DNA from: Zootoca vivipara | Lineage: Eukaryota | NCBI RefSeq assembly: GCF_963506605.1 | Contig: NC_083282.1 | Coordinates: 95,170,001-95,234,000, forward strand | DNA: 64,000 nt | Reading direction: 5' to 3' | Shown here: piece after piece, positions 1 to 64,000 of the stretch | How positions within the stretch are numbered: the first letter of the stretch is position 1 | Layout: the number at the start of each line of letters is the position of its first letter | Translations under genes and position numbers: made by a program | Notes under the pieces: model-generated | Database searches by the model: none | What the model saw: only the letters and a program-made list of their open reading frames with translations | Told to the model about the DNA's origin: nothing

Positions 1-780
1 GAGATTTGTTTCAAGGCAGTCCTGAGAGACAAGGCAAGGATTTGTTGGCTGCCAACAGGAAGAGCCTAGATCAGGCAGTTCCCAGGGGCCTCACAACTAG
101 AATCCATAGAATCAGAGGGTTGGAAGAGACCCCAAGAATCATCTAGTAGTCCAACCCACTTGGGATGCAGGATCCCAGGGTCCACTTCCTCCTGGGTACC
201 AGCAGCTGATTCAGCGATATTTTAGAGGATGCGAGCCTTGCCTTGCTTTGGGACCTCTAGAGATCATGTTCCTCATGTGTCTGGAGGAGCCCCAAAAGAG
301 TATTCCTACATGTTTTCCCCTTCACAGACTCCATATCTAGCATCACCAGGTGGAATTCTTGCAGGAAGTCTTCCATGGTGTATTCTCACCCCAGGAAACT
401 CCCCATTCACAGGCCTGCCCAGCTCCTTCCGCCAAAATAGCATTGATAACTCTAACCGGTAGCACTAGAAATGTAATCTCTGGAAATCCCCTGCCCATTG
501 TTTTCATCCAGTACAGTACATTCCTGGATTTAGCCACATCCTGTGCCGGTGCGTTCCACCTGCCGGTAACATGTGCTATGGATTTTTCCACTCTTGTTTT
601 GCACACTGAGTCATCCATACCAGCTCTCGGGCGAGAGAGAGAATTGCACAGAATGCAGCGGGTCATAGAAGCAGAGAGTTGGTCTAGTGTCTCCCTAGCC
701 AAGTGCAGAATCGCAGAGTTGGAAGGGTCCTCGAGGTCCCCTACTTTGACCCCCAGCAGTACAAGAAACACAGCTAAGGA

Positions 781-1135
781 TTCATAGAATCCTAGAGTTG
801 GAAGGAACCCCAAGGGCCATCTAGTCCAACCCCCTGAGATGCAGGAATAACAGCTGAAGAAGTCCTGTGAGGTAGCCATCCAACCTCAGCTTAAAAACCT
901 CCAAGGAAGGAGAGTCCACCACCTTCCGGGAAAATCTGTTCCACTGTCAAACGGCTACTACTATCGGAAAGTTTTGCTGGAATCTCCTTTTTTGTCATTT
1001 GAATTTGTTGGTTCAGGTCCTGCCGTCTGGAGCAGCAGAAAACAAGCATATTTTGTCTTCCATCTGACAGCCCTTTAGGTATTTGAAGATGGCTCTCATG
1101 TCCCCTCTCAAGTCTTCCCTTCTCCAGACTGAAGG
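781..1135 (-). mobile_element. Degenerate CR1 LINE 3' end
   Basis: Reverse strand has the CR1 3' tail pattern and ORF2 C-terminal remnant (LRGDMRAIFKYLKG...LFSAAP), similar to the young CR1 copies elsewhere in the window. Boundaries approximate. Confidence 0.75.
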
Positions 1136-1515
1136 GGTGAAGGTCTCACTCTGGGGTCCCAAAGCAAGGAGAGGGATCCACTGCCTTGCAAGAACATTTC
1201 CCTCCACTGAAGCTGTTGCATGCCTGAAAATAAAGCACATATTACAAAGAGAGTGGGTTTTATATTCATCTGCTGCTAAAAATATTTGCCAAAAGATTGT
1301 GAGTTCTCGCCAAAAGCAGCCATCGCTCCGCCTTGCTTCTCCAGCAGTGGCCAACAGAAGCGGGCAGGACACCTACGAGATGCTGCCCCTTGAGATGGCA
1401 CCACCAGAGGCACCCTCCCCCTCCTCAGTCTGCCTCCTGGGCAGGCCAGCCCTGGTGAAGGGGCAGCTTCCTACAGGAGAAAGAGGGTGGTGCTGTTTTG
1501 TTTTTGTTTTTAACA

Positions 1516-4500
1516 CCCAGCATAGGTGATTCCTGATAGAGTTGTCCAGTGCAGAGAGTTCCTCCTTTATAAGCTTCTGTTTTGAATAAAGAACGCCAAT
1601 AAGATTGAGCCACATTGAGCCGCATGAAATGGAAGTCCATCAACCTCACCAAGAAACTTGCACAGGTACAAACTGACATAATATTTCTGACCAAATGCAA
1701 GAACCTGGATATTGTTCCTAAGGGTCTTAGAATTAAGAACCCTCCTTCAATCAACTTATCCCACAGAATATGCTAGGAAACTTTGCCACACTTTATCCAA
1801 GAAGCTGCTCAAACATCTTATCGGCGTTCTTTATTCAAAACAGAAGCTTATAAAGGAGGAACTCTCTGCACTGCACAACTCTATCAGGAATCACCCAGCC
1901 TGGCAGGAGTTCCACAAGGAAAAACAAACCATTTACCACTCTCAACTGGAGTTACTGAAGAACCGGAAAAATAAAAAACTCTGCAACCTTTCCAACCTAC
2001 AAGCCACTAACCAAAACAAGATCAACAACATTGTCAATCTTTCACAGCAAACACTCAGCCCAGCTGAGGAATCCGTCCTCTCACGGGGTCTATCATTCTG
2101 CCCTGCCAAATCCCCACACATGATTCAGTTCTGCGGGGACCTGGAAGCATTTTTCCGCCGTTTACGCCTGAAAGAGTATTTTCATCACAAACAAGAACAA
2201 GACAAAGTAGAACAAACTACATCCCCACAACACAACACCTCTCAACTTACTGGGGAACAACCATCACCCTCCAAACGCATTAATGAACAGAACGTTGACC
2301 ACCAACTACCACCGAAAAGATGTTACACAAAAAGGGACTCCACGTGGACCCCTCCTGATGGACGCGATACCACACTAGATCTGTACATCGACTGCTTCCG
2401 CCACAGAATCCAAACGGATGTGGCCAGAAAACACCATCACTTACAACAAAATCTAAACCACGCTGAAAGGAGAGCCATAGAAAATCTCAGGAACAACCCA
2501 GACATTATAATTAAAGAGGCGGACAAGGGTGGAGCTGTCGTCATCATGAACAAAACTGATTACATCCAAGAGGCCCCCAGACAACTTTCCAATACCGCCT
2601 TTTACATGAAATTGGACTCAGACCCCACACAAGCATACAAAAAAGAACTGAACAAGATTGTCAAGGAGCTACCCCTACACATCCAAGAACAGATCCTCAC
2701 AAACACACCAGCGGAACCTCGACCAGGAACTTTCTACCTTCTACCTAAAATACACAAACCAGGAAATCCAGGACGCCCCATCATCTCAGGTATTGGCACC
2801 ATTACAGTGGGTGTTTCCGGCTATATGGACTCTGTTCTGAAACCATATGCTATCAGTGCTCCCAGCTACGTACGTGACACCACAGATTTTCTGAGGAAAA
2901 TACAATCTTTGAACAATCTTCCTAACAATACTATACTAGCCACTATGGATGTGGAATCTCTATACACCAACATCCCACACAATGATGGTTTACAAGCTAT
3001 AAGGAACACCATTTCATATAAAACCACAGCAGACTTTGCTACCAAACTCTGCCACTTTGTCCTTACCCACAACCACTTCAAATTTGGTGATGACCTGTTC
3101 CTCCAGATCAGCGGCACAGCCATGGGCACCCGCATGGCCCCACAGTATGCCAACATCTTCATGGCAGATTTAGAACATCGTTTCCTAGACTCCTACCCAC
3201 TCAAACCTCTCTTGTACCTACGATACATTGACAATATTTTTTATTATCTGGACACATGGACAACAGACCCTGGAAACCTTCCACCAGACATTCAATGACT
3301 TTCACCCCACCATCAACCTAACAATGAACCAATCTATGCAATAAATACATTTTTTGGACACTACTATAAAAATACAGGATGGACGTATAGACACCACCTT
3401 ATACAGAAAACCAACTGACCAACAAACATATCTACATGCTTCTAGCTACCATCCCAAACATACCAAACAATCCATCGTATACAGCCAGGCCCTACGTTAC
3501 AACCGCATCTGTTCCAACTCTACAGACAGAGAATCTCACCTAAGAGATCTACAGCAAACCTTTTTAGAACTAAAATATCCACCTGATGAAGTTAAACAAC
3601 AGATCAACAGAGCCAGACTGATACCTAGAGAGAACCTGCTGCAAGACAGACCCAAAAAAGAAAATAACAGAACACCACTAGTCATCACATACAGCTCCCA
3701 AGTTAAAACAGTACAACGCATCATCAGAGATCTACAGCCTCTCCTGGACAATGACAGCTCCCTTTCTCAAGCTCTGGGAGGAAGACCTTTCATTGCCTAC
3801 AGCCACCCAATCTTAAACAACTCCTCACCTACAATAATACAACCACCAGACTTAACATGGACACTGGTACCAGAGCCTGCAATAAACCCAGATGCCAGCT
3901 TTGCTGCCACATACACCCGGACCACACCATTACTGGCCCCAACAACACCCAACATACCATCTCAGGACTATTTAATTGTTCATCTTCTAACATTGTGTAT
4001 GCCATCAAATGCCAACAGTGCCCTTCAGCTCTCTATATTGGACAAACAGGCCAAACCCTACGCCAAAGGATAAATGGACATAAATCTGACATCAGGAACC
4101 ATAAGACTGAAAAACCAGTAGGAGAACACTTCAATCTCCCAGGACATTCTATACAAGATCTCAAAGCAGCTGTTTTATTACAGAGAAATTTCAGGAACAG
4201 ACTGGAAAGAGAAGTTGCTGAATTGGAAATCATTACCAAGCTTAAAACCATGGAACCACCTGGGATGAATAAAGACATCAGATTCTTATCTCATTATGCA
4301 TGATCAAGCTTTCTTTAGCACCTCAGCCCTTGCTTTCCCCCCCCCAGGACTAATTGCAGCCATCAGCAGCCATTAACAGCCATCTACAGGTTTACCACTC
4401 CCATCAGCCCATCACCCATTCCCACCCACCCCCACCACCCTCTGTATATATATAGGGTCTGACACTTCTGTTTCTAGTGTATCTGAAGAAGTGTGCATGC

Positions 4501-4609
4501 ACACGAAAGCTCATACCAAAATATAAACATAGTTGGTCTTTAAGGTGCTACTGAAGGAATTTTTTTATTTTGCTTCGACTCAGACCAACACGACTACCTA
4601 CCTGTAACT
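1516..4609 (+). mobile_element. Penelope-like retroelement (Neptune-type), RT + GIY-YIG endonuclease, frameshifted/inactive
   Basis: N-terminal FLTKCKNLDIVPKGL (~1690-1730). RT motifs PGRPIIS, LATMDVESLYTNIP, GTAMGTRMAPQYAN and YIDN (YIDD mutated, 3224-3235) lie in ORF 1712-3298; thumb region in ORF 3354-4073. Cys-rich linker CNKPRCQLCCH and NIVYAIKC..ALYIGQT GIY-YIG lie in ORF 3857-4303. Frameshifts near 1742, 3240 and 3800. Inverted duplicate at the 5' end. Confidence 0.93.
4479..4516 (+). ncRNA. Minimal type I hammerhead ribozyme in the Penelope 3' UTR
   Basis: GTAT-CTGAAGA-A-GTGTGCATGCACAC-GAAA-GC-TC-ATAC: stem I GTAT/ATAC, core CUGANGA, stem II hairpin, GAAA, palindromic minimal stem III (AGCT), NUH = CUC. 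Predicted cleavage after C4512. Confidence 0.85.
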
Positions 4610-4610
4610 A

Positions 4611-7600
4611 AAATTCATCTTCTTTGCTTTGGCCCAGTTGTCTAATCTGTTAAGGTCATTCTGGTGTGATCCTGTCCTGGTGTGAAGCCACCCCTCCCAA
4701 TTTGGTGTCATATGCAAACTTGATCACGATGCCCTCATTTTTTTTTAAATTATATTTTATTGATTTTATAGTATAAAAAAGAGGAAAAAAGAAAAAAAAG
4801 ACAGACATACAAAAGAACTACTACATAACATATTTACCACTGGCTTCCGCCCACCCTTCCAGAGCCCTCTCCTCCCATCAGAGGGACCCTCGAAAGGCAG
4901 GCAGCCGGCAGTGTTTCCTTTTGTAGTTGAATTTCTCTCCCACCCCTCCCTCCCCTCCCCAGAACCCCCCCCCCTGCCACCGAGAGGCTCTAAGAGAGGG
5001 AACGAATGGGGGGCATCCGTCCAACCAGTTTCCAAACAGAGAAAGAAGAAAAAGGAAAAGAAAGAAAAAGAAAAAAAAGAAAACCAAAAGAAAAAATAGA
5101 GGGGGGGCAAAAAGGAAAAGATCCCCCTAAAAAAGAAAAAGAAAAAAAGAAAAAATAAAGCTAAAAACTGAAAAGAAATAAAAAATAAAAGAAAAGAAAA
5201 AGTAAAAGTAAAAGAAAAAGGACCTCCCCAAACCTCCCCCCTATCCCGACTTCCATTTTCAATTCTTATTCAACAGTATTCTTAATCCCATTCTGTTACT
5301 ACAGAAAAAAAGAAAAATTACCTTATATTATAAAAGCTATCCCAATTTTTAAATCCTCTTAATCAAACTAAATTTATATTTCCGAATCTTTTCATAATCA
5401 AATCTACTCATTACCTTTTTTTTTTGACCAGCCTATCTTTTTTTTCCCCCTCCAAAGAACCTCTTTATTATTCTTACTTTCACAAATTTTTAAACATCGT
5501 TATCATCCCCTCCCCACCCCGGTCACGGCCTTTCCCTTCCAGTCCAGCAAGTTCCAAAGTCGTCAGTCCAGTTATTAGTCCTTTTTGTCTGTCCTGAATA
5601 GTTAAATATTCAATCTTCCTTCAGCCCACCCCCTTCCTAACCTGATTCAAAATCCAAGCTCCTCTATCTCCCCCTCCCCAGTCTCCTTTTCTTCTTTGCC
5701 ATCCATTTTTCTCATGGGTGTTCTGTCTCTCCTGTGACTCTTGCGTTGTTGACTCCTGTGATCCATCTTTATTCTTTTGATTTTCCTTTTTCCCGTCGCT
5801 CAGATCATACAGCCATTCCCCATCCTGTACCCTTTTTCCAGTTAAGACCTTTTCCTGTAATTCTTGTGTTCTTTCTTTAAACAAATCCTCTTTTTGCAAA
5901 TCTTGCTTCTTTCCATTTGGTAAGTCCCGTTCTCTGAGCTCCTGTAAGTCTTGGTTTATTTCCAATAGTTGTTGCTGAGTCTTGTACGTCTCTATTCTGA
6001 GTTCCCATAAGAATCTTATCACTTTGTCCTTGAACGCTGATGTATGTTCTTTCGTTGCCATTTTTCCAGCTTACTGTGGGTGGAGTGAGGCTTGAAAACC
6101 AGGAGATGGTTACAAAAGACATATATTGTCACAAATCCAAACTGGAAACTGTATATAATCCGCAATATGTAACTTCAACTTTAAAATTATTTCAAGCAGT
6201 CAGTCAGAAAGTTTTTAAGTATCAAATCCTTGTTAACATCCATCTTCGCAAACAGCTTACTGTCCTCTCCGGGCTGCCGATTTCGGGGTGGAGAGAGGCT
6301 CTCCCTTTCTTGGAATGCAGGGAATATTAGCCTTAAAATAACTCTCCCCCCTGTACCCTGCCTCCGAAGGTAACTCTTTAAAATAGTCTCTGAGGGAGTT
6401 CAGATAATATACTGCTTTTCGTCGACACTGGTCTCCCTTTTTATTACACTGCTTCTTAAATCAATCAGTGGGAGAAGGTGGCTTCCGTTTTTTCCCTTAC
6501 TCCCGTTTGCCAAATTATAGTCCAATATCGTGGTATAATATTTTCAAGCTTTACTCACGGGTTCCAATTTTTCCGAATCAGCGAATTTGGAAGAATCTGC
6601 CGCTCACCACCACCGGACTCGAAGCTTCACTTTGCTGAGGTAACGCTGTTCTCCAAAATGGCCCCCGCGACTACAACCCTTTCGCTCCGGGGCTCTTATT
6701 AGAGCTCACCAGAGGATCGGGGAATCGCTAAAAAATGGGGCACCGCTGGAGCTTTGTTTCCAGAACTCTCTATCTGGAACTCTTTTGGGGCGCTGCAGCG
6801 CTTTCGCAGCCTTCCCCCCCCCCCTCAGCAAAGCCGGGCTGTCTCAGCGCTCGAGACAAACCCCGCCGGCCAGATCGGGCGACAAACCGGAAGTGTGATC
6901 ACGATGCCCTCAAGCCCATCATCCAAGTCATTGATAAAGATGTTGAATAAGACTGGGCCCAAGACAGAACCCTGTGGCACCCCACTAGTCACTACTCTCC
7001 AGGATGAAGAGGAGCCATTGATGAGCACCCTTTGGGTTCGGTCAGTCAGCCAGTTACAAATCCACTGAATGGTAGCATTGTCTAGCCTGCATTTTACCAG
7101 CTTCTTTACAAGAATATCATGGGGCACCTTGTCAAAGGCCTTGCTGAAATCAAGATAGGCTATATCCACAGCATTCCCTTCATCTACCAGGCTTGTAATT
7201 CTGTCAAAAAATGAGATCAGATTAGTCTGACATGACCTATTTTTCAGAAGCCAAGCTGACTTTTAGTGATCACAGCGTTCCTTTCTAGGTGCTCACAGAC
7301 CGTTTGCTTAATGATCTGCTCTAGAATCTTTCCTGGTATTGATGTCAGACTGACTGGGCGGTAATTGTTTGGGTCCTCTCTTTTCCCCATTTTGAAAATA
7401 GGGACATTTGCCCTCCTCCAGTCTTCTGGGACTTCGCCTGTTCTCCAGGAATTCTCAAAGATTATTGCCAGTGGTTCTGAAATCACCTCTGCCAGTTCTT
7501 TTAATACTCTTGGATGTAGTTCATCTGGCCCTGGAGACTTGAATACATCTAAATTAGCCAAGTATTCTTGTATTACCTCCTTACTTATTCTGGGCTGTGT

Positions 7601-8150
7601 TTCCCCTGCTGAATCATCTGCTCCATATTCTTCAGGTTGGGCATTGTTTTCTTTTTTGGAGAAGACTGAGGCAAAAAAGGCATTGAGTTCTGCCCTTTCT
7701 TTGTCCCCTGTTCGCATTTCACCATCTTCTCCTCCTCTAAGTGACACCGTTTCCTTGTTCTTCCTTTTGCTACCAACATACCCATAAAAGCCCTTTTTGT
7801 TGCTTTTAACCTCTCTAGCAAGCCTGAGTTCATTCTGTGCTTTAGCTTTTCTGACTTTGTCTCTACATGTGCTGGCTATATGCTTGAATTCCTCTCTGGT
7901 GATTTCCCCCTTGGCTGAGTTTGACATCCAACAAATATCAGGATAATTTAAATCCCCCATTACTACTATCTCACTTCCTTTTGAATGTTTGGCCATCAGT
8001 TCCAGGAAGGCATCATCTGTGTCCTCAGTTTGGCTTGGGGATCTATAGTAAACTCCCACAATGAGATCACAGTTATTTTTCTCTCCCTTAATTTTGACCC
8101 AGATACTCTCAACTTGGCTTTGAAGTTTTAAATCCTGGATCTGGTAGATC
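4611..8150 (-). mobile_element. CR1 LINE ORF2 fragment (EN remnant + RT), internally deleted and interrupted by an L1-like insertion
   Basis: ORFs 7244-8209 (VGVYYRSP, VMGDLNYPDI, KSPGPDELHP, NYRPVSLTS) and 6825-7169 ([20 protein letters not shown]). Homology resumes left of 4737. Confidence 0.9.
4738..6895 (-). mobile_element. Non-autonomous L1-like (HAL1-like) retroelement with one short coiled-coil ORF
   Basis: 17-bp TSD TGATCACGATGCCCTCA (4721-4737, 6896-6912). CpG-rich 5' end starting CACTTCCGG; poly(A) tail at ~4738-4750; 146-aa ORF 5621-6061; no RT or EN motifs. Confidence 0.75.
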
Positions 8151-8383
8151 ACTGGACGTCTGTGGCAGATCAATGGCAGATCACTGGCTCCCCCAAAGAA
8201 ACTCAACAACTTTGGCTCCCCTAAAAAAGCTCAACATTTTTGCCCTGCACCCCCCAAAAATGTGGCTTTCCTCCCTAAAAAAAGCTCAACCACCTTGACC
8301 TGAACCCCAAAAAGGGGGGTAGATCACTGCCAATTTTTAACTCTGTGAGTAGATCGCAGTCTCTTGGGAGTTGGCCACCCCTG
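8140..8383. mobile_element. hAT-like non-autonomous DNA transposon fragment
   Basis: Ends in ...GTTGGCCACCCCTG (hAT-type TIR) with internal repeated GTAGATCAC and AAAGCTCAAC units. Left end not resolved. Confidence 0.5.
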
Positions 8384-8682
8384 TCTTAGACCTTATAATT
8401 CTCATAACAACATGAAGATAAAATCAAAAACAACAAACTCCACCCAAAGCAAAGCAGGAAGGTGGTAGCAGCACAGCCCCAAATGCCCCATCCGCCACTT
8501 TCAGAAGCCTGCTGGAGCTGCAAAACTTTAGCATTCACCACTAAATATTGTTGTGGGTTTGGGGAGGGGGTCTGTCTGCCCCAAGTCCCTTCCAATGCTT
8601 GGGATCCTGTATCTGTGGGGGTTGAATGGAGCAAGGTTGCCCAACCAGTCCCTTTGTCTAGGTAATGGCTGTGGCTGACTAG

Positions 8683-8815
8683 CTAAGGGGACGACAGAGG
8701 ACGAGATGGTTGGACAGTGTTCTCGAAGCTACGAACATGAGTTTGACCAAGCTGCGGGAGGCAGTGGAAGACAGGAGTGCCTTGCATGCTCTGGTCCATG
8801 GGGTCACGAAGAGTC
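8683..8815 (+). mobile_element. RTE-BovB 3' end fragment
   Basis: GACAGAGGACGAGATGGTTGGACAG...GTCCATGGGGTCACGAAGAGTC, typical of the BovB 3' terminus. Confidence 0.75.
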
Positions 8816-9974
8816 ATCACCTCAAATAACATAGCCAAGGAAGTTGCTCTGTGCCAGAGGGCAAATGGGTGAGCCTTGCCTCCACCCCCTCACCTCCATT
8901 AGGTAGGAGAACAATGGCCAGGGTGGTGTGAGAGAGCTGGGCTGGAAGTAAATCTGGGAGATGGAGACCTGCTTGCTCTGTGCTGGATCCAAAGCGGTGA
9001 CTAGTAGAGAAGCAAGATCTCCTGGGGCGTCGATGCTGTGAGCCCCTCCATCCTATGCTCAGGTTGTATATCTGTGCAAATAAAACCATACCGGTATATC
9101 CTAAAGACGCCACAGTCTCCTTTCTTGTACCTTGCCCAAAATAACCGGTTGTGCCAGAGGACTTTGTTGAACAGGCACTATATAAATGACGTAAACAAAG
9201 AAATCACTGACACCCAAACCTTTCAGCACATGCAAAACCTGGACACGGAGCAGCACATCAAAACCCAGGCATCGTCCTTGCATGAAACAAGGGTTCCTGC
9301 ATTGCAGGCATTGGACTAGATGATCCTTGGGTCCCTCCATCCCCCCAGTTCTAGGATTCTAAGGGCGCAAAGACATGTCTGGAGAACTGGAGGACGAGGA
9401 GGTGCTGGAGGCGGTTTCTGCAGGGCTGATGTGAGCCTGCTGCTTCCTGCCCTGGTTTATCCCTCACAAGGCTTGCAACATTTGGGCGCCACATGTCAAA
9501 TCAAATCCATGTCACATTCTTCCCCCAAGGACAAAATGCAGAACAATGTCTCATAAGCAAATTGTACAATATGCAGGGCAGAAAGAGCTTCTGGCCCAGT
9601 TACGTCTGTTTCTGCCATTTCATAACAGAAACGCTTCGTTGAAACGGGTTTTTTAAAGCAAATTTGATGTCAGTATTCACAGATGTCTCATTAATGTCCA
9701 TTCTTTATGCTGCAAGACAATGGGATGCTGTTAACTGCTTGTTACTAAGAGCAGACCTACTTAAATTAATGGTCATGGCTAACTTTGGCCCATTAATTTC
9801 AGTGGGCCTACTCTGAGTAACAATCATATACCCTATGCAGGAAGGGTGGTTTTATAATGGAGGGGCCAAATCATGGGGGATGTGGGGGCAGCTGCCCTCC
9901 TATCCAGAAGGCTGACGGGGTCTCCTCCCCCCTCCTTTTTGAAGATGGAGACAACATTTGCCCACCTCCAGCCC

Positions 9975-10630
9975 AGGTGTCCAGTTCTGGACACTGCAGT
10001 TTAAGAAGGATGTGGACAGGCTAGAAGGTGAGCAGAGGAGGGTGACTGAGATGGCCAAGGGTTTGGAAACCAGCCCTTAGGAGGAGTGGTTGAGGGAGTT
10101 GGGCATGTTTAGCCTGGAAAAGAGGAGGCTGACGGGTGACTTGATAGCCAAATTCAAATACAGTATATGAAGGGCTGTCCCATAGAAGATGGAGCAAGCC
10201 TGTTTTCTCCTGCTCTTTGAGTCACAAGAAAGGAGATTCTGACTAAACCGGCTTAGGGGAAACTGCCTGTCTGTAAGAGCCGTTTGACAGTGGAAGGGTT
10301 TCCCTGGGGAGGTGGTGGAGTCTCCTTCCTTGGAGGGTTCTTAGCAGAGGATGGATGGTCATCTGTCCTGGCCATGCTTTAGCTCAGATTCCTGTATTGC
10401 AGGATACCATTGAGTTGGACTGGATGACCCCTGGGTGTCCCTTCCGCCTCCACAACTATGACTCTTTGCTGCCAAGGAGTGTGGTGAAGTCTCCTTCTTT
10501 GGAGGTCTTTAAGCAGAGGCTTGACGGCCATCTGTCAGGAATGCTTTGATGGTGTTTCCTGCTTCGCAGGGGTTGGACTGGATGGCCCTTGTGGTCTCTT
10601 CCAACTCTATGATTCTAGGATTCTATGACT
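9975..10630 (+). mobile_element. CR1 3' fragments (older copy plus younger tail)
   Basis: CR1 ORF2 C-terminal sequence and TTCCAACTCTATGATTCT tails. Confidence 0.75.
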
Positions 10631-10870
10631 CCTTTGAAGTCTCTCAGCCCCACTCACCTCACAGAGTGTTTGTTAGTCGCTTTGAGACTCCTTTGGGTAG
10701 TGATAAAGCGGGTTATCAAATCCAAACTCCTCCTCCTCCTCTTCTTCCTGCATTGCAGGGGTCTGGAGTAGATGACCCTTGGGGTCCCCTCCAACTCTAC
10801 AACTCAATGATTCCATCCGCAGAACCACACATACACCATATCTTAAGGTGGAGTTTGGCAAATAACACCA

Positions 10871-11091
10871 GAGCCAGTGTGGTGTAGTGGTTAAGAGCGG
10901 TAGACTCGTAATCTGGGGAACCGGGTTCGCATCTCCGATCCTCCACATGCAGCTGCTGGGTGACCCTGGGCTAGTCACACTTCTTTGAAGTCTCTCAGCC
11001 CCACCCACCTCACAGAGGGTTTCTTGTGGGGAGGAGGGGAAAGGAGATTGTTAGCCGCTTTGGGACTCCTTCGGGTAGGGATAAAGCAGGA
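10871..11091 (+). mobile_element. tRNA-derived squamate SINE (Squam3-like)
   Basis: A box TGGTGTAGTGGT, B box GGGTTCGCATCTCC, body ending GATAAAGC. Near-identical copy after the gap. Confidence 0.7.
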
Positions 11092-11221
11092 NNNNNNNNN
11101 NNNNNNNNNNNNNNNNNNNNNNNNNNNNNNNNNNNNNNNNNNNNNNNNNNNNNNNNNNNNNNNNNNNNNNNNNNNNNNNNNNNNNNNNNNNNNNNNNNNN
11201 NNNNNNNNNNNNNNNNNNNNN
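11092..11221. other. Assembly gap (130 N)
   Basis: Run of N. Confidence 1.
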
Positions 11222-11456
11222 TGTAGTGGTTAAGAGCGGTAGACTCCTAATCTGGGGAACCGGGTTTGTGTCTCGGCTCCTCCCCATGCAGCTGCTGGGT
11301 GACCTTGGGCTAGTCACACTTCTCTGAAGTCTCTCAGCCTCACTCACCTCACAGAGTGTTTGTTGTGGGGGAGGAAGGGAAAGGAGATTGTTAGCCGCTT
11401 TGAGACTCCTTAGGGTAGTGATAAAGCGGGATATCAAATCCAAACTCTTCTTCTTC
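11222..11456 (+). mobile_element. tRNA-derived squamate SINE (Squam3-like), second copy
   Basis: Same head and body as 10871-11091, with a (CTT)n tail. Confidence 0.7.
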
Positions 11457-11459
11457 ATC

Positions 11460-11738
11460 ATCTGACAGTTCTTGTGGGCATCCATCCATCTTGGGAGCCA
11501 ATGCAGGAGGGAACCTTCTGGGGTGAAGTCAAACCCCGGGTGGTTGTGGCGCCTGCTGTGGCTGCGGAGACCGATGTGGGAGAAACATGTTTTGCTGCAG
11601 CCGGGGCAGAGGATAGCGTCCTGTTGGGCTGCTGCAGATGCCACCATGGCATTGCTTCTCTCCACGCTCCTCCCAGCGGCCATTCCTCCTCTGCTCACTG
11701 CTGCGGACGCACAAGTGGACGGTCTGCATCTACCATTC
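11460..11738 (-). mobile_element. RTE-clade LINE 3' fragment
   Basis: C-terminal C2H2 motif CPGCSKTCFSHIGLRSHSRRH on the minus strand. Confidence 0.6.
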
Positions 11739-11739
11739 C

Positions 11740-11776
<37 letters not shown>

Positions 11777-11777
11777 T

Positions 11778-11810
<33 letters not shown>
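11739..11810. repeat. (CAA)n microsatellite
   Basis: ~24 CAA units with one interruption. Confidence 0.98.
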
Positions 11811-11811
<1 letters not shown>

Positions 11812-11989
11812 TACTTTATACTTCCAACAAAATATTAAAATACAATAATTCATCAAATATTAAAAGCTTCCCTAAACAAGGCAGGGAGTGGGAGACTAGA
11901 TGGCCCCTGGGGGTCCCTTCCGGGTTCCAATTCCAGAGAAGCAAATAAAAGTATCCCCCTGGAGGTGAGGGGGTGGGTCTAGGTGGGGA

Positions 11990-12500
11990 GGCACTCTGCC
12001 CAAGCTCAGGAGCGCCCTGTATCCCCCCCTCCCTCCCCCTGGACGCTGTTGCCAAGGCGACGCCGCTCCGCTTCCGGGTTCCGGCGCCTGGCGATGACGT
12101 GTTGCCGGGCGCCTCTCCTTCCCGCGAGCTTCTCCCTGGAGGATGGGGGCCGCCCGGGAGACCGAGCAGCAGCCGCCGCCGCCGGAGCCCGAGCGGGGCG
12201 ACGAGGAGGACGAGGAAGACGAAGAGGCGGCGGCGGCGGCGGGGCAGGAGGAGGCCGAGGAGGAGGCCTGGCCCGGGGGGTCTGGCGCCGCGGTGAGGGG
12301 CTGCGGAAGGGGAGGCCGGGGGGGGAGAGAAGGGGAGGGGGGCCCATTCCCGGGTGTCCGGGGGGGGAGAGAGAGACCCCCCCGACTGAGGCGCCTCTCG
12401 TCCCCCAGAGCCCCTGGAACATCATGATCAAGCACCGGCTGGTGCAGCGGAGGGGACGGAGGTCGCAGGTGATGACCAGGTGAGCGGGAGGAAGGGGGGA
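11990..12500 (+). promoter_or_regulatory. CpG-island promoter of DNTTIP1
   Basis: High CpG density; CTTCCGG ETS-like sites and TGACGT just upstream of ATG 12143. Confidence 0.7.
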
Positions 12501-15500
12501 GGGGAGAGAAAAGGGGGGTGGAGGGGAGAAACTTCCCCCCCACAAAGACACACACACACACACAGTGCCGGATTTGCCCCACTCTCTGCGCCCCCCAAAA
12601 AAACTGGATGTACATTTCCAAAATATAAGATAAAAAGGAAATATAATAAAACCTACCTACAGCAACAGTGTTGTGTAGGCTCCTATGATGTAAGTCAGGC
12701 CTAGGCAAACTCGGCCCTCCAGATGTTTTGGGACTACAATTCCCATCATCCCTGACCACTGGTCCTGTTAGCTAGGGATGATGGGAGTTGTATGCCAAAA
12801 ACACCTGGAGGGCCGAGTTTGCCTAGGCCTGATGTAAGTAATAGCCTTCTAGCCTGCTCCCTAAAATATCACATATTTTGTTATGTGCAAATGGCTTGAG
12901 ATACCTGTTAGGTCCATAAATGACCATATAGCATCTATTCAACACAAAAACAGCGACAATTTGTTGTTGACAAAGGACAGCTGGACATAGAAAGGGCCCC
13001 ATTACCTTCAGGAGCTTAGAGCCTCATCAAACCTAAATCCGGCCCTAGACACACCCCACATGCGACAGCGGCAGGAGAAGCCCTGACCAAGCCGGTCTCT
13101 CCCCCGGCACCTGCCCTTCGCTACCAGCTCCATCCCCCCTGGGCCGAGGATGCTGATCACCTGGCGGAAGAAGGGAGAACAAGAGAAGGACCTCACACAC
13201 ACACACCACTGCAAGTAACCAAAGGCAAGCCTCCAGGCTCTGGTCTTGCCAACAAAAATGAACAAGCAAATTAGGAACCTGTCCACATGACACAAAAACT
13301 CTGCACGTGCGCTATGCAAAAGAAGGAAAGGTCATTATCCTGCCCTCCCCTCCTTTGCTTTGCCCAAGGTGCTGCACTTCCTGCAGGACAGATTAACAAT
13401 GAAGCTGCAGGTGGGAAGGTTTGGAACAGGTAAAGCAAAGTCCTTCTTCACATGACACAGTGTTGAACTGCAGAATTCACTCCTGCAGAAGGGAAGAGAT
13501 GGCTGCCAAACCAGATGGCTTCACATAATTACTATTATGAATTATTATTGAGATTTGTATGTCACCCTTCATCCAGAGATCTCAGGGAGGTTCACTGCAT
13601 GTAAATGCAAGATGAAAACACAAAATACATAATAAAAAGAAGAACAAAACAATAAACCACCTGCTTGGGACTGATTAACGGAGGAGAGTCTATCAAGGGC
13701 TCCTAGCCAGGATGGCTCTGCTCTGCCTCTGTGGTCAGAGGCAGCAACACTTATGAATACCAGTTGCAGGAAACCACAGGAGGGGAGAGTTGCTCTTGTG
13801 CTCAGATCCTGCATGAGGGACCCCTCTAATAGGTACCTGTTTGGCCCCTGTGAAAACAGGATGCTGGACTGGATGGGCCATTGGCCTGATCCAGCAGGTT
13901 CTGCTTACGTTCTGCTGCAGAGCCCAGGGCTGGCCTGTGCCAGGGGTGTGCAGGTGTTTGCTGGCTGCATCCAGCCATCTCTCGGTCCAGTTTCACAGAC
14001 CCCGTGGTTTCCATGGACCTGCTCCGAGCCGTCCTGCAGCCCAGCATCAACGAAGAGATCCAGGCTGTCTTCAGCAAATACATGAAGGTAAGAACAGCGG
14101 AAAGGCCCATGCTGGACCTGCCAGCCTTGTGAGGTGGTGCAGGAGTCCTGCCCACATTCAGCCTCAGGGTGCCTGGAGAGAGGGAGGGATAAACCCTGCC
14201 AGCTACGAGGGCTGCACCTCCCACTCAGCCCATTGGCGCTTCTGTGGAGGCAGCAGTAAGAGGGAGCTGCTGGGCCACCTCGCAGTATGCGGAGTCGGGT
14301 GAAGCTTGGGAAGAGAGGGAAGGGAAGGGGTGGGTGGCACTTTGAGGGGCAGCTAATTTGGTCTGTGCCATCCCTCTTGTTCCCAAGTTCTTCCAAAAGG
14401 CAGCGGGGAACGTGCGAGAGAATGTCGGGGAGGATGTGGACACGGAGCAGCTCATCCAAGAGACGTGCCGGAGTTGCCTGGAACAGGTGGGTGCCTGAGG
14501 GTGTTCCTAGTTTCAGGAATGAGTGCCCCGGGGGGGGGGGAGGTCCTCCTCCGGGAGCAGAAAGCAACACCAGCAGGTCTCAGGATATCCCAGGATGAAG
14601 CCACCTCTGCCTAGCAGGATGCTGAAGAGGGAATGAGACATGTCGTCACTGCTGATGATGACTTCTGGCCGCAGGCAGTGATGCTTCCGAATCGCACTTC
14701 CTGGAAGGCCCAGGAGGGGAGAGTCCTGCCTACTCTTCCCTGATCCAGCAGGGGACCTTCTTCCATTCTTTTGTGCCAGACGCACCTCTGTGGGGTAGGA
14801 ATTCCACAGCATTTCGAGGTTGCTGATTCCCCACATGCTGCTGTTGTTAAAACTAGGGTCCTGATGTCCTTGTGTTTTGCTGGCAGAGGGCCGAGTGGGG
14901 TGTGTTGCATTTCCCCCCCCCCCCTAGTCTTTTTATTTATTTATTCTTTCTTTCTTTTCAGGTTTATACATTGCACTAAATTTACAATCATTTTCACATT
15001 TCAAAACTTGACTTCCTTCCCCTTCTTAATGCGGTTCCTTAAATTTATTTTTAATATCTTTTACATATCCAAATTAACTTAATTTACTCATTTATTCATC
15101 TACTTTAAATATAACCTGCAGGTTATAAAACTGCAGGTTATCACAACAATCCTGCAAGTGTTCTAATCTGTTTACCATTTATCTATAAATATTCAATAAA
15201 CCATTTCCATTCTTTTATAAAAAGTTTGTTATCTTGATTTCTTATTCTTCCGGTAAGTTTCACCATTTCTGCATATAAGTTTTTTTATCCATTCTTCCTT
15301 TGCTGGGACATCTGCTCCTTTCCATTTTGCGGCGAGTAACATTCTTGCCGCTGTAGTCACACACATGAATAAGTTTCTACAGTATACAGTTTTGGTAGTT
15401 CTGCCCCTATAATTTCTAAAAGACAAGCTTCCCGGTTTTTTTACAAACGTTATTTTAAACATCCTTTCCAATTCATTATATATCATTTCCCAGTAAGCTT

Positions 15501-16943
15501 TAACCTTACTACAAGACCACCACATATGATAAAAAGAACCTTCTTTCTCTTTACATTTCCAACATTTATTTGATTTAGATTTACACATTTTTCGCCAATT
15601 TACTCGGTGTTAGACACCATAGATATATATGTTTTTCATATAATTTGCTCTTAGACTATAACATGCTATAAATTTTATATCCATTTCCCACAATCGTTCC
15701 CATGCTTCCACATCTATATTATGACCAAGTTTTGCATTGCCCCACCAAACCATCTGCTGCTTTCCAGTGGGCACCCTAAGAAGCCTTGAAGCGGCTACAA
15801 TTGGCAGTTGGCATATAATTCCTAGGATCTTAAGGGTTCCAGGGGGTGCCAAGCACAGACTGGGTGCCTTGGCCCCCCCTGCTGCACGCCTGACCCTTTC
15901 CTCTCCCTGCAGGCCAAGCTCCTCTTCTGCGACAGCAAGAAGTCGGCTGCCAGGCTGCCCCACGAAGTGCCAGCGATGAAGGTAGAAGCCCTTTTCGCTC
16001 TCCTGCAAGGGACCGGGCTGGTGCTTTCTCTCCCGTGCCAGGGCTTGGGACCTTTGGGTGCCTCTGAGCAGCCATCGGCTATCAGCCCTGTGCCTCCTCC
16101 TGCGGAGGACTTGGGGAGCAGGAATGCTGGCCCAGGAGCATCAGAGTGGGGAGAGGTGAATGCTTCCCCCTTTTCCAACTGAGCCTCTCTTCTCCCTGAC
16201 CAGCGTGCCAAGCCAATGGAGGAGGAGATGAGCCAGCAGGGAAGCCCCATCCCCAGAAAGGTAGGAGACCCATGGAAGCCGTTAGAGAAGCAGAAGCAGC
16301 GGGGGGGGGGTCACTCTGGAGCTCAACTCCAGTCCCTTCAAGATAGGCCGGGGCTGAGGGTCACCAGGCAGAGGGCCTTCTCGGTGGTGGCGCCTGCCCT
16401 GTGAAATGCCTTCCCATCCAATGTCAAGGAAATAAACAACTATCTGGCTTTTGGAAAACATCTATGTTTAGCCTGGAGAAGAGAAGGTTAAGGGGTGATA
16501 TGATAGCCATGTTCAAATATATGAAAGGATGTCATATGGAGGAGGGAGAAAGGTTGTTTTCTGCTGCTCCAGAGAAGCGGACATGGAGCAATGGATTCAA
16601 ACTACAAGAAAGAAGATTCCACCTAAACATTAGGAAGAACTTCCTGACAGTAAGAGCTGTTCGGCAGTGGAATTTGCTGCCAAGGAGTGTGGTGGAGTCT
16701 CCTTCTTTGGAGGTCTTTAAGCAGAGGCTTGACAGGCATATGTCAAGAATGCTTTGATGGTGTTTCCTGCTTGGCAGGGGGTTGGACTGGATGGCCCTTG
16801 TGGCCCTTGTGGTCTCTTCCAACTCTATGATTCTATCTGAAGGCAGCCCTGTTTTGGGAAGCTTTTAATGTCTGGTGTTTTATCGCATTATCATCATCAT
16901 CATTAATTCTGTTGGGAGCTGCCCAGAGTGTGGGGTATAAATA

Positions 16944-16981
<38 letters not shown>

Positions 16982-19900
16982 CCCCTCCCTGTGCTTTGCT
17001 GCTTCTGTTGTTGTGGGCTGGGGGGAGGTCTGCTCCAAGTGGGGCCAACGCTTGCACCACCAGGAGGAGCAGCTGTTGGCCAAGAGATACTGTAATAAAA
17101 GGTGTCCTTTTTCAGAGGAAAGGGCGGCCTCCAGGACAGAGCCAGGCAAACGACCGAGCGACTTCAGTCGGGAGCACGTAAGTGTGGCATCCAGCTAGGC
17201 TGAAGGGGTATATCTAGGCTGCAACCTCCATTCCCCCCCCCCCCACACACACAGTGCTTTGGAGAGCCCCTGCTGAGACGAAGGCAGGAGTCGGTTCAGC
17301 AGCAGAGAGAGCAAAGCGGCCAGGCCTTCAAAGGAAGCTGCCTTATGCTGAATCAGGCCATTGGTCCAGCTAGCTCAGTATTGCCAACACTGACTGGCAG
17401 CAGCTCTCAGAAGGCAGGAGGTCTCTCCCAGCCGTACCTGGAGCTGCTGGGGGCTGATCCAGAGAACCTTCAACTTGCAAGGCAGATGCTCTGTCACTGA
17501 GCTGCATCCCTTCCCCAAACGTGATTGAGCCAGGAAGGGGAGGGAACAGGCCTTCCCAAATGAGGGACACCGGAGAGACTAGGCCATCAGCCCTGCAATT
17601 GATCCCGTTGGGCTTTGGGCAGGGCTGAGTCTTCTCAAAGCAAGAGCGTCCAGCCCTTTCAGATCCACCTTTTGCCGCATGTTTCTCACCTCCGATACCT
17701 TCTCTCCTTTCAGGTGGAAAACCAAGTCCTGCGAACCAGTGCAGAGAGATGGTCCCAAGGTAGGATGTGCCCTACAGCCCCCAGCCCCTTGCTATGCGGA
17801 GCCTCCCTGGGGAAAAGGGGGGAGGTGGGGGGGAGCTCTTCTGCTAGATCCAGTTCTACTGAATACCAGCTGTCAGGGACCGGGGGGAGGGGGGACACAG
17901 AGGCAAACGGCAGGGGAGGGCTGCTGTGTGGCCCTTTGGCAGGGCATGTTTAACAATCTTGCTCGCACTCAGGACCTGTGCTGAGTGCCCATTACCACTA
18001 AGACTTGGCCAGGGTAAGACAGAGTCAGCAGCCAAACCTGAAGTGGGGGTGTAGTGGGGGGAGGCAGGAGCTATCTAACTTTCTCTCCTTTTCCTCCTGC
18101 TGCTGAATTGCAGTGGAATCCCTCGCGGATCACAGAGGCCACTACCTTCGTCCTTGGGTCAAGGGCCAACAAGTAAGCTTTTGCCAGGCAGGTGGGCACA
18201 GGACAGGGCTGGGTGGAAAACCAGGTGGATTTTTGCACACACACCCCTTGGGGACAAGCAGAGTACTGAGCTGTTAACCACAGACTGGTCAGTGCTTCTT
18301 TGAGGTGGGGGCTGAGGTGGCTTTAGGCCAGGGGTGTCCATTTTTCCCCCAAAGAGGGCCAGATTTTAATGAAGTGAACATGCGTGAGGGCCGACCAAAG
18401 TTGTGGAGCTATTTTTAGGATTTTACCCCAGGAGATAAACTGCCACAGGCGCCGGGATAAACCGGATTAGACCCCTGAAACGGACTTTAGACTGGCCTGC
18501 TTTAGGCATATGGCTGGGAGGCAAGGATGGGGTGCAATTTACCAGGTTCGGAATTCTAACCCACCCCCCTTTGTTCCTGATTCAGAGCCCTCGGGATGGG
18601 GGGAACCAGAGGCAGGCTCTACATCAAGCACCCCCACCTGTTCAAGGTCAGTCATTCGAACCCTCTTGACTCTGCCCCTCGCCATCCTCTGCCCTTGGAC
18701 CACAGAGGAAGTGAGCTGGTGGCATTGTCAGAAAACACACCTGTCCGATTTTGACAGGCCTCACCTAGACGTGGTTTCCCTTCCCTGCCTATTACTGCCT
18801 TCTGGCTCCTGAGTATTTGTGTTTTGTGCACAGAGTTTTGAGTGATTGCAGTAGAACTCAGTGGTCTTCCCTGAGTGTGTACATGTGTGTACACGGACCA
18901 TTGACCTTGGTGTTTCATTTCCACACACACACACACACACACAACTCAGACCTCCTTTTCCACCTCTGAGCAGCAGAGAAGTCTTAGGATGTGAGGAGAC
19001 GCTTGCACAGCAGACCCTGAGGGTGGTGGCACAACATCTCTCCGTTTTTCATAGAATCACAAAATGGTAGAGTTGGAAGGGACCCCAAGGGTCATCTAGC
19101 CCAGGCACCCCCAAACTGCAGCCCTCCAGATGTTTTGGCCTACAACTCCCATGATTCCTAGCTAACAGGACCAGTGGTCGGGGAAGATGGGAATTGTAGC
19201 CCAAAACATCTGGATGGCCGAAGTGTGGGAGTGCCTGATCTAGCCCAACCCCCTGCAATGCCACAATTGTCAATATCCTCCTTAAATTGTGGTACCCAGA
19301 ACGGAACACGCTTTTCATTTAGGGGGTCTCTCACAGCCCAGCCTGCATTGCTTCATTGCAGTATGCATCACCCGCATCCTCTTGACTTCCGTCTCTCTTC
19401 CAGTATGCAGCTGATCCTCAAGACAAGCACTGGCTGGCCGAACAGCAGCACATGAGAGCCACAGGGGGCAAAATGGTGAGCGTCCCAAAGCCTGAAGAAA
19501 GCAGAACTGAATGCACTTTGAACGGCACAACAGATTTAGTGGCGTTTATGAGATCTTCTGCCATCTAGGGCCTCTGCTGCTTCCTTTATGCAGTTTTCCT
19601 AGAATTCCTAGAGCCAGAAGGGAACCCAAGGATCATCCAGCCCAACCCCAGCTGCAATGCAGCAACCACAGCCAATGCATCCCTGACAGAAGACTGCCCA
19701 ACCTCTGCTTCTAAAACCTCTGATGAGGGAGAGCCCACCACCTTCTGGGGGAGTCCGTTCCACTGTTGAACTGCTCTTGGCTTCAGACAGTTCTTCCAAA
19801 TGTTTAGCTGGCACCTCCCTTCTTGTCTTTTGAATCCACCGGTTCGGATCCTCCCCTCTGGAGCAGCAGAAAGCAAGCTTGTTTTGCAAGCACCTGAGAG

Positions 19901-20438
19901 CTGTGTGGTGGGCCTGTCTGGCTGGGCTGGGCTAGCTTCTCCTTTGCAGGGGGAGTTGGGGGTTGCAAACTGCAGCCTTGCCGTAGCTAGCAACTCCTCG
20001 GTCTCTCTCTCTCTCTCCTTCCCAAGGCATATCTCCTCCTGGAAGAAGACATCCAGGATCTGGCTGTGAGCGATGATTACCGGTGAGTTAGAGCAGGCCC
20101 TGCTTGGGGTGCGGATTCTGCCCCTGTGCATGGAGCCAGCACCCCAAGTCTCAGAGGACCTACACAGTCTCAAGTGCCTGGTGTTTGGGGGGCAGGTAGG
20201 CAGGCCGGCCAGAGTCCTAAGCTGGCTTTCCTGTCCCATTGTGGCCTAAGAGCTGCCCTCTCTTCACGGGGTCGTCTTCTCTCCTCCTTCCTCCCACAGT
20301 TCTTCCATGGATCTGAAGATGGACGAACTGAAGCCCTTCACTCCTCCGCCGTGGATGACCGCCAAGATGCGGAGGTTCATGGAGACCCTTCGCAGTGAAG
20401 GGGAGCCGCAGCCGCTGGAGGGGACTCAGGACACATAG
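12143..20438 (+). CDS. DNTTIP1: Deoxynucleotidyltransferase terminal-interacting protein 1 (MiDAC subunit), 13 coding exons
   Basis: Exons 12143-12292, 12409-12479, 13991-14087, 14388-14486, 15913-15981, 16204-16260, 17116-17177, 17714-17759, 18114-18172, 18586-18646, 19404-19475, 20027-20082, 20300-20438; all GT-AG and in phase. Peptides PWNIMIKHR, MDLLRAVLQPSINEEIQ, RKGRPP (AT-hook), FVLGSRANKALGMGGTRGRLYIKHP, KYAADPQDKHWLAEQ. AATAAA at 20640-20645. Confidence 0.96.
12696..12831. mobile_element. Palindromic hAT MITE (136 bp)
   Basis: CAGG...CCTG ends, near-complete hairpin, 8-bp TSD ATGTAAGT (12688-12695, 12832-12839). Confidence 0.9.
14925..15731 (-). mobile_element. 5'-truncated L1-clade LINE
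   Basis: ORF2 C-terminus CWKCKEKEGSFYHMWWSC; A-rich tail at the left end. Confidence 0.85.
16345..16976 (+). mobile_element. L2-type 3' fragment interrupted by a young CR1 3' end (16464-16835)
   Basis: RAFSVVAPALW motif and (ATT)n tail. The inserted CR1 encodes [19 protein letters not shown]...[13 protein letters not shown]. Confidence 0.8.
18329..18499. mobile_element. hAT MITE
   Basis: CAGGGG...CCTG termini with 8-bp TSD CTTTAGGC (18321-18328, 18500-18507). Confidence 0.8.
19102..19237. mobile_element. Palindromic hAT MITE (same family as 12696)
   Basis: 8-bp TSD ATCTAGCC; inserted in a CR1 tail. Confidence 0.88.
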
Positions 20439-21416
20439 GGCCTCATGCTTCCTCCTCGAGCCGCCTGGCAGTGATGTGCTTGCGATGCCCACTGTGCTTC
20501 CTGAGGGCAGGCGAGAGAAGCCGCCGGGCCCAGCCTGGTCACCCGTGGGCAGTGATGCAGCACAGGATCCTTCCCAGGGGCTCACCTGCTTCCCGTTTCT
20601 GTACTTTAATCTTCTTCTTGCTCTTAGGAATAGTTTGGAAATAAACACGTCCGCCTGACCCCACTGTGTCTCTCTTGAAAGGCAGGGAGGGTGCAAGGGA
20701 AAGGGCTGTTCCGGAACCAAATGTGCAGCAGGCTGGTGGATCCACAGGTCCATGGGGTGGAGCTCCGGGAGGGGAAAAGCAGCCGAAGCTGCTCCCTTCT
20801 CCTCTCTCCCGCTGAGCACGAGCTTTGCAAATTCCCTTGTGGGTGGACACAGGAAGGAAGCAGGCAGGGGGAATCTGATGAGTAATAATAATACTTATTA
20901 CTATTTATTATTTCATAAAATTTTATACAGCGCTTGCTTGTAAAAACCTCAAAGCAGTTTGCAAAAATTATAAGGCAATAAAATTAACAATAATTTAAGG
21001 CTTTCCAAAAAGTTAATATAGCACTAGACTGAAAACAGATTAAGACTGGCAATTAACTAAGCACCTGGACACATCTGGACAGGCATGTCTAAAGAAAAAT
21101 GTTTTTAGCAGGTGCTGAATACAGTGAAGACTCCTGCCTGGTGTCAATAGGCAGGGAGTTCCAAAGTGAAGTGGCTGCCACCCTGAAAAGACTTGAGTCC
21201 TTACAAATGCAGAAAAGGGGTCTTAATGTGCACCTGTAACACAGCCACTTCCGCCAATCAAGGGGGGGGGGACGGGCGATGACACACCCTATTCTCAAGG
21301 CTTACTGTGTAAAGCAGAAGTTACAGGTAGGTAGCCGTGTTGGTCTGAGTAGTCGAAACAAAAAAATTTTAAAAATTCCTTCCAGTAGCACCTTAGAGAC
21401 CAGCTAAGTTTGTCAT

Positions 21417-21774
21417 CCCAGGGACCCAGGTGGCGCTATGGTTAAACCACTGAGCCTAGGGCTTGCTGATCAGAAGGTCGGCGGTTCGAATCCCTGTGAC
21501 GGGGTGAGCTCCCGTTGCTCGGTCCCAGCTCCTGCCAACCTAGCAGTTCAAAAGCACCTCAAAGTGCAAGTAGATAAATAGGTATCGCTCTGGCGGGAAG
21601 GTAAACAGCGTTTCCATGCGCTGCTCTGGTTCACCAGAAGCAGCTTAGTCATGCTGGCCACATGACCTGGAAGCTATACGCCGGCTCCCTTGGCCAATAA
21701 TGCGAGATGAGCGTGCAACCCCAGAGTCGGTCATGACTGGACCTAATGGTCAGGGGTCCCTTTACCTTTACCTT
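21417..21774 (+). mobile_element. Sauria SINE (Squam1)
   Basis: GGGACCCAGGTGGCGCT head, B box GGTTCGAATCC, (TTTACC)n tail, TSD TAAGTTTGTCAT (21405-21416, 21775-21786). Confidence 0.9.
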
Positions 21775-21788
21775 TAAGTTTGTCATAT

Positions 21789-21826
21789 GTATGAGCTTTC
21801 GTGTGCATGCACACTTCTTCAGATAC
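21789..21826 (-). ncRNA. Minimal type I hammerhead ribozyme (second intact copy)
   Basis: Exact reverse complement of 4479-4516. Confidence 0.85.
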
Positions 21827-22539
21827 ACTGAAACAGAAGTCCCCAGACCCTTATGTATAGTCAGAAGGTGGGGTTGGGGAACCTGTGTCCTGCTGGGCTA
21901 AACTCCCATCAGCCCTAAGCATTGGCCCTGCTGGCTGTGGGTGATGGGACCTGGAGTCGAAGGACACCCGGAAGAAAGAAAAAGAAGCCATGAAAACGGA
22001 CGGCGGGAAGGAGAAGCTGTGCTTGAAGGCGTGGAAAGCAGAGTTTGGGTTTCAGGGAACACAGAAGCAGGAAAGAGGAAAGTTATTGGTGGAGAGAGGA
22101 GGAGCCAAAGAAAAGAAAAGGGAGGAGAGTAGAAAGGTGAGTGGAACTGGCTGGAGAGAAGAAGAGAAGGCAGGGAGTTAGGGGGGGGGATACTGGAGCA
22201 GCCAAGTTGCCTTGGGAGGAATGTGACAGGCCTGTCCATTCTGCCCCCCCCCCCCATCATCTCACCGGAGCACCTCATCCTTTTCCTCTAAATCTAAACC
22301 AAAAAGTCCCAAATGCTGCAATGTTTCCTCATCAAGGAGTTGCTCCATCCCCTTGATCGTTTCGCTTGCCCTTTCCCAGCTCTCTCAAATCCTTTCGGGA
22401 GGTGAAGCAACGAGAATTGCGCACAAGGTTTTAAAAAATAAACCAGTACAGTGCACCCCTGCGAGGTAGGCCAGTGCAAGTCTTGAATAAGGGCGGATCG
22501 CACGCCATGCATTTAAAACACATCACTTCCACGCGCACA

Positions 22540-22882
22540 CATCCGAACTACAGTTCCCGAGAGCCTTTGGGGGAAGGGCACGGAGTCCTGGGCGGGCGAG
22601 GCTCTTTCCATTTATGTTCGCGGCCCCTTTAAGAAATCCTCCCCCGGCTTCCTTTCTTTCTGAGTCGGCCAATGGGCGGCCTCCCCCGCCGAGCCCCTCG
22701 GCCAATCCCGCCGCGCCCGCCGCCCGTTTCCAGGACGCCCCCCACGGCGCGCGCGCTCTCATTGGGCGAATCGAACGCGAGCGCGGCGCTGATTGGCCGC
22801 GCCGGCGGAGCTTTGCAACATTCAAACTTCGGCCGCTGACGAGCGAGAGGGCGCAGCGCAGGCGACGACCGCTCAACCCGAC
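22540..22882 (+). promoter_or_regulatory. UBE2C G2/M-type promoter
   Basis: ACTACAGTTCCC (ZNF143-type, 22547-22558); CCAAT at 22669 and 22702; ATTGG at 22761 and 22792; reverse CHR TTCAAA at 22821-22826; CpG island. Confidence 0.8.
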
Positions 22883-25800
22883 ATGGCCTCGCAAAACACC
22901 GACCCCGGCGCCGCCGCCGCAGCCGCAGCCTCCAGGAAGGCGGCCGAGCCCGGCGGCGCCGCCGCCCGAGGCTCCGTCCGGAGCAGGTAGGGGGCGGCCG
23001 ACTCCTGAGCGCGTGCAGAGTGCCTCGACGGCCCTTCCTGTAAGGGGGGGAGGAGGTTGGCCATCGGGCTCCTGAGCGCGTGCAGAGTACCCCCGTGCTT
23101 CTTCCTGTTTGCGGGGGTAAAGGGGCTCCTGAGCGCGTGCAGAGTGCCTCGGCGGCACTTCCTGTCGGTGGGGGAAGGGAGTAGGCCGTCGGGCTCCCGG
23201 GCGCGTGCAGAGTATCTCCGTGCTTCTTCCTGTTTGCGGGGGTAAGGGGGCTCCTGAGCGTGTGCAGGACCCCGCCCTGTTGCTGCCGGCCTAACCCTGT
23301 TTTCCCCGTCTCCGCTTCACAGGCTGCAGCAGGAGCTGATGACTTTGATGGTGAGTCGCCCTTTCAGCAGCCCTTTAACTGCTGCTCTGCTTCTGGCTGG
23401 AGAGCCCAGGCGGGGGGGGGAGGGGGAGCTTCCTGCCTTCTGACCAGCCCAGGATGGATGCCCTTTAAGGGTCCCGACACCTGTGGAGTAAAGGGGGGAT
23501 GGGGTGCCTTGGCTTTGCCGGAGAAGGCCAAAGATCCACATTGAATGTCTTGAGCACCCCAGAACAGAACCAGCCCCCCTGGGTGCTGCTTGGCTGGGGC
23601 ATCACCTTCCATCTATTTCTTTGCTTGCTTCATTAAATTTATACCCCCACTTGATTGTAGCTCAAAACCTCAGCGCAGTATAGGAAAAAGTCAAAAGAAC
23701 AACAGATCCCACAAAAAATACAGCAATAAGTTAAAACACAAAAGGTTACAAGAACAATGCGCTGTGGAAAAACACATCCACTTGTCTAAACAAGAACTAT
23801 GTCGTTATTATTTGTTGAAATTGTTAGTCATTTTATCTTGCCCAAGGGCAAACCAAACAAAATACGAAGTCCACATGGATACAGTAAAACAAGGTAGGGG
23901 GATTAAATATATATATATCCCACCCAGGCACCATAAAGCATGCAGTGAAGTCACTTGCCTCATGTCAAGAGGCAGGGAGTTCCAAAGTGCAGATGCTGTC
24001 CTGAAAAATCAAGTTCTTACAAATGCAAAATGGGCATCATGGGGCACCTGTGACAGGGCCCGATTCGCAGTCTGAAGCGGATGAGTGGGCAGATAGGAGG
24101 CAAGGCAAGCTGCTAGGTAAACTGGCCCCTGTTGCTGAGGGTTTTGTGGGCGGTAATAATAATAATACTTAATTTTATTATTTATACCCTGCCCTGCTCC
24201 CAACAGAACACTAAAAAACAGAATAAAACTTCAAACATTAAAAACTTCCCTAAGCAGTAGTAATGGAGGGGCAGCTTGTGAAGCTGGGCACCCTGTTGCC
24301 CCAGGGGAGAAATGTGGGCCGGCCGGCCAGGGCACCCTCCTCACCCTGCACCCTCCTCAGTGAGGCAACCTTCCCTGCTGCTTCCAGCCAACTGCAAAGC
24401 GTCCCCCAGCAACCCCTTTCTGCAGCCACTCTAGCCTGTTTCTCCACACAGATGTCTGGGGATAAAGGGATCTCGGCCTTCCCAGAATCAGACAACCTCT
24501 TCAAGTGGATCGGGACCATTAATGGAGCCACTGGGACGGTGAGTTGGGTCGGCAGGAGCGCTGGGAACCTCGGAAGCCCTCGCACCGAGCCTTTGGCCTC
24601 GAGGTCAGCCTCATCTACACCAGCGGAGGCAGCAGCAGCAGCTCTCCAGGGTCTCGGGAGGAGGGGGCCTTCCCCCATGCGCAAGTTGCAGCCACCCTGT
24701 GGGTCACCAAATGAGCCAGGCTGCTCTCATCCGTTTGTCCTAGGAACAAAAATGTCCATCTGAGGGTCCCGGGTGCTTGGCAGTGTCTGGAGTGCTGTAC
24801 AGACCTGGGAACATACAATGCAACATGACCTCTGAGCACATGCAGAGTGCATTCTGTTATTTTATTTTTTTTAAATACATTTTTTATTCCAGTTTTCCAA
24901 ATTCAACAAATTAACAAAACCAATCTTTTATACAAAATCTTATATTCACATCTTTTACCTTGCTCCGCCAAGCTATGACTTCCCCCCTCCCTTCATGCGG
25001 GTTTCTTGTTAATTCCCTTTTTTGCAGTTCCTTTTTTGACATATTGGTCAATTCGTAAGGTTTATTTTAATCCTGCGAGAGTTTTTAATGATCTACAGTT
25101 TTTCTCCATATAGTCCACATATTTACTCCAGTCCTTTTGAAACCTTGTCTCCCCCTGGTCACGAATCTTGCATGTCAATCTAGCAAGTTCAGCATAGTCC
25201 ATCATTTTTATCTGCCACTCCACAATTGTAGGTAATTCCTGTAATTTCCATTTTTGGGCTAACAAAGTCCTAGCCGCGGTTGTTGCATACATAAACAGTG
25301 TTTGATCTTCTTTTCTAATCTCACCTCCCATTATTCCTAACAAAAATGCTTCTGGTTTTTTTGGAAAAGTATATCTAAACATCTTTTTCAATTCGTTATA
25401 TAAACTTTCCCAAAATCTTTTAACTTTTTCGCATGTCCACCACATATGATAAAATTCACCATCTTTCTCTTTACATTTCCAGCAACTTTTATCACTCATT
25501 CTATACATTTTAGCTAATTTAACAGAGTGCATTCTGTTATGGCCATGTATTTAGCCCGCATCCTGTGGTTAGAAGGCAGAGGCTAAAGTTTAGGCCCCTG
25601 TCGTCAGAAGCCTTTTGGGTCCTGCCACTCAGGGCAGAGCAGTTTGGAGATTGAATCCAATCTCCCAGAAAATGAGCCATCTAGGAAAATTGCTGCCAGA
25701 TTTCAAGTGCTTAACAGGATCTCCAGAAGGCAAGAGGGAATGGCTGCTGCCTGAGGTCCAAGGGGTCCCGAATCTCCTGCAGCGTTCTGTTCTCACAGTG

Positions 25801-28060
25801 AACAGTTAGAAGCCCACAAACAGTGATGGCAAAAGGCGGAAGCAAGCGGAGTTGGGTATCTTGCCTTGAGGCATGAGGCAAAGAGAGGCAGCATGGTGCA
25901 ATGGTTAGTGTGTCAGGCTTGGGACGGGGATATAGCAGGGCTTGAATCCCCACTCGGCCATGAAGCTCACATTGAGGACTAGTCACCTGCCTCTTAGCCT
26001 AGCCTCCCTCGCAGGGTTGTTGCGGGGATTAAATGAGGAAAGGAAGAACTATGTCCACTCCCTTGAGCTCCTTTGGAAAAGGTGAAATATAAATGCAATT
26101 ATTTATAATGAGGTGGAACGCAGGGGATGCGAAATTCCACTCAAGTATCTGATTTATGCCTCTCTGCTCTTCTCCCAAACTCCGCCGCCCCCTTCCCAAA
26201 AAAGGTGTATGAAGACCTGAGGTACAAGCTGTCCTTGGAGTTCCCCAGTGGGTACCCTTACAATGCGCCCACCGTCAAATTCCTGACCCCCTGCTACCAC
26301 CCCAACGTGGACCTGCAGGGGAACATCTGCCTGGATATCCTCAAGGACAAGTGGTCTGCTCTCTACGACGTCCGAACCATCCTTCTCTCCATCCAGAGTC
26401 TGCTGGGAGGTGAGTCAGAATTTGTGCTCTGGGCCTTGGGCTGGGGGGTGGGGGCTGCTTCTGCCCTCCAACTCCTAGCCTGGCCTGGGGTCCAGCCAGG
26501 CCCCTCCAGCCCCAGTGAAACAACTGGCACTAGCTTGCTGCTCTGCCTGAAGAACTCCGACCCGGTCTTGTCCTGAGAATTCAAGGTGGGCTTGCATGAT
26601 CTTTCTTGCTTGTTCCACCATGAAAGCCGTTCTCCACACCTCATTCATTTTTTCCTTCAATGGCGGCACTGAAGACCCAAAACTGATTTAGCCACAATTC
26701 ATGCATTGCAGGGGGTTGGGCTAGATGACCCTTGGGGATCCCTTCCGGCTTTTCGTTTCTATGAAAACCTGCATCTGTTCGCCCCCACGGCCCCTCCTTT
26801 GTCTCCCACCCAGAATAGAATCATAGAGTTGGAAGAGACCACAAGGGCCATCCAGTCCAACCCCCTGCCAAGCAGGAAACACCATCAAAGCATTCTTGAC
26901 ATATGCCTGTCAAGCCTCTGCTTAAAGACCTCCAAAGAAGGAGACTCCACCACACTCCTTGGTAGCAAATTCCACTGCCGAACAGCTCTTACTGTCAGGA
27001 AGTTCTTCCTAATGTTTAGGTGGAATCTTCTTTCTTGTAGTTTGAATCCATTGCTCCGTGTCCTCTTCTCTGGAGCAGCAGAAAACAACCTTTCACCCTC
27101 CTCTATATTACTATTACTTCCCTTGGTCTAGATGCTATACTCCTATTGATGCAGCCCAGGTGGAATCTTCTTATAATTCCTGGGGCTGTGCTCAGAAGAT
27201 CTTCCTGGCTGCAACTTCTGCCCTGGGAGCTGATGTGTGTTTATGGGCTGGGAAGAGTCCCCTGGCTTGTATTTGTAGCATAGGGGGTGCAGTTAAAGGA
27301 CCCCACACACACACACCCAGTCAGTCTTGGGCCTTTGCCAACCGCAGCCCCTGCCCTGACAGCAAATCTTTCCCCTCAGAGCCAAACGTCGAGAGTCCGC
27401 TGAACACGGAAGCTGCAGAGCTCTGGAAGGACCAGACAGGTGAGAGTCTCGAGATTCAGATTATGCATTCGGGGGGGGGGGGGTCCTCTCTGGATCTCTT
27501 TTTCTCTCCTCCCCACTCTCTGAAGTCACCTCGTTTTGAGCCCCAGAGGATGCTGCGAGGATCCGTGCCTTGGAGCATGTGCAGAGGTTTTACACAGCCC
27601 GCCCAGGGGACAGTCCTCTGGAACGTGGAGGTGGAGACACTTGAGACTGGGGGGCCGGAGGGAGTGTCGGGGGCAGTTTGGAGGCCCAAGGAAGCCCCCC
27701 GCTTGAGTCCTTGGATGTTGCTTCAACAGAAGGGATGGGGGGGGGCTATGGAGGAGGAATCAAAGCCACAGCGCTGGGTCCTTTGTGTGTGTTTCTTCCT
27801 CCAGGGGGGGGTGTGTGTGTCTCTTCCTCCAGCCACCAACTGCTATTGCAGTCCCATTTGACATGGCCTGGGGGAGGGAAGGGGGTGTCTTGTGGTTTTT
27901 TTGGGGGGGGGTGCTGTTGCTCAGGAGGCAGCAGCCATTCAGAAGCCCCAGCCGCCACCGCCTCCTCCTGACCTGCCTTTCCATGTCTCTTCCCCCCACA
28001 GCCTACAAGAAGTACCTTCACGAATCCTATGCAAAGCATATGAAGAACCAGGATACCTGA
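22883..28060 (+). CDS. UBE2C: Ubiquitin-conjugating enzyme E2 C, 6 exons
   Basis: Exons 22883-22986, 23323-23350, 24452-24538, 26205-26409, 27380-27439, 28002-28060. MASQN start, [44 protein letters not shown] with catalytic Cys. AATAAA at 28221-28226. Confidence 0.97.
23002..23268 (+). repeat. GC-rich dimeric minisatellite in UBE2C intron 1
   Basis: Five CTCCTGAGCGCGTGCAGAGT-like cores separated by alternating A/B linkers (units of ~67 and ~57 bp). Confidence 0.85.
24861..25522 (-). mobile_element. 5'-truncated L1-clade LINE
   Basis: ORF 25062-25532 with CWKC..HMWWTC; 18-bp TSD CAGAGTGCATTCTGTTAT (24843-24860, 25523-25540). Confidence 0.92.
26814..27160 (-). mobile_element. Young CR1 3' end
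   Basis: Near-identical to the other CR1 tails; internal deletion near 27105. Confidence 0.88.
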
Positions 28061-28706
28061 AGACCCCCCTTCCCTCCTCCCCCCCCGCCCCATTTCTGTC
28101 TTCCGTCTCTCCACCCTGGTGGTATGTCTGTCTTTGCAGCGCTTTCTCTGTGAATGTCACACTGTATTATAGACTTGTTTTTAAATTTATTTGGCATTTT
28201 GTCCTGTGGATTAATGTATAAATAAACCTGTTTTCGTTTTGGGGTTTTTTTTTCTAAACGGAGGCCTGGTTCCTGCTCTGCTTCTGCTGCTCGCCTGGGC
28301 CCCTATATTGAAACCCAGAGGTGTGGGGGTCAGCTCAGAGCACCTCTCCCTACGGACGCCGCAAGAGGGGGCTGGCCACTGGGCCGCGGGGAGCACACCC
28401 CATTTTGCATGTGGGAGCCCGGACGTGGGTTGCTGGCTTGGGGAGGAAGTTTTGTAGGCAGCCAGGAGAGTGGCCTTGGCCAAGATAAAGCGACTAACAA
28501 ATTTAATAAATAGTAATAATAAAAAATGGGGGCTTGTTAAGGGTTCTTGAGGCCACCTAAGGGAGAGCCCTGCCGGATCTCCTACTCCCCCCCCCCCGAA
28601 CTAGTTACTTTGAGGAGGCAGCCAGCTCTTGCAGTTTTGAATTCCAGGAGCTGGTGATGTGCTGGGAGAAGGCTTAGGAAGGAACCCCCAAGGTCATCCT
28701 CTAGCC

Positions 28707-28842
28707 CAGGCATCCCCAAGCTTGGCCCTCCAGATGTTTTGGGACTACAATTCCCATCATCCCTGACCACTGGTCCTGTTAGCTAGGGATCATGGGAGTT
28801 GTAGTCTCAAGACATCTGGAGGGCCGAGCTTGGGGGTGCCTG
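28707..28842. mobile_element. Palindromic hAT MITE (same family as 12696)
   Basis: 8-bp TSD CTCTAGCC (28699-28706, 28843-28850). Confidence 0.88.
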
Positions 28843-29755
28843 CTCTAGCCCCACCCCCTGTAATGAATCCCTAGCCGATGGCCACAACAACCGCTGTTTA
28901 AAAACCTCCAATGAGGGTCCATCCTGTTGTTGGTCCTGAATGTTGCTTTTCTGAAGCAAACTGGCCTTCTTTTCTCTCTCGCCTTTTTCGAGCCTTCAGC
29001 TGAGACCTCCTCTGCCTGCTTAGAGTCTTCTGCATGGCTATGACATTGTGCTAACAGCCTTTGCTTTGCAGCACTGACCAAAGGAGAACCTTGATTTGTC
29101 TTTGGTACCAACGGACCGTCTCTCTTGCGGAAGTGGAGCTCTGCCCCACGGTGTGCAGCTGCCTGTTCTAAACGCCAGGAAAAGATCTCTCTATGCCCTG
29201 CCCCACCAAAGGACTCCACCCCTCCCATTTCTGGTTGCCTGATTTACAAGCCCCTCCAGGGGGCTTATTTGGGCCAGAGGGGAGAGGGTTCTGTGGCCCC
29301 CTCTGGCCCAGCTCCCCTCATTGCCAGGAGCCAGCCAGGTCAGTTTGAAAGGGACCTCAAGGGCCATCTAGCCCAACCCCTGCAATGTGGGGGGTGGGGG
29401 GATTCGTGGTCCACCCACACCCAGAGGCCCCCACCCTCTGTTCCCATCCACCTCACACCCCTCCCAGAGTCTGGGTCGGGTCCGCACTGCAGACGATGCT
29501 CAGCTCCAGTCCTTTGCTCTTTATTGACGTGTTGAGTGCTATAAATAGAGCATCACAGGCTTGGGGGTCGGTGGGCCCCCCCCAAAGCAGAGCCAAAACG
29601 AGTCTCTGAGCTGTGTTGGAGCAGCAGGCTGGAACAGGACTGGAGGGGTGGGGGCAGCTCAAAAGGCGAGGCTTGGCGGCTGGAGCAGAGGCAAGAGGGG
29701 GCCGGCTTGGCGGCTGGCAGCGGCCCTCAACTTTGCAGGAATGTATTGAGTCGCT

Positions 29756-32700
29756 TTACTGCACACCCTCCATCATCTTCAGGAACTCTGTAGGGGGGAG
29801 ACAGAAAACAGGTCAGTCCTGAAGCAGGAGGGGGCCAAGGAGCCCTGACTCCACACACCACAGGCCTAAGCAGCAGGATCTTGAGGGGGCAGCAACCTTG
29901 CCCAGATTGGGGCTGGCTGTGGCTCTAAACCCCTGCCCCCAGATGAAGGATTCTGGCCAGGTCATCAAGAGCCCGGAATCGACAGCTGCCAAAATCCGGG
30001 AAGGAAGAGGGAAGCCTATTTCCATGGAAGCTGAGAACTGATTTACTTGTTTGTATATAAAATTCATATACCGCTTGAGCGGGGAGGCTGTGTGCCTTGA
30101 GGGCCCTGCCCAGTGGGACAGGGAGCCTGTGGGGCTGGTGGAAGGGTCACAGAACTGCCTCTCCAGCTCCAAAGAAAGGCTTGGCTCATCCACTCACCGT
30201 CAAAGTCGATCCGGCCATCGTTGTTTTTGTCGCCGTCCTTCATGAGCTCCTCAATCTCTTCGTCAGTGACAGACTCTCCAGATATCCGGAAGATCTCAAC
30301 CAGCTCCTCTGCATCCAGGAAGCCATCGCCATTCCTGTTTTTGGGTAGGGGGAGGAGAAGTGTTGAGGGGGCAGCACTAAGCTCCTGATTTAAACCCATC
30401 ACTGCAGTCTGATCAGAACCAGGTCTGGGCACCCCAGTTTAAAGGAGGCTATTGGGAGGCTGAAACGGGTGCAGGTGACCTGCTGGGTAATAGAATCCTA
30501 GAGTTGGAAGAGACCACAAGGGCCATCCAGTCCAACCCCCTGCTGAGCAGGAAACACCATCAAAGCATTCTTGACATATGCCTGTCAAGCCTCTGCTTAA
30601 AGACCTCCAAAGAAGGAGACTCCACCACACTCCTTGGTAGCAAATTCCACTGCCGAACAGCTCTTACTGTCAGGAAGTTCTTCCTAATGTTCAGGTGGAA
30701 TCTTCTTTCTTGTAGTTTGAATCCATTGCTCCGTGTCCGCTTCTCTGGAGCAGCAGAAAACAACCTTTCTCCCTCCTCCTCTTATATATTTGAACATGGC
30801 TATCATATCACCCCTTAACCTTCTCTTCTCCAGGCTAAACATACCCAGCTCCCTAAGCCATTCCTCGTAAGGCATCGTTTCCAGGCCTTTGACCATTTTG
30901 GTTGCCCTCTTCTGGACATGTTCCAGCTTGTCAGTATCCTTCTTGAACTGTGGTGCCCAGAACTGGACACAGTACTCCAGGTGAGGTCTGACCAGAGCAG
31001 AATACAGTGGTACTATTGCTTCCCTTGATCTAGATGCTATACTCCTATTGATGCAGCCCAGAATTGCATTGGCTTTTTTAGCTGCTGCATCACACTGCTG
31101 ACTCATGTCAAGTTTGTGGTCTACCAGGACTCCTAGATCCTTTTCACATGTACTGCTCTCAAGCCAGGTGTCTCCCATCCTGTATTTGTGCCTTTAATTT
31201 TTTTTTTTTGCCCAAGTGTAGTACTTTACATTTCTCCTTGTTTAAGGAGTCCCTTCCAATTCTGGGAACAGCTGTGGGGACGTGGTTTCTGTGAGCAGGC
31301 ATTGTCTTCTAAGGGGGTACAGCTTCTCTGCTCTCCAATGCTTAAAGTTGGGAAGACCAGAGAAGGATCATAGAGTTGGAAGAGACCACAAGGGCCATCC
31401 AGTCCAACCCCCTGCCAAGCAGGAAACGCCATCAAAGGATTCTTGACATATGCCTGTCAAGCCTCTGCTTAAAGACCTCCAAAGAAGGAGACTCCACCAC
31501 ACTCCTTGGCAGCAAATCCCACTGTCTGACAGCTCTTACTGTCGGGAAGTTCTTCCTAATGTTTAGGTGGAAGCTTCTTTCTTGTAGTTTGAATCCATTG
31601 CTCCGTGTCTTTGAAAGGCAATAAAGAGTCCCTAGCAGAGCACCTCCTGCTGATCTTGGTGTGGGAAGAGGTGTTCCTTCAGCCTTAACGCCCTGAAACG
31701 GGCCCAGAAGACAAGAGGCAATGGGTGCAATTGTTCTCAGAGTTGATATTCTCCGGCAGAGGGCATTGCAAGAGCAAGCCCTGAAGTCAGCAGGGCAAAG
31801 ATCAATGGGGCAGAGGCCACGTGCCATAGGCGATTCAAGATGCACCCCCAAAGTACATGCCCACTCCTTTGAGGGCAGTGCCACCCCGTCTAGAACAAGA
31901 TGCCCCACCAGCGCCCAGATCGGAGAGCCGATCACCCACAGAGCCTCCGTCTTGTCTAGATTCAGCTGGTTTGTTGGCTCCACAACCAGCATGTGGGGTG
32001 GAACCGGGCAGGTGCCCCCTGCCCCACTTCTCAATGGAATCCCAGTGTGTGTGTTTTCATGGGTTGGCCTGTGGCAGACTGGTGGTGAGGGAAGACTCCC
32101 CGCTGGTGTGTCAGGATGAGTCTGCATGTGGCCTTCTGATTCCACACAAGCACTCCAGGGTTGGTGACCCCCTTCTCTTCCAAGCCTGGCACCAGCTGGG
32201 CAGGGTCCAAGCGGAGAAGGGAGATGGTGTCTGGGCAGCCAGGTACACCTGAAGCCGCCTGAAGTTCACGGTTGCTGAAGTGCTAAGGAGGCCCCCACTT
32301 AGCTCAGCCAACTCCTCTGCCTTTGCAGGGCCAGGAGGTGCCCCGATCCTTTGTGCCTGGCATTTGCCTACCTCAGGCTCCTCCTTCCTCAAAAGCTGCC
32401 CATGTTTGCCAGGAGGTGAAAAAGGAGACTGGACAGAATTAGCCTCCAGGTAACAGAAGAAGAGGCAGCTTCTGCGACAACTGCAAATCACTCTCTTTTT
32501 CGGCTTTGGGTAGGAATGCCAGTGGAGTGGGGGGAGGATTTGAACCCTGGTCTCCCGGGTCCTCATCTGACACTCTACACACCACACATTTGTTTTGACA
32601 GTAAGTGCCGTTTGACAGTGGAGCAGACTCCTTTGCTGGAGGGTTTCGCGCAGAGGTCGGGTGGTCACCTGCCCATGGATGCCTTAGCTGTGATTCCTGC

Positions 32701-35700
32701 GCTGCTGGAGGTTGGACTAGAGGACCTTTGGGGGACCCTTGCAGTTCTATAGTTCTGTGGCTCGATACCAGTCCAGCTGCCATAAGGAGCTTTGAATGGG
32801 GGTCCCGTCGAGACTCTTGGCAGAGCATAAGTATCTCTGTGTGTGATCTGAACATTGCCCCCAGCTGTTCAGCCTTAAAACAAACCCTCCTCCAGGCAGG
32901 AGGGGCTTCTGCTGACCCCCCCTCCCCTTGTCAGCCTCACCTGTCAAAGATGCGGAAGCACTCAGCCAGCTCCTCCTCGCTTTTTCCCTTGGCATCCTCT
33001 TTCATCTGGCGCACCATCATGACCAAGAACTCCTCGAAGTCGATGGTTCCGCTGCCTGCAGGGAGGGTCCCCGGGACAAGGGTGAGGGTTGCCCCCTCCA
33101 GCCCCCTCCCAGCCTCCCTTCATCCCAGCCCGCCCCCCACCCAAGATGCAGGCCCTCCTCACCATCCTCATCCACCTCCTCTATGATGGCGTCCAGCTCC
33201 TCTTTGGTGGGCGTCTGGCCCAGCATCCTCATGACGGTGCCCAACTCCTTGGTGCTGATGTCGCCGCCCCCATCCGCGTCAAACATGTCAAAGGCGGCTT
33301 TGAACTCTGCAGGAGAGAGAGAGTAGGGGGGGGGGCTAGGGGATGAGCCTGGCAGGAACCAGAGCCAAGTCAACTCAGAGGTTTCCCAGATCCCGCAAGC
33401 CCTGAGTGGCAGGAGGCTGGGATGGATGACCGCTAGGGTCCCTTCTGACTACAATTCTAGCTGGTTTCATTCTTTCTAAAGGGCCAAAGGAGGGGAGGGG
33501 GGAATGGGCTTGCCAACGGGCTAAAAAGAATAATAGAAAAACCATCTGCCCACAACACAGGCCCCTCTCCTTTTTCACCTGAAGCTGTCATTCTATGGAA
33601 AACCTCATGGAGCTTCTGCAGGTGGTAGCAGCTCCTTGGTGTGGGAGGACCCCAAAACAACCCCCCCCCAAATGCATGCATGCACACAATCCCTGCTGTG
33701 CTCAGGCAGATTGGAATGGAGAAGGCCTTCCTGGGGCAACCCCTCCCCAAGTGATAATGCTTCAAACCTCACACAACTCACACGCAGAGGTAGTAGGGAG
33801 TCCTTGGCCAGGGGAGGTCTAGGGGGGGGGGACAAACTGCTAAACACGGTCAGAACTGCAGGCGGCAGAAGTAATCGCCCCTCTGCCCTGGACCTCCCCG
33901 ATTCCAGGCGTTCCCCTTCTGTGTGTGCAGCTGGAGATTCAGGAGCCACCAGAGTGAGAGGAAGATGGTTGCTTGGGTGCAATAGAGGGGTCAATTTTGG
34001 AGGGGCTGGGCAATATTTTGGGTGCTAGAAGAGGGGGTGCCTCCCCCACCCACCCACCCACCCACTCACCCACCCACCTGGCTTTGTACAAGCTCCAGTC
34101 ATGGAATCTGTTAAGCCTCTAAGCCACCCAAGCCACTTGTGGAATGGCTGGGCAGGGCATGGATATTCTTACTATTCTTGCAAAGAGCTCTAGAGGGTAT
34201 AAATGGCTTCGCCTCCCACTTTTATCTCCACAACAACCCCGTGAGGTAGTCGAAACAAAATAAAGTGTGCATGCACACGAAAGCTCATACCAATGACAAA
34301 CTTAGTTGGTCTCTAAGGTGCTACCAGAAGGGAATTTTTTTTTTATTTTGTTTCGACTACGGCAGACCAACACGGCTACCTACCTGTAACTAAACCTGTG
34401 AGGTAGGTTAAGCTGAGAGGCAGTGACTGGCTCCCAAGACCACACCCAGGGAGCTTCAAGACTGTCCTCATCCAACACCCTAACCACTATACCACACTGC
34501 CTCTCAGGGTGCCAGCAAATAAAATATTAGCTTATGACGTTTTGTGGTTACCCCGCCTTCCTCCCTAGTTGGCCCACATCCAAAATGGCCACTTTGCCCC
34601 TCGGCCGAGTCAGGGTGCCTGCTGTGCCCAACCGGGTGCCCCCCGAGGATGCCCCTCAACTCACCCGCGATCATTTCCTCAGTGAGGAAGGACCGGGCTT
34701 CCGCCTGCTGGTCCGTCTGCAAGGCAAGGGGAGGAAGTCACCAAGGGAGCAGAGTCAGGCCCAGCCGGGGCCATGCCCAGGGATGCCCTCCCCACCCCCG
34801 GCTACCTGCATTCCCCTCTGCCATTGCCACTGCTGCTGCTGCTTCTGCCACCTCCTCCTCAGGTGGTTGCTTCTCTCCCGAGACTTTCTTTCCCCAGCCC
34901 ACGAAAAGCCCCTTCTCTTGGCATCACCAGAAAGGGGACTGCTAGCCACTGGAGCTCCAACCCCGCCTTGGCCTCGGCTTGCTCCGCCTGGCATTCTGCA
35001 GGTGGTGCAGCAGAAGGGGATTCACAGAACCCAGCCCCCTGCGACCGGGGTTGCGAGTGCCAGGGTCTTGGGGCAGTGGGCAGGAGGAGCGCTGGGATTC
35101 CTGTTGTGGCTCCTGCATTGCGGCAGGGTTCGACTGGACGACCCCGGGGGTCCCTTCCGATTCCGCAAGAGCATCCCTTGCTCTCGAGAGGCTGGGCGGC
35201 ACATCTCCACCAAGGCTGGCAGAATCCGTCCCTGAGCAGCCCCTGCGTGGGTCCCAGCTTGCAGGTTCCTAAGGTCCATCTTGCAGAGGCAGCCAGCTTT
35301 GGCCCAGAGTTGCGCAGCAGCCCCAGGCTTCTTTGGACTTCGCCAGGATTCCTGGGACCTGAGAGAGAGGGACCTCACGGGGCCCACAGTGGCTGGCCAG
35401 AGGAGAGGATGGCGGTCCTTGACGGAGGGATGCTATTCTTAGCAGCGCCTGCCGGGTGCCTCCTTCTAGGGTGCTCAGCAGGCCGCCAGCCAGCTGCTCC
35501 AGCACCTGTTGGCTGGCAGATTGGGTTACTCCTTCGAGCCGGGTCTTGTAGCTCAGCGGCCGACAGGCAGGCAGGCAGGCAGGGTTCCTGGGGCGGCTTG
35601 GCTTTCTCCACGGCCATCCGGCTCCATCCTTCATGTCCTTGGCCAGGCTTTGCGAAGGGTGCAATGACCCCCTGGGCAGCCCCCCACCCGCCCAGATCCA

Positions 35701-36146
35701 AGGAGATTCCCCATTTGCCCCCATCTCTCTTCCAGCAAAAACCGCCCTACTCCCCCAACACCCCGAGCCACGGTTGACCTCTCCGCCCTCTCTTTCCATG
35801 AGAAGACCCCATCCCCGCCCTCTGCCTTTTGCCTTGCCCCCGCCCAGCCCCACCAGTCTCCCCTGCAGCCTCAGCCCAAGGGCCACTCCTGCCCTTCGGC
35901 CCCACACAGGGCAGCTCCTCCGGGAGCCGTGCTTGTGTCCTGGCCACGTCTCCTGCCGCGATCTGTGCTGGTCATGAGCCCCGGCGCCGGCCTGTCCCAT
36001 CGGACGCGCGAACAACCAGTCCATCTCACCACCTGCGCACGATCCGCGGCCCGGTCCGGCATCCCGGGAGGAGATGAGTCTCCCACCGTCCTGGGCGCCG
36101 CCGTCAAAAATGGGCACACGTGCCCATGTCTTACCATGCTTACCAT
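29756..36146 (-). CDS. TNNC2: Troponin C, fast skeletal muscle, 6 exons
   Basis: Exons 36135-36146 (or 36144-36146), 34665-34716, 33163-33306, 32941-33055, 30198-30334, 29756-29787. [40 protein letters not shown]...[13 protein letters not shown] with four EF-hands. Minus-strand AATAAA at 29520-29525. Confidence 0.97.
30490..31608 (-). mobile_element. Two tandem young CR1 3' fragments (30490-31242, 31367-31608)
   Basis: ORF 30684-31178 ([21 protein letters not shown]) and CR1 tails. Confidence 0.9.
34246..34391 (+). mobile_element. Short Penelope-tail copy with truncated hammerhead and 5' inversion
   Basis: Matches 4489-4609; preceded by 34246-34264, an inverted copy of 34342-34360. Confidence 0.85.
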
Positions 36147-36259
36147 GTTGGCAGGAAAGACCCCACAGCAACCCACAGAGAGAAAGAGACCCGGTGGCGC
36201 GTCCGCTCCGCTCCACTCCCCGGCGGACGACGGCAGAAAGCTTCTCTGCGGCTCCTGGC

Positions 36260-36620
36260 AGGGCCTTTTGTACTCTGCCCGCTGGGCGGGGCCTTGCCCA
36301 GGCCTTCGTGGTTGGACGCTGCCGGGAGGCGGTTCTCCAGACAGCCAATCGCCTCCCTCCCTGCCTGCTCATTGGCCGGGGGGGCATTTTAGCCAAATTT
36401 AGCCAAGCCACTCCTGGCTACGTCCATCCTCAGCAGCAGGGGAGGCTGAAGGAGGAGGAGGAGGCAGGGAGGGTCTGGGTGCCCTGGGGGGAGAAACCCA
36501 ACACCTCCCCGAGAGAAGGATAAGGAGCTGGAGGCAGGCTGCCCACAGACTGTACATGCCCGTCCGCTGAGCACACCTGCCCCAGGCCAGCAGGGGGTTA
36601 AAAATAGCAGGGACAAAGCA
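36260..36620 (-). promoter_or_regulatory. TNNC2 muscle promoter
   Basis: TACAAAA TATA-like box (36266-36272, minus strand), GC box, CCAAT boxes, E-box CACCTG, MEF2 site GTTAAAAATAGC at ~36597-36608. Confidence 0.6.
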
Positions 36621-38768
36621 GTGGGTGTCCTCCTCCTGCCCCCCCCCTCTCCAGACACAAACATCCCATATATTGAGGCTGGAGGAAGGGTTGGGAAGTC
36701 TTGAAACCCAGCCTGGCCCATCTGAGTGGAGGAATGACATGTTCTGGGAGTGGGGCTCCCCCCCCCCCAGGCCTGCCCAGAGCACCCTTGTTCTTTTGCT
36801 AAGCTGCTGGGCACCCAAGCAGTGGAGGCGCCCCTGCTGTCGCTTGCTTATAAAGGGATCCCGTTTCCTCCACGTCTCTGAGGGAAGTCGTGTGTGAAAT
36901 AGGCCAAGCCAAAGGCTGGAGAGCAAGGAATCTATCTGCTGGACCCTTTCGCTCTCCTTCCCAAACTCCTCAGCCTCAGTCCATGGAAAGTCACTGGCCA
37001 CACACATCGGAATATCAGAAGAGCCAGAGCCCCCCCCCCCCAGTCCGGCATCCTGTCCCCACAATGTTAAAGATGGCTATGATGGGAAACCAGCAAGCAG
37101 GATCCAAGCCTAAGAGCCCTCTCCCCTCCTGTGGCTTCCAGCAATAGGGATCCTCTTTTAAAGCCATCCAGCCTGGTGGTCACCACTGCATCCTGCAGCA
37201 AGGAGTTCCACAGTTTAATTTCCGTGCTGCACGAAGAAGCCCTTCCTTTCATCTGTCCACCATTCAGCTCCATGGGAGAGAGGGAGAAAAGCTTTCCTCT
37301 GCCCCATTTCTCCAGACTGTGCATCATGTTATAGACTTCTCATGGTCCTCTCCTGACGGAAGGGAGCAGCTGGCTGCCCTCCCCCCCCCCCGTCCGCTTC
37401 CCCTATTAATAGACATTCCTAAGGAAAGCTGCTGAGGAGGCCAGCAGAGCAGCTTCCTAAATAAGGCAGAGAAGTGGCAGGGGGGTCTAGTCTCTCCCCC
37501 CCCCAATACACCTTGAATCCACACCAGATTGAAGGCACAAGAAAGGGACCTGGCAGAGTTGCAAGGTACTGACACAAGAAGGGGATTCACTTGTTGGCTT
37601 GGAAAGGTGTTTGATCCCCCACCCCTTTCAGGACTGGCAAGTGCAGGCCTTGTATTCTGGAAATGCCACCTCCCCTGCCCCTGGTTCCTGCCATGTGCCC
37701 CAGAGCAGCCCCCCACATTGCAGTGGGCTCAAGTGTCAAAGCAGTGGCAGCTACCCCATGTGGCTCCTCGCAAAAGTTTGCTGAAGTAAATTCACAGGAG
37801 GAAAGTTTCCCGTCCTCTCCTCCACCTTGAAGGCACCTGGGACGACCGAAAGCTTCTTCGGAGGGGCATAGAACTGTAGAGTTGGAAGGGGCTCCAAGGA
37901 TCATCCAGCCCAACCCTCTGCAATGCAGGTGTCACTGCTAAAGAATCCCCTGATGGATGGCCATCCAACCTCTGCTTAAAAACCTCAAGTGAAGGTTTGG
38001 TTCCTGAATCACGGGGTTGGACTAGATGACCCTTGGGTCCCTTCCAGCTCTACAGTTCTATAATTCAACCCAGGAGAGCCCACCACCTTCTGAGGGAGTC
38101 CGTTCCACTATCAAATAGCTCTTGGGTCCTCCCGGACACAGTGGTATTGGGCGCTGGGAGGAGGCTAACTCTTCTTCCTTGAACTTCCTTAGCTTAACCT
38201 ATATTAGGATGCAGGCCAAACGTGTTTCTGAGTGCAGCCTGCCTGCAGCTATGGCAGAGTTAGAGAGGAAGAGAGGTCAATCCATAGGGTTGTCAGCAGT
38301 ATGCAGATGACGCTCAGCTCGACTTCTTCAACTAAGCGGTGCTTGGCTGATTAGCAATCCATGCCCTTTAAAATATGTTTGTGGGAAGGGGGGGTATTGG
38401 TTTGTTTTCGTCTTATTATGTATTTTGTGTTCTCATTTTTTTTAAAAAAAAAATTCTGTTGTGATCTGCCCTGGGAACTTTGGATAAAGGGCGGAATGGG
38501 CATAGCCAGGATATTTTTTTTGGAGGGGGGAGAGGACTTTTGTTGCTGGGGGGCAGAACCGCCGTGACCAGTCAGTTAGTTCAGTATTTCTATTGTTTTA
38601 CTTGATGGGGAGGAAGCTGCCCCGCTTGGCTATGCCCATGAAGGGCGGTATGCAAATCTAATCAATAATAATCAATAATTGTAACCCAAAGAGTGCTCTC
38701 CAATGGCTCATCCTCCTCCTGGAAAAGAAATTACCTGTGGGGCGGTGCAGTTGTTCTTGTTTTAAAGG

Positions 38769-39061
38769 CAGGGGTCAGCAAACTTTTTCAGCAGGGGGCC
38801 GGTCCACTGTCCCTCAGACCTTGTGGGGGGCCGGACTATTTTTTTTGGGGGGGGGAATGAATGAATTAATTCCTATGACCTACACATTCTACTCATGTAA
38901 AAACACCAGGCAGGCCCCATAAATAACCCAGAGATGCATTTTAAATAAAAGGACACATTCTACTCATGTAAAAACATGCTGATTCCTGGACCGTCCGCGG
39001 GCCGGATTGAGAAGGCGATTGGGCTACATCCGGCCCCCCGGGCCTTAGTTTAGGGACCCTG
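38769..39061. mobile_element. hAT (Charlie-like) MITE
   Basis: CAGGGGTC...GACCCTG termini; TTTTAAAGG duplicated on both sides. Confidence 0.8.
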
Positions 39062-39504
39062 TTTTAAAGGGATACTCCACAGGAGGAAAGGAATCTTCCA
39101 CAGGGAGTTGATCCCCCGCTCTCTTACTGTGCATTGCTCACGCCCCACCTTATTGCACACGCCCCAAGCTGTTCCTCACCCCTTCTTTTCCACAGGAAGG
39201 AAGAAATCTTCCTATTGCCTGGAATTTGGGCCACACCCCCTGACCTCCTTGGCAGGCTGCAGGTATGTTTTGAACAAGCCAGGCTGGCCCAGTGACAAAC
39301 GCCAAAGGAAATTAGGCAGTCAGGCAAGTTTGATGAAGAAGGTGGGTCCTTGGCCTCGCAGAAGGGCTCTTCTCTTGTGCATGAGGGAAATCAGATCAGA
39401 ATGTGCAGGGAACATTATGTTTCCATAACCGGAACTTGCACATAGCTCAGAGTTCTTCCCATACGCAGGCGAGATGCTCTTGTCAAAGTGCAGCCATGCA
39501 TATA

Positions 39505-39668
39505 CCGTATTTTTCCGTGTATAAGACACTATTTTTTCCTAAATTTTGGAAGTTTAAAATAAGGGGTCATTTTATACACGGATAGGGCAGTGCACTTTCT
39601 TAAGTTTGAGTCCCAAAAAATAGGGGGCGTCTTATATACGGGGGCAAGTTATACACAGAAAAATACGG
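39505..39668. mobile_element. Tc1/mariner-pogo MITE
   Basis: TIR CCGTATTTTTC.GTGTATAA with TA TSD. Confidence 0.85.
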
Positions 39669-40854
39669 TAATACTTATTTCATTTCTTTGCTACTTTTCC
39701 ATGCGCAAAAAAGTAATGCTCAAAGAGGCATGCAGCAAAGAAAACTGAAATGCATTTCAACACCAAACGGTGCAAAAAGAATTTCCTAATGACATATCAA
39801 AACAACTCAATAGCAAATATAATAACATGGGGGGGAACAACATTTCAGAACTATAAATATAACAAGATTTCATAAACAACGTTCAGCATCCAGTAACAAA
39901 AGTAACAAGGGAGCTTGACAGTTCCCCCTTGGCCTGGAGACATCCCCTCCCAACATGTTACTCAGAGTCCCTCTCCTGCAGCTTTTGCAAGGCTTCTAAG
40001 GGCAGCGGGGGAGGGGAGCTGGAAACACCCCTCCTTCCTTCCTTCCTGGGAGGTTTTTAAGCAGAGGTTGGATGGCCATCCATCATGGATGCTTCAGCTG
40101 AGATTCCTGCATTGCAGGGGGTTGGACTAGAGGACCCTTAGGGGTCCCTTCCAACTCTACGATTCTATATTGTCTCTCCAATATGAGGAGTTTTGCAGTT
40201 ATGTAAGAATGTTAGAAGCTCCTGGCTGCATCCTCGTTCTCACGGTGGAATTGAGCACAAGATCCCTCTCCTTTCCTGCAGTTTCCAGCTCACCAACTGG
40301 GGAGGCAAAACAGAGCCATCCTGGCCAGGAGCCCTCAAGAGCCCTCCCCCCCCCCACCAATGAATTTGCCTAATCCTCTTTTAAAGCCATCCAAGTTGGT
40401 GGCCATGACCACTTGCTTGTGGAAGCAAATTCCACAGTTTAGCTCTGTGCTGCGTGAAGAAGTCCCATTTCTTTTCTCTGTCCTGAATCTCTGGACATTC
40501 ACTGGGTGCCCCTCAGTTCCAGTGTGAGGAGAGAGGGAGGAAAACTTCCCTCTATCCACAGCAGGAATTTGAAACTTCTATCATGTGGCCTCTTGCTCAC
40601 CCTTTCCCTAAACAAAATACAGTAGTCCCAAACGGCAACCTTTCTGCAAAGAGGAGCCCCTCTATCCCCTTATTCAGCACAGAAAGATTGAGGGGGGGGG
40701 AGGACTTTATGGGAAATGGAGACACCCTTTTCCACAGGGCCAACTCCAGGTTTGAGGAGCCCTTGGCAAGATGGCCTTCGTGGGGCTGCTTCTACTGTAA
40801 GTCTGCGCCCCCTCCACCTGCTTCAGATGGAGGCTCATCTGCAGGCAGACGCTT

Positions 40855-41752
40855 CTTGAAGGGCATCCTGAGCAAGTTTGCAGACGACACCAAATTGGGA
40901 GCGGTGGCTAATACCCCAGAGGACAGGATCACACTTCCAAATGACCTTAACAGATTAGACAACTGGGCCAAAGCAAACAAGATGAATTTTAACAAGGAGA
41001 AATGTAAGGTACTACACTTGGGCAAAAAAAAAAAATGAAAGGCACAAATACAGGATGGGTGACACCTGGCTTGAGAGCAGTACGTGTGAAAAGGATCTAG
41101 GAGTCTTGGTAGACCACAAACTTGACATGAGTCAACACTGTGATGCAGCAGCTAAAATAGTCAATGCATTCTGGGCTGCATCAATAGGAGTATAGCATCT
41201 AGATCTAGGGAAGTAATAGTACCACTGTATTCTGCTCTGGTCAGACCTCACCTAGAATACTGTGTCCAGTTCTGGGCACCACAGTTCAATAAGGATACTG
41301 ACAAACTGGAACGTGTCCAGAGGAGGGCAACCAAAATGGTCAAAGGCCTGGAAACGATGCCTTATGAGGAACTGCTTAGGGAGGTGGGGATATTTAGCCT
41401 GGAGAAGAGAAGGTTAAGGGGTGATATGATAGCCATGTTCAAATATATGAAAGGATGACATATGGAGGAGGGAGAAAGGTTGTTTTCTGCTGCTCCAGAG
41501 AAGCAGACATGGAGCAATGGATTCAAACTTCAAGAAAGAAGATTCCACTTAAACATTAGGAAGAACTTCCTGACAGTAAGAGCTGTTCGACAGTGGAATT
41601 TGCTGCCAAGGAGTGTGGTGGAGTCTCCTTCTTTGGAGGTCTTTAAGCAGAGGCTTGACAGGCATATGTCAAGAATGCTTTGATGGTGTTTCCTGCTTGG
41701 CAGGGGGTTGGACTGGATGGCCCTTGTGGTCTCTTCCAACTCTATGATTCTA
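40855..41752 (+). mobile_element. CR1 3' ~900 bp
   Basis: SKFADDTKLG RT motif through to the CR1 tail. Confidence 0.92.
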
Positions 41753-42318
41753 TGGCACCCGAGAACCTTTTAACGTGCACTGGTTTTCATGAGTCCCTTG
41801 AACCCCTATTGCCCCAAATATTCTCTCAAGGAGTTTCTACCCTTTCCACAAGCAGCCAAAAAGGAGGCAGAAGTTAAGGTGGGAAGGAGGAACCACCTGA
41901 GCGACACCTGACAAGACAAGGTGGAGGCAGGAGGAGGCCACTCAGGGACACGGTTGTTTAACCAACAGCGAACCACAACATTCACAAAGGAAGTTGTACG
42001 AGGCGAGTCAGATCATTGTCATTTACGAGTGTAAGAGCCTGCTGGATCAGGCCAAAGTCCCTTCTAGCCAGCCCTCTGTTCTCACAGCAGCCAACTCTGC
42101 GTCTATGGGAAGCCGAAAGCAGGACCTGAACTGTTATTCAAGGTGCACACGGCAACTGGAAGGGAAGGGAGAAAAGAGCTCCCCTTGCTAGTAGCCACTA
42201 GGCAGCCTGATCCTCCTCTGTGAATTTGTCCAGTTCTCTTTTAAGCCATCAAGTTGGCCATCAATGCCTCCTATGGAAGGGAGTTTCATGGGTTAACTAG
42301 GAGCTGTGTGAACAATTA

Positions 42319-42474
42319 CAGTGGAACCTCGGTTTACGAATTTTCGGTTTACGAACGCCGCGGACCCATCTAGAACGGATTAATCCACTTTCCATTACTT
42401 TCAATGGGAAAGTTCGCTTCAGTTTATGAACAGTCTTCTGGAACCAATTGTGTTCATAAACCGAGGTACCACTG
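42319..42474. mobile_element. Tigger/pogo-like MITE
   Basis: TIR CAGTGG.ACCTCGGTTTA.GAA with TA TSD. Confidence 0.85.
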
Positions 42475-42822
42475 TACTTTCTTTTCTCTGTCCTGAATCT
42501 TCCAAAGGTCAGCTTCATTGGGTGGCCACAAGTTCAAATGTTGGGAGGAGAAAAACTATTTCTCCAAGCACAATATTATTTATAGAGGTTGGCTGGGGTA
42601 CACAGGAGAAAGGGAGGTACCCCGTTGAAGTCTGGTGAGGCAACGTGGTGTAGTGGTTAGAGCGTCAGACCAGGGTTTGAGCCTCCACCTGACCATGAAG
42701 CTTTTTTAAATTTGATGAAACATTGTATTTAATTATTTTGCTGGAAACCCAGCCAGATGGGTGGGGTATATAAATGATAAATAATTATTATTCCTCCCTT
42801 TCAGCCTAACTTACTTCACAGG

Positions 42823-42973
42823 TACAGGTAGGTAGCCGTGTTGGTCTGAGTCGAAGCAAAATAAAAAAATTCCTTCAGTAGCACCTTAAAGACCAACTAA
42901 GTTTTTATTTTGGTATGACCTTTCGTGTGCATGCACACTTATTGGTATCTGAAGAATTTTTATTTATTTTTGC
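42823..42973 (-). mobile_element. Short Penelope-tail copy with hammerhead split by inversion
   Basis: Reverse complement of 4489-4606, followed by GTATCTGAAGAA in the opposite orientation; 11-bp TSD TACTTCACAGG (42812-42822, 42974-42984). Confidence 0.85.
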
Positions 42974-43379
42974 TACTTCACAGGGTTATTGTGAGGATTC
43001 AAGGAGGAGGGGGAGACCCTCCTGGATCTCCTTGGAGAAAAAGATGGCATATAAATGCAATAAGATGCATAAATTTAGAGAAAAACAATCCAAGATTTAG
43101 GGCACTTCGAAAAAACCATTTATTGCTGCGTAGGTTTTTGTGGACGACAGCTTCCTGCCCTGCCCTCCATCCAGGGCGCCTCCAGCCATAAGGAAGCTTC
43201 TGCTTCTATTTTTCAGGCGTCACAAGAGAGTGAGTAATCTTGGGGAGAAAAGGCAGGTAAGTTACGGAAGGTGTGCAAATGCATCTCGAGCCCTGTTCAT
43301 GACCCCCGGGGGTTCCTTCGAATCAGGAGCGCCAGCTTGGCCCCGGGGCCGTGGGTGCCAGGCTGCTCAGGCAGCGTGC

Positions 43380-44300
43380 CTGGCCCTGCTGGCACTGGAA
43401 TTTGTGGGTGCCCGGCCCCTTCGTGGGGAATCTTGTGGGGGCTCGCTCGGGGCACCCAGCGAATTGGCGCCTGTGCGCTTCCAACCCTGCAGCAGCTCCG
43501 TGCCATTTCATTCCTTTGTTGCATTTGCGCTACTACGCCCTCCTCCCTCCGCAAATCTCCGGGCGGTTCTGGGGGTTTTTGCGCCCCGAGGGAAGCCCCC
43601 CCCCGTCGCTGCGCCGTCTCCAAGGGGCGCCCCGGGAAAGGCTGCAGGGGGAGCCCGTCGGGGCGGACGCCTCTCCCGGCTCCCGGCTGGGCAGCTCGGC
43701 GGGGGCGGCGCTTCCTTCCCAGCGCGCGGGGGGAGAAGAGGGAGAGGCCGGCCACCGAGAGCCAGGAGGAGGAGGAGGAGGAGCCGCCGCAGCCCGAGCG
43801 GCCATCGCAGGAGGAGGAGGAGGAGAAGGAGGAGGACGGAGACGCCGGCGCCCCTAGTCCGCCTTTGCCTCCAGGTGAGCGGCGCCCGGGGAGCTGCCCG
43901 ATCCGCCCCCCGCTCGCCAAGAGCCTGGGGGGACCGGGCGGGGGTTCCCCAGCCTGGGCCCCCAAACCGGGTTTAATAATCTGCGGCGGGGCGAACTGCA
44001 ACGCGCTTCCTCGGGGCATGTGCAGAGCGCGAATCCCGTTGCGCGCAATCTTCCTCGCCGCCCGCGCGCCCTCGGGAGTTCTCGCCCGCCAAGCCCCCGG
44101 ACCTTTTCCCGGACGGGGCCGCGGCTCTGGCCTGCAATGGGTGGGGCTGCGCGAAAGGTGCCCCGGAGCATGTGCAGAGTGCCCCCTGCCTACTAACCGC
44201 ACGCGCTCTCTGGGGCGGAGGGTGTCCGGGGCAGGCCTGCGCCCCTGCGCCTTTGGCAATGCCTGAGCTGCCCTCAAAGAAAGTGGGGCGGGGGTTGCCT
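43380..44300 (+). promoter_or_regulatory. CpG island with probable non-coding first exon of SNX21 (donor at 43875)
   Basis: CpG-rich; CCAG|GTGAGC donor; in-frame TAG at 43855-43857 relative to the downstream ATG. Confidence 0.65.
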
Positions 44301-44749
44301 GCCGCCCCAGAGCAAAATGGGCTAGGCATTTATGTGTTTTATTTATTGCGTATGACTTCTATGTTTGTAATTATTTAAATCTTGTCACGTTGCAAGCCGC
44401 CTTGAGCATTGTTTTAACTATGGAAAGGCGGGCTGGAAGAGCCGGGTGTTCCTGCTTCGCCTTCACCTGCGGGTGCCCTGGGGCTGAGGCACCTTGGCAT
44501 CACGTCGAGGCCCCAGGTTGCCCCTGTGGGTGCTCAGTGTCCAGCTGCTCCCTTGGGACAAGAACCACGAAACCTCTGGGGATGGGAGGGTGCTGAGCGC
44601 AGGCCTTGTTTTGCTCTTCCTCGCTGGGTGTGCATGGGGCGGGCATTCTCCCATGCCAGGCACGATGCCCCAGGCTGGCTCTGGCTTGCAGCTGCTCCCT
44701 CTTCTCTCCAGGCTGCCCCTTTCTTTCTTCCTTCCTTCCTCCCTCCTGT

Positions 44750-45260
44750 TTTTTTTATAATATATTTTTATTAATTTTATAACAAATACAAAAAAAGAAA
44801 AGAATACAGAAAATACAAAAAAATACACAAAAACCTAAAAAAGAAAAAAGAAAACTAGAAAAACAAAAAACATGAAAAAAGAAAAAAATTCTTTAACAAT
44901 TTATCCAATGGATATCTTACACTGTTGACTTCCTCCTTCCCCCCTTCCACATTTCTATTTATTTCTATTATAGCACTCTATTTCTTAATCCATTTCTTCT
45001 TCTAATATAGTTATAATAGATTTTTTCGATCATTGTTTTACAATTATAACTTATTTCCTTCTTACTAAATCCAAATGCTTCTTCAGCGTCTTTGTATTAC
45101 CACTTCCCTTATTGTCCATTTTTTATCTTATATTTCTCCAAATAAATCTTAAATTTATTCCAATCTTCTTCCACCGTCTCTTCTCCCCGATCTCGGACCC
45201 TCGCAGTTAGTTCAGACAGTTCCATAAATTCTATCAGCTTCATCTGCCAATTGTCCACTG
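44750..45260 (-). mobile_element. L1-clade 3' end
   Basis: WQMKLIEFMELSELT..RDR-type ORF2 terminus and A-rich tail, similar to the other L1 copies. Confidence 0.75.
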
Positions 45261-46682
45261 TACCCTCCCTCCCTTCTGCATCCAGCCTGTACCCTCTGCA
45301 GAGTGACCCTCTCTCTGGCTTTCAAAAGAAGGCGCAGAAAAGCCCCACAACCTCACGGGCAGGATTAAGAGAAATTCAACAGTGTAAATAAGTTTTGATG
45401 GATGCTATAAGGAAATACTGAATGCTTTAGTTTACAATACGTAAAATGAACCATGGAAAGAGAAGATGTCATTCATATCTTAAGGATGTAAAAATGAGTA
45501 TTTTAAATTGTCAAGCAGAAAGTATAATGAAAATTATATATATATATATATATGAAAAGCCCCACAAACTAAAGAGTCACCTTCTTGTTTCATTGTGTTG
45601 CATTGCATTTATATCTCCAAGGAGCTCAAGGGTGTGTGTGTGCGTGGTCCTCCCCTCTTACCTGTTTAATCCCCGCAACAACCCTGTGAGGCGGGTCAGG
45701 CTGAGAGGCAGCAACTGGTGCCCCAGGTGAGCTTCATGCCTGCGTTGGGCTTTCGAAACCACTTTTTAGGGCACAGTTGCCCCTCCAAAACAGTGCACAA
45801 GGCACCATGAGAAACACAACGGTAACAAAATATTTAAAATTAAGCAATTGTCCAGTTAAGACCACGTGAAACCCCCTTAAAATGGAGCAGCAATCAACAG
45901 CCATTATTAATAAAGCAGCAGTTAAGGCAGAGAGGAGTGAAATGAAAACGGTTTGCATATTCTTGTCAAAAACTTCCAAAATAAGGCTGGGGTGGGGGGT
46001 GGGGTGCACAAGAGCACCATTAAGTGCAGGGCAGCCGCTGCCACACGCAGACCCTGACCCTGGCATCTGGCAGCTTTCTTTCTTCTACAGGCAGGCCAGA
46101 GCACAGGACCTCCTTGGCCAAATGCCAAAGCCCAGTCAGGCTTGTAGAGGGCACAGAGTGGGACAGGGGACATCGGCAGCCCTCCAGATGTTGGCTGGGG
46201 TTGATGGGAGCGGGAGCCCAAAGAACATCTGCAGGGCCGCAGGATCCTCACCTCTCAGTTAGGGCTTTAGAAGCCAAAATTTGAGCATTGAACTGGGTCC
46301 CCAAACGAAGGAGGCAGCCCATGTAACTTTACAGAATTGGTGGGGCGCTTGGCCCCAAGCAGCACTCGCTGCCATATTCCTGGATTGGACTAGATGACCC
46401 TTGGGGGTCCCTTCCAGCTCTGCAATTCTGAGATTTGATGAATCTGTGAAGTTGGTGTTTCCAAACTGTCTTCCAAGGCAGAGTGGGCATCGTAGTGTCT
46501 GGAGTGGGCACAAGGTCAATCAGGATCTGCTGGTGGACCTTTGAGGGATTAACTGACTTCTAATAATATAAGCATAGCAAGTAAAAACTATATGAGGGCC
46601 ATTCACTTTTCACCCCATGTTTCTTTCCCGTAAATTATGGGTGCTAACTGGCTGCCTTGTCTTGAGTTTTGCATTCCGAATA

Positions 46683-47061
46683 TTAGGGAGCTGGGCATGT
46701 TTAGCCTGGAGAAGAGAAGGTTAAGGGGTGATATGATAGCCATGTTCAAATATATAAAAGGATCTCATATAGAAGAGGGTGAAAGGTTGTTTTCTGCTGC
46801 TCCAGAGAAGCGGACACGGAGCAATGGATTCAAACTACAAGAAAGAAGATTCCACCTAAACATTAGGAAGAACTTCTTGACAGTAAGAGCTGTTCGGCAG
46901 TGGAATTTGCTACCAAGGAGTGTGGTGGAGTCTCCTTCTTTGGAGGTCTTTAAGCAGAGGCTTGACAGCCATATGTCAAGAATGCTTTGATGGTGTTTCC
47001 TGCTTGGCAGGGGGTTGGACTGGATGGCCCTTGTGGTCTCTTCCAACCCTATGATTCTATA
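46683..47061 (+). mobile_element. Young CR1 3' end
   Basis: ORF 46637-46990 C-terminal CR1 peptide plus tail. Confidence 0.9.
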
Positions 47062-47849
47062 ATCAGGTGCAAGATCTGCAATTCTCTGCGCAGATAATTC
47101 CAGTGCATGGCTTATGGAGAACAGTAGCTAACGGGATCCATTCCCCGAGAGACCTTTTTGCAGCTGGCTCTGGTGGTTGGATTGTGGAGTTCCAGCAAAA
47201 CCACGGAGCAGATCCAACAAGCCAGAAGTCTGCCTAGCCCTGTGTTACAGCCACCCAGCCTGGATGCAGACAGAGCAGGTATCATGGAGAGAGACCTGTT
47301 TTCTCCAGAAGCTGGTAAAAAAGCACCCCTGGCCACTGATTCCTGCCCTGAGAGTGACAAATCCAGGACCACCCCCAAACCATGTAACACCCCCCCCCAT
47401 GCAACTCCACAACTCCATCCAGGTCAGTGCACCCACATCAATGGGTTTCCCCGCCCACATCCATCCCGGTCATCCATCCCCAAACAGCTCCAGAAACTTC
47501 TTGTTCTGAACTTCTATCACCTCCCTGGCTTAACGGCAGAAACACGAGGTAGAGCTGCTTGGTGACACTGCAGCCCATCAAACCTCCAGATGACTCACTC
47601 AGCCGTTTCCTATAGGTCACTGGCTCCCAAAGTGGACAATACTGCCTGCTGGGGGGGGCTGTAGGGTTACCTAGGGGGGCCAAGAGGCGAGGGAGCAGGC
47701 ACTGGAGGTGGTGGTTTAAGATGCCTGCCTGCTAAGAGACTTTAAACCTGTGATCCCTTTATCAAGGCCATCCACCACATTAAGAATTTACCGAACAGTG
47801 AAGTCGTTACTCAGTGTGGAATCTAAGACTCTTAATCTCTGTCAGACTT

Positions 47850-48900
47850 TGAAAAGCTGATCTCCCTGGATCAAGTTCGTCAGTTTTGTGGAATCAATTG
47901 AACTAAATTTTGTCCCAAGACAAAAGCAGTTTCAATCTTCCCTTAGCAAGCGTTTATACTCAATATGTTTATTTTGAGATTTTGTGCTGTCTTTTCCTGC
48001 ATAAAGGGCGCCTCTTAAGCTTTGTGGGGGCAGTTTGAGGAATCTGTTAGGGTTCGTCCTTAGTTGCTGGCCACCACAGCAGCCTCCAGGCCCAGAGAGC
48101 AAGAGGGCCGACGTGGGTCACAAAGGAAGTGCCAAGACTCCATCCAGGTGTTTGTCAGCTCAACCTGGAGAGCTGTCTCTGAAGTTAGTCCACGGCTGGT
48201 GCCTTTACTCCACAATTTCTCCGCTTTGTGCATCCAGGTGCGTCTTCACTGTGTTGGAGGGGCAGCCGTGTAGTTGGTACCTAGAAGCACATGTGGCGGA
48301 GCTGCTCAAACGTGGCTGAATTTTGGAAAGAGGTGTTTGCCAAGTTCTCTTGGATAACTAAACAAACTATTACTCCCATCTTTCCACCTGGCGCTTTGGA
48401 GCCTGCATATGGAAACAGAACGGGATTCCAAAAGTACTTATTTCCCATCTCTTAACAGCAGGCTGGGAAGACTTTTAATCTTAATAGTTTGGATTGCTGG
48501 TGTTCAAGAGTTTGGCAAACTGTCCTCCTTGAGTATCTAAAAGGCAGAGTTTGGATCACAGTTTGTAAAATGTATGGCAAGGTCTTATTTCTTACAGAGA
48601 TGTTGCAGCATGTGGAAGCTCAGTGCCATCAGTACATGCAAATGTCTGGCTCATTTAGGACTATGCAGAACCTTCATTCCCAATAATGATGGAACTCGCA
48701 GGCAGAGAATGCTTTTGTTTTTATGAATCTCTGTTATTTGTGAAGGGAATCTTTGTACGTGTCAATACTTTTACTATCCCCCTTTGAAGCTGTGCTGGGT
48801 CTTTGATACTTTGTCCTTTTGGGGTGTGGTGCTTTATGGGTTCAAATCTTCGTTATCTTTCTGTTACATTTTCACTTTGTGTGTTTGTCGAGAAGCCATT
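47850..48900 (+). mobile_element. Old degraded L1 ORF2 3' region
   Basis: CWRGSRVVGT*KHMWRSCSNVAEFWKEV at ~48252-48335, preceded by LKLVHGW. Boundaries approximate. Confidence 0.6.
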
Positions 48901-49054
48901 AATATATATAAGGAAGTGCTAAAGGCGGAGGCAGAGAAACTGGGCTCCACTGGGGAAATCCCTGCCCCATGGCGTAGAGGGGGGGGGAGGCCTGCTGAGA
49001 GTGACCTAACTGCCTCTTCTTCCCTGCAGGGCTCCCCCTCCCCCCAGCATCTCC

Positions 49055-52000
49055 ATGGCCTCCCGCATCCTGCACCGCCTGAGGCATGCACTGACCGGAG
49101 AGGGCGAGCGGGACGGGTTAGCCGGCTGCAGCTCGGAAGCGGAAGAGTTCCCAGAAAGCTCCGAGCTGGAGGATGACACTGAGGGCCTCTCCACGCGGCT
49201 CAGCGGGACGCTGAGCTTCACCAGCAACGATGAGGAGGAAGAGGAGGATGAGGACATTGGCGTGGCTGGGCAAGCGCAGCCCCCAGAGCCGGACCTGCTG
49301 GGCGAAGACACGGAGGACGCAGGTAGGGCCCTGGAGCCGGCAGCAGATAGGGTGGTTTGCGGGCACATGGTCAGTGTGCAGGTGGCCCCTGAACAGCATA
49401 GGAGAGTACATTGGGCAGGGGCTTGCGGTTAAGGAACTGCCGGCACCCTCTCCCATTCCTCACAAGTGTGTCGAGTCAGGAGAGAGGAGGGCAAAGGGGG
49501 CAGCGCCTGCCCCGTGGTGCCAGCCACGTCTCAGCACCTTCAGAAGCAATTAGCCCACTTGGCAGGACGATCACTCACAGGCGCAATGCTGCGGAACACT
49601 GGGTCCAGTTCTGGTCGCCTCGCCCCCAAAGGATGCTGTAGAGAAGGGCCGGGCAAGCAAGAGGATCCCGGGGGAAGGGGCTTTTTAGAGAAAAGGCAAG
49701 AGGTCACATGACGGAAGTTTATGGAAATGATGCAGAGCAGGGAAAGTTGATATCATAGAATCATAGAGTTGGAAGAGACCACAAGGGCCATCCAGTCCAA
49801 CCCCCTGCCAAGCAGGAAACACCATCAAAGCATTCTTGACATATGCCTGTCAAGCCTCTGCTTAAAGACCTCCAAAGAAGGAGACTCCACCCACACTCCT
49901 TGGCAGCAAATTCCACTGCCGAACAGCTCTTACTGTCAGGAAGTTCTTCCTAATGTTTAGGTGGAATCTTCTTCCTTGAAGTTTGAATCCATTGCTCCGT
50001 GTCCGCTGGGAAAGATATAGAAGTGTTTGCCTTCCTCTCTCACAACACTAGCACTTGTGTGGCTTTAAAAGTGGATTAGACAAATTCAGGGAGGAGGAGA
50101 GGGCTGGCAACTAGCCACAATAGCTCTGCTCTGCCTCCACGGTCAGAGAAAGAATTGCTTCTGAATCCCAGTTGCTGGAAACCTCAGGTGTGGAGAGTGT
50201 GGCTCTTGTGCTCAGATCCTGCTTGTGGGCTTCCTCTAATGGGCATCTGATTGGCCACTGTAAGAAGGAGATGGCCTGATCCTGCAGGTTCTTTTTCTGT
50301 GTTTGGTCCAAGCTCTTCTCCAAGCCAGAAACAGGACTTTAGCTTGAGCTCCGGCAGACCAGGAAGCAGGGACCCCCCCCCCTCCCAGAGCTTGACATCT
50401 GCTTTCTTCCTTTTCTGCCCCCCCCCCCCCGCTGCAGAGCACAGCCCCCCGACGGAGCGCAGGGGCAGCAACCTGCTCACCCGGCAGCTGCAGGAGCTCT
50501 GGAGGAAATCGCGGGGCAGCTTCGTGCCCCAGCGCCTCCTGTTCGAGGTCACCAGCGCCAACGTGGTCAGCGAGCGGAACTCCAAGTACGTGGTGAGTGA
50601 GATGGGGGGGGGCCCAAGGAAGGAAACCCTCCCCCCAGCCTGGGAAAGAACCTGGGATTGGAGGGGCAGCAAAAACAAGAAGGGAGAAGGGCCCAACATC
50701 TAGCAGGCTGGGGGCGGGGGGGAGATATTTGAGAGAGAGAAGCTGCCTCTCCTGGCCTTAAGACAGCCAAATGCCCATGTACAGGTGTTCTTGGGGTCCC
50801 CCCTGCCCGAGGCAGTTCCAACTCTATAACCAGGAGAAAAAAGGGGGCGGTCAGACTTTGCCTGCCCCACCCTCCTCTGTCTTTTTGGTGGTGGCACCCG
50901 CCCTGTGGAACACTCTCCCATCAGATGTCAGGGAAATAAACAACTATCTGACTTTTAGAAGATATCTGAAGGCAGCCCTGTTTAGGGGAGCTTTTAATGT
51001 GTGACGTTTTATCGTGTTTTTAATATTCTGTTGGGAGCCGCCCAGAGTTACCCAGAGCAGGGTATAAATAAATAAATTGTTGTTGTTGTTATTATTATTC
51101 TAAGGAAGACTGGAGTTGCCTCTTCTTGCACCCACCATGCCTTATTGGGAGGGTGGGGGTGTCTTGTAGGGTGCCTAGCCCTGACTATTTTCTCTTTTTC
51201 CTTGTGCTGCCACGGTTTGGGCAGAAGAGCCTCAGGTAACTTTCCCTGCCTGGATTTCTCACCCCCCCCCCTTGCTGCTTGGGGATCTGTCTGCGGAAGG
51301 GGGGAGGTAGGCTCACGCAGCGGGAAGCCAGGGAGAGGGGCATGCCTCCCTGTTTGTCTTGCTGCGGGGTGGGGAGAGGGTTACGGGATTGTGCCCCTTT
51401 CCGGGCAGCCCCTCACCACTGCCCCTGTCCCGTCCCACAGCTCTACACCGTCTACTTGATCCGCGCGGGGCAGTTCGACAAGGCGCCTGCCTGCATCTCC
51501 CGCCGCTACTCTGACTTCGAGCGGCTGAACCGGCACCTGCGCCGGCACTTCTGCGGCGACATGGCGGGCGTCTCCTTCCCCCGGAAGCGGCTTCGGCGCA
51601 ACTTTGCGGCCGAGACCATCGCCAAGCGCAGCCGCGCCTTCGAGCAGTTCCTGTCCCACCTGCATTCGCTGCCGGAGATCCGACGCTCGGCCGACTACCT
51701 GGAGTTCTTCTTCCTGCGCGACCTGCAGGCGGCGCAGTGCCTGACGTGCTCCGGGAGGTACCCAGAGGCCCTGGCAGCCTGGGCCAACGCCCACCAGCTG
51801 CAGGAGAGGCTGGGCGCCTGCCGCTCGGGCCACTTCCTGCTGACGCTGGCCGGCCTGGCTGTCTGCCACCAGGAGCTTGGCCAGGCCGGGGAGGCGCACG
51901 CTGCCTGCGAACGGGCCCTGTGTCTCCTGGAGGCCCAGGACAGTCACCCTCTGCTGGCCCCCTTCCTGCAGGCCCACATCCGCCTCTCCTGGGTGCTGGG

Positions 52001-52112
52001 CAGGGACAAGCGCCAGGCCGAGGCCCGGCTGCAGCGACTGCAGGAGGCTGGCGGGGCGGAGATGCACCCGCCCACACTGAAGGAACTGCTCATCAAACAG
52101 CCCCTGCCCTGA
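49055..52112 (+). CDS. SNX21: Sorting nexin 21 (PX + PXB domains)
   Basis: Coding exons 49055-49322, 50438-50592, 51441-52112. [67 protein letters not shown] at 52723-52728. Confidence 0.95.
49753..50007 (-). mobile_element. Young CR1 3' end
   Basis: Reverse complement of the CR1 tail. Confidence 0.88.
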
Positions 52113-52852
52113 GGAGGCCAACTGGCTTCACTTTGGATCGTGGGATGGGAAATGGGAGGGGAGCAGCCCAGGCAGAAATCGGACTGTTGTCCCTCCCAAG
52201 GACCACCCTGCCCCTGCGAGGAACAGCTGCTGGGGCTGTTTATTTGGGGCTCCGTAGAGGAATTAGATGCCTCCCTGGCTTCTGAAAGGGACTCCTTTGT
52301 AATACTTGAATGCCTGATGGGAAAAAGGGATAGTAGCATCTACCTGCCATGTTTGTCTGACACTAATAGCTGTTCCGGTAGGCAGAGGGGTACAGCTCCC
52401 GCCCCAAGTGGAAGCCTGGGGGTCTCCAGAGGTGGGTGCTGCTGTTGCTGCTAGTTGGGAGTTCCAGCCTACTGGGGAGAGGGGAGCTGAGGTTCCAGCC
52501 CCGAAGCTGAAAAAGGGAAGCTTTGGGAGCAGTTTCCTGGAAAGAGGGGCTGCCTGCTCCCGCCTCTTGCAATGGGGCAGGGCGTCAAAGGGAAATGGGG
52601 TGGAAACCAGGTCCCTCCCTCCCCTTGCAGCCTCAGGAGACCAGAGCCTTGGAGGGAGGGGCTGCCGCCCCTTTATTAGTGAAAGGGAAAGCCAAGGGCC
52701 AGTCTTGTAACTCCCTTCACCCAATAAAAAGGAGTGCTTCTGTTTGTGGGTCTCTGTGCAAAAGCCGCCCAGACCAGCTGGCTTCCATCTGGCTCAAGAG
52801 CTGCTGCTGTTCCAGGTCCTGCCCAGGTGAACGAGGGCTGCTCTCTTCCTCG

Positions 52853-55800
52853 CTACAGCTTGCTGCTGGAGGGCTGCTCCTTCACGCGGATGACGCCTTC
52901 CTGGGCGCAGCTGGCAGCCAAGACGCCGTCCCTGCGCCACAAGCGCCCGTGCACGAGGGCCCGGGACCCCCCTGCGTGTCAGAGAGAGAAGAGGAGGAGG
53001 GCGGTGGCTGAGGACTGTCTGCTGTGACGCAGAACAGCCCTCAGGTGTCTCTTCTCCCCGCACAGCCCACCCACTCTCCCTACCTGGCACCTACCTGCCC
53101 AGGGGCTCTCGCACTCATAGAGCATCCAGTGGTCGGCCCTGAAGGGGGCGTGGAACCACATGGAGTGGTCCAGGGAGGCCAGGAAGCTGACCCTGTAGTG
53201 CTGGTGGGGGAAGAGGGCCGTCCGCAGGAAAGCGTAATCCGAGATGTAGGCGGCCACACAGCAATGCAGCTTCATGTCACATTCGCCTGGAAAACAGACG
53301 AAACATGCAAGACACGGAGGAGAGAGCAAGGCGCAGGGGGCGGGTAGCAGAGAGCCTGCTGAGGGGCTAAGAGGGGTGCCAGCGGCCCCTGTATGAGCTG
53401 GAGAGGAGGAGGCGCAACTTGAAAGACCCAAACGATCTCCCAAAGCAAGTTCCTCTGTCCAGAGACAAAGCTCTAGAGCTCCAGGGCAGGAGCCTGCTTG
53501 TTCCACACATCCTTCCCCCAAAATGTGTGTTTGTTTTTTTCTTTTTAAGGTTCTGTAAAAGAAATAAATTGAATACTGATTCAAGCGAAAGGATGCAGAT
53601 TCACATTGATACTTGATTTAGAGGACTTTTCTGGGCCTCAGACCAATCCCTGGGATGCTAACCGAGGGAAGGGGGGGGGCAGGCGCCAAAGAGCTTACCT
53701 ATGTGGCCCCTGGCTCTCACCCACAAGAGCTGCTTGGGTTCCTGCGGCCTCCGGTGGAAGAAGTCTGGGGGGTTCACTGGCTTAATCTCAATGGGAACTT
53801 CTTGGGCCAGCATCTTGTTGAGTCCTTGCCTGTACCTGTCCAGAAGATTTGGGTCCCTTTGAAAAAAGAGCAGACACGAGCAGTGAGCAGGCTGGGAGCA
53901 GAAGGGGGCGCCAAAGCAGGCGAACAGGGAGCCTTTGCCCACTGGTCCCAGGCAGCCTGGCCAATGTCCAGGGGTGGACCATCAGGAGGGTATGGAGGAA
54001 AAGGGGGCGGGGAGGGTCTGGCTCCTGGAATGTTGGGCCTCATTCTCACTTGCTCAGCCAGGCATACCAACCAAGCAGGGCTTTTTTCCCCAGCCGGAAC
54101 TCACTAGAACTCCATTCCAGCACCTCTCAAGTGGATGCCATTACAAGAGAACAAGGGAGGCATTTATGGTGAGTTCCGGCACTGGGTAGAAGCTGTCATG
54201 GGCTAGAGGCAGAGCCCTCTCCCCTCCTGCAGTTTCCATCCTGGCTGGTCGCCATCCTCAGCCCTCACTTCCTAATCCTCTTTTAAGACCATCGAAGTTG
54301 GTGGCCACCAGTGCCTCTTGTGGGAGGGAGTTCCATAAACTAGCCTGGTCAACCCAAGTCTGCTGGAGCTGCAGCAGAGCCAGAAGAGAGTTCAAACTGC
54401 AAGCAAACGCAGAGCTAAGCCCATTAGCGCACCTGCCCCAGGTAAACCCATTGCCCTCCTGGAAGACACACTTTCCCCACATCACAGCTGGGTGGGTCAG
54501 TTCCAGCCCCAGAGGCTCCCTGGGCCAGCTGGGGGGCCAAGGGTGAGGAAGGGGACCCCTGGCCACTCACTGCAGGTACTTCTGGATGAGCTCTTCCTGG
54601 GTCAGCAGCTCCTCTGGAAGGGGCACGTCCGGCATGTGGAACTGGTGCTTGACAGGACTGGCCTGGTCCTGCTGGAAGGAGGCCTGGCAAATGAGGATTG
54701 GCTTCCCATGCTGGATGGCCTTGACCGACCGCACCGAGAAGCTCCTCCCTGTGCGAGTGCGCTCCACCTGGTACAGAACCGGCACCGTGGGGTCCCCTGG
54801 AACCAGGAAGAGCCTTCGGTCAGCTCACTTGCCGCCCCAGGAAAGGGAGAGCGAGGGGAGCATCATGGCTGCTATGTGAGCAAGCACACGCTCTCTTGGT
54901 TTCTTCTCTATCTCCCCCCCCCCTCCCAGAGATCAAGAGTTCTCAGGTAGCTTCTGGGCTGTGGCCCGGAATAACAGTAGGAGCATGACAGTGAATTGGG
55001 GGTGGGCAATGCTGAGCTGGTGGGAGCAGCAGCAGCTTCTGAAGTGGAAGGGGACAAGGCGCAGGATTTCCTCCCTCTGTTGTTTTCAGTCCCCGTCAGG
55101 CCAAAAGTGGTGATGAACTGGGTCTGATGCCACCACCCTTACAGCTGCTGTTGCAGCTTCCTGGGACACTCTGCCTGCTAAGATGTGGCCTGTATGGACC
55201 TGGAGGAGAAGCAGGAGCATCCCCCAGTGGCCAACAACACACAAGCCATCATCCACTAAAAGCAGCAGGCTTAAGGCAAAAAAAAAAAAGTAGGTACGGT
55301 AGTACTTAGATGCTGCACTGAGGAATCACAGCTACATTGAGTAACTGTATTTACTGGTTTTTGGGGGGATGCTGAAAGGAGAGAGAATAGAGCTAAGAAT
55401 GTAAGAAGAGTCTGCTGGATCAGGCCATTGGCCCATCTACTCCAGCAGTGGAATCTGTGTGACCAGAAACAGCCTCCCTTGGGTGATTAGATGTGGAGGC
55501 CCAGTAGCCACAAAAGGCCATCTCCGTCCATCAAACCTTGCCTGTGAACTTCCTTTGGATCTTTACCTGGCCACTGGCAACACTTTGGGTGTGGTTGTGT
55601 GAGTCATCACCTCTTGACAGTTCTGCAGCTTACCAGGGTCTGCTTATAAAGTGCTGTTCAAGAACTCCACCCTTTCCACCCCCTCCTTTCCCAGAACCTG
55701 TCGTTACCTGCTCTTACGAAGTAGCAATGCAACGAATGGACTTGTACATCCTCACTCACAGCCTTTGCAGCTGCCACCAAGGCCTGGCCCACTATCTGCC

Positions 55801-57014
55801 CACCGAAGAGTCTCTGTGTGACTGGCACCCAGTAGTGCCTCCCACTAGGAGAAAGACAACAAAGTGAGGTTATTCCCCCCAAAAATGGCACCATTCTGTC
55901 TGCCCTGATTCCTGTTTTTTCTTTATTTATTTCTTTGTTTTTAGCATTCTATGGGGTGGCCTGTGGGGACAAGGTGGATAGCATGAAGTCATGTCAGGCC
56001 CACATAGTTCTTGTTCTCTGCACTGCAAATCAGAACCTTGTAGCCCACTCTCACAGCTATCTGGGGTCAGGGCCCAGGACATTTGAATTTCTCCCAAAAG
56101 CAATTCCCAGTATGAAGCTTGGCTTGTTTTCAGAAAAGATGGTGAAGCAAAAGAGCCCATTTTGTTTCTTGTGTTATTCCAAACCCAAGGGCCTGTCTTT
56201 CAAAGGGTAAAGCCACCCACTCAAGTTGTCACCCATCAGAGACATACTTGGGCTCTGCCACTTTGTGTGAGGTGACCATTGTTGTTTCATTTGTTTGCAA
56301 GACAGATATGAATCCATCAGCGAGACTTTTATTACATTGTTGCCTTTGTTTTTTTCTTAATGCTGTGGGATAATGCTGTACAGCCTGGCTGCTGGATCAG
56401 GCAGAAGCACCAATAAGCAGCTGTCTTATGATCCTAATTGCAGATAAAAATTTAAAGGGAGGCTTTTTTTAAACCAAACAACCAAAAACATAACAGCTTC
56501 AGTGCCATTTGGTGCTGAAAGACGGGAAGAAACCTTCCAGAAACCTGGAGAAGAGAAGATTGAGATCTCAATACAATAGCTCAGCCTGATGGGCGGGGTA
56601 AAAATAAATTATTATTATTATTATTATTATTATTATTGGTTTTGAAACAGAGGTTGGATGGCCCCCTGCCAGGGATGCTTCAGCTGAGATTCCTGCATCG
56701 CAGGGGGTTGCGCTAGATGACCCTGGGGGGGTCCCTTCCACCCCTACAATTCCGAGATTCTAGGTCCACATCCCCCAACACGAACAGAGGGCAGTTTCTC
56801 GGAAAGGCCCGGCCTGTGTCGCTCCCCCCCCCAGGCCGCCCTCCTTCGCCCCCACTGACCGAAAGAGGTCCAGGTCCAGCGGCTCCAGGTTGAGGAGGCT
56901 CGTGACCAAGACGCTGCGCAGGTCGCCCTCCTGCGAGGCCTCCTCCCCGCCTCCCTCGCCCTTCGCCTTCCGCTCGGGAGCCCCGGGCCGGCCGGTGTCT
57001 GCAGGCGACGCCAT
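52853..57014 (-). CDS. ACOT8: Peroxisomal acyl-CoA thioesterase 8, 6 exons
   Basis: Exons 56860-57014, 55708-55844, 54571-54796, 53699-53856, 53095-53286, 52853-52971. RLFGGQIVGQAL, HSLHCYF, AAYISDYAFL, SLDHSMWFH, AQEGVIR, C-terminal SKL (PTS1). Confidence 0.97.
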
Positions 57015-57520
57015 GTTGAACCGTCACGTGACAGGAGACAGCCGGAAGTCCGCGCGGCCGAGGCCGGAAGCGCTCTCTCCCTCGCTCTCTCCCATTGGCT
57101 GCGGGGGCAAGGCGGTCGCCCTGCTCACTCGCTTCCTGACGCGGCTTCCAGAAACCGGAAGCTTCCTCTCCGGAGGCGGAGGCGGGGCCTGCCTCGCCAC
57201 TGGCCAATCCGCTCGCCGGTCCCTGGTATCGTGGAAGGAAGCCCCGCCTCCCCGTTGGCCGAGCGGCTGCCCATCCGGCGGCGCGGCCCCTGATTGGTGG
57301 ATCTCCCCTGTGGGATGCCGCCGGGCGAAGTGGGTCTCCTTCTGCAGGGCGGCCGTGGAAGGAAGGAGCCGTGGGGAGAGAGAGCGGGGCGGAGCGGGGG
57401 GGTGGCTCGGCCGGGAGAGCGGAGAAGGGAAAAGCAGAGGGAGAGGGGCTCTGGCGCGGGAAGGGTTAATGCGCCACACGCTCACGGTAGAGGGAGGCCA
57501 GGCAGGAAGGGGTTAAGCCC
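57015..57520. promoter_or_regulatory. Bidirectional CpG-island promoter ACOT8/ZSWIM3
   Basis: Head-to-head ATGs at 57014 and 57836; GTCACGTGAC at 57023-57032; several CCGGAAG, CCAAT/ATTGG and GC boxes. Confidence 0.8.
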
Positions 57521-57802
57521 CCCTCCCCCCAAAACATTCTTTCACCTCTCCCCACACGAAAAAAAGAAATCATTATCCCTTTTGGGTGAGACTGGGTGGA
57601 TTTCGGAGTTTCCAGGCAGAAAGGGGTTAAGCCCACCCACCCACCCCATTCGAAACCATTACGGTCTTCCCTTTGGGGGGGGTTGGGAAAGGGGCCTCAG
57701 GAGGGGGCTCCCTTCTCCCCAACCCTACACCCCCCAGTTATCCTGAAGGGCAGCTACGGGAGATGCTCCAGTGCAGGGATGCTCCTCCAGGCCTCTGGGT
57801 AG

Positions 57803-60409
<2,607 letters not shown>

Positions 60410-61294
60410 AATCCACGCCAGCGTGGTGTCGTGAGCAGCTGGAGGCAACCTTGACTGTGCTCCAAGCCCACCGTGGTTTTTTCCAGCTAAAGAAACTCAG
60501 GGTTGCTATTCAGCTTTGCAGCAATAAAGCAGACTCTCTTCTGGTCCTCCCTTGGTGGCTGCTCCTTATAAGGACTTGGCATGCAGGTGGCGGGCACAAC
60601 CGTTCCTCCTGACCTGTATGTAAGAAAGGTCCCTGTTGACTGACTCTGACGCACACACACATTCTCCAGGTTCTGCAGCGCACGGCTGCAGGCTTGACAA
60701 TCAGGGAAGGTCTCCTTCACACGGGGGGCCTTCTCCAGGGCATCTTTCTTGCCAAACCTTCGTCCGTCGCTCTTGACTCACATGTCTCTTTCCTTTTTGC
60801 CATCTCCCTTCTTTTTCCTTCTTTAACGCAGGTCATTTCATAGGATTGCAGAGTTGGAAGGATTCCTGAGGGTCATCACCTCCTACCTCCTGCTATTCAG
60901 GAATCTCTACTCCAGGGCAGATGGCCACCCAACCCCTGCAGAAAGACCTCTGAGGAAGGAGAGCCCGCCTTCCAGGGGTGTTTGTGTTTGGCTGCTTCAA
61001 CGTGACAAGACTCTCTGGACCTGATGCATGCAAAGAATTGCTGTCTTGGTTCTACCTGTATTTTTACTGTAATGCTCCTGGGGTGGAGGCTGGCCCCCCC
61101 CCCCGCCTGGCTTCAGCGGCAGGGAAAGGCGATGCTGAGTTGTTGCATTCTTTGTTTCTCCTGAAGCCTCTCCCAGCAGGGACTAGTTTTGCTGCTATGT
61201 ACTTAGACCAAATTTATTGTTGGAAATAAAAGTCTGACCGTCCTCCTTTGGTACCTGAATGTACTTTTCAGTTTGCCTTGTGTTTCAATTCTCT

Positions 61295-62578
61295 TTTTTA
61301 AAAAAAAACAATTTATTAGGTTTTCCAATTAACACACATTTATAAACATCCAACCAAAACATACAAGCATTCAAAACTTCACAATAACATACATTACTCT
61401 TTTGACCTTTCTCACTATCCTCTGTTTACCAAGCTCCGCCGAGCTTGACTTCCCTCCCTCCCCTCAATAGGTTTTCTAATCCGAGCTTATCCCGCAGTTC
61501 CTTTATGTCTTCCCTTTAAAGTCAATTCGCAGGATTTATTTCAACCCTGCAAGAGTTTTTAAACTTCTACAGTTCTTTTCCATATAGTCCACATATTTAC
61601 TCCAATCTTTTAGGAACCTTGCTTCCCCCTGGTTCCGAATCCCGCTAGTCAGTCTCGCTAATTCTGCATAATCCGTCATCTTTGTCTGCCACTCTCCAAT
61701 CGTCGGTAAGTCCTGCGTCTTCCATTTTTGGGCTAATAATGTTCTTGCCGCGGTTGTTGCATACAGAAATAATACATTGTCCTCTTTATTAATTTCTTGA
61801 CCTATCATTCCTAGCAAGAATGATTCAGGTTTTTTAGGGAAAGTATATTTAAAAATCTTCAATTCATTATATATCATTTCCCAAAATTCTTTCACTTTAT
61901 CGCATTTCCACCACATATGATAAAAATCTCCTTCCTTCTCCTTACATTTCCAGCACATTCTATTACCCATCCTATACATTTTAGATAGTTTTACTGGAGT
62001 TAAATACCATCTATATATCATCTTCCAGATATTCTCTTTCAAGGCGGTACATGCGGTAAATTTTAATATTTGATTCCATAGTTTCAACCACATATCATAT
62101 TCAATATTATGCCCAAAATCTTTTGCCCATTTAATCATCACCTCTTTTGTCAATTCATCTTTTGTATACCATTCTAACAACAGATCATACATTTTGGACA
62201 ATAATTTTGTTTTGCCTTCTAACAGCTCTATATGGAATTTGGACCTTTTATCCTCAAAACCTATCTTTTTATCTTTTGAGAATATATCATTTATTTGATA
62301 GTATTGCAACCAACTAGTCAGAGAGTCTTTGATTTCTTCATACGTTTTCAATTTCCATCCTTGTTCTGATTTACTTAAGATTTTTTCATATGTTGGTCTC
62401 TCCCCTTCCATATTGACCTTTTTTACTGTAAATACCTCCACTGGTGAAATCTACCATGGGGTCTTAGTCTCTAACAGCAATTTATTTATTTCCCATACTT
62501 CAAACAGCGATCTTCTTATCACATGGTTCGTAAATCCTTTATGTGTTTTTTTCTTATCGTACCATAAATATGCATATT
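61295..62578 (-). mobile_element. 5'-truncated young L1-clade LINE
   Basis: Open 301-aa ORF2 C-terminus (61536-62441); 17-bp TSD TTGTGTTTCAATTCTCT (61278-61294, 62579-62595). Confidence 0.93.
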
Positions 62579-63485
62579 TTGTGTTTCAATTCTCTCCTCT
62601 CTGTTGGCCGTTAAAAAGCGATACAAAAGACCAGGTGGCCAGGATATCCTTGAAGCCAAAACTCCGAGCAGAACTCCAAAAGTGAGTTTGTGAAGTGCAC
62701 TTTTTCTCTGTGTGCCTTTTGGGAAGGTAGTTAGTTCAGAAAGCTGGTGCAACAGAGCAAAGGCTTTTTGTTTAAGTCTCACAGTCCAGTTAAAGGCCTA
62801 AATTAGTGCGTGCAAACCCGGCGGCGTTTGATTTGCCAGAAGGATGGAAAAGGTTTGGGGAGAGGGTGATGAGAATGTGTTTTGGTACACAATACTTCTC
62901 TGCTCTGAATTGCACCTTTAGAAGCTGTATTTCTCCCACCCACCTTGGGTTTCCACTTGTGTTTGCTAGGGGGAGATGGGTGGGGCACCCAATGTAGAGC
63001 AGAGGTGTGGGGAAATACAGGAGCCCCCTCTTTCATGAAGGAACGCCTGAAGAGAATAGGCAAGTGAAAAGAGGAGACTGTCCTCACACCTTGTGCCGAG
63101 AGCCTTCCTCTCTGCTCAGCAGCAGTTAAGCCCTTCTTGGGACTTCAGTTCTGGACATCTCACTTGCTAATTTCTAGCCTCCTGGACTTTTAGAGGTTGC
63201 CCCTTATACCAATCGATCGTGCCCCCTCTTCCATGTGACAGCCCTCAAGGCCTTTGAAAGTGGCTACCACATCTCCCCTCAGTCATCTCTTCTCTAGCCT
63301 AAGCCCATCCAACTGCCTCGACGGTTCCTCATCAGGCGTGGTTTCCAGACCCTGGATCACCTTGGTCGCCCTCCTCTGCACACATTCCAGAACATTTCCG
63401 CCTTACTGGCGAAGGGCTATGGATGGTTGGCAGAGCACAGGCTTTTCACGCAGAGGGTGCCTGGTTCAGTGTTATTTGTCTAATG

Positions 63486-63859
63486 CAGGGCCCCCAAACT
63501 ACGGCCCCCGGGCCGGATGCGGCCCAATTGGCCTCCCAATCCGGCCCGCGACGACCCCCGCCGCCCGCTGCCGCCGCCCGCTCTTACGGCGCACGGCGAT
63601 CTTCAAAATCGGCAAAAAATCGCCGAAAATCCTTTGTGCGCATGCGTATGGGCCTCTCCCGACCCAGAAGAGGTCATTTCCGATGCACTTCCGGGTCGGG
63701 GGAGGCCCATACACATGCGCACAAGCGATTTTCGGCGATTTTCTGCCGACCGTGAACGTGTGCGCATGCGCACGGGCGCGCACTCCCCTACCCTCCGGCC
63801 CGCCGCGCAGCCGGCGCGGCGGGCACCGGCCCGAAGCCCGGTAAGTCTGGGGACCTCTG
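63486..63859. mobile_element. CpG-rich hAT MITE with internal long hairpin
   Basis: CAGGG...CTCTG termini, GGCCC subterminal repeats, 8-bp TSD GTCTAATG (63478-63485, 63860-63867). Confidence 0.88.
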
Positions 63860-64000
63860 GTCTAATGTATTCCCCTCCCAAAGGAACCCACAGCATCTGG
63901 ACATAGGGCTGGGAGACAAACACGCCCCCCTCCAACCCATCTGAAATCCTGGACAGCCACATGCCAGAGGTGCCTGAATTGTGCTCCGCAAATCGCAGCT

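Follow-up and report, generated by a model that had tools for sequence, protein, structure and literature searches.

A minimal hammerhead ribozyme of a lizard Penelope-like element, its probable position at the RNA start and its possible part in the choice of RNA template

Background

What does a hammerhead ribozyme do for the Penelope-like element (PLE) that carries it? This question is raised by a 38-nt motif of the lizard Zootoca vivipara, located at 4479-4516 (+) of the window analysed here (the whole stretch of 64,000 nt of contig NC_083282.1, positions 95,170,001 to 95,234,000 of the forward strand, assembly GCF_963506605.1; all positions below refer to it). Minimal hammerhead ribozymes (min-HHRs) were described in the pLTRs of metazoan PLEs, including an example from Chrysemys picta, and in the available sections of that work the min-HHR monomer gave no cleavage, dimers gave low cleavage and a circle model was proposed (Cervera and de la Pena 2014, PMC4209133). 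In the available sections on the Anolis Poseidon element PAc, the ribozyme cuts only with the ORF protein, uncut RNA is the main insertion template and cleavage is not required for insertion in vitro (Frangieh et al. 2024, PMC11167929). The role of PLE hammerheads is stated as still unclear in the available text of PMC8557442. With its class and a close reptile homologue already published, the Zootoca motif by itself is ordinary, and the present analysis concerns mainly where the genomic copies of its element begin and end.

Results

The window sequence at 4479-4516 (+) reads GTAT CTGAAGA A GTGTGCATGCACAC GAAA GC TC ATAC and was assigned to the minimal type I hammerheads from this sequence, from the consensus in Fig. 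S3 of PMC4209133 and from conservation and covariation. On the plus strand, stem I (4479-4482 paired with 4513-4516) has 4 bp, the core C3-A9 lies at 4483-4489 and is followed by an extra A at 4490, stem II (4491-4504) is a 14-nt palindrome, and then come GAAA (G12-A15.1, 4505-4508), G15.2/C16.2 (4509-4510), U16.1 (4511) and C17 (4512), with the cut predicted between 4512 and 4513. A first-pass annotation of this DNA, made from the letters, had named all these core elements together with the 4-bp stem I and the palindromic stem II, and the sequence confirms each of them. Indeed, the order CUGANGA ... GAAA ... UH is that of type I, closed by stem I, and the additional min-HHR traits are present, namely A4490 between A9 and G10.1, the G4491-C4504 pair, the palindromic G4509/C4510 and no loop 3. 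The designation as a minimal, dimer-type PLE hammerhead likewise holds, as the motif fits the published consensus and RT and GIY-YIG domains lie upstream. The Rfam hammerhead search that the annotation had called for returned nothing, with 0 matches at gathering score over the whole window and no hammerhead up to E 10 in 4300-4700.

The lone 38-mer folds into stem I and a stem II of 5 bp whose loop is CAUG, stem III being loopless, and the stability of this fold is that of shuffles (z -0.44). The same 38 letters were found, as the annotation had claimed, at 21789-21826, there on the minus strand and in a truncated copy of another subfamily. Exact copies of the 38-mer number 13,219 across the 1.44-Gb genome versus 0 for its reversed control, so that it is not a product of chance; the 20-mer just downstream of the ribozyme gives 36,341 exact genomic matches. 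The stretch 4479-4516 is almost certainly a PLE min-HHR, for which self-cleavage is predicted. Note that a relaxed hammerhead pattern gave 621 matches versus 66 for the control, mostly corresponding to a string of an RTE/BovB-like LINE (L124-L149; e.g., L137 at ~1500-1535), which lies in the 5' part of the LINE just before the endonuclease domain and holds both core boxes and stem II. This string, present in several hundred copies, was rejected as a hammerhead, its stem I being out of register and its 15.2/16.2 non-palindromic, and is probably a chance look-alike.

The element that hosts the ribozyme has a broken PLE ORF at 1610-4303 (+), recognised from its frames, its Pfam domains (RVT_1, E 2e-8; GIY-YIG, E 1e-5) and its intact relatives, which is devoid of the first codons and of the 5' pLTR and is frameshifted near 3300 and again near 3800. 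Where its 5' side is truncated, a short piece of the element's own ORF is inverted (1541-1605 (-), blastn self-match 97%), and such inversions are typical of PLEs. The rest of the pLTR, delimited by the ATG junction and the copy ends, occupies 4517-4610 (+) and is 5' UTR in intact copies. Because the 5' pLTR is missing, the frame is shifted and no ORF stands behind 4610, the ribozyme copy at 4479 is the dead 3' end of a broken element. Relatives with 98% identity have an open 901-aa ORF; among 10 long relatives, 7 have this open ORF and 7 contain two intact ribozymes ~3.0 kb apart, and in intact copies the pLTR continues into the ATG, 137 nt after G4479. The window copy and the intact copies all have a CX4CXXC linker between RT and endonuclease. 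A CX2-5CxxC linker marks the Neptune and Nematis clades (PMC8557442), and the PLE clades reported for vertebrates are Neptune and Poseidon; the host element can be classed as Neptune-type by its linker, which Nematis shares. A single ORF with RT and, at its C terminus, GIY-YIG, as well as pLTRs, partial tandems, inversions and a 30-40-bp tail were all found, and features of this kind (e.g., the 30-40-bp tail) are listed for endonuclease-bearing PLEs in PMC8557442. As for a non-LTR retrozyme, the window copy ends a coding element, and no non-coding head-to-tail array was found there. Elsewhere, locus L118 (5800-7800) contains four head-to-tail 598-bp units with an intact ribozyme in each, i.e., a retrozyme-like partial tandem of this family.

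Other copies of the pLTR occur in the window, and the far end of the 21789 copy as well as the two short copies described below had escaped the annotation. The copy with the identical hammerhead at 21789-21826 (-) has its far end at 21319-21416 (-), separated by a 358-bp SINE-like insertion (21417-21774 (-), with a 12-bp target duplication) that sits 14 nt behind the ribozyme and that we take to be a Sauria SINE. SINE-like elements were also observed at the same spot in locus L023 and slightly further on in L025 and L220, and this part of the pLTR is a possible insertion hot spot. Two short copies start inside the ribozyme, one at the start of stem II (34263-34394 (+)) and one with C16.2 changed to G (42820-42943 (-)). 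The window also holds long open frames at 58220-60409 (-), 51240-52112 (+), 7244-8230 (-) and 61536-62450 (+), of which one, of 729 aa, presumably resembles a SWIM-finger gene and the others presumably a PX-domain sorting nexin exon, a CR1-like RT fragment and an L1-like ORF2 end; 130 N at 11092-11221 are distant from the hammerhead.

From the identity of two motifs in diverged surroundings, the first-pass annotation had suggested constraint. Conservation was evaluated on copies chosen via the downstream 20-mer and not via the ribozyme (the 100 that come first in the list for contig 1, together with the copies in fetched stretches), which gave 125 copies, or 122 once 3 tandem duplicates were removed, and diversity was computed in the 49 collinear copies, window copy included, that reach at least 95 nt upstream. 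In these 49 copies, diversity is 0.30 at 4440-4478 and 0.046 in the ribozyme; it is 0.07-0.08 in the 3' flank, nearly as low as in the ribozyme and partly so since the copies were picked on this flank. Constraint thus extends beyond the ribozyme to the 3' flank. The only subfamily-level change in the ribozyme concerns N7, which is A, C or U across subfamilies and families, H17 being C or U, and individual copies decay freely, most often at the C11.1-G12 CpG (7/49). In a sister family, stem II pair 6 has changed from C-G to U-A, a compensatory change read by eye, and stem II is near-palindromic with one central mismatch. An older related family (48 pattern matches versus 0 for the control) has, again by eye, the stem I pair U-A replaced by C-G in 7 of 20 copies, altered stem II pairs and U17, and its stem II loop is mostly non-palindromic. 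Constraint is thus borne out in the source lineages, where only N7 varies across subfamilies and related families have compensatory pairs; conservation across species rests on the published alignment. The stem II palindrome, on which the annotation had laid weight, fared unevenly: the near-palindrome of the sister family and a stable computed self-duplex speak for it, but its importance is weakened by the mostly non-palindromic loop of the older family, and a self-duplex is possible for any short-looped hairpin. Decayed older hammerhead families were also seen in the same genome (L152, L216, L217; L323-L342), and no ORF remnant was found beside L152, L216 and L217.

Among the computed dimers, the 14-bp self-duplex of stem II is the most stable (-28 to -30.6 kcal/mol); the double-hammerhead fold (-11.1 kcal/mol) is not more stable than two monomers (-12.0 kcal/mol). 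An upstream hairpin that would block the ribozyme in read-through RNA lowers the stem II probability from 0.97 to 0.04 for the window copy, and it was rejected as a general switch, its effect being inconsistent in five other copies. Several head-to-head pairs are joined within the stem II palindrome (L083, L046/L047, L053/L054 and L086), L083 being perfectly symmetric, and the palindrome may promote cDNA fold-back.

The positions at which copies begin are concentrated around the first base of stem I and not at the predicted cut. Expressed per 100 nt at risk, 5' ends amount to 3.31 at 4470-4482 (29 events; Poisson p 2e-19), ~10x the background, versus 0.14 (1 event) at the cut, 4511-4516; intermediate values are 1.48 at 4483-4498, 0.60 at 4499-4510, 0.57 at 4432-4469 and 0.33 further upstream. 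Of the 122 copies, 69 belong to head-to-head pairs and 1 begins within 3 nt of the cut. Genome-wide, C17 is missing before stem I in 342 of ~19,100 copies versus 173 at a control position, and 8 of 20 sampled C17-lacking copies are true ends when read by eye. With so few copies starting at the cut, linear RNA cut at C17 is a rare template at most.

In addition, an extra G precedes copies starting at G4479 in 2,505 of the 3,764 non-T cases genome-wide (A and C together, 1,259), a comparison in which CpG decay reduces the C count, and in 21 of 27 sampled copies with this start. Upstream sequence is unrelated in 29 of 30 G4479-start copies that have the G, and in 6-7 of these 30 the G could derive from the inverted partner; in a stricter sample, a preceding G was found in 6/10 cases at 4479 versus 15/52 at other breaks (p 0.07). 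For L1 and SVA, an untemplated 5' G marks the reverse-transcribed cap (PMC4859970). A TATA-like box, a putative promoter element, is located at 4449-4456 (+), 30 nt before G4479, and of 64 collinear contexts upstream, 39 show it at -30 or -31 (22 have no match and 3 have it elsewhere), the sequence between the box and G4479 differing by subfamily. We consider it probable that RNA starts at 4479 (+), the first base of stem I. Given the TATA-like box, the 5'-end pile-up and the extra G, the ribozyme likely occupies positions +1 to +38 in a capped RNA, and since copy 5' ends pile up at this start and not at the cut, with the extra G, the short copies would come from uncut RNA. The AG at 4476-4477 was rejected as a splice acceptor, since one subfamily carries AC at these positions and different copies are joined to different upstream sequences. 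A limited literature search returned no publication on a TATA start or a cap-derived G at a PLE hammerhead, and such a report may be in print.

At their 3' side, the 125 copies divide into 62 that stop close to the T-run, 62 that contain the tail and 1 that continues further, and the ends near 4570 or near 4610 (40-bp 'tail') would represent internal starts of reverse transcription. The pLTR-ORF junctions, 113 in number, fall into two kinds, i.e., 81 with a short ORF stub only (median ~46 nt) and 32 with at least 450 nt of ORF. Most stub ends lie 36-58 nt past the ATG, and lesser groups lie near 160 and 200 (L183-L212, L353-L402), and these ends are likely more internal reverse-transcription starts besides 4570 and 4610. 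Of the 81 stub copies, 43 have the next unit starting at the 5' edge of the ribozyme, 8 have it starting within the ribozyme and 1 has it starting at the cut, while for the other 29 it starts at another place or nowhere; 3 of the 81 extend upstream of the start site. The long copies were retrieved with queries holding no sequence upstream of the ATG region, and among the best matches listed, in which duplicates are possible, 23 of 32 run seamlessly past the start site and 2 stop there. Among copies reaching the 5' edge, 23 of 25 long ones (best matches listed) continue past it, against 15 of 18 short ones that end there (Fisher p 6e-7, the long copies possibly not being independent insertions). 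A template without an end at the start site is needed for the long copies, because a capped linear pLTR-ORF-pLTR RNA should stop them at its cap. Such an endless template could be a cut-and-ligated circle or a tandem read-through RNA, and both would fit the seamless long copies equally.

Two raw RNA-seq runs labelled as the same species were also considered, ~6% of each being mapped in a single round. On both strands, 4473-4605 is covered ~8 to 25x more deeply than the sequence upstream. Of the mapped reads, 83-87% continue into unlike sequence, so that they are mostly element fragments inside host transcripts. In these ~6% of two runs, no pile of starts or ends was found at 4479 or at 4512/4513, the sole peak being 23 starts at 4455, and the reads give no support to the start site or to cleavage. 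RNA ends, those at cleavage sites included, are poorly shown by standard libraries.

Discussion

Our results suggest a reading that we hold to be about evenly balanced, in which the pLTR hammerhead would be the first 38 nt of the capped PLE RNA and would cut rarely, as a pair and with protein help. The upstream TATA box would start the RNA at G4479, most RNAs would stay uncut, and reverse transcription would begin ~90, 130 or 180 nt inside the RNA and proceed to the cap, the uncut template giving rise to the tens of thousands of dead ~130-bp copies. In an intact pLTR-ORF-pLTR RNA, the two ribozymes, 3.0 kb apart, might pair via AGCU, a step that we hold less surely; both paired ribozymes would then cut after C17, the 34-nt capped leader would be dropped, and the unit-length RNA thus freed would be closed into a circle by a host ligase. 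Copying round this circle would pass the old start site and rebuild the upstream promoter, which a capped linear RNA could not carry at its front. As to cut-and-circle being the selected function of the ribozyme, we are equally inclined to accept and to doubt it on these sequence data. Somewhat more tentatively, the hammerhead at +1 might act as a template switch, in which uncut capped RNA would yield dead SINE-like ends with a cap-derived G and doubly cut RNA would yield a 3-kb circle with the promoter rebuilt.

The same positional evidence (5'-end pile-up, extra G and TATA-like box) would also suit a ribozyme that acts on expression and not on copying, cap removal either shutting the RNA down as a feedback of the ORF protein or permitting cap-independent translation of the ORF, 103 nt downstream of the cut. 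Cleavage of the Anolis element is indeed protein-assisted and dispensable for insertion in vitro (PMC11167929), and self-cleavage in viral 5' UTRs permits cap-independent translation, as reported in the available part of PMC13725137. The long seamless copies would then result from read-through of tandem arrays, and tandem repeats are present (598-bp period at L118), or from homologous template switching. However, in the short units the jump leads from the 5' edge to unrelated ORF positions, so homologous switching does not look the rule, and a stop at the start site is very rare among the long copies (2 of 25 among the best matches listed). We judge an action on expression unlikely, though worth serious attention.

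Two further explanations appear less probable still. If the motif no longer cut and were kept as a structural or protein-binding 5' end of the RNA, the pile-up of ends would reflect stalling of the reverse transcriptase; the conservation of the whole terminal 130 nt, the reads (~6% of two runs) without ends at the cut and the spread of Naiad PLEs without hammerheads (PMC8557442) are in line with this. But variation within the core is limited to N7, with C or U at H17, which is the pattern predicted by catalysis, and a stalled enzyme would end its copies on the fold's 3' side, while stalling leaves the extra G and the TATA at -30 unexplained, which makes the loss of cutting improbable. Very improbable, in our opinion, is a scheme in which both palindromes drive RNA-RNA pairing and the cleavage of tandem transcripts releases linear unit RNAs as templates. 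The 14-bp self-duplex, the near-palindrome kept by the sister family and the head-to-head arrangement of 69/122 copies, many of them joined inside stem II, would agree with it; yet it expects copies starting at 4513, which were found once in 122 and once in 81, the C17-lacking copies exceed the control only as stated above (342 versus 173, with 8/20 true ends), and the loop of the older family is mostly non-palindromic.

Returning to the paired, rarely cutting ribozyme at the RNA start, several known systems can be compared with it. The Zootoca motif shares with the min-HHRs in the available sections of PMC4209133 the CUGANGAH core, the extra base before stem II, G10.1-C11.1, the absence of loop 3, the palindromic 15.2/16.2, a short stem I, the pLTR location and thousands of solo and opposite-strand copies, and the Chrysemys picta motif (Fig. 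S3) has an identical core and differs from the lizard motif by compensatory pairs. In contrast to these min-HHRs, the lizard stem II loop has 4 nt and is palindromic, the motif is much more numerous and its copies much more uniform (13,219 identical), and a TATA-driven start, where the motif seems to lie in the lizard, is not described for it in the available sections of that paper. With PAc of Anolis carolinensis (available sections of PMC11167929), the element has in common a lizard PLE host, a ribozyme near the ORF start, an internal reverse-transcription start, a 30-40-bp tail, an uncut main template and RNA-seq ends absent at the cut. However, PAc belongs to the Poseidon clade and has its ATG inside the ribozyme, whereas the Zootoca element has a Neptune-type linker, an ATG 137 nt after the first base of the ribozyme and, unlike PAc as there described, a likely TATA promoter just upstream. 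The Penelope of Drosophila virilis likewise has its promoter within the pLTR, supplied by the tandem layout (Schostak et al. 2008, PMC2377424, available sections), but this promoter is an internal one that has no TATA box, and an intron follows 46 bp past the start, while the likely Zootoca promoter lies upstream of the start and must consequently be rebuilt from the transcript's 3' end. Animal non-LTR retrozymes also have type I hammerheads that need dimers in vertebrates and derive from PLE pLTRs (PMC7229834; bioRxiv 10.64898/2026.07.22.740005; available sections of both), and their circles are made by RtcB (PMC7229834); these retrozymes are non-coding tandem arrays, whereas the Zootoca copies are mostly 130-bp ends, solo or head-to-head, that derive from an autonomous element.

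Conclusions

What this analysis adds is the mapping of ends, which leads the question of PLE hammerhead function to direct tests. According to the proposed mechanism, capped RNAs should begin at the first base of stem I, both a capped fragment of 34 nt and a circle of 3.0 kb should occur, and a core mutant should lose the more-than-unit copies. The family is young, with intact copies and tens of thousands of ends, and these are of two kinds that point to two RNA templates. If the template switch were true, these thousands of insertions would form a fossil record that answers what PLE hammerheads are for.

Follow-up and report, generated by a model that had tools for sequence, protein, structure and literature searches.

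Short hammerhead-associated repeats in the lizard Zootoca vivipara: probable run-off copies of a Neptune-type Penelope-like element

For PAc, a Penelope-like element (PLE) of the Poseidon clade from Anolis carolinensis, in vitro reactions demonstrated that reverse transcription starts at two internal sites one tail-length apart, that both target strands are extended, that uncut RNA is used and cleavage is not needed, and that RNA shortened at its 5' end gives a shorter product (PMC11167929). The first of the two starts lies 111-118 nt after stem II begins (PMC11167929), and the shared 3' end of the lizard repeats analysed here is similarly located, ~118 nt after the beginning of stem II. The two elements are also alike in carrying the hammerhead in the pLTR, but the lizard element has a Neptune-type Zn-finger-like linker and an ORF that starts after the tail, whereas the ORF of PAc starts at stem II. 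As far as its main text goes, the PAc study includes neither start-site mapping nor cap-marked run-off copies (Frangieh et al. 2024, PMC11167929).

The hammerheads themselves resemble the minimal ones of truncated PLEs in having a long helix II, a short helix I, no helix III and an extra base ahead of stem II (Cervera and De la Pena 2014, PMC4209133). Thousands of single motifs and some inverted pairs 100-700 bp apart were likewise found in that work, and were regarded, without a breakpoint analysis, as probably truncated PLEs; the ends in the lizard cluster at one base and bear an extra G. The lizard repeats also resemble non-LTR retrozymes, which are pLTR-derived, contain hammerheads and are present in reptiles (PMC7229834; bioRxiv 10.64898/2026.07.22.740005), and the preprint additionally counts "monomer" derivatives. 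Retrozymes are described there as tandem units, each with a whole ribozyme, and as having circular RNA; the copies analysed here are instead dispersed, mostly head-to-head and often devoid of the core. Further likenesses are found in Pen2a of Adineta vaga, namely a putative TATA box and Inr in the pLTR, target duplications, an inverted pLTR shorter by ~37 bp, and palindromes at the inverted junction (PMC3846280). That paper favours self-priming on an antisense template, whereas in the lizard the extra G at the sense +1 position suggests a capped template of sense polarity.

The element type, the minimal hammerhead, the single motifs of truncated copies, inverted pLTRs, the tail and the putative TATA/Inr in the pLTR are thus already in print. 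We found no description of cap-marked run-off copies of a PLE in a literature search whose coverage excluded most subscription journals. Retroviral strong-stop DNA is cDNA that ends at the 5' end of the RNA. The cDNA ends there also in full-length L1 inserts with a cap-derived G, which the lizard copies resemble, and the extra G of such inserts is a mark of capping (PMC11702581). In contrast to L1 and strong-stop DNA, the product in the lizard would be only ~130 nt long because priming is internal, and would be inserted by target priming.

The window, i.e., the whole stretch of 64,000 nucleotides that was analysed, contains one long PLE copy (Table 1) with matches to RVT_1 (E=2e-8) and GIY-YIG (E=1e-5). 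Reverse transcriptase together with a GIY-YIG domain at the C terminus in one ORF are characteristic of endonuclease-bearing PLEs, the ORF of the window copy being broken by frameshifts. The 5' pLTR and the first codons are missing from this copy, and an intact start is present in sampled copy L097. Between the two domains lies a C-x4-C-x2-C linker (CNKPRCQLC); a Zn-finger-like linker motif is the mark of Neptune, common to Nematis (PMC8557442), and by this criterion of protein sequence the parent element is a Neptune-type PLE. Other PLE hallmarks, which are the pLTR, partial tandems, a 5' inverted copy and a 30-40 bp tail, were found among 100 sampled copies (see below), and in the tandem copies (e.g., L024) the shared 3' end continues into the ORF start codon. 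The ribozyme was called from its sequence motif by the minimal type I pattern of PMC4209133, and its core varies at the free position among the sampled copies (CTGAAGA/CTGACGA/CTGATGA). An Rfam scan of the window at E<=1 gave no hammerhead match. The only Rfam matches were sub-threshold mir-5408-like ones on palindromic repeats.

Table 1. Positions and strands of the parent element, its putative signals and the three short copies in the window.
Feature	Position	Strand	Remarks
Inverted 5' piece belonging to the long Penelope-like copy (duplicates 1815-1931)	1494..1605	-	self-BLAST, 87% over 117 nt
Body of Penelope-like element: frameshifted ORF (RT, linker, GIY-YIG), 3' UTR, pLTR tail	1610..4609	+	
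TATA-like box, putative promoter, ~31 nt upstream of common 5' end	4445..4454	+	
Minimal type I hammerhead; predicted cleavage after 4512	4479..4516	+	motif pattern
G4479 (+1), commonest 5' end of short copies	4479	+	
U-rich stretch where inverted arms begin; putative second RT start, 33-50 nt before 3' end	4560..4576	+	
Shared 3' end; putative first RT start	4581..4609	+	
Copy 1, overall	21319-21878	-	split by SINE; 184 nt of element
Copy 1, 3' part	21319..21416	-	
Later SINE insertion ending in ACCTTT repeats	21417..21774	+	12-bp duplication on both sides (21405-21416 and 21775-21786)
Copy 1, 5' part, including complete hammerhead (21789-21826) and TATA-like box (21850-21857)	21775..21878	-	
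Left target-site duplication of copy 2, inside older repeat	34238..34249	+	right duplicate 34395-34406
Copy 2, overall	34246-34394	+	self-BLAST
Copy 2, short inverted arm from second start region	34246..34263	-	
Copy 2, direct arm from stem II; no CTGAAGA core	34263..34394	+	
Copy 3, overall	42823-42973	-	
Copy 3, direct arm from stem II; GAAAGG in place of GAAAGC	42823..42943	-	
Copy 3, inverted arm with internal shortening; +1 end with extra G at 42944	42944..42973	+	
Target-site duplication of copy 3	42974..42984	-	other duplicate 42812-42822

The three short copies reported in the initial annotation are present in the window and match the tail of the long element at 85-95% (self-BLAST); their common 3' end and both of the sequence variants named there were recovered as well. 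Their description as hammerhead-bearing holds for copy 1 and fails for copies 2 and 3, as one of the three retains the whole core in sense: the motif scan of the window detected no full sense core other than those at 4483 (+) and 21822 (-). Copy 1, with 184 nt of the element and a TATA-like box, is an ordinary 5'-truncated copy rather than one starting at the ribozyme. Copies 2 and 3 start from the palindrome of stem II, and bear target duplications of 11-12 bp and short inverted 5' pieces. Both are inserted at the same site of the same older repeat. A single duplicated event was ruled out for this pair, as their variants and 5' structures differ. The body of the SINE splitting copy 1 is presumably of Sauria type. 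A tail of ACCTTT repeats is that of Sauria-type SINEs (PMC13295347).

The short form is a high-copy one, as had been claimed: the 28-mer at the 3' end has 10,911 exact matches in the 1.44 Gb genome (reversed control, 0). Breakpoints were examined in the first 100 exact 3' anchors on contig C1, which lie within 7 Mb and were chosen blind to 5' length; this sample represents a single 7-Mb stretch and is biased to young copies. Direct arms were shorter than 95 nt in 10 copies, 95-147 nt long in 55, 148-200 nt in three and longer in 32. More than half of the copies (55/100) thus end across the ribozyme, within 95-147 nt of the 3' anchor, and plain random truncation fails to account for such a distribution. 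This clustering agrees with the proposal that the 5' ends are not smoothly spread.

An inverted arm was found in 57 of the 100 copies. The outer ends of these arms mostly lie 33-50 nt short of the 3' end (46 of the 57 being 29-51 nt before the anchor end), and 12 arms end at 130-132. The two arms of one copy diverge by 2.5%, in comparison with 4.5% between copies (43 copies). An origin of the inverted arms from short Pol III RNA was ruled out, as long inverted arms begin at the same U-run. Target duplications of 10-18 bp were found in 61 sampled copies, the target-site logo being confounded by microhomology with the element's own ends. When the ends were measured from a fixed landmark, the single-base mode was the same in both types of arm, that is, the G opening stem I (+1; window position 4479), with 6 of 88 direct arms and 6 of 49 inverted arms, plus eight of the latter at -1/-2. 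Genome-wide counts, which are exact matches including both arms and are all lower bounds, were at least 27,248 for +19 to +38, at least 19,535 for +1 to +20, at least 9,852 when the latter was extended to -6, and at least 7,412 arms when the upstream TATA-like motif was included as well. As the -6 pattern misses ~10/100 true long copies (judged by eye), its corrected count indicates that ~44% of arms stop within 6 bases of +1.

In 5,572 of the 19,535 arms, the base before +1 is not that of the template, and it is G in 3,702 of them (66%). In the matched control before +3, the total was 1,743, and G was counted by hand in 19/100 among the matches listed. The sequence upstream of +1 in 30 inspected loci was heterogeneous (flank, inverted arm or ORF start) and included no shared exon; four of the 30 still hold element sequence there and are not true breaks. 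Eleven of 18 extra-G junctions read AG/G (slash, the junction), so part of the excess of G comes from template switching onto AG motifs. The long sampled copies carry TACATAAG or TATATATAG ~31 nt before +1, at a spacing that is constant despite divergent subfamily spacers. TACATAAG, the version in the commonest subfamily, is not a canonical TATA box, and the Penelope of D. virilis has an internal promoter without TATA (PMC2377424). Judged from the pile-up, the extra G and the TATA-like box, +1 is likely the capped start of a Pol II transcript.

We regard it as probable that the short copies are Neptune-type PLE insertions, and that their 5' ends pile up because reverse transcription starts in the leader and runs off the capped end ~130 nt later. 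A Pol II transcript starting at G+1 would serve as the template uncut. The enzyme would nick both target strands and prime at a site near the ORF start and at a second one ~38 nt upstream, and each cDNA would extend to the cap. Microhomology would then join the cDNAs with one another or with the target, often within the palindromic stem II, and this may trim one arm by up to 25 nt. As stem II is self-complementary, joining there should usually leave one arm trimmed; in a rough test, an arm with its end at +1 or immediately upstream of it was found in only 23 of the 55 short copies, so the rest need this putative trimming step. Priming in the leader predicts a 130-nt arm from the first site and a 92-nt arm from the second, both ending at the cap, and this pair is the commonest short structure seen. 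Sequence of the ORF start (3 nt or more) was found in 21 of 62 short copies and nine of 31 long non-tandem copies, indicating that in their templates the tail was followed by the ORF start. For the long copies with this extension, either the template was tandem or circular, or synthesis jumped from the cap to the 3' pLTR. The short copies are predicted to be dead-end products, since they would lack both a promoter, the putative TATA-like box falling outside copies that begin at +1, and the sequence on the ORF side, which the anole enzyme requires its RNA to carry; as PAc belongs to the Poseidon clade, this requirement is borrowed for the lizard element.

RNA-seq data were taken from three runs of one study, ~6% of each being read, and libraries of this kind cannot map caps or small circles. 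In the three runs, high depth was confined to +1 to +130; beyond the ORF start, depth lay mostly at 0-4 and reached ~9 at most. Between 60 and 92% of the reads continue into unrelated sequence, which is what copies lying within host transcripts should give. Among the matches listed from the ~6% of each run, molecule starts did not accumulate at +1. The matches listed from the three runs included no circle joint, small circles being lost in standard RNA-seq.

A strong-stop cycle is a tentative possibility. In such a retrovirus-like cycle, every copy would be started in the leader at the 5' end, extended as far as the cap and transferred to the 3' pLTR, where ribozyme cleavage would create a terminal repeat of 34 nt, spanning +1 to the cut, that provides the landing site. 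The short copies would then be transfers that failed, and the hammerhead would define the end of the acceptor. It is unlikely that the templates were short transcripts from truncated copies that keep the TATA-like box, such as copy 1, acting as quasi non-autonomous source loci. The RNAs of the ~7,400 arms retaining the box and +1 would yield the same 5' end and extra G; nevertheless, the 21 of 62 short copies reaching ORF-start sequence contain what most truncated copies lack, PAc requires ORF-side RNA past the end of the insert, and the four commonest haplotypes include no short-only one.

Stalling of the reverse transcriptase at the folded hammerhead on a long RNA, i.e., a structure-biased 5' truncation, appears still more doubtful. 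Many direct arms do end within stem II, and 5' truncation is frequent and standard for PLEs (PMC8557442). Nevertheless, the mode lies at the far (5') edge of the fold and not on the side from which the enzyme enters, and stalling leaves the difference in G between the mode (66%) and +3 (19/100 among the matches listed) to be accounted for.

The initial annotation viewed the repeats as a high-copy retrozyme- or SINE-like system of short retroelements. High copy number and a narrow size class accord with a self-propagating system of this kind that cycles via self-cleaved circular RNA, as do a few short dimers or trimers and an array in which four 598-bp units follow one another and every unit contains an entire hammerhead, the only such array among the 100 sampled anchors. 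The array was found via anchor spacing, having been missed by Tandem Repeats Finder (period limit, 500), and it fits the tandem definition of retrozymes in bioRxiv 10.64898/2026.07.22.740005. Its junction was found at one locus only in the genome, with a depth of 0-1 in the three RNA-seq runs, the animals of which may lack the insertion. Apart from this array, head-to-tail junctions of short units number only 20, at 19 loci genome-wide, and form dimers or trimers at most with varied joints; none of the three window copies consists of tandem units each with a whole hammerhead. A self-propagating system is very improbable for further reasons: (i) copy ends cluster at +1, ~34 nt upstream of the predicted cut, and not where self-cleavage would set the ends of a unit, (ii) only 15 of 65 copies up to 147 nt have a whole hammerhead in the direct arm, (iii) junctions differ in all 34 of the 34 short-plus-short inverted copies, and (iv) haplotypes are mixed. 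The haplotype test comprised 88 of the 100 copies, the three array entries and other copies <95 nt being dropped, and each of the four commonest haplotypes contains both short and long copies. No short-only subfamily with a shared 5' structure was found among these four, resolution being low on ~70 nt, and in a nearest-neighbour label test the value was 0.577, the null being 0.526 (p=0.086), a weak result either way with ~70 informative bases.

Least credible is a 3' splice site at the boundary. Several subfamilies do read TTTCAG/TGTATC, and the intron of D. virilis Penelope ends at the 5' end of helix I (PMC4209133). However, ends also pile up in the largest subfamily, where CAC replaces CAG (15/35 at 95-147), the mode lies 1 nt downstream of the presumed acceptor, and no shared upstream exon was found in the 30 loci.

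Taken together, the short repeats are most likely Penelope-type copies and not a separate ribozyme parasite, and run-off at the capped end fits them better than either of the two options initially offered. If the run-off reading holds, the genome contains thousands of natural products from which the transcript start can be placed at a single base, the template is a capped, uncut, sense RNA, and the internal priming seen in vitro with the anole element gains support in vivo. It would also call for caution with reptile annotations, in which "monomeric retrozymes" and SINE-like hammerhead repeats may be by-products of an autonomous element.

Copies 2 and 3, two short Penelope tail copies, were found to be inserted at the identical base of one older repeat. 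Exact junctions like theirs numbered 14 genome-wide (L061-L074), with differing 5' structures. For the 18-mer target 3,794 occurrences were counted, and a control 12-mer directly downstream of it had four matches, every one an insertion at or adjoining the same site. The older repeat carries a preferred insertion site, a real but small effect, perhaps based on microhomology at both ends. The long Neptune-type copy was itself inserted beside or into another repeat, as its 3' flank (4609-4735) matches 40860-40991 (minus). The window also holds one family of palindromic repeats, probably a miniature inverted-repeat element, whose mir-5408 matches score under the gathering threshold.

Twenty junctions (L168-L187) join the 3' end to the ribozyme start head-to-tail, several with the extra, non-template G regarded as a likely cap mark, suggesting that copying had jumped from one leader's cap onto a different leader.

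At L097, a locus with an intact ORF start, RNA-seq depth over the endonuclease end (5150-5350) was 100-430 on both strands in run X23, and <30 in X21 and X22.

In each unit of a tandem array the ORF start adjoins the endonuclease end, and the 3' UTR, the hammerhead and the tail complete the unit. The array bears a short target duplication, and its unit junction is found at no other locus in the genome. Either rolling-circle copying or local amplification could have produced the array, which is a candidate newborn retrozyme.

Coordinates of repeats and insertions
Feature	Position	Remark
Copy 2 insertion	34238-34406	
Copy 3 insertion	42812-42984	
Palindromic repeats, about 140 bp	12695-12832, 19096-19243, 28701-28848	weak mir-5408 matches
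Tandem array	L078:6193-8621 = G000:C1:2777319-2779747	4 near-identical 598-bp units + 34-nt tail
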